In this document: one piece after another, positions 1 through 64,000 of the stretch
Position numbering within the stretch: position 1 is the stretch's first letter
How the letters are laid out: each line of letters begins with the position of its first letter
NCBI GenBank assembly: GCA_021817255.1
Contig: JAKAVO010000001.1
Span: 42,536-106,535 of the forward strand
From: Thermoplasmata archaeon
GTDB lineage: Archaea > Thermoplasmatota > Thermoplasmata > Thermoplasmatales > Thermoplasmataceae
DNA length: 64,000 bases
Direction of reading: 5' to 3'
Position numbers and translations under genes: made by a program
The notes under the pieces: model-generated
Seen by the model: the letters and a program-made list of their open reading frames with translations, nothing else
The model's database searches: none
Told to the model about the DNA's origin: nothing

Positions 1-1160
1 TCTATGGCCTGCATTAACCCCATTCCCCTTACATCCCCAATCGCATCATATTTTTCCTTAAGTTCCTCAATTCTCTGCCTGAGGTGCTTTCCTCTCTTCG
101 CTGCGTTCTCCACAACACCTTCCTTTTTCATCGCTTCAATCGTAGCCATGCTTGCAACAGAAGCAAGCAGGTTTCCGCCATATGTGTTTGAGTGGAGCCC
201 AAGTTCCGGGAAGTCAAGTTTTGAATCAACAACAGTAGCTCCCATTGGGATGCCGTTTGCAATAGCTTTTGCCAGCGTTATTATCTGCGGCTCCACGCCA
301 AAGTGCTCAGATGCAAAGAATTTGCCTGTCCTGCCAAAACCTGACTGGACCTCGTCCATAATTACCAACATGTTGTTGTTGTCTGCTAGCTTCCTGAGTT
401 TTTTGTGGAAATCCATTGGTGGCACTATGTATCCGCCTTCTCCCTGAATTGGTTCTACAACAAATCCCGCTACGTTCTCGGGGGGCATATACATTTTAAG
501 AGTGTATTTTTCTATGAAATCCAGTGCTGCTTCTACCAGTTCCTGTGGATTTTCGTAACCATCAATTCCGAAGGCGTTCCTATAGGGATTCGGAAACGGA
601 ACATGCTCAACTCCTGGCATTGACGGAAACAGGTGTTTTTTCTGTATCCCCTTTGATGCTGTCATGGAAAGTGATCCCTGTGATCTGCCGTGAAATGCAC
701 CTATGAAGGAAATGAACTCATGCTTCCCTGTGGAAATCTTTGCAAATTTTATTGCAGCTTCAACACTCTCTGTTCCACTGTTTGTGAAGAATACTTTCTT
801 GTGGAACTTTCCCGGAGTCACTCCTGAAATTGCCCTGGCCGCATCTACCTGCTCCTTGTAATAGAAGTCCGTTCCGGCAAAATGCCAGAGCTTGAAAAGC
901 TGCTCCTGAACCTTTTCAGTTATATAGGGATGGATGTACCCCATATTATTGACCCCAATTCCGGAAGAAAAGTCAATATAAACATTCTCATCCACATCCT
1001 GTATATATACTCCTTTTCCATTTTTCGCCACAATTGGGAGAGACTTGGAACTCTTAGCAAGATATTGGTTGTCTTCTTCCACTATTTTCTTGCCCTTTGG
1101 CCCCGGGGGCAACACTTTAATATTTACTTTCATCCTGAATTCTTTTTCATTTGTTTGCAT
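1..1160 (-). CDS. Class III PLP-dependent aminotransferase (acetylornithine/4-aminobutyrate aminotransferase family), 3'-truncated by window edge
   Basis: Manual minus-strand translation MQTNEKEFRMKVNIKVLPPG..., with EPIQGEGG, DEVQSGFGRTGK, AKAIANG and HSNTYGGN motifs. GGTGA RBS precedes the ATG at 1160. Absent from the ORF track because it runs off the edge. Confidence 0.9.
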   Translation of the reverse strand, partial: MQTNEKEFRMKVNIKVLPPGPKGKKIVEEDNQYLAKSSKSLPIVAKNGKGVYIQDVDENVYIDFSSGIGVNNMGYIHPYITEKVQEQLFKLWHFAGTDFYYKEQVDAARAISGVTPGKFHKKVFFTNSGTESVEAAIKFAKISTGKHEFISFIGAFHGRSQGSLSMTASKGIQKKHLFPSMPGVEHVPFPNPYRNAFGIDGYENPQELVEAALDFIEKYTLKMYMPPENVAGFVVEPIQGEGGYIVPPMDFHKKLRKLADNNNMLVIMDEVQSGFGRTGKFFASEHFGVEPQIITLAKAIANGIPMGATVVDSKLDFPELGLHSNTYGGNLLASVASMATIEAMKKEGVVENAAKRGKHLRQRIEELKEKYDAIGDVRGMGLMQAI

Positions 1161-1409
1161 AATGTCACCACCTGTACTAATTTGATTGAAAATATAAGGC
1201 TTGTTGAATGAAAAACGAAGTAATATTACGAATTTCGTTGCTAAGTAATATATACCTTTTGATCTGCAGATAATAACCTATCGCAGAGAGCAGTCTTCTC
1301 ATCAATAACTAAAGGTTTTTCTGGCAAAAGTGATATTTTTGTAAGGACTTCCTTATTTGATTTGATACGCAATATAAAATTATTAATATTAATGTTTAAT
1401 TAAACCTGA

Positions 1410-2399
1410 ATGATGGGAGAAGAGCAAAAACTTGTAGAAGACTTTTATAGAGACGAAATAACTGATAGGGAGTTTTACAAAAAACTTGCGAAAAGATCAA
1501 AGAACAAAAATTTAAGGGACAAGCTTGACTATCTGGCTGAAATGGAGGAATCCCACTCCACTTTCTGGAAAGACAGGCTTAATAAGGCGTACGGAAAAGG
1601 CGCTGATCTCAAACCTCGAGGCTTCAAAATTTTTATGTTGCTGTTCCTTACAAAGTTTCTGGGGAACAATCTTACCGTTAACCTTCTTGAAAGAGGAGAA
1701 GTAGAGAGTATAAGGAAATACAGAGATTTCCTTAAAAGGATAAAGGATGATGATGAGAGTAAGGCTTTAAATTCGATTATTGAGGATGAGATAAGCCATG
1801 AAAATGTGTTTGAAGAGATGGGAATTGACAAAGACGCTTATCTGGACAGAATTCAGGCGTTTATATATGGAATGAGCGATGGGCTCGTTGAAGTGCTTGC
1901 AGCAATAGCCGGCCTCACTGCCATCATTAGCAACAATTTCATAATTGCAATGAGCGGCCTTGTAATTGGTGTTGGCGGGACAATAAGCATGACCCTTGGA
2001 GCCTATTTATCCAAATCATCTGAAATAGAATACAGGATAAGGAATATAAAAAGAGAGAGCCTTATAACAAATGTCAGCACCAAGAAGATGAAAAAGGACA
2101 TAGAAAACGAAGAGAACAGAACAAAAGTGTCTGCAGGAACGACAGGTTTGTCCTATATTGCTGGAGCCGCATTCCCTATTATTCCATTCCTCTTTCCAAT
2201 AGGAATTTTTTCACTGATCATAGCTGTTGCCCTGGTAGCAATTGTCCAGGCTGTAAGCAACTCCATAATAGCAATCGCACTGAATATATCAATCCTGAAG
2301 TCTTCAAGCAGAGCTGCATTATTATCTCTTCTGGCTGCGGCAATAACATACAGCATAGGATTTATTTTCCACACATATTTCCACATATATATAGGATGA
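1410..2399 (+). CDS. Rubrerythrin/ferritin-like domain + VIT1/CCC1 transporter (iron/manganese export)
   Basis: N-terminal ExxH diiron motifs (EESH, EISH); C-terminal IYGMSDGLVE and SMTLGAYLS VIT1 signatures with TM helices. Confidence 0.88.
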   Translation: MMGEEQKLVEDFYRDEITDREFYKKLAKRSKNKNLRDKLDYLAEMEESHSTFWKDRLNKAYGKGADLKPRGFKIFMLLFLTKFLGNNLTVNLLERGEVESIRKYRDFLKRIKDDDESKALNSIIEDEISHENVFEEMGIDKDAYLDRIQAFIYGMSDGLVEVLAAIAGLTAIISNNFIIAMSGLVIGVGGTISMTLGAYLSKSSEIEYRIRNIKRESLITNVSTKKMKKDIENEENRTKVSAGTTGLSYIAGAAFPIIPFLFPIGIFSLIIAVALVAIVQAVSNSIIAIALNISILKSSSRAALLSLLAAAITYSIGFIFHTYFHIYIG

Positions 2400-2452
2400 T
2401 GCAGATTTTCAACCAAAATATTTTAAGAAATTATTTTTCACATTTCCTTTTA

Positions 2453-3373
2453 TTAAGCAAGCATTTCTTTTGAGATTTCAACTTCCACTTTTAGCCTATT
2501 ATTAAAATATGCGTTCATTTTCTTCGGAAATAGGCGGGTTAACAAATATTTTTTAAACCTTTTGGTTCTAATCCGCAATGGTATGTTCGAATTTGAGAAA
2601 TAATGTAGTACATTATTCGGTTTTTTATTTGCATCTAAACAAAACATCTCTATTGCATTAGAAGTGCTTATGGCTTTCATAAATCTTTTCGCTCTGGCTG
2701 ATTTGAAATACTCCGACATGATTTTCCTTTCATTTTCATATTTTGCATAACCCTTTTCCTTCTGTTTCTTCAAGCTTTCAATTGATTTTGATGGGCTGTG
2801 CGATTGACTCGGGTGAACCATGTATTTTGTAAGTACTTTCCCATATTTCACTAATGTTTTTCCTGAATCAAGAGCTGACAGGTAGAATAATTCTTCTAAT
2901 TCTGTTATTTCATTAAGCGCTTCAACCCTTATAATATCGTGTCTAATGGACATGCACGATAGATTAAAAAACGGGTTTCCCTTAAAATAATTTATTTTGG
3001 AGCCAGTTTCGTCTATTGCTTCGAACATATTGTGATAATATACAACTTTCTCTTGAACCATTTTTTTAAAGATCAGACTGAGCTTTCCTGGCATGAACTG
3101 GTCATCGTCTTCCAGGAAGCTTATTATATCCCCATGTGAAGCAATTATTCCTTCCTTTATTTTCGCCCCAAGAGAAATATTTTTACTCAGAATTAGCTCA
3201 ATATCATTTTGTTTGCAAATATGAGAAAGTTCCTCGTTTTCAAAGTTTGAAACTACAATTATTTCATAGAGATTTTTATCGAGGGTCTGATTCAATGCAC
3301 TATTTATCGCATCTAAAATAAATCTTTCCCGATTGTATACGGTGATTATGACTGTTATTGGAACTGATTCCAT
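2453..3373 (-). CDS. Glycosyltransferase family 2
   Basis: ITVIITVYNR, YEIIVV and FLEDDD motifs; AT-rich. Confidence 0.85.
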   Translation of the reverse strand: MESVPITVIITVYNRERFILDAINSALNQTLDKNLYEIIVVSNFENEELSHICKQNDIELILSKNISLGAKIKEGIIASHGDIISFLEDDDQFMPGKLSLIFKKMVQEKVVYYHNMFEAIDETGSKINYFKGNPFFNLSCMSIRHDIIRVEALNEITELEELFYLSALDSGKTLVKYGKVLTKYMVHPSQSHSPSKSIESLKKQKEKGYAKYENERKIMSEYFKSARAKRFMKAISTSNAIEMFCLDANKKPNNVLHYFSNSNIPLRIRTKRFKKYLLTRLFPKKMNAYFNNRLKVEVEISKEMLA

Positions 3374-3525
3374 TCTTTTTAGCTATTGACAACACTTTAT
3401 TAAGCGTGTCGAAGATAGAAATTCGACAATAAATTAAAGTTCAGTTTTAGTCCTCTTATTCATTGCCCAAACTACTCAGAGCAAGAATAAATGTTAAATC
3501 GTGCTTGTCAGTTGTACTAGAAGCA

Positions 3526-4317
3526 TCACGCTTCCTTATTTTTTGGTTTTGCGATTTTTGCGACCTGATCAGCAGGTTCAACCATAATTCTCTTTGACTT
3601 AATGTATCCAGTAGTGTAAAGAAATAGTGCATAAGGCAGTGTTTTCAAACTGCCATCAGTGAAATTTTTTCTGTAAAATCTGAAACCACACTTTTCCACA
3701 AATATAATGTGCGAGCTATTTTCGATTCTTCTCTTCCATAACTCCCTTTTGCTTTGAGAATACCTCTTTTCTCCGTTGTTCAGATTTGGATTAATATTTC
3801 TTTCTATTGGTTTCATCCAGTCTTCGGATGAAGTAATCTCTTTCAGCCTTCCCATATTTTTAGCGATCTTCCATATATATCTGTCTTCAGCATAGTTAAA
3901 AGGAGGATAGTTTGCTACACCCTTATAAAAATCTGCCGGACCAAAGGTGGCTATTGTTCCAGGAAATGCCCCTCTGATGCAAACTATATCATTTGGCCCA
4001 ATGTTATGAGCAGTGATTAGCATCTTATTTAATTCTCCATAGTAAATGTCCGAGTCCAGGTTCATAATATAGTCACCCTTTGAAAGCTTAATTGCAAGAT
4101 TTCTTCCCTCTCCCCTGTTGCATCTTGCCTGCTTGAATACAAGCCTTTCTCCTAAAATTTTCCGGAATTGTAAAATCTTGTCTCCGGTTCCGTCATTTGA
4201 AAGATTGTCAGTGAAAATGATCTCTGAATCTTCATGTTCCATAAAGTCCAGAATAGGCTTCATGAAAGAGTCGATTGTATCTGCACTGTTGTAGACAGTT
4301 ACACAAATAGAGATCAT
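3526..4317 (-). CDS. Glycosyltransferase family 2
   Basis: ISICVTVYN, DNLSNDGT, RGEGRN, LDSD (DxD) and AED motifs. Confidence 0.85.
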   Translation of the reverse strand: MISICVTVYNSADTIDSFMKPILDFMEHEDSEIIFTDNLSNDGTGDKILQFRKILGERLVFKQARCNRGEGRNLAIKLSKGDYIMNLDSDIYYGELNKMLITAHNIGPNDIVCIRGAFPGTIATFGPADFYKGVANYPPFNYAEDRYIWKIAKNMGRLKEITSSEDWMKPIERNINPNLNNGEKRYSQSKRELWKRRIENSSHIIFVEKCGFRFYRKNFTDGSLKTLPYALFLYTTGYIKSKRIMVEPADQVAKIAKPKNKEA

Positions 4318-4578
4318 TTATTCGAGATTTTCTTTGATAATTTAACTTTTTTGACCGTAAAATTTCAACTTTTGACTGAAAACACCCAATTTTTCTTTTG
4401 GGGGATATTTTAATTTCTTTTAAAAAACGGGAATGGAAAGTGCCCATTGGTTAATTTCACGGCTTTTCTATAATCGTTGCCCCCGATCATTTTTCAGGTT
4501 CAATATAATTGCCGCAGTGGGAAAATTTTAAGATCTATTATCTCAATGAGCTTGACTTATTTTGAATTGGTAGCTATC

Positions 4579-5082
4579 TTAGAAATTTTTGCTTCTTCTT
4601 ATGTTTTCCCTTTTCTGAACATTCAGGAAATAGAATATAAAAACCAGTCCCACTATCAGCATTGTTACACCAGAATACAACCCGGCCTCGAGGAAATATG
4701 AAAGCTGCCCCAGATGTATTTTAAGGTAAGAATTATTATTTCCCAGATTCTCTATGTGGAATGCCCATAGCCCGGATACCGGCGCTACTATAGATTTTGA
4801 AATCCCTGATCCTGTAAAATTTGATTCCATTACAACTGCGCCTGAAGGCTCGCTGAACCAGGCCCTGAAATTGCCCGATGAGTTGGAAGTAACAGTATAC
4901 GTGAGAAGCAAACCGGATGTGACGTTGATTGCCATTGTTTTTTCTGATTTCCCTGCTATTGCTGTATTTTTTGCGGCGGAGGCTGTTGAAAATAATCCAA
5001 ATCCTGAATAGCCAAGCAATAAAATTGATATTACTATCAATATCAACCCAATTTTTACAGCCCTTTCCGGTGTTAGATACAT
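4579..5082 (-). CDS. Hypothetical membrane protein (two TM helices flanking a beta-rich extracellular domain)
   Basis: 167-aa ORF with hydrophobic N- and C-terminal segments; follows valS on the same strand. Confidence 0.6.
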   Translation of the reverse strand: MYLTPERAVKIGLILIVISILLLGYSGFGLFSTASAAKNTAIAGKSEKTMAINVTSGLLLTYTVTSNSSGNFRAWFSEPSGAVVMESNFTGSGISKSIVAPVSGLWAFHIENLGNNNSYLKIHLGQLSYFLEAGLYSGVTMLIVGLVFIFYFLNVQKRENIRRSKNF

Positions 5083-5140
5083 TTTAAGCCTTTCCTATCA
5101 TGCTTTACGTTGTATTTTAATTTACTCTGTCTTTGGAGAT

Positions 5141-7486
5141 TCAATCCAGGATCGCTTCTATTGAAAGCGATTTTCCTGTTTTAAATTGAATATTATCCTC
5201 TCTTAGCGTTTCCTTCAGTACCTTTTTTTCAAAGTCATCAATTTCCGCAGTTGAGCACACATAGAATCCACTGTATGGCTCTTTTTTTGATTTGAGCTTG
5301 CTTCTCTCCGTCCGGATCTCAGAAAGAATGGATATTATGCCTCTAAACCTTTCCGCTTCTTTTTCATAGTTTTCCATCTGTTCAGGCCATTTCTGCATGT
5401 GAATAGAGACTTCCAATCCTAGCATTTCACCTCCCTTTTCTGTAATAAACGGTGCGATTGGCGCGTAAAGTTTCAGGACTGCCAGTGCCACTTCCCTTGC
5501 AACATATGCAATTTCATCCCTTTCCACTTCAGAACCTCTGGATACAAATGGCTTAATGATTTCCAGGTAGTTGTCGCAGAACATGGGCCAGAAGAAGTTG
5601 TCTATTTCCATTCTTGCCCTGGCAAAATCATTGTTTAGGTAATGATTGGATGCCTTGCTTATAGTATTGTTAAGTTCCTGGACGATCCACCTGTTGAATG
5701 GAAGCTTAATTTGAGTGGATCCCTTGTTTTCCATCCCACTTACCATGCTAACTGCATTGAAGATCTTTATTATTGTTCTTCTTCCCCTGGTGAGTTCCTG
5801 TTCCTTCATCGAAATGTCATCCCATGTGGATGAGGAAGTGCCCCATAACCTGACGCCATCTGCGCCATATTTTTCTACCAGTTCCATTGGATAAACAACA
5901 TTTCCTTTGCTCTTGCTCATCTTCTGCCCCTTTGAGTCAAATACGTTTCCACTTAATATTATTGAACTCCACGGTATAATTTCAAAATGAACCATGTATC
6001 TGTATATGGTCGTAAATGCCCATGTTGTAATGATGTCATGCCCCTGAAACCTCGCTGTCATAGGTATGCCGTTATTTTCTATTGGAGAGCCTTTCATTGA
6101 TATTGTTGGGGATGTTGAAGACGTAAACCATGTATCCAGAACATCCGATTCAGGCGTGATTTCCTCAGAATGGCATACAGGGCATTTGTCTTTTCTGTTA
6201 AATCTTGGGTCAACAGGCAATTCACTTTTATCTGGAAGAATTGTTTCCCCACATTTATTGCAGTACCACACAGGAATTGGTATTCCCATTATTCTTTGCC
6301 TGGATATGCACCAGTCCCATTTCAGGCCGTTAACCCAGTTTTCGTACCTTATTCTCATATAATCGGGGGACCATTTTATCTTTCTTCCCTGCTCTATAAG
6401 TTTCTCTTTCAAATCCATATACCTGAGATACCACTGTTTGCTCACACCAATTTCAATTGGAGTTCCACATCTCTCATGGGTGTTTACAGAATGCTTTATC
6501 CTCTGTGTGGATTTTAAATCTCCAGATTCCTTTAGCAGAAGCTTTATCTTCTTCCTTCCCTCTTCCACTTTCAGGCCCTCAAGGAACCTTCCATCCCTTA
6601 TGAACCCTCTTTCATCCAGTAATTTTACGTACTTCAAAGAGTGATCTTTCCAGATTTCATAATCAGTCTGATCTCCAAATGTGCAGACCATTTCAACTCC
6701 AGTTCCCTTGTCCATTAAAACCCTGGAATCTGTTATTATTTCCACTTCATAGCCGTATAGTGGTACCCTGAACTTCTTTCCAGAATATTCCTTTGCTCTT
6801 TCATCTTCCGGATTAAACGCCAGTGCAACGCAGGCTGACAGCATTTCCGGCCTTGTTGTTGCAATCTGTACAACTGTCCCATCGCCAGACTTAAACTCAA
6901 GGTAAACAAAATCTGTTTCCCTTTCACTATCTTCCATCTCTATCTGGGAAATTGCAGTCCTGCACGTAGGGCAGCTTATTGTCAGCCCTTCACTTCTATA
7001 TGCGTGCTTTTTTTTGAAAAGTTCAAGAAAGAATCCCTGTGATACTTTCCATGAATCCTTTGAATATGTAATGTATGAATTGCTGGAATTCCAGGAAAGC
7101 CCAAGCCTCGATAACGACAGTTTCATTTCTTCTATTGCTTTCCCGGAAGCCTCTTCACATTTTTCAATTGCTTCCTTTACAGGAAGATTGTTCAGGCTCA
7201 GCTTTAATTTTTTTTCCACAAATCTTTCCGTGGCAAGCCCATTATTGTCAAAACCCGATGGATAGAATACAAAATATCCCATCATTCTCCTGAATCTGGC
7301 GGCAATGTCCTGATGGGGATAAGAAAACGCGTGCCCAATGTGAAGTTCCCCAGAGACAGTTGGGGGCGGAGTGTCTATGGAATATATTTTTCCAGAACCT
7401 ATTGATTCCATGTTTAATTTTTCCAGTTCCAGTTTTTCCCATTTTTTTAAAATCTCTTTTTCCATTTCTGGAATGTCAAAGTCCAT
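5141..7486 (-). CDS. valS: Valine--tRNA ligase
   Basis: DTPPPTVSGELHIGH (HIGH), DWCISRQR and KMSKS motifs. Confidence 0.96.
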   Translation of the reverse strand: MDFDIPEMEKEILKKWEKLELEKLNMESIGSGKIYSIDTPPPTVSGELHIGHAFSYPHQDIAARFRRMMGYFVFYPSGFDNNGLATERFVEKKLKLSLNNLPVKEAIEKCEEASGKAIEEMKLSLSRLGLSWNSSNSYITYSKDSWKVSQGFFLELFKKKHAYRSEGLTISCPTCRTAISQIEMEDSERETDFVYLEFKSGDGTVVQIATTRPEMLSACVALAFNPEDERAKEYSGKKFRVPLYGYEVEIITDSRVLMDKGTGVEMVCTFGDQTDYEIWKDHSLKYVKLLDERGFIRDGRFLEGLKVEEGRKKIKLLLKESGDLKSTQRIKHSVNTHERCGTPIEIGVSKQWYLRYMDLKEKLIEQGRKIKWSPDYMRIRYENWVNGLKWDWCISRQRIMGIPIPVWYCNKCGETILPDKSELPVDPRFNRKDKCPVCHSEEITPESDVLDTWFTSSTSPTISMKGSPIENNGIPMTARFQGHDIITTWAFTTIYRYMVHFEIIPWSSIILSGNVFDSKGQKMSKSKGNVVYPMELVEKYGADGVRLWGTSSSTWDDISMKEQELTRGRRTIIKIFNAVSMVSGMENKGSTQIKLPFNRWIVQELNNTISKASNHYLNNDFARARMEIDNFFWPMFCDNYLEIIKPFVSRGSEVERDEIAYVAREVALAVLKLYAPIAPFITEKGGEMLGLEVSIHMQKWPEQMENYEKEAERFRGIISILSEIRTERSKLKSKKEPYSGFYVCSTAEIDDFEKKVLKETLREDNIQFKTGKSLSIEAILD

Positions 7487-7537
7487 TAGCTTGTAATCTC
7501 AAAAGTTTTTAAAACACTTTCCATATTAGGTATAGAT

Positions 7538-7963
7538 GTGAGTATGGAAGAAGAGGATGCTTTAATTAAGGAAATTTCAGACAGCAACCTGAAAATTCAG
7601 GAACAGCTCAGGAATATCAAGGAGGAGACGCTACACGATAACATAACAATGATTGTGGATTATTTTGCTGCTAACCTTAAGAGGATGAGGGAGGCATTGC
7701 TGAGAAAAGAATGCATGCATAATCTTAAAAAAGGGCAGGATATCAAAATATACAACCATAAACGACTGGAAGAACCTGATCCTGAGAGCATTCAGAGCGT
7801 TTTGCTTTTCATCTCCAGCACAATGGGAAGGGAACATGAAATAGTTCTTGGTGCTATAAGGAAATTCAATAAAGAAAGGGAGTATCTTGAAGACTACGCA
7901 AGTTGTGTGGAAACGCTCAGAATAAAGAGCGAAAATCTGTTTCACGATCTGGTGGAGAGATAG
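7538..7963 (+). CDS. Hypothetical helical protein (possibly degenerate ferritin-like bundle)
   Basis: 141-aa ORF ending 1 bp before dtdA; all-helical pattern. Confidence 0.55.
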   Translation: MSMEEEDALIKEISDSNLKIQEQLRNIKEETLHDNITMIVDYFAANLKRMREALLRKECMHNLKKGQDIKIYNHKRLEEPDPESIQSVLLFISSTMGREHEIVLGAIRKFNKEREYLEDYASCVETLRIKSENLFHDLVER

Positions 7964-7964
7964 A

Positions 7965-8720
7965 ATGAACTATGATCCGGTATTTATTGCAACAAAAACA
8001 GATGAGGCAAGCTTCAGCATTTATAATTACTTCATCTCAAACGGGCCGGAACTTGGAAAATATATACTGACTGATGGCAGGTTGCCTCTTCTTGAGTTTC
8101 CCGAGAGGTTGATTGGCAATGATGACAAGGTACTTGTTTTTTTGAGCAGGCATTCATCAAAGGCAAAGGTGGATTCCATAACAGTGCATCCTGTGGGAAA
8201 CTTCTCCGGCAATGATATTGGAGGCAGGGAAAGAAATATTTCAAGAAGTGCCCCGGAAATACAGACAGCTATATTGAGAAAAATGAATGAGGTTTACAGT
8301 GGTGGTAAATACCAGGTAACTTTCGAAGCAACCCATCATGGCCCGGAGTCAAATAATAGGATAATCTTCGCAGAAATAGGAACTACTCCCGAAAACTGGA
8401 CAGATAATGAAGCTTTAAGAACACTCTTCCTTGGAGTCAGGGATGCCATTCCTGCTAATTACCCAAATTTTGTTGGAGCTGGGGGCGGACACTATGCACC
8501 TAAATTCTCTTCATATGTACTGAAAGAAAATATCAACATAGGGCACGTCATTTCAAAATTCAGAATGGATGAAATTAGCAACGATGAAATAAAAATGGCA
8601 GTGGAAAAAACAGAGAAATGCAGGGGCTTTGTTGTTGATAAAAAGGGAATAAAATCTGCCGGAATGTCCATGGTAAGAGAAGTTGCAGATCAACTCAGCC
8701 TGGAAGTAATAACCATATGA
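7965..8720 (+). CDS. dtdA: D-aminoacyl-tRNA deacylase (archaeal DTD2)
   Basis: FLSRHSS, TVHPVGN, EATHHGP, EIGT and GGGHYAPKF motifs. Confidence 0.93.
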   Translation: MNYDPVFIATKTDEASFSIYNYFISNGPELGKYILTDGRLPLLEFPERLIGNDDKVLVFLSRHSSKAKVDSITVHPVGNFSGNDIGGRERNISRSAPEIQTAILRKMNEVYSGGKYQVTFEATHHGPESNNRIIFAEIGTTPENWTDNEALRTLFLGVRDAIPANYPNFVGAGGGHYAPKFSSYVLKENINIGHVISKFRMDEISNDEIKMAVEKTEKCRGFVVDKKGIKSAGMSMVREVADQLSLEVITI

Positions 8721-8958
8721 AAATTGTGAATTTGTATTCATTTCCAAATGGTTTTGAATTTAATTGAAAGCCATTTTTCTTTTAACAAAATTAAAAATTA
8801 ATTAATTATTATAATATTTAATTTATGAATATACAGTGATATTTATAACATACGGAGGAAAGCGTGTTTAGAATCGAAATATAAATAAAATTTTGTTAGG
8901 ATATATTTAAATATAATGTACTTATTGTTAATTGACCGACAGGTCGGTGCATTAAATA

Positions 8959-9912
8959 ATGGAACAGATTACAGAGGAAGAAAAGCCTCCTGGATTGACA
9001 CCTCTTTTTAGAGCCAGAAATATAGAAAGGTTCCTGAAAATGGATAAGATATTTTTTAAGTTCGAGGGCGCAAGCATTACAGGAACGCAGAAAGACAGGA
9101 TTTCAAGTATTCACGTGAGGAGAGCAATAGAGCTTGGATATGATACTGTAGCGGTTGCGACTTGCGGAAATTATGGTGCTTCAGTGTCATATTTTGCCTC
9201 AGCTTATAAGATAAAATCAGTTGTGGCAATACCTTCCTTCTACACAAACGCCAGAAGTGATGAAATTTATGGAAATGGCGCTAAAATTATGCAGAAGAAC
9301 ATGAAATATGAGGATCTTGTTGAATACATTAAAGATAAATCCAGGGATGAGAACTGGTATGATTGCAGCCCCGGGTCAGCAAATTCTATTGTAGATCTGC
9401 TTGGGTATGAAAGCATCGCAAATGAGATTGTGCAACAACGGGGGCATTCACCAGACTATGTTGCAGCACCGGTCGGAAATGGCACAACACTGGCAGGCAT
9501 CTACAGTGGTTTCAAGAAACTGTATTTGAAGGGAATAATCAACAATATGCCAAAATTCATAGCTTCCTCAACTTCTCTTGGCAATCCGATCGTATATTCA
9601 TGGAAACATGGATTCAGGAAAGTTCAGGAACTCGAACCATCAACAATTATAGAGACTGAAACAAACGAACCTCTGGTTTCTTTCAGGGCAATGGATGGGC
9701 AGAAGGCATTAAATGCGATATACGAGAGCAAGGGAGTTGCCATAGGTGTGAATGACCAGGAAATGATCAAGTTTGCAAAGATGATTGAAAACCAGCAATC
9801 CATCCAGGTATTGCCAGCTTCCGCGTCCTCACTTGCGGCAGCGCACAAAAAACTGAACAACAGAAATTTTAGCGGTGAACTTGTTGTTGTTCTTACAGGC
9901 AGGGGCCACTGA
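8959..9912 (+). CDS. PLP-dependent fold-type II enzyme (threonine synthase-like)
   Basis: KFEGASITGTQKDR (PLP Lys), TCGNYGAS, PVGNGT and VLTG motifs. Confidence 0.85.
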   Translation: MEQITEEEKPPGLTPLFRARNIERFLKMDKIFFKFEGASITGTQKDRISSIHVRRAIELGYDTVAVATCGNYGASVSYFASAYKIKSVVAIPSFYTNARSDEIYGNGAKIMQKNMKYEDLVEYIKDKSRDENWYDCSPGSANSIVDLLGYESIANEIVQQRGHSPDYVAAPVGNGTTLAGIYSGFKKLYLKGIINNMPKFIASSTSLGNPIVYSWKHGFRKVQELEPSTIIETETNEPLVSFRAMDGQKALNAIYESKGVAIGVNDQEMIKFAKMIENQQSIQVLPASASSLAAAHKKLNNRNFSGELVVVLTGRGH

Positions 9913-10943
9913 TGGATAAGGCAGTTATACTTGCAGAAGGCTTTTTAGGATCAACATACGGCAAAACTGCAAATGGCCTATGCAGGTTTTCTAAAAGATA
10001 CGACATACTTTCTGTAATTGACAGCAAATATGCTGGAATGAATATTCAGGAAATGGTGCCAGGGGCCAGATCAGGCATTAAGATAATTTCATCAGTTGAG
10101 GAAGCTGCCAAGATGGGTGCAAATACCCTCATTGTTGGAGTTGCAACAGATGGAGGATTCCTCCCTGAACATCTCAGAGCGTATGTGGCTGATGGAATTA
10201 AAGAAAAAATGTCGATTGTGAGTGGCCTTCACCAGTTCATATCAGATGATCCTGATTTCATGAAACTCAGTAAACAGTATGGATCTGAAATCACAGATGT
10301 CAGAAAAATGTTCATGATGAGGAGAGATTTTTTCACGGGGAAGATCTGGGATGTAAAGTCTAAAAAGATTGCTGTGCTTGGGACAGACAGTGCAATTGGA
10401 AAGAGGACAACAGCAGTTTACCTTAACGAAGAAGTGAAAAAACTTGGAAAAACATCCGCTATGATTGGCACAGGGCAGACTGCATGGATGCAGGGATTTC
10501 CATACACAGTTGTTATAGACTCAATGGTAAATGATTTTGTTGCAGGAGGAATAGAAAGTGCCATAGTAGAGGCGTGGGAAAAGGAAAAACCTGATTATAT
10601 GTTCCTTGAAGGGCAGGGATCTGTGCTTCACCCCGCATATCCCGGAAGTTTTGAGATAATAGCCGCAGGGAAGCCTGATGGAATTATACTGCAGCATGCA
10701 CCCACGAGGGTTGACTATGACGGATTCCCTGGCATTAAGATCCCGCCGGTTGAAAGGTTCATCAAAATACTTGAAGAACTTTCAGACAAAAAAGTAATTG
10801 GAATTGCTATCAACAGGGAGGGGCTCACCGAAAGGGAGATAACTGAGGCAAAGTCAGAACTGGAAAATAAATATGGTCTTCCAGCATTTGATCCACTCGT
10901 GGAATCGGGGAAAATGGCAGAGATTATAGTTTCAGGGTTGTAG
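9912..10943 (+). CDS. DUF1611 family P-loop protein (DgcN-like)
   Basis: GKTANGL, SGLHQF, GTDSAIGKRTT, GTGQT and EGQGS..HPAY motifs; TGATG coupling to the upstream gene. Confidence 0.88.
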   Translation: MDKAVILAEGFLGSTYGKTANGLCRFSKRYDILSVIDSKYAGMNIQEMVPGARSGIKIISSVEEAAKMGANTLIVGVATDGGFLPEHLRAYVADGIKEKMSIVSGLHQFISDDPDFMKLSKQYGSEITDVRKMFMMRRDFFTGKIWDVKSKKIAVLGTDSAIGKRTTAVYLNEEVKKLGKTSAMIGTGQTAWMQGFPYTVVIDSMVNDFVAGGIESAIVEAWEKEKPDYMFLEGQGSVLHPAYPGSFEIIAAGKPDGIILQHAPTRVDYDGFPGIKIPPVERFIKILEELSDKKVIGIAINREGLTEREITEAKSELENKYGLPAFDPLVESGKMAEIIVSGL

Positions 10944-10945
10944 AT

Positions 10946-12337
10946 TTGAATTTCCTGGACAGAATAAGATGCTTTGATTCTATACTTATAAAGGTAAATT
11001 CAATTGCATCAAATAAGGCGAAAATTGATCTGATTATTGACGGAGAGATCAGTTTCATTCTTGAATACCGGTACGATCACGATGTGGGCCTGGATGAAAA
11101 CCTGGCAGGGTTGCTGGGGGCTGCCGCCGCAATAAATTATTCCCTTTTTGCAAGAGAAATAATATTTGATTTTCCAACATCTGATGCAGATAGGAGAATG
11201 ATCGGTGAAATGGTGAGGATTAACAACATTGAAGTTTTTGTCAATCGGCTCTGCAGGATAAGATACAATTTTTTCAGGAAAGAATTTCTACCAACTGACA
11301 GTGAAGTTACCCTGGAAAATGCAGAAGGCAATACAAAACTCACATATGTTTCAAAACATACAGACACTGCAGTTAAAAATTCTAAATCAAGATCTGCAAT
11401 TATGCTCTCAGGCGGAAAGGAGAGCCTGCTCACCTATGGGCTTATCCAGGAGATCAGCGGAGATGCACTGCCATATTTCTTCAATGAATCAGGAGGGCAC
11501 TGGAAAGCAGCCAAACATTCCCATGATTATTTGGGTAAAACCGTTGAGAGCGCAAGAGTGTGGTCAAATATTGATCGGTTTTATAATTTCGTAAACCGCA
11601 GAATGAGTGTGCTGGATCCTGCAGTTTCATTTTCCTGGGCTGATGACTACCCGGTACAGCTTTTCCTTTTCCCGGTATACCTTTTTGCAACCCTCCCCTC
11701 CCTTGCAGGGAAGGGAATTTCCAATATAATAATGGGGAATGAGCTTGATGATCCTGCAGAAGAGCCACCATATAGAGGAATAAAACACTATTTTGGCGTA
11801 TATGATCAGAGTCCTGATTTTCAGAAGAGGTTTTCAGAATATCTCCATGAGAAGGGGTTTGGGGTTACCCTCTGGTCCGCCCTTTACAACATATATGGAT
11901 CGGTAGTTGAGGATATGCTTGTGAACAGGTACCATGATCTGTATCTGCTTCAGAGATCATGCCATTCCTGCAGATATGAAAGCGGGGATGTGTATCCATG
12001 CGGAAAGTGCAGCAAGTGCCTGGGAGTGAGGCTGTTTATTGAATATGCCCATGGCGCCCCTGAGGAAATTCATTATCCTGGAACCAGGGGTTTGCAGGAA
12101 ACAGTACGAAAGGAAAAAATGAAACTTGACCCTGATGAACTGAACTTCCTGATGGAGGGGCTGGAAAAAGGAAATTATGCTCGGGATACACAGATAAGGG
12201 GCATTCACCTTCTTCCAGGTGAAAAGGAAGTGATGGGGCAGATACCGGAAAAGTACAGAAATGGGCTATACAACATTATGAAACAGTACACCAACGGTAC
12301 CTGGAAATTGAACTATGGGCAGTGGATCAGGGATTAG
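10946..12337 (+). CDS. PP-loop ATP pyrophosphatase-like protein with Cys cluster (MurL/QueC-like)
   Basis: LSGGKESLL PP-loop; SCHSC...PCGKCSKC; TTG start 2 bp after the DUF1611 stop. Confidence 0.7.
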   Translation: MNFLDRIRCFDSILIKVNSIASNKAKIDLIIDGEISFILEYRYDHDVGLDENLAGLLGAAAAINYSLFAREIIFDFPTSDADRRMIGEMVRINNIEVFVNRLCRIRYNFFRKEFLPTDSEVTLENAEGNTKLTYVSKHTDTAVKNSKSRSAIMLSGGKESLLTYGLIQEISGDALPYFFNESGGHWKAAKHSHDYLGKTVESARVWSNIDRFYNFVNRRMSVLDPAVSFSWADDYPVQLFLFPVYLFATLPSLAGKGISNIIMGNELDDPAEEPPYRGIKHYFGVYDQSPDFQKRFSEYLHEKGFGVTLWSALYNIYGSVVEDMLVNRYHDLYLLQRSCHSCRYESGDVYPCGKCSKCLGVRLFIEYAHGAPEEIHYPGTRGLQETVRKEKMKLDPDELNFLMEGLEKGNYARDTQIRGIHLLPGEKEVMGQIPEKYRNGLYNIMKQYTNGTWKLNYGQWIRD

Positions 12338-12890
12338 GCTCCAGTTCAAAATCTGAATAGACCTTTTTAAGATCGTCTTCACCGTGGCATTGTGCATATG
12401 CGTTCAGCAGTTCCATGTTCATCTCCATGAATGTGTGGCCCCATGTGAATTTGCCAATAATTTCCTTAGCCTGATCTATGTACCCAGTGATGTAGAGTGC
12501 TGAAACAAGAGCTTCAACTGAAGATAACTTGCCCAGTTTTCCAAAGTTTACGGGATTTCCCGCCATCAAGAGGGGAAGTTTCCTTTCTGTTCCCTTCCTG
12601 TATGATCCCAGAAGATCTCCGAGGTTCCAGGAACCTTCTATTATGCATATTCCCTTCCTTCCCAAGATTATTCTGTCTGAAGGAAAGAGTACTCTTTCCG
12701 CATCATGCCTCAGCACAATATACCCGCTCATTCTGTCCCTGTTAATCTGTTCTGCAAGCTTAAATTTCTGAAGTTTTTTCATTGTGGATTTTGCCGGATC
12801 ATCCTGGTGAAGATAGACGAATCCAACTCTTACATTCCTGTTTTTATGTTCTGCCAAACATGGAATTATGGCGTCTAATGATATAACCAT
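12327..12890 (-). CDS. tsr3: 16S rRNA aminocarboxypropyltransferase Tsr3 (DUF367)
   Basis: QDDPAKST, EGSW, RKLPLLMAGNPVNFGK..KLSSVEA and FTWGHTF motifs. Confidence 0.92.
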   Translation of the reverse strand: MVISLDAIIPCLAEHKNRNVRVGFVYLHQDDPAKSTMKKLQKFKLAEQINRDRMSGYIVLRHDAERVLFPSDRIILGRKGICIIEGSWNLGDLLGSYRKGTERKLPLLMAGNPVNFGKLGKLSSVEALVSALYITGYIDQAKEIIGKFTWGHTFMEMNMELLNAYAQCHGEDDLKKVYSDFELEPNP

Positions 12891-12994
12891 ATGTCTTTTG
12901 CATGTAAAGATTCCGGGCTCTCCATTCCTTCACCTTTCTGCAATAAATGAAGCCTGCTTTCAGGGAGAAGTTCCTTTTCTGGCAATGTTTCCAT

Positions 12995-13789
12995 TCAGGG
13001 GATATTTTGGATTTCTGGGTTGTCTGGATCTCCTCCAATGGAAATGGCCTGGTCTTTCTGATCATGGCTCAGGATTAACACGAATTGCTCCCTAATTGCC
13101 TTTTTGATCAGGGCTTTCTTTGAACTCATCGTTTTCAGGGGTTCTGAATCAATCGCTGTTATCCTTGTTGGTTTGATATGAAAAGTGGTTGGCATGAGGT
13201 CCCCTGGAAACATAAGCTTAAGGTTTCCACGTTGAAAAATGATCGCCATGTGCCCTGTTGTATGCCCACCTGTATGGATCAATTGAAAATTTCCTATTTC
13301 CATATCTGAAAAAACAGGAGTCAGGTTTGAAATGTCTGGGCCTGTAGTGCTGTAAGTGTAACTTGCTGCTGCAAAATCCTCTGGTTTCCTGAAGTTGTCA
13401 ACCTCAAGGTGGTGTGCATAAGACCTGCTCCCAGCCAGATCCGTGAAGGAATGCCCCATATGGTCAAAGTGGAGATGCGTGTGGAAAATAGCGTCAAATT
13501 TTTTAATTCCGTTCTTTTGCATATAATTTTTTAAATTCCCGTTTGGAGATGCTTCGAACCATTTTTCAAGATACTTTCCCGGACTGTTCCCAATTCCTGA
13601 GTCCACCATGTAATTTTTATCGCCTTCCCTTATGACGCAAATATTTGAATTAAGGCTTATTCTGTAATTATCATTTAACTGGAATTCCCTGGACCATATA
13701 TTTCGTGGCGTGGTTCCAAAAGCCGCACCTGGATCGAGTGAAAATGTTCCATCATTAATAACGTCATACGTGCATGTTTCCGATGGCAT
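12995..13789 (-). CDS. MBL-fold metallo-hydrolase (YtnP-like)
   Basis: DPGAAFG..P..IW, HTHLHFDH, GGHTTGH and GD motifs; start set at ATG 13789. Confidence 0.88.
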   Translation of the reverse strand: MPSETCTYDVINDGTFSLDPGAAFGTTPRNIWSREFQLNDNYRISLNSNICVIREGDKNYMVDSGIGNSPGKYLEKWFEASPNGNLKNYMQKNGIKKFDAIFHTHLHFDHMGHSFTDLAGSRSYAHHLEVDNFRKPEDFAAASYTYSTTGPDISNLTPVFSDMEIGNFQLIHTGGHTTGHMAIIFQRGNLKLMFPGDLMPTTFHIKPTRITAIDSEPLKTMSSKKALIKKAIREQFVLILSHDQKDQAISIGGDPDNPEIQNIP

Positions 13790-13906
13790 AAAAGAATATG
13801 CCAACAACAGATTAATGTTTTTCCGGCATTATTTTTTCTTTATTAATTGGACGTTATTTAAAAAAAATTGGGTTAATTGAGTGTTTTAGAATATTGAAAT
13901 GGAAGG

Positions 13907-15109
13907 TTAGAATACCGGTATTTTTCCATCCACAAATCCCTGTGTCAGGTCGAATATGTGCTCCAGTTCGGAGTCAGCTATTGCCTCAATGTTTTTCTTG
14001 TGCTTTGATGGATCTACACTGCTCGGATAAATGACCTGCAAACTTGCAACGTGTGGGTTGTCAATGCTTCTTCCTATTTGTGATACAATCCTCACAAGCA
14101 CCTCTAAAACGTCTCCTCCTTCCTCCTTTACCACATGCTCTGCTATCTTGTTAGAGAGGACGTTGTATAACTTCCCCACGTGTGTAACAGGGTTCTTTCC
14201 GGCTGCTGCTTCCATGCTCATTGGCCTGTATGGCGTTATAATTCCATTAACTCTGTTTCCCCTTCCTACAGATCCATCATCCCCATTTTCCTGGGAAAGT
14301 CCTGTGACAGTCAGGTAATGGCTCGTAATCTTGGCTCCATCCTTATCTGCTGTATTTATGAAAATATTTACATCTTCACTGGAAATTTTGCTTGCATTAT
14401 CTTCAACGAGCTGCTGGAACTGTTCTTTTATGGAAAAGTATTCATCACTGTCCTTGACATATTTATCAACATATGCTGCAGCGACTGTGAGGTTTATGGT
14501 TTTGTCCTGCCTGTATCCCATAACTTTTATATCATATCCAATGGCTGGAAGTTTTTTCTTCATTTCTCCATTTATAAATTTCTCTGTACCCTTTACAAGC
14601 CTCTCTGTGTCCGTAAATGGCGCAAACCCGACTCCGAATGAAGTATCATTGGCCCTGTGCTTTGTTGTATCATATACATCCCTCAAGTCTACAGAACCGT
14701 GGCCTATTCTTGAATCCAGCATTACATCGCTATCCATATCCAGATGATTGAAATTGTTCTGAAGATAGTTTTTAGCTGCTTTTATTGCGACTGCCTTCAC
14801 TGGGATTCTTTCGCCATCTACAGTTGTTGTTGCTCTTCCACTCAACAATATGTAAACTGGATCAAGTACTGCTCCGCCGCCAAATTTTGGTGCAGACTGC
14901 CCACCAACCAGTTCCACCTGATCAGTGTTGTGATGAAGAATTTTTCCAAAATGTTTTATGTAATATTTGCTCAATTCCCTACTTACAGATTCTGCTATTC
15001 CATCAGATACGCTATCAGGGTGCCCGATACCTTTTCTTTCTACAAGTTCCACGCCTCTAAGATGTGTAGGAACCTGGTTGACTGCTTCGACTGAAATATT
15101 TCTAATCAT
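13907..15109 (-). CDS. mat: S-adenosylmethionine synthetase, archaeal type
   Basis: VERKGIGHPD, HHNTDQ, ANDTSFGVG, GRGNR and AGKNPVTHVGK motifs. Confidence 0.96.
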   Translation of the reverse strand: MIRNISVEAVNQVPTHLRGVELVERKGIGHPDSVSDGIAESVSRELSKYYIKHFGKILHHNTDQVELVGGQSAPKFGGGAVLDPVYILLSGRATTTVDGERIPVKAVAIKAAKNYLQNNFNHLDMDSDVMLDSRIGHGSVDLRDVYDTTKHRANDTSFGVGFAPFTDTERLVKGTEKFINGEMKKKLPAIGYDIKVMGYRQDKTINLTVAAAYVDKYVKDSDEYFSIKEQFQQLVEDNASKISSEDVNIFINTADKDGAKITSHYLTVTGLSQENGDDGSVGRGNRVNGIITPYRPMSMEAAAGKNPVTHVGKLYNVLSNKIAEHVVKEEGGDVLEVLVRIVSQIGRSIDNPHVASLQVIYPSSVDPSKHKKNIEAIADSELEHIFDLTQGFVDGKIPVF

Positions 15110-15382
15110 TCATTTACCTAAACCGCTAAGATTTCCTTTTTATAAAATGTTTTGTAAACTTTAAAAATAAATTACAGAAGCATATTTTGAATTACCTCGA
15201 GTAATATTATAATGCAATAATTACATAGATTGTCCATTAATTGAAGGTTTTTGGTTGAAGTGGCCCTCATTTATAGTTTATTAACACACTGCCAGAACAG
15301 AACCACAATTGAAAACAACGCAGTAATAAATATCCTTAAGCAAAATTCTCAAAGCATATTAAAAATGAAGTGTTTAGAGTTT

Positions 15383-16852
15383 ATGAACGTATTAGTGTCC
15401 CTTACAGACAAGAGTGGTTCTGATGGGTTTTTAAAGGAAATTTCCTCAATAGTTGATAGGATTTATGCATCGGAAGGCACCAAAAAATATCTGGAGGAAA
15501 ATGGAGTGGAGTGCCACTCTATCTCTGAACTTACAGGTTTCGATGAACTGCTGGGAGGACGTGTCAAAACGCTACATCCGGCAGTTTTTTCTGGCATACT
15601 GATGCAGGATAATGATGATGATAGAAAACAGGTGGAAGGAAAGGGATATTTTCCATTTGACATAGTGATGTGCAACCTATATGACTTCAGCAAATACTCG
15701 AACGGATCGGAAGAAGAGAAGATAGAGCATATTGATATTGGTGGCGTGTCCCTTATCAGGGCAGCAGCAAAAAACTGGAAAAGAGTTGCAATATTAAAAA
15801 ACAGGGAAGATTACGCTATTGCCAGTTCTGAAATTCAGAAAACTGGAAAAGTGAGTTTAGAGACAAGAAAAAAACTGGCCCTTGACGCATTTAAATTAAC
15901 TTACAGATATGACATGATGATCTATAATTCCCTGAGCGGCTCTGAAAATGGAAGGATTATAGAGATGGTGGATGGCAAAAAGCTGAGATATGGTGAAAAC
16001 CCTGATCAGGAAGGTTTCATTTACAATATTCCAGAATACGGAAAGATGGAAGTTTTTCATGGCAAGGAGATGTCATATAACAATTATGTAGACGCATCTT
16101 CGGCGATTGAAACAGCACTGGATTTCTCTGATCCTTTTGCGGTTGTAATCAAGCACAACACTCCCTGCGGAGCTGCGACCGGGAAGGATCATGGCGAAGC
16201 ACTATTGAAAGCGATAGATGCAGACAGGGAATCTGCATACGGTTCCGTAATTTGTGTAAATGGCGTTGCCGGCAGGCAGGTTGCAGAAGCTATTAAAGAT
16301 CTTTTTGTGGAAATAATAATTGCAAAAGATTTTGATGATGAAGGAAAGAGGATGATTGGAAAGAAGAAAAACATCAGGATGATAAAATATTCAGGAAGTG
16401 GGCCGGATAGAAACTTTAAGACTCTTTTCAATGGAATACTTGAACAGACCAGGATGAACACCAGTGTTGACCAGATGAAAGAAGTTGTACATGGAAGAAA
16501 GGATTTTTCCATGAAGGAAATAGAATTTGCATGGAAAATTGCTGCCCATTGCAGAAGCAATGCGATTGTCCTTGCAAAGGGCTGCGTTACTGTTGGAGTT
16601 GGAGCAGGGCAGACTTCACGGGTTGAGGCTACGAAAATTGCATGCAGCAGGGCAGGCAGCAAGGCAAATGGGTCTATCATGGCATCAGACGCTTATATTC
16701 CCTTTTCGGATAATGTGGATGTTGCAAAAGAGAGTGGCATAGCTGCAATAGTTGAGCCGGGAGGATCCATAAGGGATCAGGATGTGATCGATTCCTGCAC
16801 AAACAATGGAATTTCGCTTTATTTCACAGGAAGAAGAGTGTTTCTCCACTGA
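15383..16852 (+). CDS. purH: Bifunctional AICAR transformylase/IMP cyclohydrolase
   Basis: GRVKTLHP, IDIGG, LRYGENPDQ, KHNTPCG, ASDAY and final RVFLH motifs; start set at ATG 15383. Confidence 0.95.
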   Translation: MNVLVSLTDKSGSDGFLKEISSIVDRIYASEGTKKYLEENGVECHSISELTGFDELLGGRVKTLHPAVFSGILMQDNDDDRKQVEGKGYFPFDIVMCNLYDFSKYSNGSEEEKIEHIDIGGVSLIRAAAKNWKRVAILKNREDYAIASSEIQKTGKVSLETRKKLALDAFKLTYRYDMMIYNSLSGSENGRIIEMVDGKKLRYGENPDQEGFIYNIPEYGKMEVFHGKEMSYNNYVDASSAIETALDFSDPFAVVIKHNTPCGAATGKDHGEALLKAIDADRESAYGSVICVNGVAGRQVAEAIKDLFVEIIIAKDFDDEGKRMIGKKKNIRMIKYSGSGPDRNFKTLFNGILEQTRMNTSVDQMKEVVHGRKDFSMKEIEFAWKIAAHCRSNAIVLAKGCVTVGVGAGQTSRVEATKIACSRAGSKANGSIMASDAYIPFSDNVDVAKESGIAAIVEPGGSIRDQDVIDSCTNNGISLYFTGRRVFLH

Positions 16853-17122
16853 TTCTTTTCTATTCAGCGCTTGAAGCCAGTAAAGGGGAGCAATTATGCG
16901 GAGTTTTTTTGCCATTAGCCCTGGAATGTGAAAGGATCTGTGCATTTGCAGAAATTCAGGAAATGCTCCGATTTGTTTAAAATAAGGGTTGTATGTGAAA
17001 TTCATTCCACCACCATAAAATGCCAAATTTTTCCCTTTCATGTTATGCAGGCCTTGAAAGTACCCGATATAAAAACGTCAAAACGCATTAAAAATTCATA
17101 TATAATATGATGATAATGCGGC

Positions 17123-20100
17123 ATGATGTCATTTTATAAACACGCACCAGACATAATGGGCAAGGAATTTCTTTTTGTCTCCAATGATAAAATATGGGTA
17201 GGAGACCTGGCAACCGGCATTTCCAGGGTTGTTGTATCCAACGAGGGAATAATAAACAATGCAAGGTTTTCTCCGGACGGAAGCAAGATAGTTTTCAGGT
17301 CTATGAAAGGAAAGGATGGTTCACTGGCTGATCTGTATTTATACGACAGGAAAACGTGCCGAATAAAGAGAGTTACATTCCTTAACGGCAAAAGCGTCCC
17401 AAGAAGAATGTTTACTGACATAGCGGGATGGAAAGGAGAAAAACCAGTTGTATCAACTGACGCTATGTCTGCGTTTGGGGCGCTTACCTTTTTCTATGAA
17501 CTTGACGTTGATTCACTATCCTTGAATCCGCTTAACCTGGGACCGGGGGCGCATATACTTTTTCACGGTGACGATACAGTAATAGGAAGATATACTTACG
17601 ACATGCCACACTGGAAAGGTTACAAGGGCGGAACAAGAGGAGTTGTCTGGTCAGGCAAAACAGGAGGAAAATATAAAAAAATTGTGGATGTTGAAGGGCA
17701 TGTTTCCTCTCCATGCCTTGTCGGAGGCAGAATATTCTTTGTGTCTGATCACGAGGGAAATGGCCAAATATATTCAGTGGATATTGCTGGCGGGAAATTT
17801 ACAAGGCACTCGAATTTTAAAACGTATTATCCGAGGCATCTATCATCCAGCGGAAATCTTTTAATTTATTCAATGGGTGGTGAACTATACACAATGAACC
17901 CGGATGATGCAAAAGAGAAGAAGCTTGAAGTGAAAATGGAATCAGGCATCTCAATTCCGGATGCAAAGTTCCCCGACCCTTCTGATTATCTTGAGGAATA
18001 CGCAGTCAATGGAAAGGAAAATATGTTTGGGTACGTTGTAAGAGGGAAGGGGATACTCACATCAGACGATTTTGCCCCACAATTGCCCGTTCCTTCAAAG
18101 GGAAGAATAAGGCTTCTGAGATTTCTGGATGAAAATGCGATTGCCTTCGTAAGGCAGGACGAGCATGGGGAGTTCCTGTGCACATCTAAAATTTCTGACC
18201 TTTCTAATCACACAGAGCTTGAGAAGAAAGCTGGTATGATTGATAATATTTTTCCTTCCCCGGATGGCAAAATGATTGCAATGACGAATATACTCTTTGA
18301 GTTGTATATGGTAGATACGGAGAAAATGTCATGTGAACTTGTTGATCATAGTGAAGCGGGCAAGATAAGGGATGTTTCATGGTCTGGAGACTCAAAAATG
18401 ATTGCATACACTTTCCCTTACATGACCGGGGGATTTGGCCAGAAAGATGGTTCTATTGTCAAAACCCTTAATCTTGAAACAAATGAAAAGAAAGAAATAA
18501 CTGAAAAAACTGCAAATGATTATTCTCCAGCCTTTGATCCTTCCAACTCCTATATTTATTATCTATCAGACAGAACATTCGATCCTGTGGAAGACAGGGC
18601 AACATTCAACTTTTCTTTTCCGTTGATGACAAAAATCTACTATGTTAAAATCGGAGGAGATCAGTTTTCTCCAACGGTAAACATTCCTGAACCTATGAAG
18701 CTTAGCTTTGAGAGGGGTGAGAGGACATTGTATTCCGTAGCATTGCCGGTGGATTCGGGCAACTACAATTCACTGGCTGCCGTCAAGGGAGGGCTGCTTT
18801 ATAATTCCTACAAAGTTGAGGGCTTATTGAAGAATGCAAATGGCGGAGGGCAGAGAAAAGCAAAACTAATGTTTTTCAGTTTCGAAACAAAGAAGCCAAA
18901 GACAGTTGCTGATAAAGTGCTTGATTACAAAGTATCCAGGGACGAAAGTGTTGTTGTGGCCAGGAGAGACAAGAACAAATTGTTCAAGATCCAATCAAAA
19001 AGTGTGAAGGAAAAAATAAGTGGCTTTGAAGAGGAAAAGGAAATTCACCTGAAAAAGCTGAAATCAAAAATTGACCCTGTTTCAGAATGGAAACAGATGT
19101 TTACTGAAACCTGGATGCTGGCAACCAACTTTTTCTGGAAAAAAGATTTTGCAACCAGCAATGCACGTGAAATATTCGAAAGGTATGAACCACTTGTGAA
19201 TAAAATAACGACAAGGTTTGAATTATCTGAAATCCTGCGTGAGATGCAGGGTGAATACAGAACATCCCATTCCTATGAAACCGGTGGAGATTTTCTTCCC
19301 TCGGATGCAATGCCCTTAGGGCGCTTAGGTGCTGATTTCCAGCTCAAAGGGAAGAAATATTTCATCAAGAAAATCTATCATGGCGATCTCTCCAACGATA
19401 AGGAAAAGAGCCCCTTGCTGGTTGGAGGATTCAGTGAAGGGGATGAGATACTTTCAATTAACGGTGAAGTTCCTGCGAAAGACGGAAAGCCTCTGGAAGA
19501 GATACTCCTGAACCTGCCTTCAGAACTGATCAGGGTAGATGCCAAAACTTCAGATGGAAAGAAGTTTTCCAACTATGTCGAGACAATACCCGATGACAGA
19601 TATTTAAGATACAGAAACTGGGTTGAAGAGAATAGAAAACTTGTCCACGAAAAAACAAGGGGAGAGGTGGGCTATTTGCATATACCAAATATGATGCTTG
19701 ATGGGCTTGCAGAGTTTTACAGGCTCTACACAAGAGAATTCAAGAGATATGGCCTGATTGTTGATGTGAGGTTTAATGGAGGTGGAAATGTGTCTCAGCT
19801 TGTCCTTGAAAAACTGATGAGGGAGAGGATTGCATTCACTCATCCAAGAATTGGGCAGGACTCGCCATACCCTTCGTATTCTGTAGAGGGGCCGATGGTT
19901 GCCCTTACAAATGAGAATGCAGGATCGGATGGAGATATATTCAGCCATTCTTTCAAGATTTTGAGCCTTGGCCCCCTTATTGGCACAAGAACATGGGGTG
20001 GAGTGGTAGGGATCAGCCCTGAACGGAGGCTTGCAGATGGCACACAGGTGACCCAGCCCAGATTCGGGATGAATTTCAAGGATGTTGGATTTGGAGTCGA

Positions 20101-20230
20101 GAACTATGGAACCGATCCAACAGATGAGGTTGAAATATCCCCTGAGGACTGGCACAGGGGAAAAGATCCGCAGATGGAACTGGCTTTGGGCAAAATAATG
20201 GAAATGATAAAAATAAACAGAAAAAAATGA
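17123..20230 (+). CDS. tri: Tricorn protease (S41, beta-propellers + PDZ)
   Basis: WKGYKGGTRG, TSHSYE (His), DVRFNGGG, AGSDGD (catalytic Ser) and GTRTWGG motifs. Confidence 0.95.
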   Translation: MMSFYKHAPDIMGKEFLFVSNDKIWVGDLATGISRVVVSNEGIINNARFSPDGSKIVFRSMKGKDGSLADLYLYDRKTCRIKRVTFLNGKSVPRRMFTDIAGWKGEKPVVSTDAMSAFGALTFFYELDVDSLSLNPLNLGPGAHILFHGDDTVIGRYTYDMPHWKGYKGGTRGVVWSGKTGGKYKKIVDVEGHVSSPCLVGGRIFFVSDHEGNGQIYSVDIAGGKFTRHSNFKTYYPRHLSSSGNLLIYSMGGELYTMNPDDAKEKKLEVKMESGISIPDAKFPDPSDYLEEYAVNGKENMFGYVVRGKGILTSDDFAPQLPVPSKGRIRLLRFLDENAIAFVRQDEHGEFLCTSKISDLSNHTELEKKAGMIDNIFPSPDGKMIAMTNILFELYMVDTEKMSCELVDHSEAGKIRDVSWSGDSKMIAYTFPYMTGGFGQKDGSIVKTLNLETNEKKEITEKTANDYSPAFDPSNSYIYYLSDRTFDPVEDRATFNFSFPLMTKIYYVKIGGDQFSPTVNIPEPMKLSFERGERTLYSVALPVDSGNYNSLAAVKGGLLYNSYKVEGLLKNANGGGQRKAKLMFFSFETKKPKTVADKVLDYKVSRDESVVVARRDKNKLFKIQSKSVKEKISGFEEEKEIHLKKLKSKIDPVSEWKQMFTETWMLATNFFWKKDFATSNAREIFERYEPLVNKITTRFELSEILREMQGEYRTSHSYETGGDFLPSDAMPLGRLGADFQLKGKKYFIKKIYHGDLSNDKEKSPLLVGGFSEGDEILSINGEVPAKDGKPLEEILLNLPSELIRVDAKTSDGKKFSNYVETIPDDRYLRYRNWVEENRKLVHEKTRGEVGYLHIPNMMLDGLAEFYRLYTREFKRYGLIVDVRFNGGGNVSQLVLEKLMRERIAFTHPRIGQDSPYPSYSVEGPMVALTNENAGSDGDIFSHSFKILSLGPLIGTRTWGGVVGISPERRLADGTQVTQPRFGMNFKDVGFGVENYGTDPTDEVEISPEDWHRGKDPQMELALGKIMEMIKINRKK

Positions 20231-20411
20231 ATCCGGCTAACTCAACCCTAAACCCTCATTCCCACCACTAAATATTTGATATTGATTCTTGTATAACCTG
20301 ATAATGGCTCCTCTGTTGCGCAGAAATTAAAGAGAGGGCCTTTAGAAGATGTTCCCCGGTTTGTTTGCTCCCCTCCTTTAATTTAATCAAAATAGAGTTT
20401 TCATTGCATAT

Positions 20412-21302
20412 TCAATGAATAAAGCGCAAAAGAATTGCAATTGAAAACCCTATGAGAACGCCAGTGTTCAAAAACGGGAGGCCTGGTGCGGGACGCTTGA
20501 TAAAACTGAACAGGATGAACATTGCCACTATTCCTCCAATAAGAGGCAGTGCAAAGAACGATATGGTTCCACCATAAAGATATGATGAAATCACCATAAC
20601 ATTTGGTATTGCAATATCTCCAAACCCGATCATTATTGCACCCCTCCTGTTTTCTTCTTCTCCATCAGATGGCCTGTCAATATCGGCATCTTTCATTTCA
20701 AAATTCAAATTTTCAGGCACAATGAAAAACAGTGGCATGTTAGAAGATGTGGTTGCTCTTGCAATATCGAGCATGTGCTTCGTTTTGTAGACTGCGATAT
20801 AATCGTAAACTGCAAATGCAATCATCAGAACTATGGCTGCATATAATCCAAGGTCAACGCCCCAAATGGCAGCAAGCCCGGCAGCTGTCAGGATTCCTGC
20901 TATATTAATAACGATCCAGTTCTGCCTGAAAAGAAGGAGATAAAGAAAAAGTACAGGTGTTCCAAAGCTCAGGAAATAGTATTCAGGGTAAGTTATGGGC
21001 AAAAGTGCATATAGCAGGCTTGACACAATGTAAATAACAAAAACCATTGAAATAACAAAAACTATTCTCAATATTCCCAGCTTTTTCTTTTTTGAGATAT
21101 ATAGAATTACAACAGACATTAAAATGACTGCAACAATGAAATAAATTACATATCCAAATCCGGCAGAAGTGTTCTGGCTTGGGTTAGTGGGGCTCACACT
21201 TTCCAGTTCAAGTGCCATTACTAATCCAATCAGCGATGCCACAAGAAACAGGATTGCAGTGCCTATTTCCGTGCCTATTCTTCTATTAAGCATTCTTAAC
21301 AC
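20412..21302 (-). CDS. Presenilin-family intramembrane aspartyl protease (PSH)
   Basis: AVYD, IGFGD and PGLP motifs; about 9 TM helices. Confidence 0.92.
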   Translation of the reverse strand: MLRMLNRRIGTEIGTAILFLVASLIGLVMALELESVSPTNPSQNTSAGFGYVIYFIVAVILMSVVILYISKKKKLGILRIVFVISMVFVIYIVSSLLYALLPITYPEYYFLSFGTPVLFLYLLLFRQNWIVINIAGILTAAGLAAIWGVDLGLYAAIVLMIAFAVYDYIAVYKTKHMLDIARATTSSNMPLFFIVPENLNFEMKDADIDRPSDGEEENRRGAIMIGFGDIAIPNVMVISSYLYGGTISFFALPLIGGIVAMFILFSFIKRPAPGLPFLNTGVLIGFSIAILLRFIH

Positions 21303-23667
21303 TCTTTTTTCTTGATCCTGTAGGCTTTTTAGCTGGTTTCTTTGGGGGTGCTTTCTTTCTGGCAGCTTTTACATTCACTTTTTCCTGATCTGATTTTGGC
21401 TTTTTATTACTTTCGCAAGACAGATTGGGGCACATCTCTCTCGATCCAGTTCCGAAAGATAATGATATTAATGGGGCGTGGCAGAATTCACATGTCTTTC
21501 CGGTCATTTTAATATCCCCCTTTTGGGGAAGCGCATATGTCTGCCTGCACTTTGGGAAGTTTGAACATCCTAGGAACCTCTTGCCGTATTTTGATTGCCT
21601 GATTATCATATGCCCTTGATCCAGTGGGCATAAACCAACATCCCTTCTCTCAGTGTTAAACTTGCACATTGGATCCAGGCACAGCTTTTCCGGAGATTGC
21701 CCTCTTCTTATTATTATCACTATGGGCTTTCCGCATATTTTGCAGTTTTCCTCTGATGGCTTGATCAGCCCCTTAATCTTGTGGTAAAAGTCTATACAAT
21801 TTTCCCTTTCACATTTAAACCGTATGGAATCCCTGATTTTAATAGCCTGAATACTGGTTCCGTCAACATTGCATGTTCCGACTGCAGTTCCAGTTTCAAG
21901 GGCACTCCTAATTATTTTGGCAATGGATTCCTCGTTATTTTCAAGTTCTTTCAGAACCGCCGAAAGCATGTTTCTTGAAGTTGATACAACTGATTCCTTT
22001 GTGCTTTTGCCAGCAGCTATGTTGTTCATATATGATTCGAGTTCTGCGGTCATACCAGGTTCGGCTATCTTTGAATCCACTGTGGTTACTCCTTCAATCA
22101 GGGAAGATCCAAGAGCTGTTGGCCTCACGGGATTTCCCTCGATGAACCCCCTGCTCTGAAGCTTATCAATTATATCGTGCCTTGTGCTTTTTGTGCCCAG
22201 GTTAAGATTTTCCATTTCCTTTATGAGTGAAGCCATATCATATCTGGATGGTGGTTTTGTCTCCCCCTCTTCCATTCTCCAGTTTTCCGCCTTTACTTTT
22301 TCACCCTTCTCAAGATCCGGATGAAAAATGTCCTTGAATTTTCTGTATGTGTATATAGATAGCCATCCGGGATCAACAACCCTTGTGCCTGATGTCTTAA
22401 AATCAAAATCGCCTATGGATATACGGGCTGATTTTACCTCTCTTGTGCCTTCCTTGTATAGAGTGGCAAGAAATCTCCTTGCAATAAGCTCGTATACCTT
22501 TGCCTCATCCGCCCTGAGGCTGTCTTTCTTGGGCACCTCAGTTGGATATATTGGCGGATGGTCTGTGGCTTCCATTCTTCCCCTGGAAGGATGTATCTTT
22601 TCCTGGGAAAGGACCATCTCGGCTTCGGCCTTCAGATGGCTGTTTTTCAGTTTCTCCACTACTGCCTTCAGATTTATGCTTCTCTGGTAAACTGTGTTGT
22701 CTGTCCTGGGATAACTTATGTAACCCTTGACATAAAGGGATTCTGCAATCTTCATCGCCCTTGATGGCATCACACCTATCCTGGAGGCTTCCCGCATAAA
22801 TTCTGTTGTGTTGAAGGGGGCAGGCTTATATATTCTTTCAAGCCCCTTTTCAAACTCCTTGACCAAACCATCTTTTCCAATTATTTTTTCAAGGATCTCC
22901 CTTGCCTTCTTTTCGTCCTTAATTCTTCCCTCTTCGTATACGCCTGTGAAGACATCTTCCTTGAGAAAATCTACCTTAATCTCCCAGAACTTTTCTGGAA
23001 TAAACCTTTCTATTTCCCTCTCCCTGTTTACAATGAGGCCAAGTGTTGGTGTCTGCACCCTTCCAATGGATAGAAAGTTTTTGCCAAGCCTGTTTGTTAT
23101 GAGCGAGAAAAACCTTGTTAAGGCTGCTCCCCAATAGAGATCTATTTCCTCTCTTGTAGCTGCTGAGTCCGATAGGTTGTAATCAACATATATGAGGTTT
23201 GAAAATGCATCTTTAATCTCCTTTCCTGTTAAGGCACTGAATTTTGCCCTTTTTATTTCTGCGCTGAAGGTTTTTTCCTTTTTTATTATATCCAGCGCTT
23301 CTGTCCCGATTAGCTCCCCTTCCCTGTCATAGTCAGTTGCAATAATGACTCTTTTTATACCTGAGGAGAGGGCTTTAAGGCTTTCGTAAGCTGTTTTGTT
23401 TTTCACATTGTGGATTACACTGGAAGAAATCAGATCGTTTAAATTGTCCAGCCTCCAGTCTTTAAGCGTTTTTGGAAAATCAATCCCAACAATGTGCCCG
23501 CTCAGAGGCACAAGATAAAAACCTCCAACTTCATTTTCATATTCAATGTAACTGAGGCCCTTGGATCTTTTCTGTTTTGACTTGCCATCTGATAGAAAAT
23601 AGGCAATTCGTCTTCCTGCATCCGCTTTCTCTGAAATTATCAATGTGTCTGGCAATAGGTAACCCAA
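21286..23667 (-). CDS. topA: DNA topoisomerase type IA with C-terminal Zn ribbons
   Basis: ISEK, ATDYDREGE, SIGRVQTP, ISYPRTD (catalytic Tyr) and GTKSTR motifs; C4 ribbons; basic tail. Confidence 0.95.
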   Translation of the reverse strand: MGYLLPDTLIISEKADAGRRIAYFLSDGKSKQKRSKGLSYIEYENEVGGFYLVPLSGHIVGIDFPKTLKDWRLDNLNDLISSSVIHNVKNKTAYESLKALSSGIKRVIIATDYDREGELIGTEALDIIKKEKTFSAEIKRAKFSALTGKEIKDAFSNLIYVDYNLSDSAATREEIDLYWGAALTRFFSLITNRLGKNFLSIGRVQTPTLGLIVNREREIERFIPEKFWEIKVDFLKEDVFTGVYEEGRIKDEKKAREILEKIIGKDGLVKEFEKGLERIYKPAPFNTTEFMREASRIGVMPSRAMKIAESLYVKGYISYPRTDNTVYQRSINLKAVVEKLKNSHLKAEAEMVLSQEKIHPSRGRMEATDHPPIYPTEVPKKDSLRADEAKVYELIARRFLATLYKEGTREVKSARISIGDFDFKTSGTRVVDPGWLSIYTYRKFKDIFHPDLEKGEKVKAENWRMEEGETKPPSRYDMASLIKEMENLNLGTKSTRHDIIDKLQSRGFIEGNPVRPTALGSSLIEGVTTVDSKIAEPGMTAELESYMNNIAAGKSTKESVVSTSRNMLSAVLKELENNEESIAKIIRSALETGTAVGTCNVDGTSIQAIKIRDSIRFKCERENCIDFYHKIKGLIKPSEENCKICGKPIVIIIRRGQSPEKLCLDPMCKFNTERRDVGLCPLDQGHMIIRQSKYGKRFLGCSNFPKCRQTYALPQKGDIKMTGKTCEFCHAPLISLSFGTGSREMCPNLSCESNKKPKSDQEKVNVKAARKKAPPKKPAKKPTGSRKKSVKNA

Positions 23668-23750
23668 TGTGTATTTGCAATATATATTATTTTTTATTCG
23701 AAATCCTTATTTAAGCAAAGGTTTAAAAATAGATTGAAATATGATATTTC

Positions 23751-24959
23751 ATGGCTGAGAAGATAAAGGAAATAGAAATATACAACGTTAGTGAGAGAAG
23801 TTCTGAAAAATCATCACCATGGAGTTCAACAATGATTATTGTTAAAGTTACAACAAGTGGTGGAATCGTTGGATATGGCGAGTCCCCAACCACTTTTATG
23901 ACACTTCCCGTAAAGGAAAGTGTTGAAGAGGTCAAGAGGGTGTTTCTCAATAAGGATGTGAATGAAGTTAACAAAAACGTCACGGAATTTTACAAGCATT
24001 CATTCTATCTGTCAAGGTCTATGGAAGCCACATCTGCGCTAAGCGCAGTTGAAATGGCATGCTGGGATATAATAGGAAAGAGCTGCAAAGAGCCTGTTTA
24101 CAATCTTCTAGGCGGAAAGGTAAGGGACAGCATAAGGGCATACAGCAATGGATGGTATTCTGATTGCGTAACGGCTGATGATTTTGTTGATAAAGCAAAG
24201 GAAATAAAGAATAAGGGTTTTGATGCAGTAAAGTTTGATCCGTGCGGAAACAATTACGATACAATCAACAAAAATGGACTGGAAAACGTTGAAGACATAG
24301 TATCCAGCCTCAGGAATTCCTTTGGCGATTCTCTTGACCTTTTAATTGAGTTTCATGGAAGGTTTTCCATGGATGCGGCGAGAAAAGTCACCCAAATCCT
24401 TGAACCATATGACTGTTTCTTTTATGAAGAACCGCTGCATCCTGAGCTGGAAATGAGGCTGCCCGAACTGAGAAGCACGATTAATACGCCCGTTGCACTT
24501 GGAGAAAGAGTTCTTAACGCAAGGGATTTCATGAGAAATATTGTGGAAGGAAAGGTTGACATAATCCAGCCGGATGTTACGAACTCAAGGGGCATACTGG
24601 AATCATTCAGGATTGCAACTGTTGCGGATGCGTGGGGTGTGCCTGTCGCCTTCCATAATGCATTTGGCCCCGTACAGACTGCTGCAACGCTGAACCTTGA
24701 CACAACAATTAATAATTTTATTATCCAGGAAAGTTTCGAGGAATCATGGCCGGACTGGAAAAAGAAATTGCTGAAGAGTGGATATAAACTGGAAAATGGG
24801 CATTTCAAACTCTCGGGCAAACCAGGGCTTGGAATTGAAATGGATGAAAAGTCTTTAAAGGATCATCTTGTTAGTGGAATGGAGCCTTATGACCCGGATA
24901 CACCCTCATGGGTAGTGTCTGGCACCTATGTAGGGGAGGGGACAGATGGAAAGCAATGA
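23751..24959 (+). CDS. gad: Mandelate racemase/enolase superfamily, gluconate dehydratase-like
   Basis: SPWSST..VKVTT..G.GESPTT, KFDP, EFHGRF, EEP, GER, QPD and HNAFGP motifs. Confidence 0.8.
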   Translation: MAEKIKEIEIYNVSERSSEKSSPWSSTMIIVKVTTSGGIVGYGESPTTFMTLPVKESVEEVKRVFLNKDVNEVNKNVTEFYKHSFYLSRSMEATSALSAVEMACWDIIGKSCKEPVYNLLGGKVRDSIRAYSNGWYSDCVTADDFVDKAKEIKNKGFDAVKFDPCGNNYDTINKNGLENVEDIVSSLRNSFGDSLDLLIEFHGRFSMDAARKVTQILEPYDCFFYEEPLHPELEMRLPELRSTINTPVALGERVLNARDFMRNIVEGKVDIIQPDVTNSRGILESFRIATVADAWGVPVAFHNAFGPVQTAATLNLDTTINNFIIQESFEESWPDWKKKLLKSGYKLENGHFKLSGKPGLGIEMDEKSLKDHLVSGMEPYDPDTPSWVVSGTYVGEGTDGKQ

Positions 24960-25899
24960 AATTGGAACAAAGATTGCAGAGTTGCAACAGATAAAGGAAA
25001 GCCTTGAAAAGACAATAAGGCTGGCTGAAGAAAAGAAGCGGGAGGTGGAAAGTGTGCTGCAGAGCCTTGCGAAGATAGATTCTGCTTCCATGCCACAGGC
25101 CAAGGCTGAAGAGGCGAAAAAGGTGCTAGTAGAGCTGAAAGAACCAACACTTCCAAGGAAAAATCAAAAAATTTCCACAGGCATTTCCAAGATTGATGAA
25201 CTTTTGCTGGGCGGGCTTCCAATGCCCTCTAATGTTGTGCTTTTTGGAGCTCCTTTCACATCGAAAGAAACACTGGCTTATAATTTCATGGCCAATTCTG
25301 TCCGGGAAAATATACCTGTAGTAATTATCACAGCGGACAAGGACCTGAGCCAGATAAAATATGAAATTTCACAGGCACTCAGTGTGGATGAAGAAGTTGT
25401 TGAAGGTTTTGAAGAGGATGGCATGATAAGATTTGTTGATGTTTATTCAAAGTCAATACAGTCGCAGAGTTCGTCCAAGAGGGCAGTGGTGATCGATAAT
25501 ATCTCAAATCTGAGTGTCTTGCTGAAATCTGTTGAGAATATAGAGCAGGAGATATTGAAAACGTACCCATATTACAGGCTGGTTTTTATTTCTCTTACCG
25601 CCTTTATACCTCAGTTTGACGAGAAAGTTTTCATGAAATTTACGCAGCAGTTCACGCAGAAGAGGAAGGCAAACAGGTGTACTGCAATGTATATGCTTGA
25701 AGACGGGCTTTTTGACCAGAAAGTGTTCGAAACTATTAGTTACATAATGGACGGGACCATAGAATTTAAAATTGTGAATACAAAACAGTACGTAAAGGTT
25801 GTTGGATTGTCCAATGCAAGAACAAGGGAATGGGTTGAAGTGTACAACAGGGGCGAAACCTTTGATCTTGGTTCATTCTCACTTGAAAGAGTGAGATAG
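24946..25899 (+). CDS. KaiC/RAD55 (RecA-superfamily) ATPase-like protein with N-terminal coiled coil
   Basis: ISTGISKIDELLLGG; degenerate Walker A GAPFTSKET; FVDVYS; MDGTIEF. Confidence 0.8.
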   Translation: MESNEIGTKIAELQQIKESLEKTIRLAEEKKREVESVLQSLAKIDSASMPQAKAEEAKKVLVELKEPTLPRKNQKISTGISKIDELLLGGLPMPSNVVLFGAPFTSKETLAYNFMANSVRENIPVVIITADKDLSQIKYEISQALSVDEEVVEGFEEDGMIRFVDVYSKSIQSQSSSKRAVVIDNISNLSVLLKSVENIEQEILKTYPYYRLVFISLTAFIPQFDEKVFMKFTQQFTQKRKANRCTAMYMLEDGLFDQKVFETISYIMDGTIEFKIVNTKQYVKVVGLSNARTREWVEVYNRGETFDLGSFSLERVR

Positions 25900-26186
25900 G
25901 TTTCCCTGAAAAATCTTTATTTTTTCCATAGTGTGAACCGCTCAGTCTGCCTGTCATTCATCACAAATCAGTCAAGGCTGAATTCATCACAGCGGCAATG
26001 GGGTATTCTGTAAAGCATTTTATGGTTTTCATGCCTCTGTAAGAAATGAATTTCAACATTCCCGGATTATTATTTGCCAAAATAAGGCAATGATCTTTTT
26101 TAAAGCTGAATGTGCCTTGCTGCAAGGAATTGCTGGAACTCGGCATTCAATCCTCTAAATTATATATTCCAAGAGCATTTACTTTT

Positions 26187-27476
26187 ATGAATAATCACCT
26201 GAAAGATGCAATGGAAATAAGGACTCTTGCAAGAGAACATAACAGGCTGTTCGAGGAAAGCGTTCCATTAATAGCCTCAGAAAATGTAATGAGCCCCCTG
26301 GCAATGGAGATGCTGCTTACAGATTTTGGCCACAGGTATGCAGAGGGCCTGCCGCATGAGAGATATTACCAGGGAAACTTTTTTGTCGATCAGATGGAAG
26401 ACAAGGTGACAGAACTTGGCAAGAAGCTTTTCAATGCGCCCCAGTTTGATCCGAGGCCGGTTTCAGGGACAAATGCAAACATGGCTGTTATTTTTGGACT
26501 CACAAAACCACTGGAAAGAATATGCGCCCCGGATCTTTCGGGCGGTGGCCATATAAGTGCTGCAAAATTCGGTGCACTTGGCTTCAGGGGTTTAGACATT
26601 AACAATTATCCTTATGATGAGGAGACAATGACTATAGACGTGGAAGGTGCCAGAAAGACCATCTTAGAGGCAAAGCCCAACCTATGCCTTTTTGGCCAGT
26701 CTGTTTTCCTGTTCCCTGCTCCAATAAAGGAACTGAGAGACACGTTCCAGGAAGTGGGATGCAAAGTGTGGTACGACGGGGCCCACGTTGCAGGATTGAT
26801 TGCAGGAAAGAAATTCCAGGATCCATTGAGGGAGGGGGCAGATGTGATTACAGGTTCAACTCATAAAACGCTGCCTGGTCCACAACATGGCATGGTTGTT
26901 GGAAATACAGATGAAAAAACGTGGAGAAGAGTACAAAAGGGTGTTTTTCCAGGAGTGCTCAGCAACCACCACCTGAACACAATGGCAGCTCTTGGAGTTA
27001 CGCTTGCTGAGATGCTGGATTTTGGAGAAGCGTATGCGCAGAAAACAATAGAAAATGCAAAAACGCTTGCAGAAGAGCTGTATGCCCTTGGAATGGATGT
27101 TTTAGCGGAAAAGAACGGGTTCACTGAGTCTCATACCCTTGTGGCAGACGTCAGAAAACTTGGAGGGGGAAAGGAAGTTGCTGAGAAGCTGGAAAGATGC
27201 AACATAATACTGAACAAAAACCTCATTCCGGTAGATCATAACAAGAAGTCGCAGGAGCCAAGCGGCATAAGAATTGGGGCCCAGGAAATAACCCGGGTCG
27301 GGTTCGGGAAAAATGATGCCAAAGAGCTTGCGGAAATCATGATGAAAATTCTTAAGAATGATATTAGTGAAGAAAAAGGGAAGGAGAAGGTTAAGAGCCT
27401 GAAGTCAGGATTTAATGAAGTGAAATACTGTTACGGAAAATCCAATCCATATGAATATATAGAAATATTCAAATAA
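26187..27476 (+). CDS. glyA: Serine hydroxymethyltransferase
   Basis: LIASEN, RYAEG, GGHIS, YDGAH, STHKTLPGP and SGIRIG motifs; start set at ATG 26187. Confidence 0.96.
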   Translation: MNNHLKDAMEIRTLAREHNRLFEESVPLIASENVMSPLAMEMLLTDFGHRYAEGLPHERYYQGNFFVDQMEDKVTELGKKLFNAPQFDPRPVSGTNANMAVIFGLTKPLERICAPDLSGGGHISAAKFGALGFRGLDINNYPYDEETMTIDVEGARKTILEAKPNLCLFGQSVFLFPAPIKELRDTFQEVGCKVWYDGAHVAGLIAGKKFQDPLREGADVITGSTHKTLPGPQHGMVVGNTDEKTWRRVQKGVFPGVLSNHHLNTMAALGVTLAEMLDFGEAYAQKTIENAKTLAEELYALGMDVLAEKNGFTESHTLVADVRKLGGGKEVAEKLERCNIILNKNLIPVDHNKKSQEPSGIRIGAQEITRVGFGKNDAKELAEIMMKILKNDISEEKGKEKVKSLKSGFNEVKYCYGKSNPYEYIEIFK

Positions 27477-27551
27477 TTTTTCCCTCTTGTTCATTAAATA
27501 AACTGCCATAGTATTTCATAACCATTTTTAACCTATTCAAAATGCTGTGGT

Positions 27552-28175
27552 GTGAAGATTGGCGTAATTGGTTTCCAGGGTGATGTGGAAGAGCATTTGG
27601 GCATCCTGAAAAGGATAGGTGAAGAAAGTGGAAATGTAGAGCCACTCAGAGTCAAGAACAGGGATCAATTGAAAGATGTGTCTGGAATAATACTTCCTGG
27701 TGGTGAAAGCACTACTATTTTTAAACTCATAAAAGAGTATGGAATATATGAAGATATTATAAGCATGGTCAGGAATGGGACGCCACTTATGGGTACGTGT
27801 GCAGGAATAATCCTGTCAGCTGCCAGAACAAATGATGCAAGGGTAGATGGCATGGGGTTGCTGGATATTGAGATAGAGAGAAATGGTTATGGCAGGCAGG
27901 CTCAATCGTTTATTGATGATGTTGAGATAAAGGGTATAGGAAATTATATGGCTGTGTTCATCAGGGCCCCTATAATAAAATCAGTAAATCATGGAGAAAT
28001 TCTGGCATACCATGACGGAAAGCCCGTAATGGTAAGAGATGGAAATGTGCTTGGGCTCACCTTTCACCCGGAATTAACGGATGATACTAGAATACATGAA
28101 TATTTTATAGGAATGATAGGGGGAGAGGGGGGTGTTTCCACTGGAACAAATGGAGAGGGTGTGATAGTAAAATGA
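27552..28175 (+). CDS. pdxT: Pyridoxal 5'-phosphate synthase glutaminase subunit
   Basis: QGDVEEH, PGGEST, GTCAG, FIRAP and FHPE motifs. Confidence 0.95.
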   Translation: MKIGVIGFQGDVEEHLGILKRIGEESGNVEPLRVKNRDQLKDVSGIILPGGESTTIFKLIKEYGIYEDIISMVRNGTPLMGTCAGIILSAARTNDARVDGMGLLDIEIERNGYGRQAQSFIDDVEIKGIGNYMAVFIRAPIIKSVNHGEILAYHDGKPVMVRDGNVLGLTFHPELTDDTRIHEYFIGMIGGEGGVSTGTNGEGVIVK

Positions 28176-29221
28176 GAACAGCCCTTTACAATGAACATGT
28201 CAAAATGAATGGAAATATGGTTGATTTTCATGGATGGGAGATGCCATTATACTATGAATCAATTATTAAGGAACATATGTACGTGAGGGGGAAGTGTGGT
28301 GTTTTTGATGTTTCCCATATGGGGGATATATTCATAACAGGCAAAGGAGCCGGAAAAACTCTTATGAAACTCTTTCCAACAGACACATCTAATATGAATA
28401 AAGGTGATTGTGTTTATACCGCGTTTTTAGATGATAATGGAAATATGATTGATGATACAATAATTTACAAATTTAATGATGAGAAATTTTTATGTGTTCC
28501 AAACGCGGCTACTACGTTGAATATATTAAACCATATTATAAAAAACAAAGAAAAAAACTGTGATGTTGTAAATTCTTCAAATGAATTTGCATGCATTGCA
28601 ATACAGGGAAAAGAATCTGTAAATATTTTAAAAAATATGAATATTGAATTTCCTGAACCATTCAAATTTTATGAAAAAAATGGAATGATTATTTCCGGGA
28701 CAGGGTACACAGGAGAAGTGGGATGTGAAATAATAATTAAAAATGAAGAAGCAGTAAGCTTGTGGAAAAAAATAATAACAGAGTTAAAAGCTATTGGTTG
28801 TGGGCCATGTGGTTTAGGTTCAAGGGATACTTTACGAATGGAAAAGGGGATGCTTCTTTCAGGCCAGGATTTTAATTCTGACAGGAATCCATTTGAAGCA
28901 TCGGTTTCATTTATTGTAAATAATAATCATGAATATATAGGAAAAGAAAAACTACTAAACAAACAGAAACCTGATAGAATTTTCAGGGGAGTTATAATGG
29001 ATGAAAAAGGATCCTTTCCAAGGCATGGAAATTTGATCTATAATATTGAAGGTGAGGAAATTGGGATAATTACAAGCGGCAGCATTTCACCCATCCTTGG
29101 AAAAGGAATAGCCCTTGGTTATATAAACAGGAACAGTTCTAAAAGCGAAACAGCAGTACTCATAGGAATAAGGGACAAAAAATTAAAAGGGAAAGTTTCA
29201 AGGCCAAGAATAGTTCCTTAA
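28172..29221 (+). CDS. gcvT: Glycine cleavage system aminomethyltransferase T
   Basis: FHGWEMP, FDVSHMG, TGYTGE.G.E and RDTLRMEKG motifs. Confidence 0.95.
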   Translation: MRTALYNEHVKMNGNMVDFHGWEMPLYYESIIKEHMYVRGKCGVFDVSHMGDIFITGKGAGKTLMKLFPTDTSNMNKGDCVYTAFLDDNGNMIDDTIIYKFNDEKFLCVPNAATTLNILNHIIKNKEKNCDVVNSSNEFACIAIQGKESVNILKNMNIEFPEPFKFYEKNGMIISGTGYTGEVGCEIIIKNEEAVSLWKKIITELKAIGCGPCGLGSRDTLRMEKGMLLSGQDFNSDRNPFEASVSFIVNNNHEYIGKEKLLNKQKPDRIFRGVIMDEKGSFPRHGNLIYNIEGEEIGIITSGSISPILGKGIALGYINRNSSKSETAVLIGIRDKKLKGKVSRPRIVP

Positions 29222-29249
29222 GCTCCACTTGAAATGTACCCCTCTCCCC

Positions 29250-29417
29250 CTAATACAGTTGGCTCATAATCTCTTCCTTCTTCTTTTTCCAGAGATCTAT
29301 TTCATAGTTGTAATATCCCTGCTGGTCCCTGTTCTGCCTTATCTGATCAAGTCTCTCATTGATATATGCCAACTCTCCCTGGAGTTTCATTCTCATCTGT
29401 TTATCTACAACAGGCAT
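29250..29417 (-). CDS. Small hypothetical helical protein (55 aa)
   Basis: Manual translation MPVVDKQMRMKLQGELAYINERLDQIRQNRDQQGYYNYEIDLWKKKKEEIMSQLY; fills the gcvT-nrdJ gap. Confidence 0.55.
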   Translation of the reverse strand: MPVVDKQMRMKLQGELAYINERLDQIRQNRDQQGYYNYEIDLWKKKKEEIMSQLY

Positions 29418-29582
29418 AAATGGAAATTACAAATCATCTGAATAAGTTTGCTATATTTTTTATTTTTATCGCAGCTAAAATTAATTGATCTATATTTGGT
29501 TATAAAATAGATCATATTAATAGTATTTAAAGTGGTATTTTATATGATTCAACACTAAGATATGATTATATAGAAACACAAC

Positions 29583-31946
29583 ATGCAACTTGTAATGATA
29601 AAATCGATCAAAAAAAGGGATGGAAAAGTAGAGGATTTTGATCAAACAAAAATCTCAAGGGCAATTTACAAAGCAATGCTTTCTCTGAAGTTTGGGAATA
29701 TGCATGATGCTGAAATTCTAGCTGAAAAAGTTGTTAAAGAATTGGGCTCAAGAAAAGAAATTCCAACAGTTGAAAACATCCAGGACACTGTTGAATCAGT
29801 ATTAATGGAGACGCAGATAGATGGGAAGAAATTTAATGATGTTGCAAAAGCATATATTTTATACAGGGAGAAAAGGAGATTCATAAGGGAAGAAAAGGAA
29901 AGGCTCGGCGTAAAAGACGATCTTAAATTAACGCTGAATGCAGTAAAGGTTCTTGAAGCCAGGTACCTTCTAAAGGATGAAGAAGGAAAAATTATTGAAA
30001 CGCCAGACCAGATGTTCAGAAGAGTGGCAAACCATGTTGGTATCATAGATGCGCTTTATGACTACGCCAATTTTCAGAAGAAGGGCATAACGGCAAAAGA
30101 CGGCAAAAAAATATCAAACCTTTCAAATACCCAGATAGAGGTTCTGGAGAGAGGATTCAACGAACTAGTTAATGAGGGTGTCTTGAAAGGATCATTTGGG
30201 CAGTTCATGGATTTCATTTATACAAAGCCAACATGCGCTGATGACACAATTGAGAAATTCCACAAAATGATGAAAAATCTTGAATACGTCCCAAATTCTC
30301 CAACAATGATGAATGCAGGCGCAAGGCTGGGGCAGCTTTCTGCATGTTTTGTCCTGCCTGTTGGTGACAGCATTGGGGAAATTTTTGAGGCCGTCAAGCA
30401 AACAGCTGAAATTCACAAATCCGGAGGAGGCACTGGTTTTTCATTTTCAAGATTGAGAAGCAAAGATGATATCGTTGGTTCCACAAAAGGAGTTGCGTCT
30501 GGCCCGGTATCATTCATGAAAATTTTTGATACTACAACAGAAGTCATAAAACAGGGTGGAAAGAGAAGAGGGGCAAACATGGGCATCCTGAGATACGATC
30601 ATCCTGATATAATGGAATTTATCACCAGCAAAGATTCAGAAAACACAATACTAAGGAATTTTAACATCTCAGTTGGAATGGAAGATGAGTTCTTTGAGAA
30701 GCTTGACAATGATGGATATGTTGAATTAAAAAATCCAAAATCTGGCAAGGTGGTGTCAAGGATTAAAGCAAGAACCATGTGGGATTCAATTATAACCCAT
30801 GCCTGGAAAACCGCTGATCCCGGCTTAATTTTCCTGGATGAAATAAACAGGCCAAATCCCGTGAAAAACATTGCTGATATAGAGGCAACCAACCCATGTG
30901 GGGAACAGCCGCTCATGCCGTATGAATCCTGCAACCTGGGGTCAATCAACCTGGCCAAATTTGTCAAGGAAGACAACTCAATTGACTGGGAAAGATTGAA
31001 GGAAACAGTGCATCTTTCAACAAGATTCCTTGATAATGTAGTCGATGCAAACAACTTCCCTGTAAAGCAGATAAAGGAGATGACCAGGAAGACAAGAAAG
31101 ATCGGGCTGGGAATAATGGGATTTGCTGATATGCTCATCACTCTTAATGTTCCGTATGACAGTGAAGAAGCGCTGAAGATAGCTGAAAGCGTAATGAGTT
31201 TCCTTGATATGGAATCACACAGAGAATCCCAGAATCTTGCTATCGAAAGGGGAGTGTTCCCTGGATGGTATGGGTCTGAATATGAAAAAGAGGACATCCT
31301 CATGAGAAATTCAACCACGACAACGATTGCACCAACAGGCACCATATCGATTATAGCTGGATGCTCATCATCTATCGAACCATTGTTCGCTATAGCTTTC
31401 ATGAGGCACGTGCTTAATGGCCAGGAGTTGATTGAAGTCAATCAACTCTTTGAGCAGGTAATGAAGAAAAGGAACCTGTATTCAGAGAAGCTGATGCAGG
31501 AGGTTGCAACTACTGGAAACCTTTCAAAAATTAACCTTCCGGAGGATCTTAAGATGCTGTTTAAAACAGCCCACGAAATAGATCCGGAATGGCACGTCCT
31601 CATGCAGGCAACCTTCCAGAAATACTGTGACTCCGGGGTGTCAAAAACAATAAACCTGCCAAACGATGCAACACCTGAAGACATTGGCAAGGCCTACAGG
31701 CTTGCAAAAGACCTCCACTGCAAGGGAATAACTGTATACAGGGACAGAAGCAAGTCAGAACAGGTACTTTACTCAGGAACATCAGCAAAGAAGGAGGAAA
31801 CCTTGAAAGAAGAGAAAAAAGAAAAGATCGCAATGATAGAAAAAATGACATCCGAAAGCAAGGAGAGAAAGAAGCTGGATACAAAATACCTGAGGCTTGA
31901 AGCCACATTTGATCCAGCATGCCCGGATGGGAAGTGCGATAAATAG
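29583..31946 (+). CDS. nrdJ: Adenosylcobalamin-dependent (class II) ribonucleotide reductase with ATP cone
   Basis: KKRDG ATP cone, PNSPTMMNAG, QLSACFV, TNPCGEQ and TIAPTGT motifs; C-terminal CPDGKC; no beta subunit adjacent. Confidence 0.93.
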   Translation: MQLVMIKSIKKRDGKVEDFDQTKISRAIYKAMLSLKFGNMHDAEILAEKVVKELGSRKEIPTVENIQDTVESVLMETQIDGKKFNDVAKAYILYREKRRFIREEKERLGVKDDLKLTLNAVKVLEARYLLKDEEGKIIETPDQMFRRVANHVGIIDALYDYANFQKKGITAKDGKKISNLSNTQIEVLERGFNELVNEGVLKGSFGQFMDFIYTKPTCADDTIEKFHKMMKNLEYVPNSPTMMNAGARLGQLSACFVLPVGDSIGEIFEAVKQTAEIHKSGGGTGFSFSRLRSKDDIVGSTKGVASGPVSFMKIFDTTTEVIKQGGKRRGANMGILRYDHPDIMEFITSKDSENTILRNFNISVGMEDEFFEKLDNDGYVELKNPKSGKVVSRIKARTMWDSIITHAWKTADPGLIFLDEINRPNPVKNIADIEATNPCGEQPLMPYESCNLGSINLAKFVKEDNSIDWERLKETVHLSTRFLDNVVDANNFPVKQIKEMTRKTRKIGLGIMGFADMLITLNVPYDSEEALKIAESVMSFLDMESHRESQNLAIERGVFPGWYGSEYEKEDILMRNSTTTTIAPTGTISIIAGCSSSIEPLFAIAFMRHVLNGQELIEVNQLFEQVMKKRNLYSEKLMQEVATTGNLSKINLPEDLKMLFKTAHEIDPEWHVLMQATFQKYCDSGVSKTINLPNDATPEDIGKAYRLAKDLHCKGITVYRDRSKSEQVLYSGTSAKKEETLKEEKKEKIAMIEKMTSESKERKKLDTKYLRLEATFDPACPDGKCDK

Positions 31947-32257
31947 TGGGCTTTCAGGAGATTAAAGAGGAAGTGGTTTCAAGGAAGCTCCTCAATTATT
32001 CGGAGGAGATATATTCCAAAAAACCGGTTATTAATGAAATGCTCATCGGGCTTTCAAGAAAAAATTTCTTTCTGGCAGAAGTTAGTGATTATAGTGAAAG
32101 TTTTGACGCTAGGGCACTTTCTATTTATCTGGAATCCCTCCTTAATGGCAAGGGAAGCGAACAGGGGCAGAAATTGTATTATGAAGATCACTTTGACAGG
32201 ATAATCAATCTCTCAATAGACTGGGTTAAAACAAACGTAAAAAAAAATAAAGCCTGA
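31946..32257 (+). CDS. Hypothetical protein
   Basis: 103-aa ORF whose start overlaps the nrdJ stop (TAGTG). Confidence 0.55.
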   Translation: MGFQEIKEEVVSRKLLNYSEEIYSKKPVINEMLIGLSRKNFFLAEVSDYSESFDARALSIYLESLLNGKGSEQGQKLYYEDHFDRIINLSIDWVKTNVKKNKA

Positions 32258-32315
32258 ACAACTAAAAATTATAACACAGGCAAAAAGAAAATCTTTATAG
32301 TGCTTAACTCATTCA

Positions 32316-32807
32316 TTGACATTGGCAATTGATTCATTCCTGAACAACAATGTTACAGTCGTATACGACGGAAACATGACACGCCTAGTTTGTACGCTTC
32401 TAATGTACGATGACGTGGGCATAATGGTTGTATACAGAAACCATAAAATGTTCATACCATGGAGATTCATAGAGGAGATAAGAGAAGTTACAGACCCGGA
32501 CAGAATAGAAGACGCAAAAAAAATTAAGGAAGAGAGCCGGGGAAAAACCAGTCCAATATTTATTTATTCATTAACAACTATGTTCATAGGAGGCCTTGTT
32601 ACTTATCTCGCTTACACATTCCTTAGCAACATTCCGCAATACGGTTTTCAAAGGGGAGTAACGGCTGCTATTGCTTCACCTATTATTGTAGTAGGCATTC
32701 TGGGAACATTTCTTGCTATGTTGTCTGGAAAAACGAAGATTGCCACAATTCTTTCAACGGTTTCTGTAATAGCCGTTGTAGTAATTTTAATATTTTTTGG
32801 TTCATAA
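32316..32807 (+). CDS. Hypothetical protein: putative Sm/Hfq-like N-terminal domain + 3 TM helices
   Basis: Beta-strand pattern VTVVYDG...LLMYDD...FIPWRFIEEI followed by hydrophobic helices. Confidence 0.55.
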   Translation: MTLAIDSFLNNNVTVVYDGNMTRLVCTLLMYDDVGIMVVYRNHKMFIPWRFIEEIREVTDPDRIEDAKKIKEESRGKTSPIFIYSLTTMFIGGLVTYLAYTFLSNIPQYGFQRGVTAAIASPIIVVGILGTFLAMLSGKTKIATILSTVSVIAVVVILIFFGS

Positions 32808-32817
32808 GAATTAGTTT

Positions 32818-33507
32818 TTAGGAAGATTCAGGTTTGTTGAGGTTTTTCAGCCCATACGTTGAAAAAGCGTAGACCAGGATGAAGGACAGGATAAAGAACG
32901 GTACTATAAGGAGTTCATCAATTTGCTTAATGGTTTCAATGTACCAGAATGCTGAGAATGATAATAAGAGTGAGGAGACGACAACTTTCATTATGGCCTG
33001 CTTAACTTTCCTTATCTGTGAACGCAGTATGATTGAAAAAACAATTACTATGGCTATGCCAAGAAATATCCCATAAGCTGTGGAAGAGTAACTCTCAGGA
33101 TAAAGGCCTACCAGGACTATTGCCGCCTCGAATGCTTCTATCACTCCGGCGGTATAAGCTGTTAAAGAGACGCCAGAATCTGAAGGCTCTTCTTTATGCG
33201 ACTTTGGAAAGCTTTTGAGATGCTGAAATTTCATTGACCTTTTCGCACTCTTGGCCAGTCTCTGTGCAAAATAGAGAAGCAAAGTCGCCGAAACAATCCT
33301 CACATAGATTAGAGGAAGAAGGGAAATTGCACTTCCAATGAATGCAGTAGGAATAAGTACCGTAATAACGCCAAGGGACGCAGCAAACAGTGGCATATTG
33401 CTCTTAGCGTCAACCGCTAGGGACATGGAAATTGCAGAAGCCTCTGACATCTCAAGCACAATTATTCCTGTAGCTGCAAGGAATATTGCAGGATCAAAAT
33501 ACAACAC
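32818..33507 (-). CDS. Membrane protein, COG4280/FTR1-like putative metal transporter
   Basis: Two-repeat TM architecture with ExxEA motifs (LEMSEA, IEAFEA). Confidence 0.65.
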   Translation of the reverse strand: MLYFDPAIFLAATGIIVLEMSEASAISMSLAVDAKSNMPLFAASLGVITVLIPTAFIGSAISLLPLIYVRIVSATLLLYFAQRLAKSAKRSMKFQHLKSFPKSHKEEPSDSGVSLTAYTAGVIEAFEAAIVLVGLYPESYSSTAYGIFLGIAIVIVFSIILRSQIRKVKQAIMKVVVSSLLLSFSAFWYIETIKQIDELLIVPFFILSFILVYAFSTYGLKNLNKPESS

Positions 33508-33546
33508 AGACCCTTATTTATCCACAATTAAAAAGTTTTTATGTAG

Positions 33547-33684
33547 ATGCCGCATGACATAACAGTGTGTTCAGACTGTTTTGAGGAGGAATGCAAATGC
33601 GAATATTGTATGGAATACAGGCATCAGCAGGCCTGCCCTAAATGTGGCCATCTGCTATTCCTTGACTGCTGCCAGGGGTTTTGA
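33547..33684 (+). CDS. Small Cys-rich protein (45 aa, 9 Cys), putative Zn-finger/metal-binding
   Basis: Manual translation MPHDITVCSDCFEEECKCEYCMEYRHQQACPKCGHLLFLDCCQGF, containing a CPxCG motif. Confidence 0.6.
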   Translation: MPHDITVCSDCFEEECKCEYCMEYRHQQACPKCGHLLFLDCCQGF

Positions 33685-33909
33685 CAATAATTATTTTTAA
33701 GCTTATCAAGAATCCCGGGGAACAGAATTTCAAGAGCCAAGTGATGAAAAATATAGAGGGCAAACGGAAAAATAGCGCCCAGCCATATTGGACCATTTGC
33801 ATAAACCAAGTTCTGGCAACTTTAGCAAACTACTGAGCCAATCTGGAGAGCTCTTATTGAAAACAATCAAAAAAATAAATAAGGTTTGCAACATTGGAGT
33901 TAAAAAGGA

Positions 33910-33994
33910 GCAGAGGTTGTCGAGATTGGTCAAAGGCGCCAGATTGAGGGTCTGGTTCCGTAGGGATACGAGGGTTCAAATCCCTCCCTCTGCA
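33910..33994 (+). tRNA. tRNA-Leu (anticodon GAG)
   Basis: Acceptor stem GCAGAGG/CCTCTGC+A; anticodon arm CCAGA-TTGAGGG-TCTGG; long variable arm; T-loop GGTTCAAATCC; no encoded CCA. Confidence 0.95.
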
Positions 33995-34101
33995 TTAATT
34001 TGCCTTTAGTTGCTATAAGGCTTATCTCTTAAAAAAATTATTGCAAACTCTTTATTTTCAAATAGAAAGCGAAAATTGCAAATGCGGATAATCGCATTGA
34101 T

Positions 34102-34251
34102 TCATTGCTTGTCAAGCTTCTTTTTCAGGTCGTTAATTTCATTCTGTATGTTTTTGTCCTTAGGATTTCTTTTGGCCTTCACTTCCAGTTCCTCAATCTT
34201 TGATTCCAAACTTTTTTTCTTTCTTGTAAGATCTCTTTTGCTCAGTCCCAT
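34102..34251 (-). CDS. Small basic coiled-coil protein (49 aa)
   Basis: Manual translation MGLSKRDLTRKKKSLESKIEELEVKAKRNPKDKNIQNEINDLKKKLDKQ; helix-turn(NP)-helix pattern; AT-rich TATA-like sequence upstream. Confidence 0.7.
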   Translation of the reverse strand: MGLSKRDLTRKKKSLESKIEELEVKAKRNPKDKNIQNEINDLKKKLDKQ

Positions 34252-34376
34252 ATGAACTAATTTAATCAGATAAAATAAATATTTGCATTTATAAGATAAA
34301 GAAAAATATCCATGAAACTATAAAGCTGTAGGCTGCAAAGCAATAATCTTTTACACATAAAACTAATTGCGTTGTT

Positions 34377-36764
34377 ATGGAGATTCTAAACTACTGGATA
34401 AAACTGGAATACGATCATGTTAACAAAACATACACGGGAAAGGAAAAAATAAAAATGGAAGGAAAAGCGGACAGGCTCGTTTTAAACACCTCTGAACAGA
34501 AAATAAGCCGGATTGCAATAGATGGAAATAACGTGGACCTTCTCAATGGCAGAAGAGATGATGAAAAGGTAATTGAAACAAAGCTGAATGGGCAATCCCT
34601 TATGGAGATAGAATTTTCCTCAAAATTAAATGATGCACTTACAGGGCTCTACCTGGCAAAATCTTCAGATGGTTCTGAAATGGCAACATCACAATTTGAA
34701 TCCATAGGTGCGAGAAGGGCTTTTCCATGTTTTGACAACCCATTAATGAAGGCTACATTTGACATAGAGATTACAACAGCCTCTGATCTTGATATCATAT
34801 CGAACATGCCGGAAAAGGAGGTCGTAAAATCTGGAAATGTAAAAACTGTAAAATTCCAGACAACACCAAGAATGTCCACATATCTCGTATATATAGGCAT
34901 AGGCAAATTCCAGAGCATGGAGAGTAGCTTTGAAAATGTGAAAATATATCTTACGGGGCTCAGGAACAATTTAGACACAACTGACTTCCCCCTCAAGATG
35001 GCAGCACAGTCACTTGAGTTTTTCAACGAATATTTTGGCATAAAATATGTGCTTCCAAAGATGCATCTCATATCCGTTCCCGAATTTGCAGCTGGTGCGA
35101 TGGAAAACTGGGGCGCAATAACGTTCAGGGAGGTTGCGCTGCTTGTGAACAAAAGCACAGGGGGTGCTACAAAGAAAAGGGTTGCTGCTGTTATAGCGCA
35201 CGAAATTGCACACCAATGGTTCGGGAATCTGGTTACAATGAAATGGTGGAATGATCTATGGCTGAATGAAAGCTTTGCAACATTCATGATGTATAAAGTG
35301 GTAGAAAATTACTATCCTGAATGGAAGGTTACAGGCGATATGCTCATGAGCAGGGGGAGAGGCGCATTCACCGATGACTCACTGGAAAGCACGCACCCAA
35401 TAGAAGCAAACGTTAAGGAGCCGGAAGAAATTGAGCAGATATTCGATCAGATAAGCTATGGAAAAGGTGGAATGATTCTGAGAATGATAGAATCCTACGC
35501 GGGAAAAGACAACTTCAGGAACGGCCTGCATAAATATCTTGAAAAATTCTCCTATTCAAATGCAGAAGGGCAGGATCTTTGGAAAAGCATAGCTGCATCA
35601 TCTGGCAAACCGGTGGATAAAATAATGGAAGCGTGGGTGAAGAGGGAAGGATACCCTGTATTGAAACTTTCATACCAGCCTGAAAAGATTAAGATTTCAC
35701 AGGCAAGGTTTTACCTTGACGGCAGGGAAGGTGCGGAAATATGGCCTGTACCACTCACAATAAAGAGAGAAAATTCTTTCGAAAGCATTCTTATGGAGGG
35801 AAGGGACATGGCAATCCCAAGAGAAGGATTTCTGAAGCTGAATGTGGAAGAAACAGGGTTTTACCGTGTCCTATATCCGGAAGAGTTTTACATCGATCTT
35901 TCGAAGAATCTGGAAAAACTTGACTATAAGGATCTCATAGGGATCACTTCAGATCTATACGCGTTTGTAATTTCAGGAAAGATAAACATGAATGTGTATC
36001 TTGGCCTGGTGAAATCTTTGTCCGTTTCATCAGAATTATATGTTGTGACACAGGTATCCAACGATCTGTCAGAGTTAAGAAGCATCCTGGGTTCAAACAA
36101 GGAACTGGATGAGGCATACCTCAATTTTCACAGTGATCAGGCAAGGAGGCTCGAATCCCAGAAAACACTTGACGTGAATGATTCCATACTGTACGGAACC
36201 ATAATGAGAAGGCTTGTGGAAGTGGATAATGCAAGATCGAAGGATTTGGCAGAAAGGTTCCAGAACATCGAGAATGAAAAACCGGACATCAGGGATTCTA
36301 TAGCGGTCTCCTTCGCCAGAGAAACCAAAAATCTTGAAGAAATCCAGAGGAAAATGTTCTCCCTGAAGAGTGACGAGGATAAAGTAAAGCTCATAGTTGC
36401 CGCTGGCCACATACCAGGGATGGATGCATTTAATTCAATGTATAAGCTCATAGAGGGGGGAAGGATTAAAAAGCAGGATGCAACATCATACTTCACATCC
36501 TTCGGCTCATACAGGGAAAACAGGGATATCGCCATAAGTGCATTCAGCAAGATGGTGTCAAAGCTTGAGGAATTTTTCAGTGGTTCAGGAACAGCATCAA
36601 ACCTTATTTTTGCACTTACGCCACTGGTTGGACTCAACAGGGTGAAGGAAATGGAAGAACTGCTGGAAAGCATAAAAAATCCGAGAGTGGAAAGAGGGAT
36701 AATGAAGGGTATGGAAAAGCTCAAAATCAACCAGAAACTGCTGGAAAGAATTCAGCCGCAATAA
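34377..36764 (+). CDS. M1 family aminopeptidase (tricorn-interacting factor F2/F3-like)
   Basis: GAMENWG, HEIAHQW..WLNE and SYGKG motifs; ERAP1-like C-terminal domain. Confidence 0.93.
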   Translation: MEILNYWIKLEYDHVNKTYTGKEKIKMEGKADRLVLNTSEQKISRIAIDGNNVDLLNGRRDDEKVIETKLNGQSLMEIEFSSKLNDALTGLYLAKSSDGSEMATSQFESIGARRAFPCFDNPLMKATFDIEITTASDLDIISNMPEKEVVKSGNVKTVKFQTTPRMSTYLVYIGIGKFQSMESSFENVKIYLTGLRNNLDTTDFPLKMAAQSLEFFNEYFGIKYVLPKMHLISVPEFAAGAMENWGAITFREVALLVNKSTGGATKKRVAAVIAHEIAHQWFGNLVTMKWWNDLWLNESFATFMMYKVVENYYPEWKVTGDMLMSRGRGAFTDDSLESTHPIEANVKEPEEIEQIFDQISYGKGGMILRMIESYAGKDNFRNGLHKYLEKFSYSNAEGQDLWKSIAASSGKPVDKIMEAWVKREGYPVLKLSYQPEKIKISQARFYLDGREGAEIWPVPLTIKRENSFESILMEGRDMAIPREGFLKLNVEETGFYRVLYPEEFYIDLSKNLEKLDYKDLIGITSDLYAFVISGKINMNVYLGLVKSLSVSSELYVVTQVSNDLSELRSILGSNKELDEAYLNFHSDQARRLESQKTLDVNDSILYGTIMRRLVEVDNARSKDLAERFQNIENEKPDIRDSIAVSFARETKNLEEIQRKMFSLKSDEDKVKLIVAAGHIPGMDAFNSMYKLIEGGRIKKQDATSYFTSFGSYRENRDIAISAFSKMVSKLEEFFSGSGTASNLIFALTPLVGLNRVKEMEELLESIKNPRVERGIMKGMEKLKINQKLLERIQPQ

Positions 36765-36833
36765 TGCCAGGTGCTTAAAAGTTGCCGGCAGAATAAAAAA
36801 GAAGAAAATTATTAGACATATGGGCATGAAGAC

Positions 36834-37406
36834 ATGGTGGCAAGCATGAGTGGAGTATTAACAAGGAGCCAGAAGAATTTCCTGAACAAACTGATGGAAG
36901 CGTCTTCAGAAAGGCTTGAAGCCTCAGAAAAGTATCTCAAAAACATAGGAAAGGGCGAGATATCTGAACTGAATGTCCAGGAAGCTTCAAGGCTTATAGA
37001 CGAACTTCAGAAGATAAAAGCAGAAGGGGGAAGCATGGGTGGAGGCAGTGGGCCAACCAAAAAGCAGAAAACTTTCATTTCAAATTTGCAGGACAGCGAA
37101 GAAAGAATAGCCTATACAGGGAAGTATCTCAAAAACATAGGAAAGGCAAACGTGGACGAACTCAGTGTTAAGGAGGCATCAGCACTTATTGACGGACTGA
37201 TGGAAAAAAAGGGGGATCCTGATAGAGCCAGGCCACAAACAGATTTTCAGGCTACACCGAAACAGATCAATTATATACGAAACCTGCAGAAGTCTGAAAA
37301 AGATCAGAAGATAGTAGCCGATTTCCTTAAGTCTGCAGGAAAAAAATCACTTGATGAAATTACAAGGACGGAAGCAAGCACAATAATAGAAAAACTCAAA
37401 ATGTGA
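36834..37406 (+). CDS. Hypothetical protein with three tandem ~55-aa helical repeats
   Basis: Three copies of T..Q..(F/Y)..L...L...GK....EL...EAS..I..L; DNA repeat AGTATCTCAAAAACATAGGAAAGG at about 36931 and 37123. Confidence 0.8.
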   Translation: MVASMSGVLTRSQKNFLNKLMEASSERLEASEKYLKNIGKGEISELNVQEASRLIDELQKIKAEGGSMGGGSGPTKKQKTFISNLQDSEERIAYTGKYLKNIGKANVDELSVKEASALIDGLMEKKGDPDRARPQTDFQATPKQINYIRNLQKSEKDQKIVADFLKSAGKKSLDEITRTEASTIIEKLKM

Positions 37407-37487
37407 TAAATAAAATTCTTTAAAATTTAGACGAATTTCTTCTGTTATTCACAGATATGATTTTATTTCCAGTTATCATGGAGTATT

Positions 37488-38060
37488 ATGAAAGGAGTAA
37501 ATGATGCAACAGATTTGATAATTGAAAACAATCCAATGTATTCACTCATGATCAAAAGCGGAATTGTAAATTACACAAGCCTTGCAAGGAAGATAAAGGG
37601 GCAGGTGGAATCGATGATTGGCAGGGAGGTAAAGTTGAATACCCTTGTCAAATATATAACGTCCATAACACCAAGTGAAAGGGATGATTATCAGATCAAT
37701 TACCTTAAAAAGGCCAATCTTGATGTGGAGTTTAAGTTTGCCGAGAAAGAGGGAAAGAAATTTGACCCTGAACAGGAAGACGTTTTCCTTGTCTATAAAA
37801 CACTTGACGGGTTCAAGTTTCTTGTAAGAAACGATCCTGCAGGGAACCTTGCATGCATTAGGATCACTCTTCCAAAGGAAGCCAAAAAAGCTCCGGGGAT
37901 AACACTTTTTGTTGTGGAATTCCTCAGCATGCAACAGATTTCAATCGAAAAGATATACAGGTTCGACCTGGAAATTATTATTGTGGTGGCAGTGGATGTG
38001 GCAAGCAAGGTAATAGCAAGCCTGAGCGATCTGATCTTCAAATCCTATCCAAAGGTCTGA
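37488..38060 (+). CDS. Archaeal HTH + ACT-like protein (putative regulator)
   Basis: GIVNYTSLARKI N-terminal helix motif; C-terminal PGIT..V...LS...ISI ACT-like fold. Confidence 0.6.
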   Translation: MKGVNDATDLIIENNPMYSLMIKSGIVNYTSLARKIKGQVESMIGREVKLNTLVKYITSITPSERDDYQINYLKKANLDVEFKFAEKEGKKFDPEQEDVFLVYKTLDGFKFLVRNDPAGNLACIRITLPKEAKKAPGITLFVVEFLSMQQISIEKIYRFDLEIIIVVAVDVASKVIASLSDLIFKSYPKV

Positions 38061-38167
38061 AAAGGCAGGAATTTTTCCCATTTTTGTTAATGTCCGCTAA
38101 ATTTTTATAGGGATTTTATTACTAAAAATAATTTTTTATAAATTAAAAATTTAATACAAAGCACATA

Positions 38168-38992
38168 TTGGGCATTGTGCAACTTTCCGATTTACACAGC
38201 AGGCAGAAGCTGATCAAGTCAGTTGAAATCGTTCCAAAGAGAGACTTCAATATCGGAGATCTGCTTGAGTGCAGGGAAGTTTTCAGTGACATTGCTGATA
38301 TGATGACCGCACCTGAGAACCAGATGGGAAAACCAGGAATAGATCCGCTCGTTGCACTGTATATACTGACACAGGGCACAAATGTTGTTGCAATGCCCCA
38401 CATCACACCCAGAGACAAAAATTCCCTTTATATATCCTCCCAGATTCTAACTTCACTGAAATTGGGAATAAAGAATTTCTTCGTAATTGCCGGCGACCCA
38501 ATTTCAGCTGAAAGAAATATAAAGGAAGTCAGGGAAATGGACACAAACCAGACAATAAACCACATCCGAAACATAGCACTGGACATGAATCAGGGATCAG
38601 AAGTCACTATTGGAGGGGCCTTCAACCCGAACAGAACTGCAGAGGAAGAAATAGTCAGATCAAAGGTGAATTCCGGAGCTACCATGTTCATCAGCCAGAT
38701 GTGCTATAGCAGCGAACCTTTCAAACAGAAGTGGATCAGGGATAGAAAATTCAAGCTTTCCATTGGATTTATGCCCATTCTTAAGAAAGGGAGAATCAAA
38801 TCTTTAAGGGAGATGGGAGTGGAATTGCCAGAAAATGTGAGGTCTATACTTGAAAATTCAGAAAATCTCAGGGAAACATCCTTAAAACTTATAGCTGCCC
38901 TTATGGATGATCTGAAAGGATATGTTGATGGAATTCATATTATGCCACTTGGAAATAACGGAATTGCAAAAGAAATATTGGAGATTTTATAA
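38168..38992 (+). CDS. metF: Methylenetetrahydrofolate reductase
   Basis: EIVP, PHITPRD.N, AGDP, GATMFISQ and GIHIM motifs. Confidence 0.85.
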   Translation: MGIVQLSDLHSRQKLIKSVEIVPKRDFNIGDLLECREVFSDIADMMTAPENQMGKPGIDPLVALYILTQGTNVVAMPHITPRDKNSLYISSQILTSLKLGIKNFFVIAGDPISAERNIKEVREMDTNQTINHIRNIALDMNQGSEVTIGGAFNPNRTAEEEIVRSKVNSGATMFISQMCYSSEPFKQKWIRDRKFKLSIGFMPILKKGRIKSLREMGVELPENVRSILENSENLRETSLKLIAALMDDLKGYVDGIHIMPLGNNGIAKEILEIL

Positions 38993-39892
38993 ATGGAAGT
39001 TACAACGTTTGTATATGGAATTTACCCGAGAAGCGACAGATTGAGACTGGATTATGGAAGATTTGAAAGAGGGCTCCTCACATCGGAGAAATTGAAAACA
39101 ATAATTAAAGAGGAAAAGGATCGTTTTTATGATCTCACTGATGGAATCGGCATGGTCACAGATCCCCTCTTTAACTGGTATGACATTTTCAGGCCGGTAG
39201 CCCTCTCAGTGGAAGGGATCAACCTTGGGCCTTTGAGAAGATACGGAGAGACAAACACATTTTACAGGGAACCAATAATAGCTGGAAAGGGGGGTTTAAG
39301 ATTTAATGCCCTGAGTGACCATGAATTCAATGAGAACCCACCGTTCCCTATGTTCTACTGGGGTTCCAGGAATATTCTGCCTATTTTCCCGTCACCAGTC
39401 GCAATGTATAATATGTCTTTCACTGACAGAAATGTTAACTTGCATGAGTTTTCAGAGAATTTACTGGAGATTTACGCTAAGCTTGCAGACGAAATTGGAT
39501 CGAAAAACATAGTTATATTTTCACCAAAGATAGGAGAACATGAAATAGAAGAGATAGAAAACATTGGCCCAAAACATGGGATTATACTGGTGTCTCCAGG
39601 AGGGATAGGCAAAAGTGATTTTGACAACACGAGTTTAAAATTCCATTCAATCATTGTGAACAATATCAGGGATCTTGAATTAGCAGCAAACCACTCCAGG
39701 ATGCCAGGACTGGGAATCCTGGACGCACACAATACACGTGTGGAAACCAAAGAAGAGATCAAGAAGCACGTGGAAGCAATAGAAAATACAGGAATTTTGA
39801 AGAATATAGTATTGACACATAACGACTATATGGATTTCCTTCCAAGGTCAATAGCCGATAGAAAAGTAAAGATCCTCCAGGAGGTGAATTAA
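38993..39892 (+). CDS. Cobalamin-independent methionine synthase, N-terminal (folate-binding) half of split MetE
   Basis: GIYPRS, TDPLFNWYD, RRYGETNTFYREP and DAHNTRVE motifs; lacks Zn ligands; abuts metE. Confidence 0.8.
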   Translation: MEVTTFVYGIYPRSDRLRLDYGRFERGLLTSEKLKTIIKEEKDRFYDLTDGIGMVTDPLFNWYDIFRPVALSVEGINLGPLRRYGETNTFYREPIIAGKGGLRFNALSDHEFNENPPFPMFYWGSRNILPIFPSPVAMYNMSFTDRNVNLHEFSENLLEIYAKLADEIGSKNIVIFSPKIGEHEIEEIENIGPKHGIILVSPGGIGKSDFDNTSLKFHSIIVNNIRDLELAANHSRMPGLGILDAHNTRVETKEEIKKHVEAIENTGILKNIVLTHNDYMDFLPRSIADRKVKILQEVN

Positions 39893-40924
39893 ATGGAAAG
39901 CAGTTTCATTACGCAGGAAATAGGAAGTTTCAGAAAACCACAGTATCTCAGTGGAAAATTTCATTCTGTAGAGGGAACAGAGGAGTATGCAAAGCTTTGC
40001 CAGAAAGCAACTGTTGAAACACTGGAAACTTTTGATCAGGCCGGGCTCCAGAATGTTGGCGTAGGCGGGGAGATGTTTCGCTGGGAAATGTATGAACATT
40101 TTGCCAAGAGAGTTTCAAACATAGAATTTTATGGACTGGTCAGGTCTTTTGACAACAGGTATTATAAGAAGGGAAGTGTGATGGGGGAATTGAAAAGAAC
40201 AGGGCCATTCCACCTTCAGGAACTTGAATATCTGCTTAAATTAACACAGAAACCACTGAAAGTCCCTATAACAGGGGCATACACAATGATGGAATGGTCA
40301 TTTAATGAACATTACAGGAGCAGAAGGGAACTGGCCATGAAATTTGCCGAACTGATACAAGAAGAAATTGCAGATCTGCAGGAAGCATGGAAACGGTCTG
40401 GAAGGAAAGAAAAGCTTGAAATACAGATTGATGAACCAGCCGCAACCACACACCCTTCGGAAATGGATATTGTTGTGGATTCAATGAACGCATCCCTCGA
40501 TAAATTCAAAGGCATAGAATTTACGCTTCACGTTTGTTACAGCAAGGATTACAGGATCCTTTATGACAGAATACCGGAAATGGGATTCCACGGCTATAAC
40601 CTGGAATATGCGAACAGAGACTCCCTTTCTGTTAATAATAAGATCAGGGAAGGATATGAAGACTTAAGGCACTTTAACAGCATAAACGAAACCCTTTCGG
40701 AAAAAAGGTTTATCGGGCTTGGAGTTACAGACGTGCATATAGATACAATCGAATCTGAGGAACTCATTGAGAAGAGGATAGAATACGCTCTGGGCATTCT
40801 TCAGGATCCAAAACTCCTCAGGATCAACCCGGATTGTGGACTAAGAACCCGATCAAGGGAAGTTGGATATAGAAAACTCCTGAACATGGTCGAGGCAACG
40901 AAAGCAGTCGATAAGAAGATATGA
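39893..40924 (+). CDS. metE: Cobalamin-independent methionine synthase, catalytic (Zn) half
   Basis: EIGSFRKP, QIDEPA, HVC, LEYA and NPDCGLRT Zn-binding motifs. Confidence 0.9.
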   Translation: MESSFITQEIGSFRKPQYLSGKFHSVEGTEEYAKLCQKATVETLETFDQAGLQNVGVGGEMFRWEMYEHFAKRVSNIEFYGLVRSFDNRYYKKGSVMGELKRTGPFHLQELEYLLKLTQKPLKVPITGAYTMMEWSFNEHYRSRRELAMKFAELIQEEIADLQEAWKRSGRKEKLEIQIDEPAATTHPSEMDIVVDSMNASLDKFKGIEFTLHVCYSKDYRILYDRIPEMGFHGYNLEYANRDSLSVNNKIREGYEDLRHFNSINETLSEKRFIGLGVTDVHIDTIESEELIEKRIEYALGILQDPKLLRINPDCGLRTRSREVGYRKLLNMVEATKAVDKKI

Positions 40925-40976
40925 TTGTCCAGACCTGGAATTAATTAACAATCAAAATTTATATGCTAAACTACTA

Positions 40977-41858
40977 TTGTTATTTATGAAAGCGGAAAAG
41001 CTCTTAGATGAAATCTCATTTGCAGATCTGAAATCAATTGCGAAGAAAGCAGGTCTGGAAACAATCCCCAGAGCATATAAGAAAGAAGATCTCAAAAAGT
41101 ACATTATTGAAAATTCTAATGAAAAACAGAGAGAGGCATGGATCAAAGAACTGAAACATTCGGCCCCGGATCAAAAAGGAAAGGAGAATGAGAAAAACAA
41201 AAAGCCAGTCCAGAAAGAAAGTTTCTCCAGGAAGGAGCATATAGTTGATTTACAGAAAGAAAAGATTCATAGAATTGCTGTTGAAGCTGCCTGCGAACTG
41301 TTCAATGAACCAATGCCAAAGGGTACAGGCGTGGGTTTTTACGATGGAATGAGTGACAAACTGCTTAAGCAATTGTTCGAAATATTCGTAAAGAAACTGG
41401 ACGATCCAGATGGGAAATATTTTGAATTAAGAAGTGCAAACTGGCTCGTCTACCGAATCAAGGAGATAGGTGCCATGAGAACAAGGCATACGCTTCCAGG
41501 TTCCCAGGAATTAAGGATGATAGGTTTTGATGTTGAAGGATTGCCATATTTGATTGGGGAATTTTCAGACAAAGGAGAGGCTGAAAGCGATTTCAAAAGA
41601 GCGATAGAAAATGCAAGAAGAGTGCTCGACAACTATGGGCAGAAATTAATTAAAAAATACAAGAAAGCATGGATGAGGGTATATTTCTTTGTCCCCGGTG
41701 AACAATCAGAAAACCTGCTAAAAATAATAAAGGAAGACAAAACAATAGACAATGAAGGAATCCAAAGGGTAAAAAGGGGGTTCCTGAAGACTGACCATTT
41801 CATCAAAATATCAGCATTCAGGGTTAATGGAAACAAGTACGAGGAAATCCATCTTTAA
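40977..41858 (+). CDS. Hypothetical protein: HEH/Rho-N-like N-terminus + restriction-endonuclease-like C-terminus
   Basis: DLKSIAKKAGL...KKEDL pattern; GKYFE...ELRMIGFD...IGEFS pattern. Confidence 0.5.
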   Translation: MLFMKAEKLLDEISFADLKSIAKKAGLETIPRAYKKEDLKKYIIENSNEKQREAWIKELKHSAPDQKGKENEKNKKPVQKESFSRKEHIVDLQKEKIHRIAVEAACELFNEPMPKGTGVGFYDGMSDKLLKQLFEIFVKKLDDPDGKYFELRSANWLVYRIKEIGAMRTRHTLPGSQELRMIGFDVEGLPYLIGEFSDKGEAESDFKRAIENARRVLDNYGQKLIKKYKKAWMRVYFFVPGEQSENLLKIIKEDKTIDNEGIQRVKRGFLKTDHFIKISAFRVNGNKYEEIHL

Positions 41859-41866
41859 TTCAGGAA

Positions 41867-42823
41867 TCATAAATTCCGATTGTTTATGATTCTAAGATGG
41901 ACCCGCCTTGCCATCTCTATCATTGGCCTTATGAGTAGTTCTGCACTTCCTGCAATGAAAAGGTAAACGCCAGTTACTACATTTGCAGAGGGGAAAATGG
42001 TTGCAGGAAGGAATTCAAAACTGCCAATTAGAAACTCAATTCCAACAAGAACATCATTGCCTATTGAAAGATAAGAATACATTCCCATAACTCTTGATGC
42101 TTTTCGATCCATTTTTTGAAATTTTCTCATTTTTTTGTCCACATCAGCGCTTGAAATGACAGAGCGAAAATCAAGAAGAAGTTCGTACAAAGATCCGGAA
42201 ACCAACAGGTTGTAAGAACCATCAAGAAGCGCAGTCTTTCTCACCTCGCTTAAATTTGCAACGTATGAATATCCGCCATTGCCATAGAAACCCCGCTTGA
42301 TCATGAAAATAAGCTCTATGAACCACTTCCTTTTCGCATATTCCGCATACTGAAATTTCCTGTTGGCATTCATGAGCATTCTGTCCAGATATTCCTGAAC
42401 CCTCCTGTCATTGTAAAACCTCTCAGACAGAACCACTGGTATAAGGGCCCTTTCCTTTCCCCCAAAGGCATGCTCTTCAGAATAGAATTTAGATGAAAGG
42501 ATGAGATCAACAAGGGAAGGTTCCAGGCGGAAAGACATAGAAATGTTGGCAACAATTGAAACGGTTGAAATTTTTGAAAGGGCATCCTCCATAACGCTAT
42601 CCCCGATTTCAACATCTGACGATGGGAAATATGTAAACGCATCTTTCTCCGAAAAATCTCCAAGCATTTTTCTTTCCCTCAATCTGGATACAGCATTTTC
42701 AGAATTTTCTCCGGACACATACTCATACGACTCAATGAATTCCTTCCATGTTACGCCTGAGTTATATTCTCCCTCATGCAAAAGTTGTGCCATATAAAGA
42801 AATAGTTCCTCATTGTCCTCCAT
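41867..42823 (-). CDS. Protein with C-terminal YrhK-like membrane domain
   Basis: YSYLSIGND...FLIGSFEFL...GVYLFIAGS..LI.P motif. Confidence 0.7.
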   Translation of the reverse strand: MEDNEELFLYMAQLLHEGEYNSGVTWKEFIESYEYVSGENSENAVSRLRERKMLGDFSEKDAFTYFPSSDVEIGDSVMEDALSKISTVSIVANISMSFRLEPSLVDLILSSKFYSEEHAFGGKERALIPVVLSERFYNDRRVQEYLDRMLMNANRKFQYAEYAKRKWFIELIFMIKRGFYGNGGYSYVANLSEVRKTALLDGSYNLLVSGSLYELLLDFRSVISSADVDKKMRKFQKMDRKASRVMGMYSYLSIGNDVLVGIEFLIGSFEFLPATIFPSANVVTGVYLFIAGSAELLIRPMIEMARRVHLRIINNRNL

Positions 42824-42924
42824 AGCTTTCCATAAATTTTTGCTATTTTACATTATCCCAATTTTCCGCTTTTTCACAACGAATTCTTCACTAAATTTTA
42901 TTAGTCCAATAGAAATTTGTGAAA

Positions 42925-44067
42925 ATGAAGAAGGGTTTTCTCGTCATTGGAATACTTATAATGTCGATGAATTCTCTTTACCAGTATTCCTGGAATGTCT
43001 TTGAACCGCTTCTAAAATCCGGGCTAGGTGTAACTCTTGTACAGGTACAGGTAGGTTTCACGCTGTTTGCCATATTCTCTACAGGGTTTCAGGGAATTGG
43101 TGGGTATTTTGCTGACAAGAACGGCCCAAGAAATATTGGCATTCTCTCTTCGATGTTATCAGCAGCAGGTTTTATTGGAACATCGTTTAGCCCAAATCTT
43201 GCGGCTTTTTACATATTCTGGTCACTTGGAAGCATTGGGGAGGGGATACTGTATGGAATTGCAACCAATCTTGCAGTGAAATGGTTCAAGGAGAATCGCG
43301 GCCTCGCGGTTGGATTTGTGTCATTTGGGTTTGGGCTTGGGGCCGCAGTTGCCAATGTTTTCCTGGCGATGTCAAGGAGTTTCAGGGAACCAATGCTCAT
43401 TATAGGCCTTTCTGAGTTAGTCTTATTCCCTATCCTGATCAGTTTCGTTAAATATCCTCAGGCACAAACTACCGGCAATAAGCCTTCAAGAAACCTGAAG
43501 AATAGAAAATTCTGGATTCTATATGTCTCATTTGTTCTGGGAGCAATGCCCCTAATCGTTTTATCGTCATCCATTGGATTCCTTGGTGGCAGAATTTCCA
43601 CTTTTGAATTTGCAATTATTGTTTCTCTCTTCCCGCTGCTTAGCGGAGTTAGCAGGCCAATCCTGGGATTTGTATCTGATCGCATTGGCAGGATCAGGAT
43701 GGTATTCATAATCAACATTTTCCTTATGGCTGGCACGCTTCTACTGTTAAGCGGGTTTCTAATAGAATCTATAATACTTATAGGATTCTTTGGCGGTTCT
43801 ATGATCTCCCAGTACATGTCACTCATAGGAGACCTGTTCGGAACAAGATTTTCAACATCCAACAATGGTGTATTCTACACGGGAAAGGCAATTTCCGGAT
43901 TCATGGGCAGCACAATATTTGCTGCACTTTTTGCAGTTAATAAATCAGAATCATTTCTATTTGTGCTGATATGCATCATGCTTGCGATTGTATTTCTGGC
44001 ATTATCGACCTATGACAAACAACACAGAAAAGAAAACCCAATTGAGAACATATATAATTTTCCATGA
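42925..44067 (+). CDS. MFS transporter, oxalate/formate antiporter (OFA) family
   Basis: QYSW, GYFADKNGPR, KWF...RGLA.G and SDRIGR motifs; about 12 TM helices. Confidence 0.88.
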   Translation: MKKGFLVIGILIMSMNSLYQYSWNVFEPLLKSGLGVTLVQVQVGFTLFAIFSTGFQGIGGYFADKNGPRNIGILSSMLSAAGFIGTSFSPNLAAFYIFWSLGSIGEGILYGIATNLAVKWFKENRGLAVGFVSFGFGLGAAVANVFLAMSRSFREPMLIIGLSELVLFPILISFVKYPQAQTTGNKPSRNLKNRKFWILYVSFVLGAMPLIVLSSSIGFLGGRISTFEFAIIVSLFPLLSGVSRPILGFVSDRIGRIRMVFIINIFLMAGTLLLLSGFLIESIILIGFFGGSMISQYMSLIGDLFGTRFSTSNNGVFYTGKAISGFMGSTIFAALFAVNKSESFLFVLICIMLAIVFLALSTYDKQHRKENPIENIYNFP

Positions 44068-44090
44068 AAAGCCTGATTTTTCCTAAATTT

Positions 44091-44918
44091 TTATTCATGG
44101 CTGTTGAAGAGTAGCTTGTCCAACCCTCTCACAAGCCCGGTGAATGCCCTTACCTTCCTTACTGCCAGCAAAGTGCCTTCAACATAAGTTTTTGGATCCG
44201 TCCCCGCATCGAACTTCATGGTGAGCCTTTCATCCTTTCCTCCAAAAATAACATCAGTTCCAATAATGAAACCGGGCAATCTTACGGAATGAACTCTATT
44301 CCCCCTTATGTTAGCACCCCTGCTGCCTTTAATCCCGCTCATCGTTTCATCAGTTATCTTTACCTCGGGCGGCCTGAAGGATGACAACCTGTTCGCAATT
44401 TCATAGGCAGTCCCACTGGGGGAATCCACCTTTTCCCATGATGCATAGTCAATTATTTCCCAGCTGGGCAGGTATTTTGTAGCAATACTGGAGAAATGAA
44501 GAAGCAGCGCTGCGGAGATGGCAAAGTTGCCTGCTGCAAAGACTCCTAATCTTTGGGCTTTAGCCATATGGTCAATATCAGCGTAATCTTCATCAGTCAG
44601 GCCTGAGGTTCCAACCACAACACTTACACCATGTTTCAGGGCATAGAGCACATTGGATTTAACAGCTTCTGGAGAGGTATAGTCAATGAGAACGTCCGTT
44701 TCTGCCATTAATGCATCATTAACTGATGATGAAAACTTCAGCCCTGTTCTGTAACATTCAAAAAAATCTTTCACTTTCGTGCCTGAATATGTTCTTGAAA
44801 TTGCACCTGTAAGATTCATATCCTTAGATCCAAGGACTGCAGGTGTTAAAGCTTTGCCAATCCATCCGGTTGCTCCTGCTATGCAAACATTAATCTTTTT
44901 CACAATAATTGATCTCAA
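44091..44918 (-). CDS. dapB: Dihydrodipicolinate reductase-like protein
   Basis: GATGWIG, DVLIDYT, VVGTSG, K.DSPSGTA and HSVRLPG motifs; catalytic HH motif replaced (DYAS). Confidence 0.75.
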   Translation of the reverse strand: MRSIIVKKINVCIAGATGWIGKALTPAVLGSKDMNLTGAISRTYSGTKVKDFFECYRTGLKFSSSVNDALMAETDVLIDYTSPEAVKSNVLYALKHGVSVVVGTSGLTDEDYADIDHMAKAQRLGVFAAGNFAISAALLLHFSSIATKYLPSWEIIDYASWEKVDSPSGTAYEIANRLSSFRPPEVKITDETMSGIKGSRGANIRGNRVHSVRLPGFIIGTDVIFGGKDERLTMKFDAGTDPKTYVEGTLLAVRKVRAFTGLVRGLDKLLFNSHE

Positions 44919-45196
44919 GATACTATGAATAATTGTCTATTGAATGGAAAAATTAAATACAGAATCTTGGATTTTTTTCATTATTACATTTTATTCGCCT
45001 GGGCAAAAGAATATTTCAGCCAGTGCCCTGGAAATCACTGTATCTTGCACAACAAAAACGACATATGGAAAACTGCAGAGGAAAAGGAATTGATTATGGC
45101 AGGAAAACATGAAAATCATATCGGAGAGGTTTCAGGTTCGGAAACATTGAAAATTTTGAAAAAATAACCTAATATACTAATTTTTCATGGCGAATT

Positions 45197-46135
45197 ATGG
45201 AATATACAGCCCTTGGGCATAATGAGAAATTAAGAGTATCAAAGATCGGAACTGGATTATGGCAGGCAAGCAACGCATGGAATGCAGTTGAAGAAGATGT
45301 TATTGAAGCGGTTGGCACAGCGAAGGAAAAGGGAATAAATTTTCTTGATACAGCTGAAGCTTATGGAAAGGGAAACAGCGAAAGGGTGCTTGGAAAAGCA
45401 TTAAAGGAATATGGCAGGGAGAATTTTTTTGTAGCCACAAAAGTTGCAGGGGCACACTTAAGGTATGATGAGCTTCAGAGGGCTGCCAGTGCAAGCATTA
45501 AGCGGCTTGGCGTAGATTATATTGATCTTTACCAGATTCACTGGCCAGACCCATGGGAGCAGATTCCCATGAGCCAGACGTTCAGGGCTATGAAAAAACT
45601 TCATGAGGAAGGCAAAATCAGGGCGGTAGGTGTAAGCAACTTTGCAGTGAGAGATATGGAAGAAGCCCGGGGAATTCTTGGCGATCTTCCAATAGTTTCA
45701 AACCAGGTGAGATACAACCTGCTCCAGAGAAATATAGAGGAAGAAGTTGTCCCTTTCTGTAAAAAGAATAACATCAGCATAATTGCCTGGAGCCCACTGG
45801 CACAGGGAGTCCTGACAGGAAAGTACAGCCCTGAAAATATACCAAATGGTGATGTCAGAGAAGGAAACGAGCTCTTTGCACCAAAAAACCTTGAGAAAGC
45901 AAAGGAAATTCTTTCAATGTTAAAATCACTTGGTGAAAAGTATTCAAAAACCCCCGCACAGATTGCTTTAAACTGGTTAGCATCCAAGAAAGACGTGATT
46001 CCCATTCCCGGAGCAAAAAACAGCAAACAGGCAATGGAAAATGCAGATTCAGTATCATTCAAGCTTACAGGCAGGGAAATTTCAGAAATGGAATCTCTTT
46101 CCAGCGCAACAATCTTCGATTACCTCCCGGCATAA
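45197..46135 (+). CDS. Aldo/keto reductase
   Basis: DTAEAYG, ATK, DLYQIHWPD, GVSNF, WSPLAQG and IPIPG motifs. Confidence 0.93.
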   Translation: MEYTALGHNEKLRVSKIGTGLWQASNAWNAVEEDVIEAVGTAKEKGINFLDTAEAYGKGNSERVLGKALKEYGRENFFVATKVAGAHLRYDELQRAASASIKRLGVDYIDLYQIHWPDPWEQIPMSQTFRAMKKLHEEGKIRAVGVSNFAVRDMEEARGILGDLPIVSNQVRYNLLQRNIEEEVVPFCKKNNISIIAWSPLAQGVLTGKYSPENIPNGDVREGNELFAPKNLEKAKEILSMLKSLGEKYSKTPAQIALNWLASKKDVIPIPGAKNSKQAMENADSVSFKLTGREISEMESLSSATIFDYLPA

Positions 46136-46192
46136 TGCAACAAAAATGTTACGCACTATTCCTCAGGCAATATTTTCCGGCCGGCGCAGATT

Positions 46193-47404
46193 TCAATTAT
46201 GCCTTTCAATGTGATCGGGGAGTTCCACTGAATCAGCCTGGAGGAATTCTGCAAGTGAGTCTATAGATGAAAGCAACTTTTTCTTTATTTCCGGATTGGA
46301 GAAGTTATTTCCCTCGTCGTGAATCGCATTTACCTTCAGCGTCTTTTTCTTTCTATCCAGCAGGGGGTCTATCCTTCCAACTATCCTTTCACCGTACAGG
46401 AATGGCATGGTGTAAAAGCCATATTTTCTTTTATTTTTGGGAACATACAATTCCATTCGCCCATCAAAATTGAAAATTTCCATAGTCCTCTTCCTGTCTA
46501 TGGTCAGGTTGTCAAACGGGGAAAGCAATGTTGATTTCTTTTTCCAGGCTCTGCCTGCCTTTTCAAGATTGGAAACATCTTCCCTGCGTATGTACCACGT
46601 CTTAGCCCTGGATGAATCCGGAATTGAAATTTTCACGGGAATTATTAATGATTCCTCCAGGAGGGCCCGAACGGTTTCCATGGCATTTGAAATCCTCATA
46701 GGAATGTAATGCCCCACTACCTGATCTCGTGAAGCGATCCCAAGAGCTCCTAAAGAATTCAGGAAAGTTTGTTTCTCGGCTTCAGTTCTATCAACAGGAT
46801 TTGAAAATTCGGGTTCCCTGAAGAAATTCTCTGAATTGTCCCACACCTTCTGATTGGACGGGGTCCTGCCACATATTGCGATGTCTCCCATCCTGTGCAT
46901 CAGATCAAGAAGCAAATTCACTTTCCTTTCATGCCCCCAGCCTCCAAGGGCAACATTTGTTTTTAACTCAGATAGTTTGCTTGAGATCAAGGGACCGGAC
47001 ACTTCTATTTGCCGTTTAATATCTTTTACATGTTTCTTAAGTTCTGGCCGCGTTCTTAAAATTAGTTCTCTTCTTTCCTGCATGCCCATTCTTAACAAGG
47101 GCAAATCGCCATTAATTGAAATTGTGGCAGAATGTGCATAGAATTCAACAAGCCTGCGCTCTCTGTAAATAAGGTCCTGAAGGCTCTGCCGGTGGAATTT
47201 TCCAATTCTGCTCCACAGGGTAAGATTATGGCTTCTTTCTACAACATTGGTAGGATCCAGCTGAATATATTTAATATCCTTAAAAACGTCCAAAATTTTC
47301 GATTTATCGTCTGCATATTTGGGAGAAGTTCCAGAAAGATGCTGCCTCATAATGGAGAAGCGTGCAACGTCTTTCATTGATACCTGCAATTCATCAACAT
47401 TCAT
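46193..47404 (-). CDS. YcaQ/AlkZ (HTH_42) family DNA crosslink-repair glycosylase
   Basis: IQLDP (QxD), LWSR, LLSPFDNL and RKYGFY motifs. Confidence 0.88.
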   Translation of the reverse strand: MNVDELQVSMKDVARFSIMRQHLSGTSPKYADDKSKILDVFKDIKYIQLDPTNVVERSHNLTLWSRIGKFHRQSLQDLIYRERRLVEFYAHSATISINGDLPLLRMGMQERRELILRTRPELKKHVKDIKRQIEVSGPLISSKLSELKTNVALGGWGHERKVNLLLDLMHRMGDIAICGRTPSNQKVWDNSENFFREPEFSNPVDRTEAEKQTFLNSLGALGIASRDQVVGHYIPMRISNAMETVRALLEESLIIPVKISIPDSSRAKTWYIRREDVSNLEKAGRAWKKKSTLLSPFDNLTIDRKRTMEIFNFDGRMELYVPKNKRKYGFYTMPFLYGERIVGRIDPLLDRKKKTLKVNAIHDEGNNFSNPEIKKKLLSSIDSLAEFLQADSVELPDHIERHN

Positions 47405-47693
47405 CCTTCAGTAAGATGCAGAATATTCTATTAAATGCTTGGTAGTTTCGGAATATTGAAGGAAGAGGGGATGTTGTCTCAAGATTTGGATATGGCAAAA
47501 CATCGTTGCAGGTGGGACATGGCTGAACAGCAAACACAGTGAGTGCCAGACAGTGCAAATGGCAGTTCTTAAGTGTAGAATAATTTAATTCAAGTAATAT
47601 TTAATTTGAACCGGAAAAAACAATTCACATGTAAGGCTAATCGTTTATCTAAACAAAAAAAATATATCATTACACTAAAAAAAGGTGTTAATT

Positions 47694-48110
47694 ATGGCGG
47701 AAAAAGGGGTTTCGATTGTTATTTCTTCCGGAACGGAAGAGAAGATGGTTATGTTGGGTGTTTTAAGCCAAACAACAGTAAATCTTGGGATGCAATTGAG
47801 GATTTTCGTAACTGGTACGGCAATTCCTCTCTTTCTCAAAGATGGATACAAGAAACATTCAGTGGTTCCAGCTGGTTTTGACGGTTTCATGAAAGATCTT
47901 CGCGAAGGCCTGGCTAAAGTCAAGTTCGAGGGATGGCATGAACTCTTGCAAAACTGTGTAAAAGATGGTGGTGCAAAGATATACGTATGTTCATTGATGT
48001 CCAGCGCGCTGAACATCCAGAAAAAGGATCTGGATCCAATGGTTGACGACCTTGTCGGAGCAACAAGTTTTATGATTCAGTCAGGGGAAAGCCAGTTAAT
48101 GGTATTGTGA
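47694..48110 (+). CDS. DsrE/DsrF family sulfur carrier protein
   Basis: IFVTG, IYVCS and VGATSF motifs; operon with tusA and sqr. Confidence 0.8.
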   Translation: MAEKGVSIVISSGTEEKMVMLGVLSQTTVNLGMQLRIFVTGTAIPLFLKDGYKKHSVVPAGFDGFMKDLREGLAKVKFEGWHELLQNCVKDGGAKIYVCSLMSSALNIQKKDLDPMVDDLVGATSFMIQSGESQLMVL

Positions 48111-48120
48111 GGTGATAAAA

Positions 48121-48357
48121 ATGACAACATTTAATGTAGATAGTAGAGGAACAGCATGCCCGGGGCCCATAACAGATCTTTTAAGGGCATATAAAAAGTC
48201 GCAGAACGGAGACACGATCATCCTGCTTGCGAACGATCCTGGAGCCGTACCAGACACGAAGACATGGTGCGAGATGACAAAAAACGAATTTGCAGGTTCA
48301 AAGCAAGTTGAAGATGCTTTCGAAATAACAGTAAAGGTGGCATCCAAAAAAGCTTAA
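48121..48357 (+). CDS. tusA: TusA family sulfur carrier
   Basis: DSRGTACPGP and DP...D...WC motifs; GAGGTGA RBS. Confidence 0.9.
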   Translation: MTTFNVDSRGTACPGPITDLLRAYKKSQNGDTIILLANDPGAVPDTKTWCEMTKNEFAGSKQVEDAFEITVKVASKKA

Positions 48358-48368
48358 AGTGGTGAAGA

Positions 48369-49583
48369 ATGAAAAAAATAGCAGTAATTGGAAGTGGTGC
48401 TGGAGGTTTAATTACTTCCAGCAAATTGGCAAAGGATCTTTATAAGGAGATCAAGAATGGTGAAGTGAGCATAACTATCTTCGACAAAAGGACGGATCAG
48501 GAGTTCCAGCCGGGATATCTTGAAGTTGCATTTCGAGGAACAGATCCGTCAAAGATAAGAAGGCCTATAGACAAACTGATTTCTCCAGGAGTACAGGTTG
48601 TGCATAAAAACATTGAAAAAGTTGATCTTGCCGAAAGATATGTGAAGACAGAGGGTGATGGCGGCGAGAAGGTTGATTTCGATTATATCGTAATATCAAC
48701 AGGAGCTTCACCGGATAATGACCAGATAGACGGGCTTAAAGAAGCAAATATGGACTTCCATACCAGTGCAAACAAATCAAGCCTCATCTATAATCAAGTT
48801 TCGAAAATAAAATCCGGCAGAATCGTTGTTGGAATAGGTGGAGTTCCATACAAATGCCCTCCATCACCAAACGAATCGGCATTTATGCTTGATGAATATT
48901 TCAGGAAAGCAGGCATAAGGGACAAGGTGGAAATAACATACGTCACTCCATTCACAAGGATCTATTCGGCAGAAACCATAAATGAAGTTATAGCGCCCAT
49001 GTACGAAAGCAGGAATATAGAAAGCATCACAGTTTTTAATACAGATACAGTGGACTCGAAAAAGAAGGAAATCACTTCCATAGAAGGTGAAACATTGAAA
49101 TACGACTATCTATATCTTACACCACCTCACAAAACTGCAGGTTTCCTCAAAGAATCAGAAATTGTGGATGAAGATGGATGGGTAAAGGTCGATAAGAAGG
49201 ATATGCATATAACCACGTACGACAATGGCTTTGCAATAGGCGACACTACAAATATACCAATATCCAAGGCAGGGGTCGAGGCCCACCTTGAGGGAATAGT
49301 TGTTGCAAACAATATAACCGGAGACATCAATGGAACAGGAAGGGCTTATAAATTTACAGGAAGAACTCAATGTTCAATGGAAACAGGATTTCACAAAGCA
49401 ACATTTGTCGTTGGAACATATGACAGGCCAGTGGAAAAAATACAGCCATCAACCATGAATTACATGGAAAAAAAGGTTATGGAGAAGATTTACTGGAGTT
49501 CGCTCCATGGACATTATGAATGGCTATTCAAGCATCATTTCAAAGAAGATTACTTTGAGCACCAGGAACCCATTGCACATTAA
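48369..49583 (+). CDS. sqr: Sulfide:quinone oxidoreductase-like flavoprotein
   Basis: GSGAGG, QPG, YKCPPSPNE, IGD.T...SKAG and TQCSMETG motifs. Confidence 0.8.
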   Translation: MKKIAVIGSGAGGLITSSKLAKDLYKEIKNGEVSITIFDKRTDQEFQPGYLEVAFRGTDPSKIRRPIDKLISPGVQVVHKNIEKVDLAERYVKTEGDGGEKVDFDYIVISTGASPDNDQIDGLKEANMDFHTSANKSSLIYNQVSKIKSGRIVVGIGGVPYKCPPSPNESAFMLDEYFRKAGIRDKVEITYVTPFTRIYSAETINEVIAPMYESRNIESITVFNTDTVDSKKKEITSIEGETLKYDYLYLTPPHKTAGFLKESEIVDEDGWVKVDKKDMHITTYDNGFAIGDTTNIPISKAGVEAHLEGIVVANNITGDINGTGRAYKFTGRTQCSMETGFHKATFVVGTYDRPVEKIQPSTMNYMEKKVMEKIYWSSLHGHYEWLFKHHFKEDYFEHQEPIAH

Positions 49584-49766
49584 AATCCGGCCTTAGAGGA
49601 TTCCTGACAACCTTTCTCCCAGGGCCACATTATTTATTCATTGAAGAAGCAAGTTGCAGTATAAGTGTTTTATCCGGACATGTTTTGGGGAACATCACTC
49701 CACGATAAAAAATGAAAATTCAATGGCTTTTCAAAATCCTCATTTATCACTCTGTTATATTCATTC

Positions 49767-50318
49767 ATGGCAACCGTTTCAAAAAACGCAGTACTTGTGC
49801 TCATCGACATCCAAAAGGGATTCGATGAACCTCATTGGGGAAAAAGAAATAACCCTGATGCTGAGAAAATCATGATTGGTGTGCTACACAATTTCCGCTT
49901 AAATTCCAGGAAAATTATACACGTCAGGCATGACTCACTGGAACAATCATCTCCACTGAAGAGTGGAAAACCGGGTTTCGAATTCAAGGACGGTTTTCTG
50001 CCCCTTGAACATGAAAACGTGATAACAAAGCACGTAAACAGTGCGTTTATAGGGACAGATCTTGAGAAGCTGCTCATTTCATTGGGGAACCCGGAAGTTT
50101 ATATCATAGGGCTGACCACCGAGCATTGCATAAGCACTACTGCAAGGATGTCGGGAAATCTTGGGTTCAAAACATCTGTAATCAGGGATGCTTGTGCCGC
50201 CCACGAGAAGACAATGGATGGAAAACAGATCCCTGCAGACACTGTTCATATGGAAAATCTGGCGTCAATTAAAGAAGAATTCGCACAGATTCCATGGTCA
50301 CATGAGCTTGAATTCTGA
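49767..50318 (+). CDS. Isochorismatase-family cysteine hydrolase
   Basis: IDIQKGF, K..NSAF.GT and TEHCISTTAR motifs. Confidence 0.9.
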   Translation: MATVSKNAVLVLIDIQKGFDEPHWGKRNNPDAEKIMIGVLHNFRLNSRKIIHVRHDSLEQSSPLKSGKPGFEFKDGFLPLEHENVITKHVNSAFIGTDLEKLLISLGNPEVYIIGLTTEHCISTTARMSGNLGFKTSVIRDACAAHEKTMDGKQIPADTVHMENLASIKEEFAQIPWSHELEF

Positions 50319-50425
50319 TCATTAAGAATAAGGACGTCAGAAAAATACCACGTTAACCACCCACCTAACTTAAACAAAAATGAGTCTTCACCATATTTAT
50401 TATTAGGATTCGTTATTTCTTAATA

Positions 50426-51142
50426 ATGAGATTTAAAAGTGTTGTACTTGTTCCTGGTGCATGGCTTGGAGCGTAGGTTTGGAAAAAAACTCCACTGCTT
50501 GAGAACCATGGTTATGATGCATGCCCGGTTGCATTGACCGGTATGGGGGAGAGGAAATCTTGCGTCAAAGGATATCAACGTGGAACTGCCATACAGGACG
50601 TTCTGAACATTATAGAATACAACGATCTTAATGATTTAATTCTTGTGGGCATAGTTTTGCTGGAAGGTTTGTTTCAGCAGTTTCAGACAGAATAATGGGG
50701 AAAATAAAGTTGACACCATATCTGGATGCATTCGTGTCAAGCAATATAAGAACACCACAGGGGGATTCAATCCCGAATTGGAACACGGCGCGATTCCTCC
50801 CGGAGTTTACGTGATACCCTTAACTGACAGAATAATAGAAGATATAGGAAGTGATGTCAGGGGAAATGCCAGGGAATGGATGCTCGAAAAGGGGACTGTT
50901 TGGCCAATAAGGCTTGCAACAGATCCAATAGTGCTTTCAGATAAATATGATACTGTCAAAATAGCCTACATATTCTGCATAATGGACCGAGATGGCAAAA
51001 TTGCCGAAGAAATTTCCAAGAAATTAAAAGCGATCTTGAAAAGCATGTTGGCACTTATAAAACGATTGAAACAGGGCACTGGCCCATGGTAACAATACCT
51101 GAAGAATTTGTACAATACATGGTTGAACTTATGGAAAAATAA
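50426..51142 (+). pseudogene. Disrupted alpha/beta hydrolase (methylesterase-like)
   Basis: VLVPGAWLGA then premature TAG; LTGMG; frameshifted GHSFAG; YLDAF; terminal GHWPM in different frames. Confidence 0.8.
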
Positions 51143-51418
51143 TCGTTCACCTCTAAAATCGGGGGTAACCTGAATTTTCACGTGGAGATGTGACGCTCTT
51201 TGAGAAAGAAAGGGTGACATCGTGAATAAGCAAGCACAAAAGGCAAAAGCTTGATAATTTGCATATAAGTAGAGATCCGCCCTCTTCACTTATGTCTGGT
51301 CAGTGGACAGAACGTTATATGGAGCCCAATCATAACAAGTTCACTCGTTCTCATATTCCCTTACAAGGACGCATCAGGACTTATCACTCAAGATAGTTAA
51401 AATATTTGGTAGATTGGA

Positions 51419-52846
51419 TTACGGTGTCTTAGAGGCCAGTTCAGAAATGCTCTCCTTTTCGGTTCCTATGCTCTCGATTTCAACTTTGCTTTTCCTGTGA
51501 ATCGTGAGAATTACCAGTACCACTCCCACTAAGATTGCCGCAATGATTCCGTATGCACCAACATCTGTGGGGTAACTTGGAAAAGGAACAAATTCTCCAT
51601 ATATGGCAAATGCATAAACTACAGTGGATAATACAGGTCCAAGTGCAAGAGGTAGAAGACCTTTCGCCTTCATTCTCAAAGTCTTCTTTCCATAGACTGG
51701 CAACGAAAAGTTAGCAAGAATATGAACAATGTAAAGAACAACTCCATTTACTGCAGTAATGATTGCAGCACCCTCCATAGGGCCAAATATCAATCCTCCA
51801 ATCAGTGTTAACAATACAATAATAAACCATTCAGCCACTATAACTTTATGTGGAGAACCAAATCTTTTATGTACTACTGCCATCCATTTTGGAAAAACTA
51901 CTCCATCCCTGGCTAGCGCAAAACCTTCCCTGCTGAACGCGTTTCCTTCTGCTATGCCATTCGAAATGAAACTGTTCAGCGTGATTATTATGAAGACCGT
52001 CATAACAATAGGCCCAAAATAGTTGTTTACGACTGTAAATCCCGGGTTGGTTGCGGCTGAAAAAGAAGACATTTTAGTTATCCCCCAGCCTATAACCATT
52101 GAGTAGGATACAAGAATGTAAACCACTGCGGTTATTCCCATAGCAATGAAAATAGCTTTCCTTATGTTCTTTCTTGGATTCCTCAATTCTTCAGAAAGTG
52201 TAATGACTGAACCCACACCTACAAACCCCAGAATAGAAAAAAGGGTAGCAAATCCAAGGTTTCCAAATGAGTTTCCATTAGGAGTGAAGGGTATTAATGA
52301 GTTTGCAGGGCCTGCTTTAATTATTATGGCAATTGATATGCCAATCAGGAAACTTATTTCTATTAATGCACCAATAATTGTGTATGCTAAAGATGGTTTT
52401 AAACCCCTATATAGAAGAAGAAGTATAATCGAAAGGGGAATAAAAGCAAGTGGAATCCAACCGATTGGATTAGAGGACAGAGAAGGAATCATTGGCCAAA
52501 GAACACCTGCAAAAAATAGGACAGCAAAACCACTCAACGCTCCAAGCACGTTTATAAAATAAAGCCATCCCGAAAAAACTCCAAATTTTGGTCCTAATCC
52601 TGCCCTTACGTATGCATAGTACCCACCGGCGTGAGCTATTTTACCTGAGAAAACATAGTTCATGTACATGGCCGAAGAAACACCAATTATTGCAAGAAAG
52701 AATACAAAAGTAGTTGATGCCCCTACATAACCGGTCTCAACAACCAAAAATGAAGCTGCAACTGCAGCTGGAGCAATGAAAGCTATGGATTGAAAAACCC
52801 CTGCCCATAAACCACCTACATTCTTATGGAGAGATGAGGGCTCCAT
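51419..52846 (-). CDS. APC family amino acid/polyamine permease
   Basis: IAPAA, AGGYYAY, SEELRNP and R..FALARDG motifs; 12 TM helices. Confidence 0.9.
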   Translation of the reverse strand: MEPSSLHKNVGGLWAGVFQSIAFIAPAAVAASFLVVETGYVGASTTFVFFLAIIGVSSAMYMNYVFSGKIAHAGGYYAYVRAGLGPKFGVFSGWLYFINVLGALSGFAVLFFAGVLWPMIPSLSSNPIGWIPLAFIPLSIILLLLYRGLKPSLAYTIIGALIEISFLIGISIAIIIKAGPANSLIPFTPNGNSFGNLGFATLFSILGFVGVGSVITLSEELRNPRKNIRKAIFIAMGITAVVYILVSYSMVIGWGITKMSSFSAATNPGFTVVNNYFGPIVMTVFIIITLNSFISNGIAEGNAFSREGFALARDGVVFPKWMAVVHKRFGSPHKVIVAEWFIIVLLTLIGGLIFGPMEGAAIITAVNGVVLYIVHILANFSLPVYGKKTLRMKAKGLLPLALGPVLSTVVYAFAIYGEFVPFPSYPTDVGAYGIIAAILVGVVLVILTIHRKSKVEIESIGTEKESISELASKTP

Positions 52847-54165
52847 TACTTCACCTCCCCTTTAACTACTTCACTGAATATACGCATGCCCTGCTCGTTG
52901 AGTTCTTCAGGTATGTTCAAGGCTCCCATATATCTGAACACATTGCCAAAATGGCCACAGGTATGCATGATAAGCCCTGAACGAAGCATTTTCAACTTCA
53001 ATTTCATCATTTTTTCCTGAGACATTGGTTTATGGTCCTTACCCATCTCCACTCCAATCATAAACCCCTTTCCTCTGACTTCCAGAATATTTTCTGAATT
53101 TATGCTTTCAAATTGTTTTTTCATTATCTCGCCATCCCGTTTCACTCTTTCAAGCAATGAAGGGATTTTGTTAATTACATATGCCCCTGCAGCCATGGCA
53201 AGAGGATTGGCCCTGTAAGTTCCCATGTGGAAAGGTTTTGGCAATTTCTCGTCGTAATCGTCTCTGTAATAAATTGCAGATAGTGGAATCCCTCCTCCGA
53301 CAGACTTACTTATGCAGACAATATCAGGTGTTATATTTTCATGTTCGAATGCCCACATCTTACCAGTTCTTCCCATGCCTGACTGAACTTCATCAACAAT
53401 CATAGACAGTTCAAATTCATCGCAGAACTCCCTTAAAGCTTTTAGGAAACCTTTTGGAGGTACGATATACCCTCCTTCACCCTGTATTGGCTCAACCAAT
53501 AGGGAGTCTGGTCTATTGTATCCTGACTCGTGATCCAACAATATTTTTCTTAGTTCTGAGATTATGTCAGAAACATCAGTATCATACCATAAAGAATATG
53601 GAAACGGCACTCGTATCATTTCAAAACCAGGGCTATACACCGTTCTCCTGTATTTGCTTCCGGCTGTTGCCGAAATAATACCGCCAGAAACTCCGTGGTA
53701 AGCTCCCTCAAATGCTATTGTTGTACTTCTGGGATTTCCTACAGCATGAGATATGTTTACCGCCGTTTCAACCGCGTCAGAACCACTAATGCCAAACATC
53801 GTTCTATAATCCTTCATATCTGAAGGGAAGGAATTGGACAGGCTTTTAAGAAAATTTATTCTTGCTTCAGTAGGTATCTCCAAAGCATGCCATGTTTTAG
53901 CCAGTTGTTTTTCTATTGCATTCCTGATCTCCTGATCAAATCCTATATTAAGTACACTTATTCCCGCCATCCAATCTATGAATTTGTTGCCATCAACGTC
54001 TGTAATTATCGATCCCTGTGAACTATCTATCGCAATGGGCAATGTATCAGTGTAAAAAATAGTCCTTGTTTCATATTTATTTTGCAATTCCAGAAGATAT
54101 TTGCTTTTTGAACCCGGTATATTACCATTCGAATGTGGGATTACAATAGCTTTATTTTTTTTCAT
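52846..54165 (-). CDS. Class III aminotransferase (4-aminobutyrate/diaminobutyrate aminotransferase-like)
   Basis: SGSDAVE, AYHG, EPIQGEGG, DEVQSGMGRTG, SKSVGGG and HMGTYRAN motifs. Confidence 0.9.
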   Translation of the reverse strand: MKKNKAIVIPHSNGNIPGSKSKYLLELQNKYETRTIFYTDTLPIAIDSSQGSIITDVDGNKFIDWMAGISVLNIGFDQEIRNAIEKQLAKTWHALEIPTEARINFLKSLSNSFPSDMKDYRTMFGISGSDAVETAVNISHAVGNPRSTTIAFEGAYHGVSGGIISATAGSKYRRTVYSPGFEMIRVPFPYSLWYDTDVSDIISELRKILLDHESGYNRPDSLLVEPIQGEGGYIVPPKGFLKALREFCDEFELSMIVDEVQSGMGRTGKMWAFEHENITPDIVCISKSVGGGIPLSAIYYRDDYDEKLPKPFHMGTYRANPLAMAAGAYVINKIPSLLERVKRDGEIMKKQFESINSENILEVRGKGFMIGVEMGKDHKPMSQEKMMKLKLKMLRSGLIMHTCGHFGNVFRYMGALNIPEELNEQGMRIFSEVVKGEVK

Positions 54166-54306
54166 GGTTATCTAAACAGACTATACTGAAATATTTATAT
54201 TATTCTTACTCTTTTTGCCTGAAATGTTATTAAAATGCAATTTTATTGCAAAATAAATTTGATCATGGAAATAATGATTAAATATTTAGATAAAATATAT
54301 GTAGTA

Positions 54307-54786
54307 ATGCAAATTCATAACATTACCAATGTTGATTTGAAGATATTGTCCGTGCTTGCTCAAAACTCCGAACTTTCACTTAGAGAACTCTGTTTGAAAA
54401 CAGGCATTCTCTCACCTTCCGCCATCAGTAGAAGAATTCAGAAAATGAAGGATAACGGGATAATTAAGGGAAAAACCTTGGAGGTGGACTTACCCGCCCT
54501 TGGCTACAAATTTATAACAGCGACGTTTGTGAAAGCAAAGTATGGGCCAGGTTATTCGGATATGGTCGCCAGCAAGATAGCAAAGATAAAGGGGGTCACT
54601 TCAATATTATTTCTTTTAGGGGATATAGATTTTGTATTAACAACAGTGTGCAGGTCTAAAGAAGAATATAGCAGGATACTTGATGAGCTTACCAAAATAC
54701 AGGAAATAGAGAGAACAGACAGCAGAACCGTGTTGAAGTCTTATATGGAGAATAATCTTAGTTTTCTTGAACTCTCAACTCAATAA
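54307..54786 (+). CDS. Lrp/AsnC family transcriptional regulator
   Basis: DLKILSVL, HTH S..AISRRIQKM...GIIKG and GDIDF motifs; divergent from the aminotransferase. Confidence 0.88.
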   Translation: MQIHNITNVDLKILSVLAQNSELSLRELCLKTGILSPSAISRRIQKMKDNGIIKGKTLEVDLPALGYKFITATFVKAKYGPGYSDMVASKIAKIKGVTSILFLLGDIDFVLTTVCRSKEEYSRILDELTKIQEIERTDSRTVLKSYMENNLSFLELSTQ

Positions 54787-54789
54787 AGT

Positions 54790-55020
54790 GATATCCTAAA
54801 ATAAATATCCCTATATTCTTCATAACTTTTGAGACATCAAAGGTGAATCCCGATGCCTCGAATGCAATCCCTGTTTCCTTAGGTACCTTTTCCATGAAAA
54901 TCATGTACACTTTTCAGGTGTCATGGAGATCTGAACTGTTCCCTGGTGTCTCCACCAGGCGCCATATGAATTGCAAAGCTCTCCCTCTTTCCTGAATCTA
55001 TTTTAACCACGAAACCGTTA
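54790..55020 (-). mobile_element. IS110-family transposase N-terminal remnant (frameshifted)
   Basis: Manual translation across frameshifts: FVVKIDSGKRESFAIHMAPGGDTREQFR / FMEKVPKETGIAFEASGF; resembles the IS110 DEDD N-terminus (GID.. and ..EA.G). Confidence 0.65.
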
Positions 55021-55313
55021 TGCTAACTATACGCTTTTTCTATCTTTTATTTTATCCATCCAGTAGGCTCTATGACTGACAATGAACCGCCAATGAAGAT
55101 CGATTGAAGAATTTACTATTTCAAACACGAATCATTCAGTTCGATTCTGAAAAGAGGGTTCATAATAAGACTCGAGTCTGATAGTTTCGAAGATAAGCAC
55201 AGCGAAAGGAAAAAGGAATGTACTGAAAACCTTCAGGAGCTTGAATTCCAATAAGGCAATATAGCCTGATGCCCGTGATCTTGCTATCATCCCTATTGCG
55301 GAAATTGAGAACC

Positions 55314-55958
55314 TTATTTTTTTAACTTTTCTGCTTCTATAAGCTCACACCCAATAGCATAAGCCTCCTTTGTTTTTTCCTCTTTTATAGATTCCCAGAA
55401 ACGATCTGTGTGGAACAGCTTCTGAAAATACTCCACCTTTTCATGATAGGAAAATGGGCGGACCTGCTTCCTGAGTTCTTCTATTACTGGAAGGGCAATT
55501 GCATATGGTTTAGCCATATTGCCCAAGGCATCCCGCAAAAATTTTGAAAATGCAGGCGACTTCCCGGACGTGGAGACAGAAATAGTTACCCCGGAATCTT
55601 CGTATATCGCCGGAAAAACAATTGGGCTATTTATTTCATCAACCTCATTATACAAGATACCCGCCTCTACGCATATTTCCTTCAGTTTTTGCCTTAACCC
55701 GGAATCATCGGCTGCAATAATAACAATGGAGCTCTTATTGATCAAAGGTTTGATATCCTCTTCATTCATTATATCAGGCTTTATCTTTCTAATATCCAGT
55801 TTTGAGAATTCAGGAATAAAATACGTTGAAACAACAGTTATTTTTTCACAGTTGCCAACCAATAGTTTTGCTTTCCTGAATGCCTCTTTGCCTCCACCAA
55901 ATACAACTACTTCTCTTCCTGATGTGTTAAGCATTACGGGGATGAATTTTGCTTTCAA
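55314..55958 (-). CDS. sirC: Precorrin-2 dehydrogenase/sirohydrochlorin ferrochelatase (SirC/Met8, CysG N-terminal type)
   Basis: VFGGGKEAFRK, N.VD, FPA and ISVSTSGKSP motifs. Confidence 0.88.
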   Translation of the reverse strand: MKAKFIPVMLNTSGREVVVFGGGKEAFRKAKLLVGNCEKITVVSTYFIPEFSKLDIRKIKPDIMNEEDIKPLINKSSIVIIAADDSGLRQKLKEICVEAGILYNEVDEINSPIVFPAIYEDSGVTISVSTSGKSPAFSKFLRDALGNMAKPYAIALPVIEELRKQVRPFSYHEKVEYFQKLFHTDRFWESIKEEKTKEAYAIGCELIEAEKLKK

Positions 55959-56009
55959 TTTTACTTCCTCCTTTATCTTGATTTCTCGCGTCCGGCGATT
56001 TCGTTGAAA

Positions 56010-56822
56010 TTAGCCCTCTTTCCTGTTGTTGCCTGAAAACATCAGTTGCAAGCTGTCAGCAGAAATATCCTGCCTGCCTTTGGGTGATAAATGATTAATT
56101 CCTTTTGTGTTGAGTGAGGCTACATTTATAATTACAGTAGATAATTCCCCGTATTCACCTGGTTCAGAGTTAATAGCATTTTCTAACGTTGTCTTAATAA
56201 TTTTTTCATCTTTTCGGGAACCATTGGACACAATCACCAGAGGTGTACGCTTGTCCAGGCCAGTGTCACGCAATCTTTTGCAATAATCAGCCATATTTGA
56301 TGAACCCATGAGCACAATGATAGTATCTGCAGCTTTGGAGAGGGTTTCCCATCTCACGCTTGAAAAGTCTTTCTCCTTCGATTCATGGCCAGTTACAACG
56401 GCAAACGAGGATGAGAAGCGTCTGTCAGTAATCACAGTTTTGGAAGCCGCGGCAGAATAAATAGCTGAAGAAATCCCTGGAATTATGCTATATTCTATCC
56501 CCTCATTATCCAAAAACTGGATCTCCTCTCCTATCCTGCTAAATATAAGGGGATCGCCACTCTTGAGCCTCACCACATTTTTCCCGGCTTTTGCATATTT
56601 AACAAGCAGGGAGCCAATTTCATTTATATTCATTCCTTTCTGCCTTGGTGTTTCTCTGATAGGCACGATTTCCGTCCCTTCAGGCATCATGGAAAGAAGT
56701 TCCTGTGAAACCAGGGAATCATGTATAACCACATCACATGACTTCAATATCTTCATAGCTTTTATTGTGAGAAGTTCAGGATCACCCGGCCCTGCACCCA
56801 CAAAATATACCTTGCCATACAT
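56010..56822 (-). CDS. cobA: Uroporphyrinogen-III C-methyltransferase (SUMT)
   Basis: VYFVGAGPGDPELLT, VVRLKSGDP, IPGISS and VTGH motifs; start set at ATG 56822. Confidence 0.92.
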   Translation of the reverse strand: MYGKVYFVGAGPGDPELLTIKAMKILKSCDVVIHDSLVSQELLSMMPEGTEIVPIRETPRQKGMNINEIGSLLVKYAKAGKNVVRLKSGDPLIFSRIGEEIQFLDNEGIEYSIIPGISSAIYSAAASKTVITDRRFSSSFAVVTGHESKEKDFSSVRWETLSKAADTIIVLMGSSNMADYCKRLRDTGLDKRTPLVIVSNGSRKDEKIIKTTLENAINSEPGEYGELSTVIINVASLNTKGINHLSPKGRQDISADSLQLMFSGNNRKEG

Positions 56823-57000
56823 AATATTTAAATAACTATACGATCTCGTGTAATTAAAGTTTCTGGCACTTAAAATGTGTTTCCTAACAGGGTAGGAGTT
56901 CAGCAGAGTGAGGTTTTTGCGGATAAGGCTTGAACGAAAGGTTTCCATTTCTTCACATCTTCTCAGGGAGCAGGTATTTTTTTTCAAAGTCTTTTAGCCC

Positions 57001-58389
57001 CTAAGGGATAATTGCATTATAGACAAGATCCATCAAACCAGATGAAGATACTTTATGGTCGTATTTCTTGTTCAGCCTTGGAAGCGTATGGGAAAGCTGG
57101 GCCTTGCAAATAGCACAGGGCCGTATCACATAATCTCCTCCAATGGAAAGGGTATCCTCGTACCATAATTTTGCGTATTCCGTCCTCAGTGGGAGAAATT
57201 CATCGCTAAGAAGGCCTCCTCCACCTCCGCAGCACCATGTCCTCTCCCTCGAATGTGGTGAATCCTGATACTTGCTGACAACATTTGAAAGTATGAATCT
57301 TGGTTCATCAATCATGTCTCCTCCTCTTGCGTAGTTGCATGGATCCTGATAAACATATGATGGGCCATCATTCTTCTTCGGTTCGAATTTTATTTTTCCA
57401 TCCTTGATTGCGTCCTGGACCAGATTGAATACGTGCATGCCAGTAATCCCTCTCTTTGAAAGTTCGGGAATGACATAGTTCTTGAATGCCCTCCAGCCGT
57501 GTCCGCACTCACCCACGACAACAATTTTGGCACCAAGCTTCGTGGCCACTTCTACCATATGGTTCCCTATAGCCCTCAGGTGTTTTTCGTCTGTGAACAG
57601 TCCAAAATTTGCAAGTTCCGCATGTTCGGTCGCAAATGTATAATCAAGGCCAATTGAATGAAGAAATAACATATAGCCCTTTAGAGTCTCCATGTTGCTA
57701 AAGAAATCCGCGGAAGGAGGAACGAACATGGCGTATGCAGGCTCATCAATCTTTGGAGTCACATCCACTCCTTTCTCTTCCTTTATTTCGTCCTGTGCGA
57801 ATTCAATAGTGGATCTTAATGCAGGAGGAGGCAGTGCCATATTGTTTCCGGTTCTTTCTGCATTGTCTATTATGATGGCGGTATACCTCGATATCTTGCC
57901 TGTATCATACAGCGCAGATCTGATAGTTCTTGTAACGTCAGCCTGATCAATGCCAAACGGGCAAATTTCACCACATCTTCTGCATTCAAGGCATTGGTAA
58001 TAATAAGTTGAAATGTCCCTGAAGGACTGGTCATTCAGCTCTATTGCGCCAACAGCCTTGCCGAGCAACTTTCCCGAAAGGTTGCGTGATTTCAGGAGTC
58101 CCCTGATAAGATCAGCCCTCCCCACTGGGGAGTTATGTATATCCTCGGTGGACAAATAAGTAGGGCAGGCATTAAGGCACGCCCCGCAGTGCACGCATAA
58201 ATCGATTGCTAGCTTTACATTTCTGTTGTTTTTGACTCCATCCATCATGCACTTAAAAAACAATTCCTTCGGGTCTGAAGTTTTTTCGTTATTCACCCTT
58301 GAATGAAGCGTACTTACAAGCTCCTCCTTGGCCCATAGCGGCTCAAAATTAGAGGTATCCTCTTTCTTGAATTCAATCTCCTGTGGCAC
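57001..58389 (-). CDS. dsrK: DsrK-like (HdrD/CCG-domain) Fe-S protein
   Basis: CVHCGACLNACP, CLECRRCGEICP, GECGHG, QDPCN, CCGGGGG and PCAICK motifs; GGAGGTGA RBS before GTG 58389. Confidence 0.85.
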   Translation of the reverse strand: MPQEIEFKKEDTSNFEPLWAKEELVSTLHSRVNNEKTSDPKELFFKCMMDGVKNNRNVKLAIDLCVHCGACLNACPTYLSTEDIHNSPVGRADLIRGLLKSRNLSGKLLGKAVGAIELNDQSFRDISTYYYQCLECRRCGEICPFGIDQADVTRTIRSALYDTGKISRYTAIIIDNAERTGNNMALPPPALRSTIEFAQDEIKEEKGVDVTPKIDEPAYAMFVPPSADFFSNMETLKGYMLFLHSIGLDYTFATEHAELANFGLFTDEKHLRAIGNHMVEVATKLGAKIVVVGECGHGWRAFKNYVIPELSKRGITGMHVFNLVQDAIKDGKIKFEPKKNDGPSYVYQDPCNYARGGDMIDEPRFILSNVVSKYQDSPHSRERTWCCGGGGGLLSDEFLPLRTEYAKLWYEDTLSIGGDYVIRPCAICKAQLSHTLPRLNKKYDHKVSSSGLMDLVYNAIIP

Positions 58390-59182
58390 TGTTTTCACCT
58401 CCCTCGGTTGCCCCCGAAACATTCATTTCAGGCTGTTTAACATTCTTTATTTTATAGCTCTTTTTTGTAATCGTTGGCTGGAACAGGTAAGAAACAATAT
58501 GGACAATCTTTCCATATGGAATATAGGCGATAAAGATCAGGCCAATGGTAATGTGCACCGCCGTTACTGGACTTATGTTGGCCATTGTTGCTATCTCTGG
58601 CCTGAATTCAATAAGCGAAACGAGCCAGGGTGAGACTGTAAACATGAAAAGTGGTTTTATATAAAGTGTCTGCACAAGCCCCAAAATAATCAATGCAAGA
58701 AGCATTGATATGGCAAAATAATCGTCAAAATAGCTTATGCGCCTCATCCGTTTTACATGCAACCTTCGCGTGGCAAGGATCAAAATTCCGGCAAATGCGC
58801 TTATGCCGGCAGTTCCGCCCATATAAAGTGCAATCATTTCGTGGAATTGAAGAGAAACGGGTAATGGCAGGATCATGGCCAAGTGCCCCAAAAGTGAAAA
58901 CCAGATCCCATAATGGAACAAAACTGATCCAATGATCAGTGTCCTGTCTTTTTCCATTTTTGGCAGTGTGTAGAATAAAAATACCCTCTTAAATATGTCT
59001 TTCAACACGGCAAAAATATGGAAAGTGTTTGGGACGATAGCAACAGTCTTAAGGCCGGTAAGCCCCCTCGGAGAAATCCAGCTGGCCAATCTGTAAACGG
59101 CCCCGATCAAGAAGATTGCAAATGCTGCATAAGGAATAAAAATAAATAATATGGCTGTGAGCAGATAGTCCAAAGAATTCAC
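58373..59182 (-). CDS. dsrM: DsrM-like membrane b-type cytochrome (NarI family)
   Basis: FHYG...GH, RR....R..S...D, HI and PYGKIVH heme-ligand pattern; lies between dsrB and dsrK. Confidence 0.85.
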   Translation of the reverse strand: MNSLDYLLTAILFIFIPYAAFAIFLIGAVYRLASWISPRGLTGLKTVAIVPNTFHIFAVLKDIFKRVFLFYTLPKMEKDRTLIIGSVLFHYGIWFSLLGHLAMILPLPVSLQFHEMIALYMGGTAGISAFAGILILATRRLHVKRMRRISYFDDYFAISMLLALIILGLVQTLYIKPLFMFTVSPWLVSLIEFRPEIATMANISPVTAVHITIGLIFIAYIPYGKIVHIVSYLFQPTITKKSYKIKNVKQPEMNVSGATEGGENSATGD

Positions 59183-60309
59183 CTTTGGGCAAATTGCCTG
59201 ATGCCAAATTGCGATTCGCTGAAATCAGAGTTATTCCATTTTGTCACGGGTATTTCAAGTGTCTCCTGAAGTGACTTCAATCCAATCCGCCTCACATAAT
59301 CTGCAAATCTTTCTCCAGCGGCTCCATCTTTTTTCCACATGTCTATGATTTTTCGCAAAACCGAGACCAACTCGCCATAGTTTGGTGGATTGGCGGGTAT
59401 CCAGGGGATGAGCACCCTGGCAAGGTTTGGGCCCATACCGGTGTTGCTGCTCTTGCCTCCTACCAGGATAGAAATGCCAGTCTTCTTCGAATCGAATGTA
59501 ATGTAATCACAGACATCCTTGCACCTGCCGCACGCTATGCATTTCCCCCTGTCTATATTTATCCCTACAGAACCATCCTCTTTTCCAAATGCAGTTATGC
59601 ATTTTACGGGGCATACCATGACTACTTCAGGGACAGCCACCTTCAATGCTTCCGCTTTTCTCGGAAGGCACAAACCTATCTTCTGCGGGTCGAAAGAGGG
59701 TGCATCGCCATAGTGCCCCACAACCACAATGTCTGATGTCAGTCCACCACACGCAGTGGGGCATCCTGAAACATTGATCCTTAACTTGGCGGGAAGGCTT
59801 TCCTCGTCTTCGAAATACTTTCCGAAATTATCATACAGAACTTTGGTAATGGATGGGGAATCAACAACAGCTGTGGTGCAGGAAAGATATGCAGTGCAGG
59901 AAGAAATAGACCACAACGAATTTCTCCATCCGCCAGTACGATATCCCATCTTTTCCACCTCGCTCTTGATCATCATGGAATTTTCCAGGTTGTCTGCTAT
60001 AAATTCAATGTTTCCAGAACGGGTGAATCTCAATGCTTTTATGCCATATTTATCTTCAATGCCTGCGAACTTTCTCAGGGTATCAGAGCTGAATCTCGCG
60101 TTTGGAGTTCCACCCACTTTTATTGTAAAAACATGTTCACCGCTCTCTGAAATATGCTCTATTATCCCATTGCTGTGGAATTTTCTGTCAACCCATCTGC
60201 CGAGGTTCCTTTTTATCTCGTCAGGAAGGGAATCGGTGTATGGGACAGGCAATCTTTTTTTCATTCTTTCAGCTAAATTTGTGGACATTTTATCATTCTC
60301 CATATTCAT
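59179..60309 (-). CDS. dsrB: Dissimilatory sulfite reductase beta subunit
   Basis: GIIEHISESG, RFTRSGNIEF, CTAYLSC (CX5C), LPAKLRI.VSGCPTAC (CX3C), CPV..CIACGRC and GERFAD motifs. Confidence 0.92.
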   Translation of the reverse strand: MNMENDKMSTNLAERMKKRLPVPYTDSLPDEIKRNLGRWVDRKFHSNGIIEHISESGEHVFTIKVGGTPNARFSSDTLRKFAGIEDKYGIKALRFTRSGNIEFIADNLENSMMIKSEVEKMGYRTGGWRNSLWSISSCTAYLSCTTAVVDSPSITKVLYDNFGKYFEDEESLPAKLRINVSGCPTACGGLTSDIVVVGHYGDAPSFDPQKIGLCLPRKAEALKVAVPEVVMVCPVKCITAFGKEDGSVGINIDRGKCIACGRCKDVCDYITFDSKKTGISILVGGKSSNTGMGPNLARVLIPWIPANPPNYGELVSVLRKIIDMWKKDGAAGERFADYVRRIGLKSLQETLEIPVTKWNNSDFSESQFGIRQFAQR

Positions 60310-61474
60310 TCATTATTTTTTTTGCCCAAACAGAATAGCGTTCTCTCTCTGCGTCTGTAAGCACTGCACTGTTGATGATTCGCTTCTGTCCGGAGGGGGT
60401 CCCCTCTGGCTCAACAGGCAGTGTGTCCTTTACACTGTCTATTGTTTTGGAAAATCCTAATTTGACAAGCGTGTCACCAATCCTGTCTTTATGGGGAGCA
60501 TCCTCTTCCCAGATATTTATGATTTTCATTATGAAATCTTCAGCATCTTTATAGTCATCCAGTATTGTCACCGGTTTTGCCATCTTTGGGCCAAATCTTC
60601 CCTTTATGTTTCCGCCAGCAAGAAGCGCTATCTTCTTCTCTTTCCCTGGTTTTATGGCAGGAAACGCATATCTTATGCAGTTCATGGATTTCTGGCACTT
60701 TTCCGGGTCGATCCTGATGCCATCGGAATTGCCATCCTGTGTTATGGCACCTGACGGGCAACCCTGAACTAAATTTTGTATCTTTATGCCCTCTTTCCTG
60801 ATCTTGCTTTTGAGAAGGTTTTCATCCACATCGGGTGCTCCCTTCCACATCCCTATAAATCCAAAATCTGCCCTGTGTGCCGCTCTTGAACAATCCATAG
60901 GGCACCCACTGAACTTGAGTTTTACCTTGAATGGAAACATCTGGTTTGAAAGATTGTTATATATGGGTTCGTAAGTCATATAGTGGTCTCTTGCAGCGAG
61001 GGTATCATATTGGGCATATTCACACAGAGCCGGGCCTACACAGGAGGCAAAATCCCTGAAAGTGTCGCCAGTGTCCCCAACATCAGTTCCCAGGCTTCTT
61101 AAAACATCAATAGCTTCATCGGCCTTTTCCGGATCCATCGATATAATCAGGCCTCCAGTCTGCCCCATCACCTCTAAAAGCCCCAGCCCATAATCATCAG
61201 AAAAATCCAGGATTTTCCTTAAAGCATCAGTTTTATAAATCTGCCCCGAAGGCTGGTAAATCCTGAAATGAAGTTCGGAGTGCTTTCCATCCTTTGTCCT
61301 CCTTGCGATAAACCCAACATAAACATATCTTATCTTTGCGGAACCCCCAAACCACTGGGTCTCTTTTGCATCCAACCCTTTTGTATATGCTTCTATAGGG
61401 TACCGTGTCTTCCTTATTTCAGTGATATGGCTTGGCCATTCCCCATTTTCCTGATAATCAAGCGTTCCTGGCAT
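60293..61474 (-). CDS. dsrA: Dissimilatory sulfite reductase alpha subunit
   Basis: G.WPSH, QPSG, CVGPALC (CX5C), FPFKVKLKFSGCPMDC (CX3C), RADFGFIG.W and RIGD motifs. Confidence 0.93.
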   Translation of the reverse strand: MPGTLDYQENGEWPSHITEIRKTRYPIEAYTKGLDAKETQWFGGSAKIRYVYVGFIARRTKDGKHSELHFRIYQPSGQIYKTDALRKILDFSDDYGLGLLEVMGQTGGLIISMDPEKADEAIDVLRSLGTDVGDTGDTFRDFASCVGPALCEYAQYDTLAARDHYMTYEPIYNNLSNQMFPFKVKLKFSGCPMDCSRAAHRADFGFIGMWKGAPDVDENLLKSKIRKEGIKIQNLVQGCPSGAITQDGNSDGIRIDPEKCQKSMNCIRYAFPAIKPGKEKKIALLAGGNIKGRFGPKMAKPVTILDDYKDAEDFIMKIINIWEEDAPHKDRIGDTLVKLGFSKTIDSVKDTLPVEPEGTPSGQKRIINSAVLTDAERERYSVWAKKIMNEYGE

Positions 61475-61493
61475 AAAGATGCGCTCTCCGGCC

Positions 61494-61721
61494 TCAGTGC
61501 TCCCGTTTTAAGAGGAATTCCATGGCACCTTCCTTTTTGGACATTTCAATAATTGTTTGGCCTGTTTGTTTCGACCAGGCTTCAAAATCAGACTTTGCTG
61601 CAGGATCATCAACTATGACTCTGAAGGTTTCTCCAATCTCAACAGTCTTTATCGCCTTGTTAGTCTCTATAATCGGCATTGGGCATTGCAAACCTTTAAA
61701 ATTAAGAACTTTTTCATTCAT
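61494..61721 (-). CDS. tusA: TusA family sulfur carrier
   Basis: LNFKGLQCPMPI and DDP....DFEAW motifs; ends 19 bp before the dsrA start. Confidence 0.9.
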   Translation of the reverse strand: MNEKVLNFKGLQCPMPIIETNKAIKTVEIGETFRVIVDDPAAKSDFEAWSKQTGQTIIEMSKKEGAMEFLLKREH

Positions 61722-61808
61722 GGATTGTACTTAAGAGAGTGATATATTAGTAGTTTTGGATTAAAATATTAAGGGGAAAATACTTGTAAAGGATACACTT
61801 AATCATTT

Positions 61809-62249
61809 ATGGCCGAGGAAAAGAATGATTTACAAAAGAAGAGTAAATTAGTAATCGTACTCAGTAAAGGGACGCTGGATGCTGCCTATCCCGCTCTAAT
61901 AATTGCCACATCCGGCGTATCGCTTGGAATGGATGTTTATATGTACTTTACCTTTGGGGGAATGAAATTTCTTACAGAAGGAGAGAGTGAGCAGGTTGGC
62001 CCGTCAAAAGACCTTGGGCTTACAAAAGAACAACTTGAGAGCCTGACCGCAAAGGGGGGAATGCCATCCGTCCAGCAGATGTTGAAAATGGCTGCCGATA
62101 TGGGTGTGCACATTAATGCCTGTTCTCCAACAATGAAACTTTTCGGCACGACTGAGAAGAATCTGATATTGAAGGACACGAACATTGTTGGCGCTACGAC
62201 ATTTCTGGGATGGGCGTCTGATCCTACTGCAATAACACTATTCATTTAG
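61809..62249 (+). CDS. DsrE/DsrF family protein (DsrE2-like)
   Basis: KGTLD.AYP.LI.A, YFTFGG, INACSPTM and VGATTFL motifs. Confidence 0.85.
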   Translation: MAEEKNDLQKKSKLVIVLSKGTLDAAYPALIIATSGVSLGMDVYMYFTFGGMKFLTEGESEQVGPSKDLGLTKEQLESLTAKGGMPSVQQMLKMAADMGVHINACSPTMKLFGTTEKNLILKDTNIVGATTFLGWASDPTAITLFI

Positions 62250-62306
62250 TGTCAATCCAACTTCAAAACAGGGATTGGAATTGAATAGAAAGGGGTGTTA
62301 AAATAT

Positions 62307-62669
62307 ATGGACGAGAAAGCTAATAAAATCGCATTTTTTTCCACTATTTCTCCAGGTGACACGGCAAGAATTGACACTATGCTTGGATATGCGCTTGCAG
62401 GCATAGCCATGGGATATGAAGTTGTCATATTCCTTGCACTTGACTCTGCCCTGGTAGCAAAGAAAGTGATATTTGAAAAGTTAGACACTAAAATAAAAGA
62501 TCGAATAGAGAACTCCATCAATGAAGGCATCAAAATAGGTGTGTGTTCCGCTTCGGCAAAAACCTTCGGAATCGAGGTAAGTGACCTGATAAAAGGGACA
62601 GAGATAGAGGGAATTGCCACATTCTTCGGTTATGCTCAGGATGCAAAGATAGTGCTTTCCTGGAGTTAA
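62307..62669 (+). CDS. DsrE family protein
   Basis: A.GYEV.IFL.LDS, VCSASA and G.ATFF motifs. Confidence 0.8.
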   Translation: MDEKANKIAFFSTISPGDTARIDTMLGYALAGIAMGYEVVIFLALDSALVAKKVIFEKLDTKIKDRIENSINEGIKIGVCSASAKTFGIEVSDLIKGTEIEGIATFFGYAQDAKIVLSWS

Positions 62670-62748
62670 TCAATTTTTTCACGGAAGATCTTGCCGCTTC
62701 CTCTTTTATAAGATCACTTGTTTCTGGACCTTTCGGCCACAGTATGTT

Positions 62749-63339
62749 TTATTTGTTTCTAAGGTAATCCTGCACGATTTTTTCTACACCCCGCCTCATT
62801 ATGTCAGAAAGGCCGGCAGGAGAAATCCCTATCTCCTTGGCCATTGTTGTCAGAGACGTTTTCCTGTCGTGGTCAAAATAACCTTCCTCATAGGCTTTCT
62901 TAATGATTTCCCATTGCCTTTCTGTCAGTTCCATCGAGCTCCTGGAATAAGAACCAAGTATAACCAGTTTCATTCCAATTTTACGGAGCCCTCTTTCCAA
63001 AATTCTTAACTTTCCAGGGCTCTGGATAAGAACTTCGTACACCATATTTCCATCAATTGTTTCCGTACTCAAAACCGGGACTTTCAGGGAAGCAAAATAC
63101 TTGCAAATTAAGCAAGGTTTGGACTCTACCCAGAACCTGTCTTTTCCAACTCTCATAATGTTTTTGGAAAATTTTCTTAGGCTGCATCCCACAGCTTCCG
63201 GGTTAGACTTAGCGACTATACGGTAAAGTGTGAGGTGCTCCCACGAGATCAATCTTTCAACCCTGGCATCTGCTCCGGAAGCGCGTATATGGTTCACAAT
63301 AGGACAGGTCGATCTCATCACCTCGATCAGTGCTATCAT
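62749..63339 (-). CDS. Bacterio-opsin activator-type (HTH_10) transcriptional regulator
   Basis: LTERQ..I...AY..GYFD..RK.SL..MA..IGIS.. motif; N-terminal CP and C..C. Confidence 0.88.
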   Translation of the reverse strand: MIALIEVMRSTCPIVNHIRASGADARVERLISWEHLTLYRIVAKSNPEAVGCSLRKFSKNIMRVGKDRFWVESKPCLICKYFASLKVPVLSTETIDGNMVYEVLIQSPGKLRILERGLRKIGMKLVILGSYSRSSMELTERQWEIIKKAYEEGYFDHDRKTSLTTMAKEIGISPAGLSDIMRRGVEKIVQDYLRNK

Positions 63340-64000
63340 CTCACCATTATTCTTGTTTGGAATCTACACCACCTTCCCACCCTTTGCTTTCATATCGTAA
63401 TTTATTATAAATTCCACAATTCTCGTTATTTCAAATCACCTGAAATATCTTGATCCACGATGATTCCATTTTTTGGTTCACCTTTTCCAACAGATACTAT
63501 CAGGAAAGATGTTAGGATTTCTATGATCTAGAAATTCTAAGATGCCAGTCATCGTAGAATTACTCATTTCCCCCCATCCAGAGGCTCTATATTCGTGCTT
63601 TTGAAGCACTGCTTTTTGTTTATGCCCATTACCCTTTGCTATGCTAATATCATATCATCTTGCTATTTCATTTTTGCTACATCATTATATAACCACATAT
63701 CTGGAGATGTCTTTTGTCAGCTGGTTTCTATCACGGCAATATCAATTCTGCAAGCACCATCCACAACGTTTTTTGTATTCTCCGTGTCGTTGTTTTTGGT
63801 TCCATTTGAAAATTGGAAGAAGCCCATTTTAGAAGTGGAATCAGGCAAATTTATATTGGTCTTATGATGGAAAAAGCCCAGGAGTTCCGGTGTAGAAAAG
63901 AGCAACTTTACATATTAACCATAATGTACTTAAACCGCCAGAATGTACATATTTCGATATAAATGACAGCTAGTGAGGAAAATAAATCGTTTGAAATCAA

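What the first reader, a model, noticed from the sequence alone, without database searches (positions are those of the whole stretch)
55314..61721. Dissimilatory sulfite reductase module (dsrA-dsrB-dsrM-dsrK + siroheme genes) in a Thermoplasmatales-type genome
Seen: co-oriented, mostly overlapping tusA-dsrA-dsrB-dsrM-dsrK followed by cobA-sirC. Both Dsr subunits keep intact CX5C/CX3C siroheme-[4Fe-4S] motifs. The window has no sat, aprAB, qmo, dsrD, dsrL or dsrJOP. Established: DsrAB + DsrMK (with DsrC) is the minimal archaeal sulfite-reduction set, and characterised Thermoplasma/Ferroplasma/Cuniculiplasma isolates are not known as dsr carriers, although some uncultured Thermoplasmata are. Inference: a self-contained, probably horizontally acquired sulfite-respiration island with its own cofactor synthesis, beside an IS110 relic. 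It may let an acidophilic heterotroph respire sulfite.
Basis: partly seen in the sequence, partly recalled or inferred. Interest (0 to 1): 0.85.

Follow-up and report, generated by a model that had tools for sequence, protein, structure and literature searches.

The report
Acquired sulfite-respiration island with sulfur carriers
An acid-mine archaeon carries a complete, intact gene set for the archaeal type of sulfite reductase pathway, likely acquired sideways and likely used to breathe sulfite; that much is already in print for this lineage, but the set also holds three small sulfur-carrier genes that the papers I read do not report, one of them predicted to dock on the pathway's carrier protein.

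Summary
The cluster is tusA-dsrA-dsrB-dsrM-dsrK-cobA-sirC, then two dsrE-family genes and a regulator, then dsrC (starting at 63963) and dsrN, ending at tRNA-Thr: the full archaeal DsrABCMKN set. The host is Cuniculiplasma-like. DsrA nests among Thermoproteales-type reductive enzymes (published clade 5). Other runs' contigs show no chimera. Sideways acquisition is well supported: 0 of 16 congeners have dsrA, and the nearest relative is in another family. The IS110 relic is real but sits in a separate 4.9-kb strain-variable insert. No sat, apr, qmo, dsrD or dsrL was found (genome 78% complete). A 2026 paper (PMC12948486) already tabulates a Cuniculiplasma MAG with exactly DsrABCMKN. Not found in print: the cluster's DsrE occurs in 10 of 169 Thermoplasmatales genomes, 9 of them dsr-bearing, keeps an invariant cysteine, and is predicted to dock DsrC (0.62; best control 0.09). 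Best reading: facultative sulfite respiration, probably with a TusA/DsrE relay feeding in sulfur intermediates. Reverse or disproportionating use is the open rival. The scan earlier found TusA/DsrE-DsrMK-like operons without dsrAB on other DNA.

The parts
55314..55958 (-). sirC / CysG N-terminal type precorrin-2 dehydrogenase (possibly also ferrochelatase)
   Evidence: TIGR01470 72.6 bits, cut-off 62.3; only copy found in the assembly
56010..56822 (-). cobA, uroporphyrinogen-III C-methyltransferase (longest ORF runs to 56987; likely start Met56)
   Evidence: TIGR01469 239 bits, cut-off 185, match begins at residue 58; only copy found
57001..58422 (-). dsrK, two CxxCxxCxxxC clusters plus CCG domain
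   Evidence: NF045796 E 2e-94, under its cut-off; motifs at C76, C144, C397; nearest named relatives are Thermoproteales and Nitrososphaerota proteins at 50-65%
58373..59182 (-). dsrM, NarI-type membrane cytochrome b
   Evidence: PF02665 E 1e-33; NF038037 E 4e-16; His90/100/210/228 present (ligand role recalled)
59179..60309 (-). dsrB
   Evidence: TIGR02066 E 2e-96; best solved match 3mm5_B E 1e-44; motifs
60293..61474 (-). dsrA, archaeal reductive type (published clade 5)
   Evidence: TIGR02064 E 4e-92; trees; R58, R71, R140, K183, K185 invariant in 137 of 137 aligned
61494..61721 (-). tusA, first gene of the dsrAB operon, CPxP with Cys13
   Evidence: PF01206 74 bits, cut-off 28.6; same position in 3 of 3 other same-type Thermoplasmatales loci
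61809..62249 (+). dsrE2-like sulfur carrier, single Cys105, divergent from tusA
   Evidence: PF13686 E 1e-23; at E<=1e-25 found in 4 of 169 genomes, the four with this DsrA type
62295..62669 (+). dsrE-family protein tied to dsr clusters, invariant Cys84, predicted to dock DsrC
   Evidence: PF02635 E 6e-15; 10 of 169 genomes, 9 dsr-bearing; alignment; model 0.62 vs best control 0.09
62749..63339 (-). HTH_10 transcriptional regulator
   Evidence: PF04967; a homologue lies in 12 of 23 other Thermoplasmatales dsr loci fetched
63963..64000 (+). Start of dsrC (whole gene G000:C11:106498-106836, Cys100 and Cys111). Beyond the window follow dsrN (C11:107036-108421, +) and tRNA-Thr(TGT) (C11:108596-108668, -), the right border
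   Evidence: dsrC: PF04358 111 bits, cut-off 24.9, TIGR03342, motif. dsrN: TIGR00379 over cut-off, 58-67% to copies in same-type loci, separate 28% paralogue on C34. tRNA: ARAGORN; same tRNA in G011, G012, G013 with different genes on its 3' side, and a 43-bp duplicate of its 3' end in G013
54809..55019 (-). IS110 transposase relic (residues 12-81, frameshifted), inside the optional insert
   Evidence: tblastn E 1.3e-9 with L051:613-1707, which passes NF033542; DNA 67-72% to three congeners
50304..55236 (.). 4,933-bp strain-variable insert (broken hydrolase, APC permease, class III aminotransferase, Lrp regulator, IS110 relic) bounded by a 12-bp direct repeat; not part of the dsr set
   Evidence: joint skipping it in contigs of runs X7, X11, X13; repeat positions

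Best explanation
This is an intact archaeal reductive-type DsrABCMKN gene set with its own siroheme genes and three sulfur-carrier genes, likely acquired sideways by a Cuniculiplasma-like archaeon and likely used to respire sulfite to sulfide when oxygen runs out. Shown: the genes, their motifs, their place in the tree, their patchy distribution and the site beside tRNA-Thr. Inferred from established Dsr biochemistry: CobA and SirC make siroheme, DsrN amidates it, DsrAB reduces sulfite onto DsrC as a trisulfide, and DsrK reduces that to sulfide with electrons that DsrM takes from the quinol pool; a complex-I-like enzyme would recharge the pool from organic substrates. Sulfate cannot be used if sat/apr/qmo are truly missing. 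Inferred and untested: TusA, DsrE2 and DsrE would capture sulfur from polythionate or polysulfide and pass it to DsrC, so that sulfur intermediates of acid mine sediment also enter the reductive route.
For: DsrA groups 100/100 with Thermoplasmata and Nitrososphaerota sequences inside a 100/99 clade with Thermoproteus, Pyrobaculum and Vulcanisaeta, apart from bacterial DsrA; cultured members of those genera reduce sulfite, thiosulfate or sulfate (PMC10591310, passages). Gene content equals the minimal set DsrABCMK(N) (PMC10504309, passages). A Diaforarchaea enrichment with dsrABC and no Sat/Apr made sulfide from bisulfite, not sulfate (PMC7174415). No sat, aprA (only two weak matches far under the cut-off), qmo, dsrD, DsrL-length protein, molybdopterin oxidoreductase or PF00174 sulfite oxidase was found. 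Complex-I 49-kDa subunit and CoxI are present. Transfer: dsrA in 0 of 16 congeners, 6 of them at least 90% complete; nearest DsrA+B+K is from another family, 100/100, and holding the three Thermoplasmataceae sets together is rejected, p-AU 9.4e-14. Relay: co-occurrence, invariant Cys84, predicted DsrE-trimer/DsrC complex 0.62 against best control 0.09, runs sharing at least 76% of contacts, partner pLDDT 80; that mark was reached by 116 of 157 solved and 2 of 215 mismatched pairs, counts only rough for this job. [quoted passage not shown] Contigs of one RNA library cover parts of dsrK, M, B, A, dsrE and dsrC: a weak hint only.
Against: No activity or culture data exist here. TusA/DsrE relays to DsrC are established in sulfur oxidisers (PMC11094781), and a TusA-DsrEFH type II-DsrC relay is proposed to let reductive-type DsrAB run backwards (PMC13293266). 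The host has a haem-copper oxidase and an SQR about 6 kb from the cluster. The genome is only 77.7% complete, so missing genes are not proven missing. DsrA, DsrB and DsrK all fall under their NCBIfam cut-offs, though DsrA of cultured archaeal reducers does too (323-332 bits). Composition gives no sign of foreign DNA: GC3 within 1.5 SD, codon scores in the 4th-32nd percentile. No duplicated tRNA end was found. In the complex model DsrE Cys84 and DsrC Cys111 are not among the confidently placed contacts, and a pass may reflect likeness to known families. The electron donor to DsrAB is unidentified.
Confidence: 0.68

Rival explanations
1. The pathway runs backwards or both ways. SQR-made polysulfide or tetrathionate sulfur is passed TusA to DsrE to DsrC and oxidised by DsrAB to sulfite under low oxygen, or part is oxidised and part reduced by DsrMK (disproportionation).
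For: A dedicated DsrE beside the dsr genes, with an invariant Cys, predicted to dock DsrC; tusA is the first gene of the dsrAB operon; SQR nearby and CoxI in the genome; two TauE-family exporters; a DsrE-family or SQR-family gene lies in 17 of 20 loci of the other Thermoplasmatales DsrA type, the 3 misses being cut contigs; precedent for reductive-type DsrAB with a TusA-DsrE relay in oxidisers (PMC13293266).
Against: Archaeal Dsr is described as solely reductive (PMC10591310); no DsrL, no three-gene dsrEFH, no YeeE; no enzyme found to oxidise the sulfite; SQR homologues and the neighbouring dsrE-tusA-sqr unit also occur in congeners without dsr.
Confidence: 0.2
2. The set works reductively but mainly as an electron sink and sulfite or SO2 detoxifier for a fermenting heterotroph, with little energy conserved.
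For: Only DsrMK, no DsrJOP in the cluster; no hydrogenase of the Mvh type and no Hdr/Qmo partner found by tblastn; host is a heterotroph by gene content of the window.
Against: DsrK keeps all cofactor motifs, dsrMK accompanies dsrAB in every uncut Thermoplasmatales locus fetched, and DsrABCMK is the accepted minimal dissimilatory set; a complex-I-like enzyme is present.
Confidence: 0.1
3. The cluster is an assembly or binning artefact, or the proteins are assimilatory or AsrC-type reductases.
For: The genome is an incomplete assembly in 54 contigs; an IS relic lies at the left edge.
Against: Single contigs of 26.0 kb (X2) and 15.9 kb (X3) run through both the host genes and the cluster with 2-3 differences (both flagged as possible sources); in runs not so flagged, an X7 contig bridges window 54109-55330 and an X11 contig of a diverged strain holds sirC to the regulator; flanks are syntenic with congeners at 74-94%. 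AsrC and Nir/Sir models score 18-32 bits against 309-323 for DsrA/DsrB.
Confidence: 0.02

Closest known systems
Reductive archaeal-type DsrAB clade 5 of Thermoplasmatota (PMC12948486, mLife 2026; Results read, passages of other sections, supplement Tables S1, S2, S3, S5, S6, S11 in part)
   Same: Named record L028 (DsrA 75% identical, above the paper's 60% clade threshold) and a g__Cuniculiplasma MAG are both in clade 5. That Cuniculiplasma MAG is scored DsrA, B, C, K, M, N present and Apr, Sat, Qmo, D, EFH, L, JOP absent, the content found here. [quoted passage not shown]
   Different: The main text does not name Cuniculiplasma or TusA (0 occurrences each), and the tables score DsrE as absent. 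Gene order, tRNA-Thr site and the TusA/DsrE2/DsrE genes are not in the parts I read; its supplementary figures were not available to me.
Minimal DsrABCMK(N) set of archaea (PMC10504309, Neukirchen et al. 2023; passages and one supplement search)
   Same: Same gene set, dsrN near the core, no Qmo, short DsrK without DsrJOP.
   Different: In the passages seen, TusA is mentioned only as a likely donor to DsrEFH; no Cuniculiplasma or TusA entry in its supplement.
YNP-TEG Diaforarchaea sulfite reducers (PMC7174415, Colman et al. 2020; parts 2, 4, 5 of 9 read)
   Same: Thermoplasmata with dsrABC, no Sat/Apr/DsrD; bisulfite but not sulfate gave sulfide in enrichment.
   Different: Thermophilic; DsrAB under 45% identical to Thermoproteales, whereas this DsrA is 49-57% to their nearest copies; reported to lack Sqr and DsrEFH; have hydrogenases.
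Thermoproteales Dsr (Thermoproteus tenax, Pyrobaculum, Vulcanisaeta)
   Same: Closest cultured relatives: DsrA 52-57%, DsrK 55-59%; share the Ser/Ala at DsrA position 263.
   Different: Often two dsrAB copies and apr/sat nearby; the DsrC-docking DsrE was not found in any of the 21 fetched metagenome loci of 54-62% GC (Thermoproteales-like by sequence), many of them short.
TusA-DsrEFH-DsrC relay of rDsr sulfur oxidisers, DsrEFH type II (PMC13293266) and DsrE3A/DsrE2B/TusA of Metallosphaera cuprina (PMC4175335)
   Same: TusA with CPxP Cys, DsrE-fold proteins with the family Cys; best solved match of the DsrE profile is 3MC3 (E 3.6e-9), the trimeric SSO1125 according to PMC11094781.
   Different: Two separate dsrE-family genes rather than a three-gene dsrEFH; no DsrL, no YeeE, no sHdr in the cluster; attached to an archaeal reductive-type DsrAB.

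Membership tests
Archaeal reductive-type DsrAB, minimal DsrABCMK(N) set | Adjacent dsrA and dsrB, each with CX5C...CX3C | tested here: met
Archaeal reductive-type DsrAB, minimal DsrABCMK(N) set | Basic substrate-binding residues of DsrA | tested here: met
   R58, R71, R140, K183, K185 invariant in 137 of 137 and aligned with Arg/Lys of 3mm5_A; their role is recalled, the paper search found nothing
Archaeal reductive-type DsrAB, minimal DsrABCMK(N) set | Ferredoxin-type [4Fe-4S] motif in each subunit | tested here: inconclusive
   DsrB has CxxCxxC plus C233/C237/C267. DsrA has C260-x2-S263-x2-C266 with C239; Ser or Ala there in 126 of 137 aligned, including cultured Thermoproteales, so a clade trait, not damage
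Archaeal reductive-type DsrAB, minimal DsrABCMK(N) set | Branches in the archaeal reductive clade, apart from bacterial DsrA | tested here: met
   quick tree, 70 rows; 34 rows, rooted on DsrB; three bacterial-type DsrA, no labelled oxidative type
Archaeal reductive-type DsrAB, minimal DsrABCMK(N) set | NCBIfam curated cut-offs for DsrA, DsrB, DsrK, DsrM | tested here: not met
   309/392.85, 323/341.5, 317/400, 59/300; DsrA of T. tenax, P. aerophilum and V. distributa also fall under, so the cut-offs do not define the archaeal type
Archaeal reductive-type DsrAB, minimal DsrABCMK(N) set | DsrC with two C-terminal cysteines (C-x10-C) | tested here: met
   C100, C111, invariant in 14 of 14
Archaeal reductive-type DsrAB, minimal DsrABCMK(N) set | DsrM (membrane cytochrome b) next to DsrK (two [4Fe-4S] plus CCG) | tested here: met
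Archaeal reductive-type DsrAB, minimal DsrABCMK(N) set | DsrN near the core | tested here: met
   CobB/CbiA-family gene beside dsrC; assigned by position and 58-67% identity to same-type loci, no DsrN tree built
Archaeal reductive-type DsrAB, minimal DsrABCMK(N) set | Reduces sulfite to sulfide in cells | not testable with these tools
   needs culture or purified proteins
[quoted passage not shown] | sat, aprAB, qmoABC | tested here: not met
   genome 77.7% complete, so 'not found', not proven absent
Oxidative rDsr pathway | Oxidative-type DsrAB by phylogeny | tested here: not met
   nests in the archaeal reductive clade
Oxidative rDsr pathway | Three-gene dsrEFH (type I or II) and dsrL | tested here: not met
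   two dsrE-family genes only; the single PF14691 protein is 484 aa, GltD/SudA-like, on another contig and in 16 of 17 genomes of the genus; type II HMMs were not available
Oxidative rDsr pathway | TusA and DsrE-fold carriers with active Cys able to reach DsrC | tested here: inconclusive
   Cys13, Cys105, Cys84 present; model supports DsrE-DsrC docking, 0.62 vs 0.09; transfer and its direction untested
AsrC / assimilatory Sir-Nir reductases | Best family match and single-subunit or fused layout | tested here: not met
   18-32 bits against 309-323 for DsrA/DsrB
tRNA-integrated genomic island | Lies at the 3' side of a tRNA in a region that differs among relatives | tested here: met
tRNA-integrated genomic island | Duplicated tRNA 3' end at the far border and an integrase | tested here: not met
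   no second copy of 12 nt or more of the tRNA's 3' end in the assembly; no integrase among the ORFs scanned between the SQR and the tRNA; not searched genome-wide

The most novel reading that the evidence does not exclude
Thermoplasmata dsr clusters encode a dedicated homo-oligomeric DsrE that, with TusA and DsrE2, loads sulfane sulfur onto DsrC, a one-gene stand-in for DsrEFH. It lets a facultatively aerobic acidophile run an archaeal 'reductive-type' Dsr backwards or disproportionate sulfur intermediates: the first archaeal Dsr that is not purely reductive.
Probability: 0.2. Interest if true: 0.8.

Novelty: new variant of a known kind. Interest (0 to 1): 0.42.

Why it matters
The headline, dsr genes in a Cuniculiplasma-like archaeon, is already tabulated and does not surprise. 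It still marks a common acid-mine genus as a practical target for culturing an archaeal sulfite reducer of a clade for which I saw no isolate among the named hits. The part that could matter more is the carrier set. DsrE-to-DsrC transfer is a textbook sign of sulfur oxidation, while archaeal Dsr is held to be purely reductive. If this DsrE really loads DsrC, then either acid-mine archaea feed polythionate and polysulfide sulfur into sulfite respiration without the usual molybdoenzymes, or archaeal Dsr can run both ways. Either would change how dsrAB from acidic sediments is read. All three carriers and DsrC are small soluble proteins, so the test is cheap.

Tried and rejected
IS110 as the vehicle: rejected, the relic is inside a separate insert that other strains lack. 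Pfam scans of the relic found nothing; only comparison with congeners showed it. Taurine-type sulfite supply from the neighbouring aminotransferase and permease: set aside, since both lie in the optional insert, the aminotransferase has a close match in 1 of 16 congeners only and none of the family cut-offs shown was met; desulfonation enzymes were not searched. DsrA Cys-to-Ser as damage: rejected, clade-wide. Viral carriage: no DsrB relative in viral contigs (single-protein query, close relatives only). Composition as proof of transfer: no clear signal. Repeat and promoter scans: nothing useful, promoter counts at chance level. The small gene before dsrA in the other Thermoplasmatales type as a TusA: rejected after alignment, it is a CPxC/CPNC protein. 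DsrK as a member of stand-alone TusA-DsrE-DsrMK-like operons: not supported, its best hits follow the DsrA relatives; no tree with those operons was built. The tenth DsrE genome, G130 (69% complete), has the gene 1.1 kb from a contig end with no dsr gene in the 11.6 kb fetched: inconclusive. RNA run X12 shows no contigs over sirC, cobA and the left flank; contigs cannot show level or strand, so this is not used. Scan notes near this place: none. Paper searches for novelty: (open-licence library only); none of the listings or passages read describes TusA/DsrE in Thermoplasmata dsr clusters. dsrJ, dsrO and dsrP were not searched genome-wide.

Full report
Observation. The seven genes are present, open and co-oriented on the minus strand between 55314 and 61721. 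NCBIfam and Pfam assign tusA, dsrA, dsrB, a NarI-type dsrM, dsrK, cobA and sirC. DsrA and DsrB both keep CX5C and CX3C; DsrK keeps two four-cysteine clusters and a CCG motif. The best solved matches are the 3mm5 dissimilatory alpha (E 9e-47) and beta (E 1e-44) chains. AsrC and Nir/Sir models score a tenth as much. Three of six junctions overlap.

The cluster is larger than reported. Divergent from tusA lie a dsrE2-like gene (61809-62249) and a dsrE-like gene (62295-62669), then an HTH_10 regulator. dsrC begins at 63963 and dsrN follows beyond the window, then tRNA-Thr(TGT). This is the full minimal archaeal set DsrABCMK(N) of PMC10504309 (passages).

Host. The window's MetK is 94% and an enolase-family protein 90% identical to proteins named Cuniculiplasma divulgatum. 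Flanking genes are syntenic with congeners, including a complete 1.94-Mb genome. The assembly is 77.7% complete. Runs that hold the stretch are recorded as mine drainage, mine tailings or sediment metagenomes where a habitat label is given.

Not a chimera. Contigs of 26.0 kb (X2) and 15.9 kb (X3) cross host genes and the whole cluster with 2-3 differences, but both runs are flagged as possible sources. Among runs not flagged, an X7 contig bridges window 54109-55330, and X11 holds a diverged strain (271 differences over 8.5 kb) with the same order from sirC to the regulator.

The left edge. Contigs of X7, X11 and X13 join window 50303 to 55237, skipping 4,933 bp bounded by a 12-bp direct repeat. 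That insert holds the permease, aminotransferase, Lrp regulator and the IS110 relic. The relic is real: it matches residues 12-81 of a congener's full IS110 transposase (E 1.3e-9), though Pfam missed it. It is therefore a neighbour, not a shown vehicle.

Origin. dsrAB is in 24 of 169 Thermoplasmatales species and 0 of 16 congeners. Two types occur among the 23 others: 20 genomes at 33-39% DsrA identity and 3 at 69-75%. G046, from another family, has the same order from sirC to dsrE. In a 34-row tree rooted on DsrB, this DsrA sits in a 100/100 Thermoplasmata-Nitrososphaerota clade inside a 100/99 clade with Thermoproteus, Pyrobaculum and Vulcanisaeta, apart from three bacterial-type DsrA; a 70-row quick tree agrees. 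In a DsrA+B+K tree of 10 rows, G000 pairs with G046 at 100/100, and forcing the three Thermoplasmataceae sets together is rejected (p-AU 9.4e-14; the group is taxonomic, but I had seen the earlier tree). The direction of transfer is not shown. Three congeners carry different genes on the 3' side of the same tRNA, and G013 has a 43-bp duplicate of the tRNA end, marking an insertion site. Against recent integrase-driven transfer: no duplicated tRNA end here and no composition anomaly.

What is missing. No ATP sulfurylase, AprA, Qmo or Mvh hydrogenase by tblastn with relatives' proteins, DsrD, molybdopterin oxidoreductase, YeeE, cytochrome bd or PF00174 oxidase (0 of 17 in the genus) was found. 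The one PF14691 protein is a genus-wide 484-aa GltD/SudA-like enzyme, not DsrL. CoxI, a complex-I 49-kDa subunit, rhodaneses and two TauE proteins are present. With 78% completeness these are 'not found', not absent.

What is known. [quoted passage not shown] Its tables list a g__Cuniculiplasma MAG with DsrABCMKN and without Apr, Sat, Qmo, DsrD, EFH, L or JOP, in clade 5 together with named record L028, whose DsrA is 75% identical to this one. PMC9326234 (passages) reports dsrAB in a Thermoplasmatales MAG from an acidic pit lake. PMC7174415 (three of nine parts) gives enrichment evidence for bisulfite but not sulfate reduction in related Thermoplasmata.

What I did not find in print. The DsrE at 62295-62669 has matches in 10 of 169 genomes, 9 of them dsr-bearing, spanning both DsrA types; kin are not independent, so no statistic is given, and 15 of the 24 dsr genomes lack it. 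The DsrE2 has close matches only in the four genomes with this DsrA type, and tusA precedes dsrA in all four. The same DsrE lies in 3 of 4 high-GC Thermoplasmata genome loci and in 6 of 34 metagenome loci, many of which are cut short; none of the 21 metagenome loci of 54-62% GC had it. Cys84 is invariant in 12 of 12, and the closest structure is 3MC3, a trimer per PMC11094781 (passages). A model of a DsrE trimer with DsrC scored 0.62 against a best control of 0.09, with at least 76% contact agreement and partner pLDDT 80; the mark was reached by 116 of 157 solved and 2 of 215 mismatched pairs, and these counts hold only roughly for this job. The confident contacts join DsrE residues 19-24 and 50-62 mainly with DsrC 63-78; the catalytic cysteines are not among them, and likeness to known families may explain the pass. 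The published tables score DsrE as absent in the two rows I looked up. Seven searches of the open library showed no description; subscription papers and supplementary figures were not seen.

Mechanism. Shown: genes, motifs, tree position, distribution. Inferred from Dsr biochemistry: siroheme from CobA/SirC, amidated by DsrN; DsrAB turns sulfite and DsrC into DsrC trisulfide; DsrMK reduces it with quinol and releases sulfide. The relatives with known physiology all reduce (PMC10591310, passages), and no route to oxidise sulfite was found, so I put reductive respiration at 0.68. The carriers most simply widen its inputs: archaeal DsrE3A and TusA take thiosulfonate from tetrathionate (PMC4175335), and sulfur passed to DsrC could be reduced by DsrMK. 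The rival is reverse or two-way use, 0.2, since TusA-DsrE-DsrC relays are established in oxidisers and proposed for reductive-type DsrAB (passages) and the host has SQR and CoxI. One RNA library has contigs over parts of dsrK, M, B, A, dsrE and dsrC; this is a weak hint, as contigs show neither strand nor level and the run was found with this region.

Verdict. Observation confirmed; interpretation partly supported. The core is already known in this lineage. The dedicated TusA/DsrE2/DsrE set makes it a variant worth a simple biochemical test. Interest 0.42; the bold reading has probability 0.2 and interest 0.8.

Noticed in passing
L033:8757-9068, L035:8454-8765, L036:10142-10441, L037:10286-10588 and the other loci: All 20 Thermoplasmatales loci with the other (33-39%) DsrA type carry a roughly 100-aa protein between dsrC and dsrA, with invariant CPxC, CPNC and KC motifs in 9 of 9 aligned and no Pfam family over cut-off in the one copy scanned. 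It looks like an unnamed, possibly metal-binding, Dsr accessory protein; it is absent from this window's cluster.
   Followed up: partly
window 60677-60697 (DsrA residues 260-266): The second cysteine of the DsrA ferredoxin motif is Ser or Ala in 126 of 137 aligned archaeal DsrA, including cultured Thermoproteales, but Cys in the other Thermoplasmatales type. The cluster may have a non-cysteine ligand or be [3Fe-4S].
   Followed up: partly
window 47685-49583: Host dsrE-tusA-sqr unit (type III SQR-like, NF049943 E 1e-85) about 6 kb left of the cluster, also in congeners G011 and G013 without dsr. In strains lacking the 4.9-kb insert it lies close to sirC.
   Followed up: partly
window 50304-55236: Strain-variable insert with a 12-bp direct repeat that falls on the last codons of the isochorismatase-family gene; holds a broken alpha/beta hydrolase (about 50420-51092), APC permease, class III aminotransferase and Lrp regulator.
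   Followed up: yes
L002:5732-7844 (G000:C11:108731-110843): The S9 peptidase right of tRNA-Thr is split by a roughly 225-bp repeat that recurs on C51 at 97%; congeners have one 610-aa ORF and run X11 lacks the repeat.
   Followed up: partly
L044:5781-10449 (G013): A 4.6-kb island between tRNA-Thr and a 43-bp copy of its 3' end, carrying an MFS transporter, a TrmB regulator and a metallo-beta-lactamase-fold protein.
   Followed up: partly
L108:5063-7967 (G000:C28): A TauE-family gene sits close to a 484-aa GltD/SudA-like NAD(P)-linked Fe-S flavoprotein found in 16 of 17 genomes of the genus; a candidate electron partner for DsrAB, untested.
   Followed up: no
L109:1031-7625 (G000:C6): Hydrogenase-4-like membrane cluster with a second complex-I 49-kDa-family subunit; whether it binds nickel was not checked.
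   Followed up: no
L036:7538-7930, L038:11576-11929: A DUF2173 / Roadblock-like gene lies between dsrB and dsrM in 5 of the 20 other-type loci.
   Followed up: no
P0345: A Nitrososphaerota DsrK relative, 65% identical, is 685 aa and carries an extra PF00355 (Rieske, name recalled) domain.
   Followed up: no
window 63340-63962: A 620-bp gap between the regulator and dsrC has no Pfam match in six frames and no repeat elsewhere in the assembly.
   Followed up: partly

What the first reader, a model, noticed from the sequence alone, without database searches (positions are those of the whole stretch)
60293..62669. No dsrC in the dsr cluster: TusA heads the operon and two DsrE proteins are divergent, a possible alternative sulfur-carrier relay
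Seen: no DsrC-like ORF (~110 aa with a C-terminal Cys-x10-Cys arm) in the cluster, and the 178-bp dsrK-cobA gap is too small to hold one. A CPMP-type tusA sits 19 bp upstream of dsrA and shares an 87-bp divergent promoter region with two Cys-bearing dsrE-family genes. Established: DsrC is the co-substrate of DsrAB and the substrate of DsrK. TusA/DsrE relays feed sulfur to the rDsr and sHdr systems of sulfur oxidisers. Inference: either TusA/DsrE replace DsrC, or they deliver sulfane sulfur to an archaeal-type DsrAB working in oxidation or disproportionation. Either would be a little-described configuration. dsrC may simply lie elsewhere in the genome.
Basis: partly seen in the sequence, partly recalled or inferred. 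Interest (0 to 1): 0.8.

Follow-up and report, generated by a model that had tools for sequence, protein, structure and literature searches.

The report
Archaeal Dsr cluster with sulfur carriers
The supposedly missing dsrC gene starts 38 bases before the window ends, so this is a complete archaeal Dsr gene set, likely used to respire sulfite, whose extra small sulfur-carrier proteins, also present in relatives, are predicted to load sulfur onto DsrC rather than replace it.

Summary
The headline is a window-edge artefact. A canonical two-Cys dsrC (112 aa, PF04358 E 3e-32) starts at window 63963 and runs off the edge, followed by a dsrN-like gene. The locus is a full reductive-archaeal-type dsrABCMKN set in a Thermoplasmata genome, so 'TusA/DsrE replace DsrC' fails.

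The tusA/dsrE link is real and conserved. The 124-aa DsrE ortholog occurs in 10 of 401 Thermoplasmata genomes, all 10 with dsrA, and in 0 of 382 without. It also sits in Thermoproteota-type dsr loci. A DsrE trimer is predicted to bind DsrC (0.66, best control 0.01). The divergent dsrE2-tusA cassette recurs in 3 of 19 dsrA genomes; its closest relatives head sHdr sulfur-oxidation operons.

Best reading: sulfite respiration, with carriers feeding sulfane sulfur to DsrC (0.55). Reverse, oxidative use is open (0.25). Partial precedents exist (Desulfurella DsrE, DsrEFH type II). The scan earlier noted only a different archaeal DsrEFH-II locus.

The parts
55314..55958 (-). sirC/cysG-N-like precorrin-2 dehydrogenase (siroheme synthesis)
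   Evidence: TIGR01470 72.6 bits over cut-off; PF13241
56010..56822 (-). cobA, uroporphyrinogen-III C-methyltransferase (the ORF caller extends it to 56987)
   Evidence: TIGR01469 239 bits over cut-off
57001..58422 (-). dsrK
   Evidence: NF045796 E 2e-94, 317 bits, below the 400 cut-off; Fer4 and CCG domains
58373..59182 (-). dsrM (NarI-like membrane subunit)
   Evidence: PF02665 E 1e-33; NF038037 E 4e-16
59179..60309 (-). dsrB, reductive archaeal type
   Evidence: TIGR02066 E 1.6e-96, 323 bits, cut-off 341.5; Cx5C, Cx3C and Cx2Cx2C motifs in the sequence
60293..61474 (-). dsrA, reductive archaeal type
   Evidence: TIGR02064 E 4e-92, 309 bits, cut-off 392.85; homologues named from Thermoplasmata, Nitrososphaerota, Thermoproteus, Pyrobaculum, Vulcanisaeta; tree
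61494..61721 (-). tusA, C13-P-M-P, first gene of the tusA-dsrABMK-cobA-sirC run
   Evidence: PF01206 E 8e-21
61722..61808 (.). 87-bp divergent intergenic region (promoters inferred, not mapped)
   Evidence: sequence; also 87 bp in G249; an AT-rich TATA-like stretch aligns weakly with the sHdr-linked copies
61809..62249 (+). DsrE2B-like sulfur carrier, single Cys105
   Evidence: PF13686 E 1e-23; best PDB match 2QS7, E 1e-12; 60-70% identical to copies in sHdr/apr clusters
62295..62669 (+). Dsr-linked DsrE (DsrE3-like fold, single invariant Cys84); likely 120 aa from ATG 62307
   Evidence: PF02635 E 6e-15; Cys84 invariant in 23 of 23 aligned; fold match 3MC3, TM 0.82; found only in dsrA genomes
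62749..63339 (-). HTH_10 transcription regulator
   Evidence: PF04967 E 4e-16; a homologue lies near dsrC in 9 of the 19 Thermoplasmata dsrA loci examined
63963..64000 (+). first 38 nt of dsrC (112 aa, Cys100-x10-Cys111); the gene continues past the window edge (C11:106498-106836) and is followed by a dsrN-like amidotransferase gene wholly outside the window (C11:107036-108421)
   Evidence: dsrC: PF04358 111 bits, TIGR03342 110 bits, both over cut-off; best PDB match 1JI8, E 2e-51. dsrN-like: TIGR00379 406 bits

Best explanation
This is a complete archaeal-type dsrABCMKN cluster with its own two-Cys DsrC, likely used for anaerobic sulfite respiration, and its TusA and two DsrE proteins are predicted to act alongside DsrC by loading sulfane sulfur onto it. 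Shown: gene content and order, the Cys motifs, the phylogenetic type, and conservation of the linkage. Established for the family: DsrAB turns sulfite plus DsrC into DsrC-trisulfide, which DsrMK reduces to sulfide with quinol electrons. Predicted by a model: a homotrimer of the 124-aa DsrE docks DsrC, as DsrEFH does in sulfur oxidisers. Inferred: TusA (with the DsrE2B-like protein) picks up sulfane sulfur from thiosulfate, polythionates or polysulfide and passes it via DsrE-Cys84 to DsrC, and DsrMK releases it as sulfide; any sulfite freed goes to DsrAB. This would let a facultative acidophile respire intermediate sulfur compounds without a molybdopterin thiosulfate or polysulfide reductase.
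For: dsrC and dsrN-like gene in the cluster. DsrA groups with Thermoplasmata/Nitrososphaerota sequences (SH-aLRT 100), next to Thermoproteus/Pyrobaculum copy 1 (85), in a quick tree. DsrE ortholog in 10 of 401 class genomes, all with dsrA, 7 of 7 in the near DsrA clade; in 15 of 67 metagenomic dsrA loci and 10 of 17 loci of 15 kb or more; within 210 bp of dsrC in 8 and within 240 bp of a dsrK-type gene in 9 of the 25 loci that hold it. Named homologues come only from Thermoplasmata, Nitrososphaerota/Conexivisphaerales, Caldivirga and Vulcanisaeta, incl. one annotated 'dissimilatory sulfite reductase subunit E' in V. moutnovskia, a sulfate reducer per PMC10504309. DsrE trimer with DsrC: score 0.66, best of 3 controls 0.01; mark reached by 116 of 157 solved complexes and 2 of 215 mismatched pairs (rough here: own alignments, unlike the calibration); runs agree in at least 63% of contacts, partner pLDDT at least 79; the interface includes DsrC 108-110 beside Cys111. 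G353 and G381 carry this DsrE beside aprAB and QmoABC-like genes, a sulfate-reducer layout. Cultured archaea with this Dsr type are reducers (PMC10591310, passage). In Desulfurella amilsii a lone DsrE from the dsr operon was abundant only during thiosulfate respiration (PMC6378623, passages). No PF00384 match in G000 or G249 (97% complete). RNA-run contigs cover parts of dsrK, M, B, A, the dsrE region and dsrC; only 2 short contigs lie on an adjacent 19.8-kb control.
Against: No physiology or biochemistry. The closest relatives of the dsrE2-tusA cassette head sHdr operons beside sat-aprAB, an oxidative setting. All 5 genomes tested encode a heme-copper oxidase. All four other near-clade genomes (G218, G230, G236, G266) also carry sHdr. 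M. cuprina TusA and DsrE3A did not react with thiosulfate, sulfite or polysulfide, and DsrE2B reacted with nothing (PMC4175335); cable-bacterial TusA was not loaded by thiosulfate (PMC13293266), so the entry substrate is unsupported. No YeeE match in G000 or G369. 9 of 19 dsrA genomes lack this DsrE ortholog, so it is not essential. DsrE Cys84 is not among the confidently placed interface residues. G000 is only 78% complete.
Confidence: 0.55

Rival explanations
1. The same relay (TusA to DsrE to DsrC) feeds a reductive-type archaeal DsrAB run in reverse, oxidising sulfane sulfur to sulfite under micro-oxic conditions, or as the oxidative arm of disproportionation. The dsrABMK operon would have taken the place of the shdr operon behind the same tusA cassette.
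For: Same divergent dsrE2-tusA cassette heads hdrC1-B1-A-hyp-C2-B2 in L109, L110, L111 and (as far as the contig goes) L146. The three dsr-linked DsrE2 copies group with family f11 copies (100/98; 91/95), inside a 17-row clade (100/100) whose other 14 rows are all sHdr- or aprAB-linked. Heme-copper oxidase present; a dsrE-tusA-SQR operon lies 5.7 kb away. Cable bacteria pass sulfur TusA to DsrEFH-II to DsrC with reductive-type DsrAB (PMC13293266). One Nitrososphaeria genome with archaeal dsrAB and 'dsrCEFH' was suggested to oxidise sulfur (PMC10833072, passage).
Against: G000 and G249 gave no match for sat, aprA, sHdr HdrB1, QmoA or molybdopterin oxidoreductases, so no known sulfite sink (G000 78%, G249 97% complete). 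The DsrE ortholog is in cultured reducers and beside QmoABC-like genes. A review calls archaeal Dsr 'solely reductively operating' (PMC10591310). The donor of the cassette is not fixed: an AU test did not reject grouping the dsr-linked copies with family f14 instead (p 0.24). No dsrL-like ORF in the cluster; genome-wide dsrL not tested.
Confidence: 0.25
2. DsrABCMK works as an ordinary sulfite reductase and the carriers are housekeeping helpers: they scavenge persulfide or polysulfide by-products, unload over-sulfurated DsrC, or are passengers of a mobile sulfur island with no role in energy conservation.
For: DsrE2-like homologues are in 170 of 401 class genomes and TusA in 19 of 19 dsrA genomes, mostly away from dsr. 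The tusA-dsrE2 cassette is dsr-linked in only 3 of 19. None of the 6 other genomes of the own genus has dsrA, pointing to lateral gain.
Against: The 124-aa DsrE was found only in dsrA genomes (10 of 10; 0 of 382) across two DsrA clades and in Thermoproteota-type loci, keeps an invariant Cys, and is predicted to bind DsrC. tusA is the first gene of the dsrAB run, and more distant TusA copies sit just before dsrA in L059 and L102.
Confidence: 0.17
3. TusA or DsrE replaces DsrC as co-substrate of DsrAB and DsrK.
For: Only that no dsrC ORF lies wholly inside the window.
Against: A two-Cys dsrC begins at 63963; both Cys are invariant in 27 of 27 aligned DsrC from related loci; all three cassette-bearing loci have dsrC within about 4 kb of dsrA; one 9.6-kb contig of run X1 (a possible source of this DNA) spans dsrK to dsrN; an RNA-run contig covers 243 nt at dsrC.
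Confidence: 0.02

Closest known systems
Reductive archaeal-type DsrABCMK(N) minimal set of Thermoproteaceae and Thermoplasmatota (PMC10504309, PMC12948486, PMC7174415)
   Same: dsrAB, two-Cys dsrC, dsrMK without JOP, dsrN-like gene and siroheme genes in one cluster; DsrA 55-58% identical to T. tenax and P. aerophilum copy 1; DsrC best match 1JI8.
   Different: tusA heads the dsrAB run and two DsrE-family genes flank it. The passages I read do not list such carriers in the archaeal set; PMC12948486 places DsrEFH recruitment at the oxidative bacterial ancestor.
dsrE3A-dsrE2B-tusA relay of the sHdr system (Metallosphaera cuprina; PMC4175335, PMC11094781)
   Same: Same three protein types by best structural match: 3MC3 (DsrE3A), 2QS7 (DsrE2B), CPxP TusA. 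The dsrE2-tusA pair is closely related to the pair heading shdr operons in other Thermoplasmata.
   Different: No shdr genes here; the DsrE lacks the second Cys of the DsrE3A Cys-x7-Cys motif and is a separate subfamily confined to archaeal Dsr lineages.
DsrEFH type I (Allochromatium) and yeeE-tusA-dsrEFH type II (cable bacteria; PMC13293266)
   Same: TusA plus DsrE-fold carrier beside a DsrC/DsrAB system; type II also pairs with reductive-type DsrAB; predicted DsrE-DsrC contact.
   Different: No E-F-H trio: two genes, both with an active-site Cys, each best matching homotrimeric DsrE proteins; no yeeE in the cluster or found in G000; DsrAB is the archaeal, not the bacterial, reductive type.
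Desulfurella amilsii dsrABCMK operon with a lone DsrE (PMC6378623)
   Same: Single DsrE-related gene in a reductive dsr operon with DsrMK only, in an acid-tolerant sulfur respirer; protein abundant in thiosulfate respiration.
   Different: Bacterial; its DsrC has one Cys, and it has DsrL and a Mo thiosulfate reductase. Here DsrC has both Cys and no PF00384 enzyme was found. Orthology of the two DsrE proteins was not tested.

Membership tests
Reductive archaeal-type DsrABCMK(N) | dsrA and dsrB with siroheme-[4Fe-4S] motifs Cx5C...Cx3C | tested here: met
   DsrA C145/C151/C191/C195 invariant in 38 aligned; DsrB motifs in sequence; NCBIfam scores below the cut-offs
Reductive archaeal-type DsrABCMK(N) | ferredoxin Cx2Cx2C motif | tested here: inconclusive
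   Present in DsrB; DsrA has Ser at the middle Cys (C260-x5-C266), as does the consensus of the 38-sequence alignment, so a clade trait
Reductive archaeal-type DsrABCMK(N) | DsrC with two C-terminal Cys (Cx10C) | tested here: met
Reductive archaeal-type DsrABCMK(N) | dsrMK without dsrJOP, dsrN nearby | tested here: met
   DsrN is called from family and position, not from a DsrN/CobB tree; dsrJOP judged within the cluster only
Reductive archaeal-type DsrABCMK(N) | DsrA branches with Thermoproteaceae/Thermoplasmatota sequences | tested here: met
   (quick tree, midpoint root, no bacterial outgroup); much weaker match to the solved DsrA structures
Reductive archaeal-type DsrABCMK(N) | no DsrD | tested here: inconclusive
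   0 of 5 genomes, but no control genome matched either
Reductive archaeal-type DsrABCMK(N) | sulfite reduced to sulfide in vivo | not testable with these tools
   no culture or assay
DsrEFH (type I or II) | three distinct syntenic subunits E, F, H, with the active Cys on E | tested here: not met
   two DsrE-family genes, both with Cys; next gene is an HTH regulator; best matches 3MC3 and 2QS7
DsrEFH type II | synteny with yeeE and tusA (bacterial members) | tested here: not met
   tusA yes; no PF04143 match in G000 (78% complete) or G369; in G249 it is on another contig
DsrEFH type II | match to the authors' type II HMMs | not testable with these tools
   models not held
DsrE3A | Cys-x7-Cys motif (PMC4175335) | tested here: not met
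   only Cys84; the second position is not Cys in any of 23 aligned
DsrE3A | DsrE fold with the active Cys at the DsrE position | tested here: met
   model pLDDT 94; 3MC3 TM 0.82; Cys aligns
sHdr-associated dsrE-tusA relay | shdr core genes adjacent or in the genome | tested here: not met
   no HdrB1 match in G000, G249, G369; found in 6 of 21 genomes searched

The most novel reading that the evidence does not exclude
Archaeal 'reductive-only' DsrAB systems have their own homotrimeric DsrE that does the job of DsrEFH. In oxygen-respiring acidophilic Thermoplasmata it is fed by a TusA-DsrE2 cassette taken over from the sHdr sulfur-oxidation operon, letting the archaeal Dsr pathway run in reverse to oxidise sulfur.
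Probability: 0.25. Interest if true: 0.8.

Novelty: new variant of a known kind. Interest (0 to 1): 0.4.

Why it matters
As written, the finding does not matter: DsrC is there. What remains is a testable lead. Recent surveys treat the archaeal Dsr pathway as a minimal, purely reductive DsrABCMK(N) set and date DsrEFH to oxidative bacteria. A single-Cys DsrE confined to archaeal Dsr genomes and predicted to dock DsrC suggests that a sulfur-loading step on DsrC exists on the archaeal branch too. It would give a simple precursor state for DsrEFH and either a route for thiosulfate or sulfur respiration without molybdoenzymes, or the first archaeal reverse Dsr. Either changes how archaeal dsrAB in acid mine drainage is read. 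Four small soluble proteins (TusA, two DsrE, DsrC) suffice for the first test.

Tried and rejected
Rejected: dsrC absent. Rejected: misassembly at the window edge (one 9.6-kb contig of run X1, a possible source of this DNA, spans dsrK-dsrN; run X11 of another study gives the same order in two contigs at about 97% identity). Rejected: the two dsrE genes as parts of DsrEFH. Rejected: DsrE2-like gene as Dsr-specific (170 of 401 genomes). The genome-contig scan with the single DsrA found 1 locus. DsrD search was uninformative. No NiFe hydrogenase match in G000, G249, G369, G353; not used as an argument. The intergenic alignment showed only a weak AT-rich core, no clear operator. The careful DsrA tree did not finish; the quick tree is reported. 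TusA tree support is moderate (87/81) and not relied on. AU test does not fix the cassette donor. tusA, dsrE2, most of the regulator, cobA/sirC and most of dsrN had no RNA contig in run X12; contigs cannot show absence. DsrAB-TusA and DsrK-TusA complexes were not predicted (one job, spent on DsrE-DsrC). Look-ups of earlier scan findings by place gave nothing. Paper searches turned up no description of this DsrE subfamily or of a tusA-dsrABMK operon in Thermoplasmata; (Thermoplasma sulfur respiration) gave nothing that I used. The library lacks most subscription papers; Chernyh et al. 2020 on V. moutnovskia was not read and may describe its DsrE.
Full report
Verdict. The missing DsrC is a window-edge artefact. 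The tusA/dsrE linkage is real and conserved, and is best read as an accessory sulfur relay that works with DsrC.

Observation. The local anatomy is as described: sirC-cobA-dsrK-dsrM-dsrB-dsrA-tusA on the minus strand, an 87-bp gap, then a DsrE2-like gene and a DsrE gene on the plus strand, then an HTH_10 regulator. A whole-genome search with PF04358 found one match, 111 bits, at C11:106528-106833. The window ends at C11:106535. The gene starts at window 63963, encodes 112 aa and ends in Cys100-x10-Cys111-Val. It passes the Pfam and TIGR03342 cut-offs and best matches the DsrC structure 1JI8. A CbiA/CobB-family gene, read as dsrN from family and position, follows. The set DsrABCMKN is therefore complete within about 10.6 kb.

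Organism and type. The closest named locus is from a Thermoplasmata genome (L004, DsrA 75% identical). Named DsrA homologues are from Thermoplasmata, Nitrososphaerota, Thermoproteus, Pyrobaculum and Vulcanisaeta. A quick tree of 52 DsrA puts the window copy in a Thermoplasmata/Nitrososphaerota clade (SH-aLRT 100) beside Thermoproteus/Pyrobaculum copy 1 (85) (no bacterial outgroup). This is the reductive archaeal type, already reported in Thermoplasmatota from mine drainage (PMC12948486, passages and section 7). Runs that hold the DNA are labelled mine drainage, mine tailings or sediment where labelled; 7 of 17 may be its source. A tailings run of another study (X11) carries a strain about 97% identical with the same gene order.

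Conservation. DsrA matched in 19 of 401 genomes of the class, in a near clade (7 genomes, 56-100%) and a far clade (12, 35-40%); 0 of the 6 other genomes of the own genus. dsrC was seen in the fetched loci of 17 of the 19; the other two dsrA contigs are short. Both C-terminal Cys are invariant in 27 of 27 aligned DsrC. The full dsrE-dsrE2-tusA-dsrABMK layout recurs in G249 and G369, so 3 of 19; L004 shows the same order and is counted once with G369. Each has dsrC.

The 124-aa DsrE is the Dsr-specific part. At E 1e-8 it matched 10 of 401 genomes: 7 of 7 near-clade, 3 of 12 far-clade, 0 of 382 without dsrA (kin are not independent, and one query can miss divergent copies). It lies in 15 of 67 metagenomic dsrA loci, 10 of 17 among loci of 15 kb or more, often touching dsrC or a dsrK-type gene (loci are partly redundant). 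A profile search returned 44 proteins; those with organism names are from Thermoplasmata, Nitrososphaerota/Conexivisphaerales, Caldivirga and Vulcanisaeta, one already annotated 'dissimilatory sulfite reductase subunit E' in V. moutnovskia. Cys84 is invariant in 23 of 23. The model (pLDDT 94) best matches 3MC3, DsrE3A, but the second Cys that defines DsrE3A is absent. Five far-clade loci have a different DsrE after dsrK and four have an SQR type III-like gene there, so sulfur-handling genes recur in these operons.

Predicted partner. A DsrE trimer folded with DsrC scored 0.66 against a best control of 0.01. The mark was reached by 116 of 157 solved complexes and 2 of 215 mismatched pairs; these counts hold only roughly here. 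The runs agree in at least 63% of contacts and partner pLDDT is at least 79. DsrC residues 66-75, 94-97 and 108-110 form the interface, the last beside Cys111; DsrE Cys84 is not among the confidently placed contacts. The trimer was my assumption, from solved DsrE homotrimers (PMC11094781, passage). I did not establish whether a like complex has been solved, and DsrEFH-to-DsrC transfer is known, so the pass shows likeness and not binding.

Origin of the dsrE2-tusA cassette. DsrE2-like homologues are common (170 of 401), but copies at 60-70% identity outside the three dsr loci are the 10 of 10 genomes of family f11, only one of which has dsrA. In four of the eight f11 loci fetched the same divergent pair heads an hdrC1-B1-A-hyp(-C2-B2) run, with aprAB (and sat) on the other side; in the other four the dsrE2 lies beside sat-aprAB. 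Trees group the dsr-linked copies with f11 (100/98 with 27 rows; 91/95 after leaving out two long rows), inside a 100/100 clade of sHdr- or apr-linked copies. An AU test did not reject f14 as the sister (p 0.24), so donor and order of events are open. The shared cassette is shown; a swap of shdr for dsr behind it is inferred.

Genome context. G000 (78% complete) and G249 (97%) gave no match for sat, aprA, sHdr HdrB1, QmoA or PF00384. G369 has sat and aprAB but no QmoA ortholog beside them. aprA was found in 16 of the 19 dsrA genomes; four far-clade loci have aprAB with Qmo-like genes beside dsr. The four f14 near-clade genomes also have sHdr. All 5 genomes tested have a heme-copper oxidase. 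YeeE was found in 2 of 5, not in G000.

Expression. One RNA run has contigs on dsrK, dsrM, dsrB, dsrA, the dsrE region and dsrC (243 nt, no differences; outside the stretch used to find the run). An adjacent 19.8-kb control carried two short contigs, both at the sqr gene. This is one run, contigs only, from a study that may be the source, so it is a hint of transcription in situ.

Mechanism. Established for the family: DsrAB plus DsrC form a trisulfide that DsrMK reduces (PMC10504309, PMC6378623, passages). Inferred: DsrE loads sulfane sulfur on DsrC and TusA/DsrE2 supply it. I favour reduction (0.55) because cultured archaea with this Dsr type are reducers (PMC10591310), the DsrE ortholog is in Vulcanisaeta and Caldivirga and beside QmoABC-like genes, D. 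amilsii makes a lone dsr-operon DsrE in thiosulfate respiration (PMC6378623), and no sulfite sink was found. Against it, related TusA and DsrE proteins did not react with thiosulfate in vitro (PMC4175335, PMC13293266). Oxidation or disproportionation (0.25) has the sHdr kinship of the cassette, oxygen respiration and the cable-bacterium precedent on its side. A housekeeping role gets 0.17, replacement of DsrC 0.02.

Novelty. The core cluster is known. DsrE beside reductive dsr has precedents: D. amilsii, DsrEFH type II including some archaea (PMC13293266), a Nitrososphaeria genome with 'dsrCEFH' (PMC10833072) and the V. moutnovskia annotation. I found no description of this single-Cys DsrE subfamily, of tusA heading an archaeal dsrABMK run, or of the cassette shared with sHdr. 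I rate it a new variant of a known kind, interest 0.4.

What I read. Keyword passages only: PMC7174415, PMC4175335, PMC9326234, PMC10591310, PMC11094781, PMC10833072, PMC3654217, PMC8477390, PMC6378623, PMC11406059, bioRxiv 10.1101/2020.02.03.933291. Passages plus named sections: PMC13293266, PMC12948486, PMC10504309. No supplements or figures were read; gene-cluster figures and tables of PMC12948486, PMC10833072, PMC10504309 and PMC13293266 could already show these genes. Chernyh et al. 2020 is cited only through PMC10504309. The labels 'sHdr' and 'Qmo-like' for related loci rest on gene order and sub-cut-off family or BLAST matches plus my recall of those operons.

Noticed in passing
window 47685-49583 (+): A second sulfur-carrier operon, dsrE-like, tusA (CPGP), SQR type III-like, 5.7 kb from the dsr cluster. 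The same trio is in G369, G353 and G381 away from dsr. The only two RNA contigs on the 19.8-kb control lie at this sqr.
   Followed up: partly
G266:C12 about 2500-44700 (L029, L114, L115, L131): One supercluster holds archaeal-type dsrABMK, dsrE, dsrC, dsrN, sat, aprAB, a dsrEFH-like trio, tusA-dsrE2-dsrE-tusA-sqr, a lipoate ligase, another dsrE, an sHdr operon and a second aprAB. All four f14 near-clade genomes have both Dsr and sHdr: good candidates for switching or disproportionation.
   Followed up: partly
L030-L041, between dsrC and dsrA (e.g. L038:10577-10876): A conserved gene of about 100 aa with two CxxC motifs sits between dsrC and dsrA in 12 of 12 far-clade Thermoplasmata dsr loci; no Pfam or NCBIfam match. 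Possibly an unnamed Dsr accessory protein.
   Followed up: partly
L031, L033, L034, L035: Far-clade Thermoplasmata dsr loci with adjacent aprAB, two HdrA-like genes (QmoAB-like) and a QmoC-like gene: a likely full sulfate-reduction set in genomes of the window's own order.
   Followed up: partly
L109, L110, L111, L146: Family f11 Thermoplasmata carry hdrC1-B1-A-hyp-C2-B2 with tusA, dsrE2 and aprAB, a layout like type I sHdr (label recalled), whereas PMC11094781 (passage) mentions only type II sHdr with DsrE3B in Thermoplasmatota.
   Followed up: partly
L049 (metagenome contig): A Pyrobaculum-like locus holds two dsrAB pairs with dsrE2-like, sqr, tusA, the DsrE ortholog, dsrC and dsrN: the same accessory set assembled with more distant TusA and DsrE2 copies.
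   Followed up: partly
dsrC, residue 70 of the first row of alignment A3 (L002:11499-11837, beyond the window edge): Besides the two C-terminal Cys, a third Cys (C70, in CPPI) is invariant in 27 of 27 archaeal DsrC and lies in the loop predicted to contact DsrE.
   Followed up: no
L002 about 13570-13670 and 14100-14350 (just past dsrN): Very high summed contig depth and many loose ends mark a short conserved or repeated element (tRNA-like or repeat; not identified) right after dsrN, a possible insertion site for the cluster.
   Followed up: no
window 62749-63339: The HTH_10 regulator has homologues near dsrC in 9 of 19 Thermoplasmata dsrA loci of both DsrA clades, a candidate regulator of the cluster.
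   Followed up: partly
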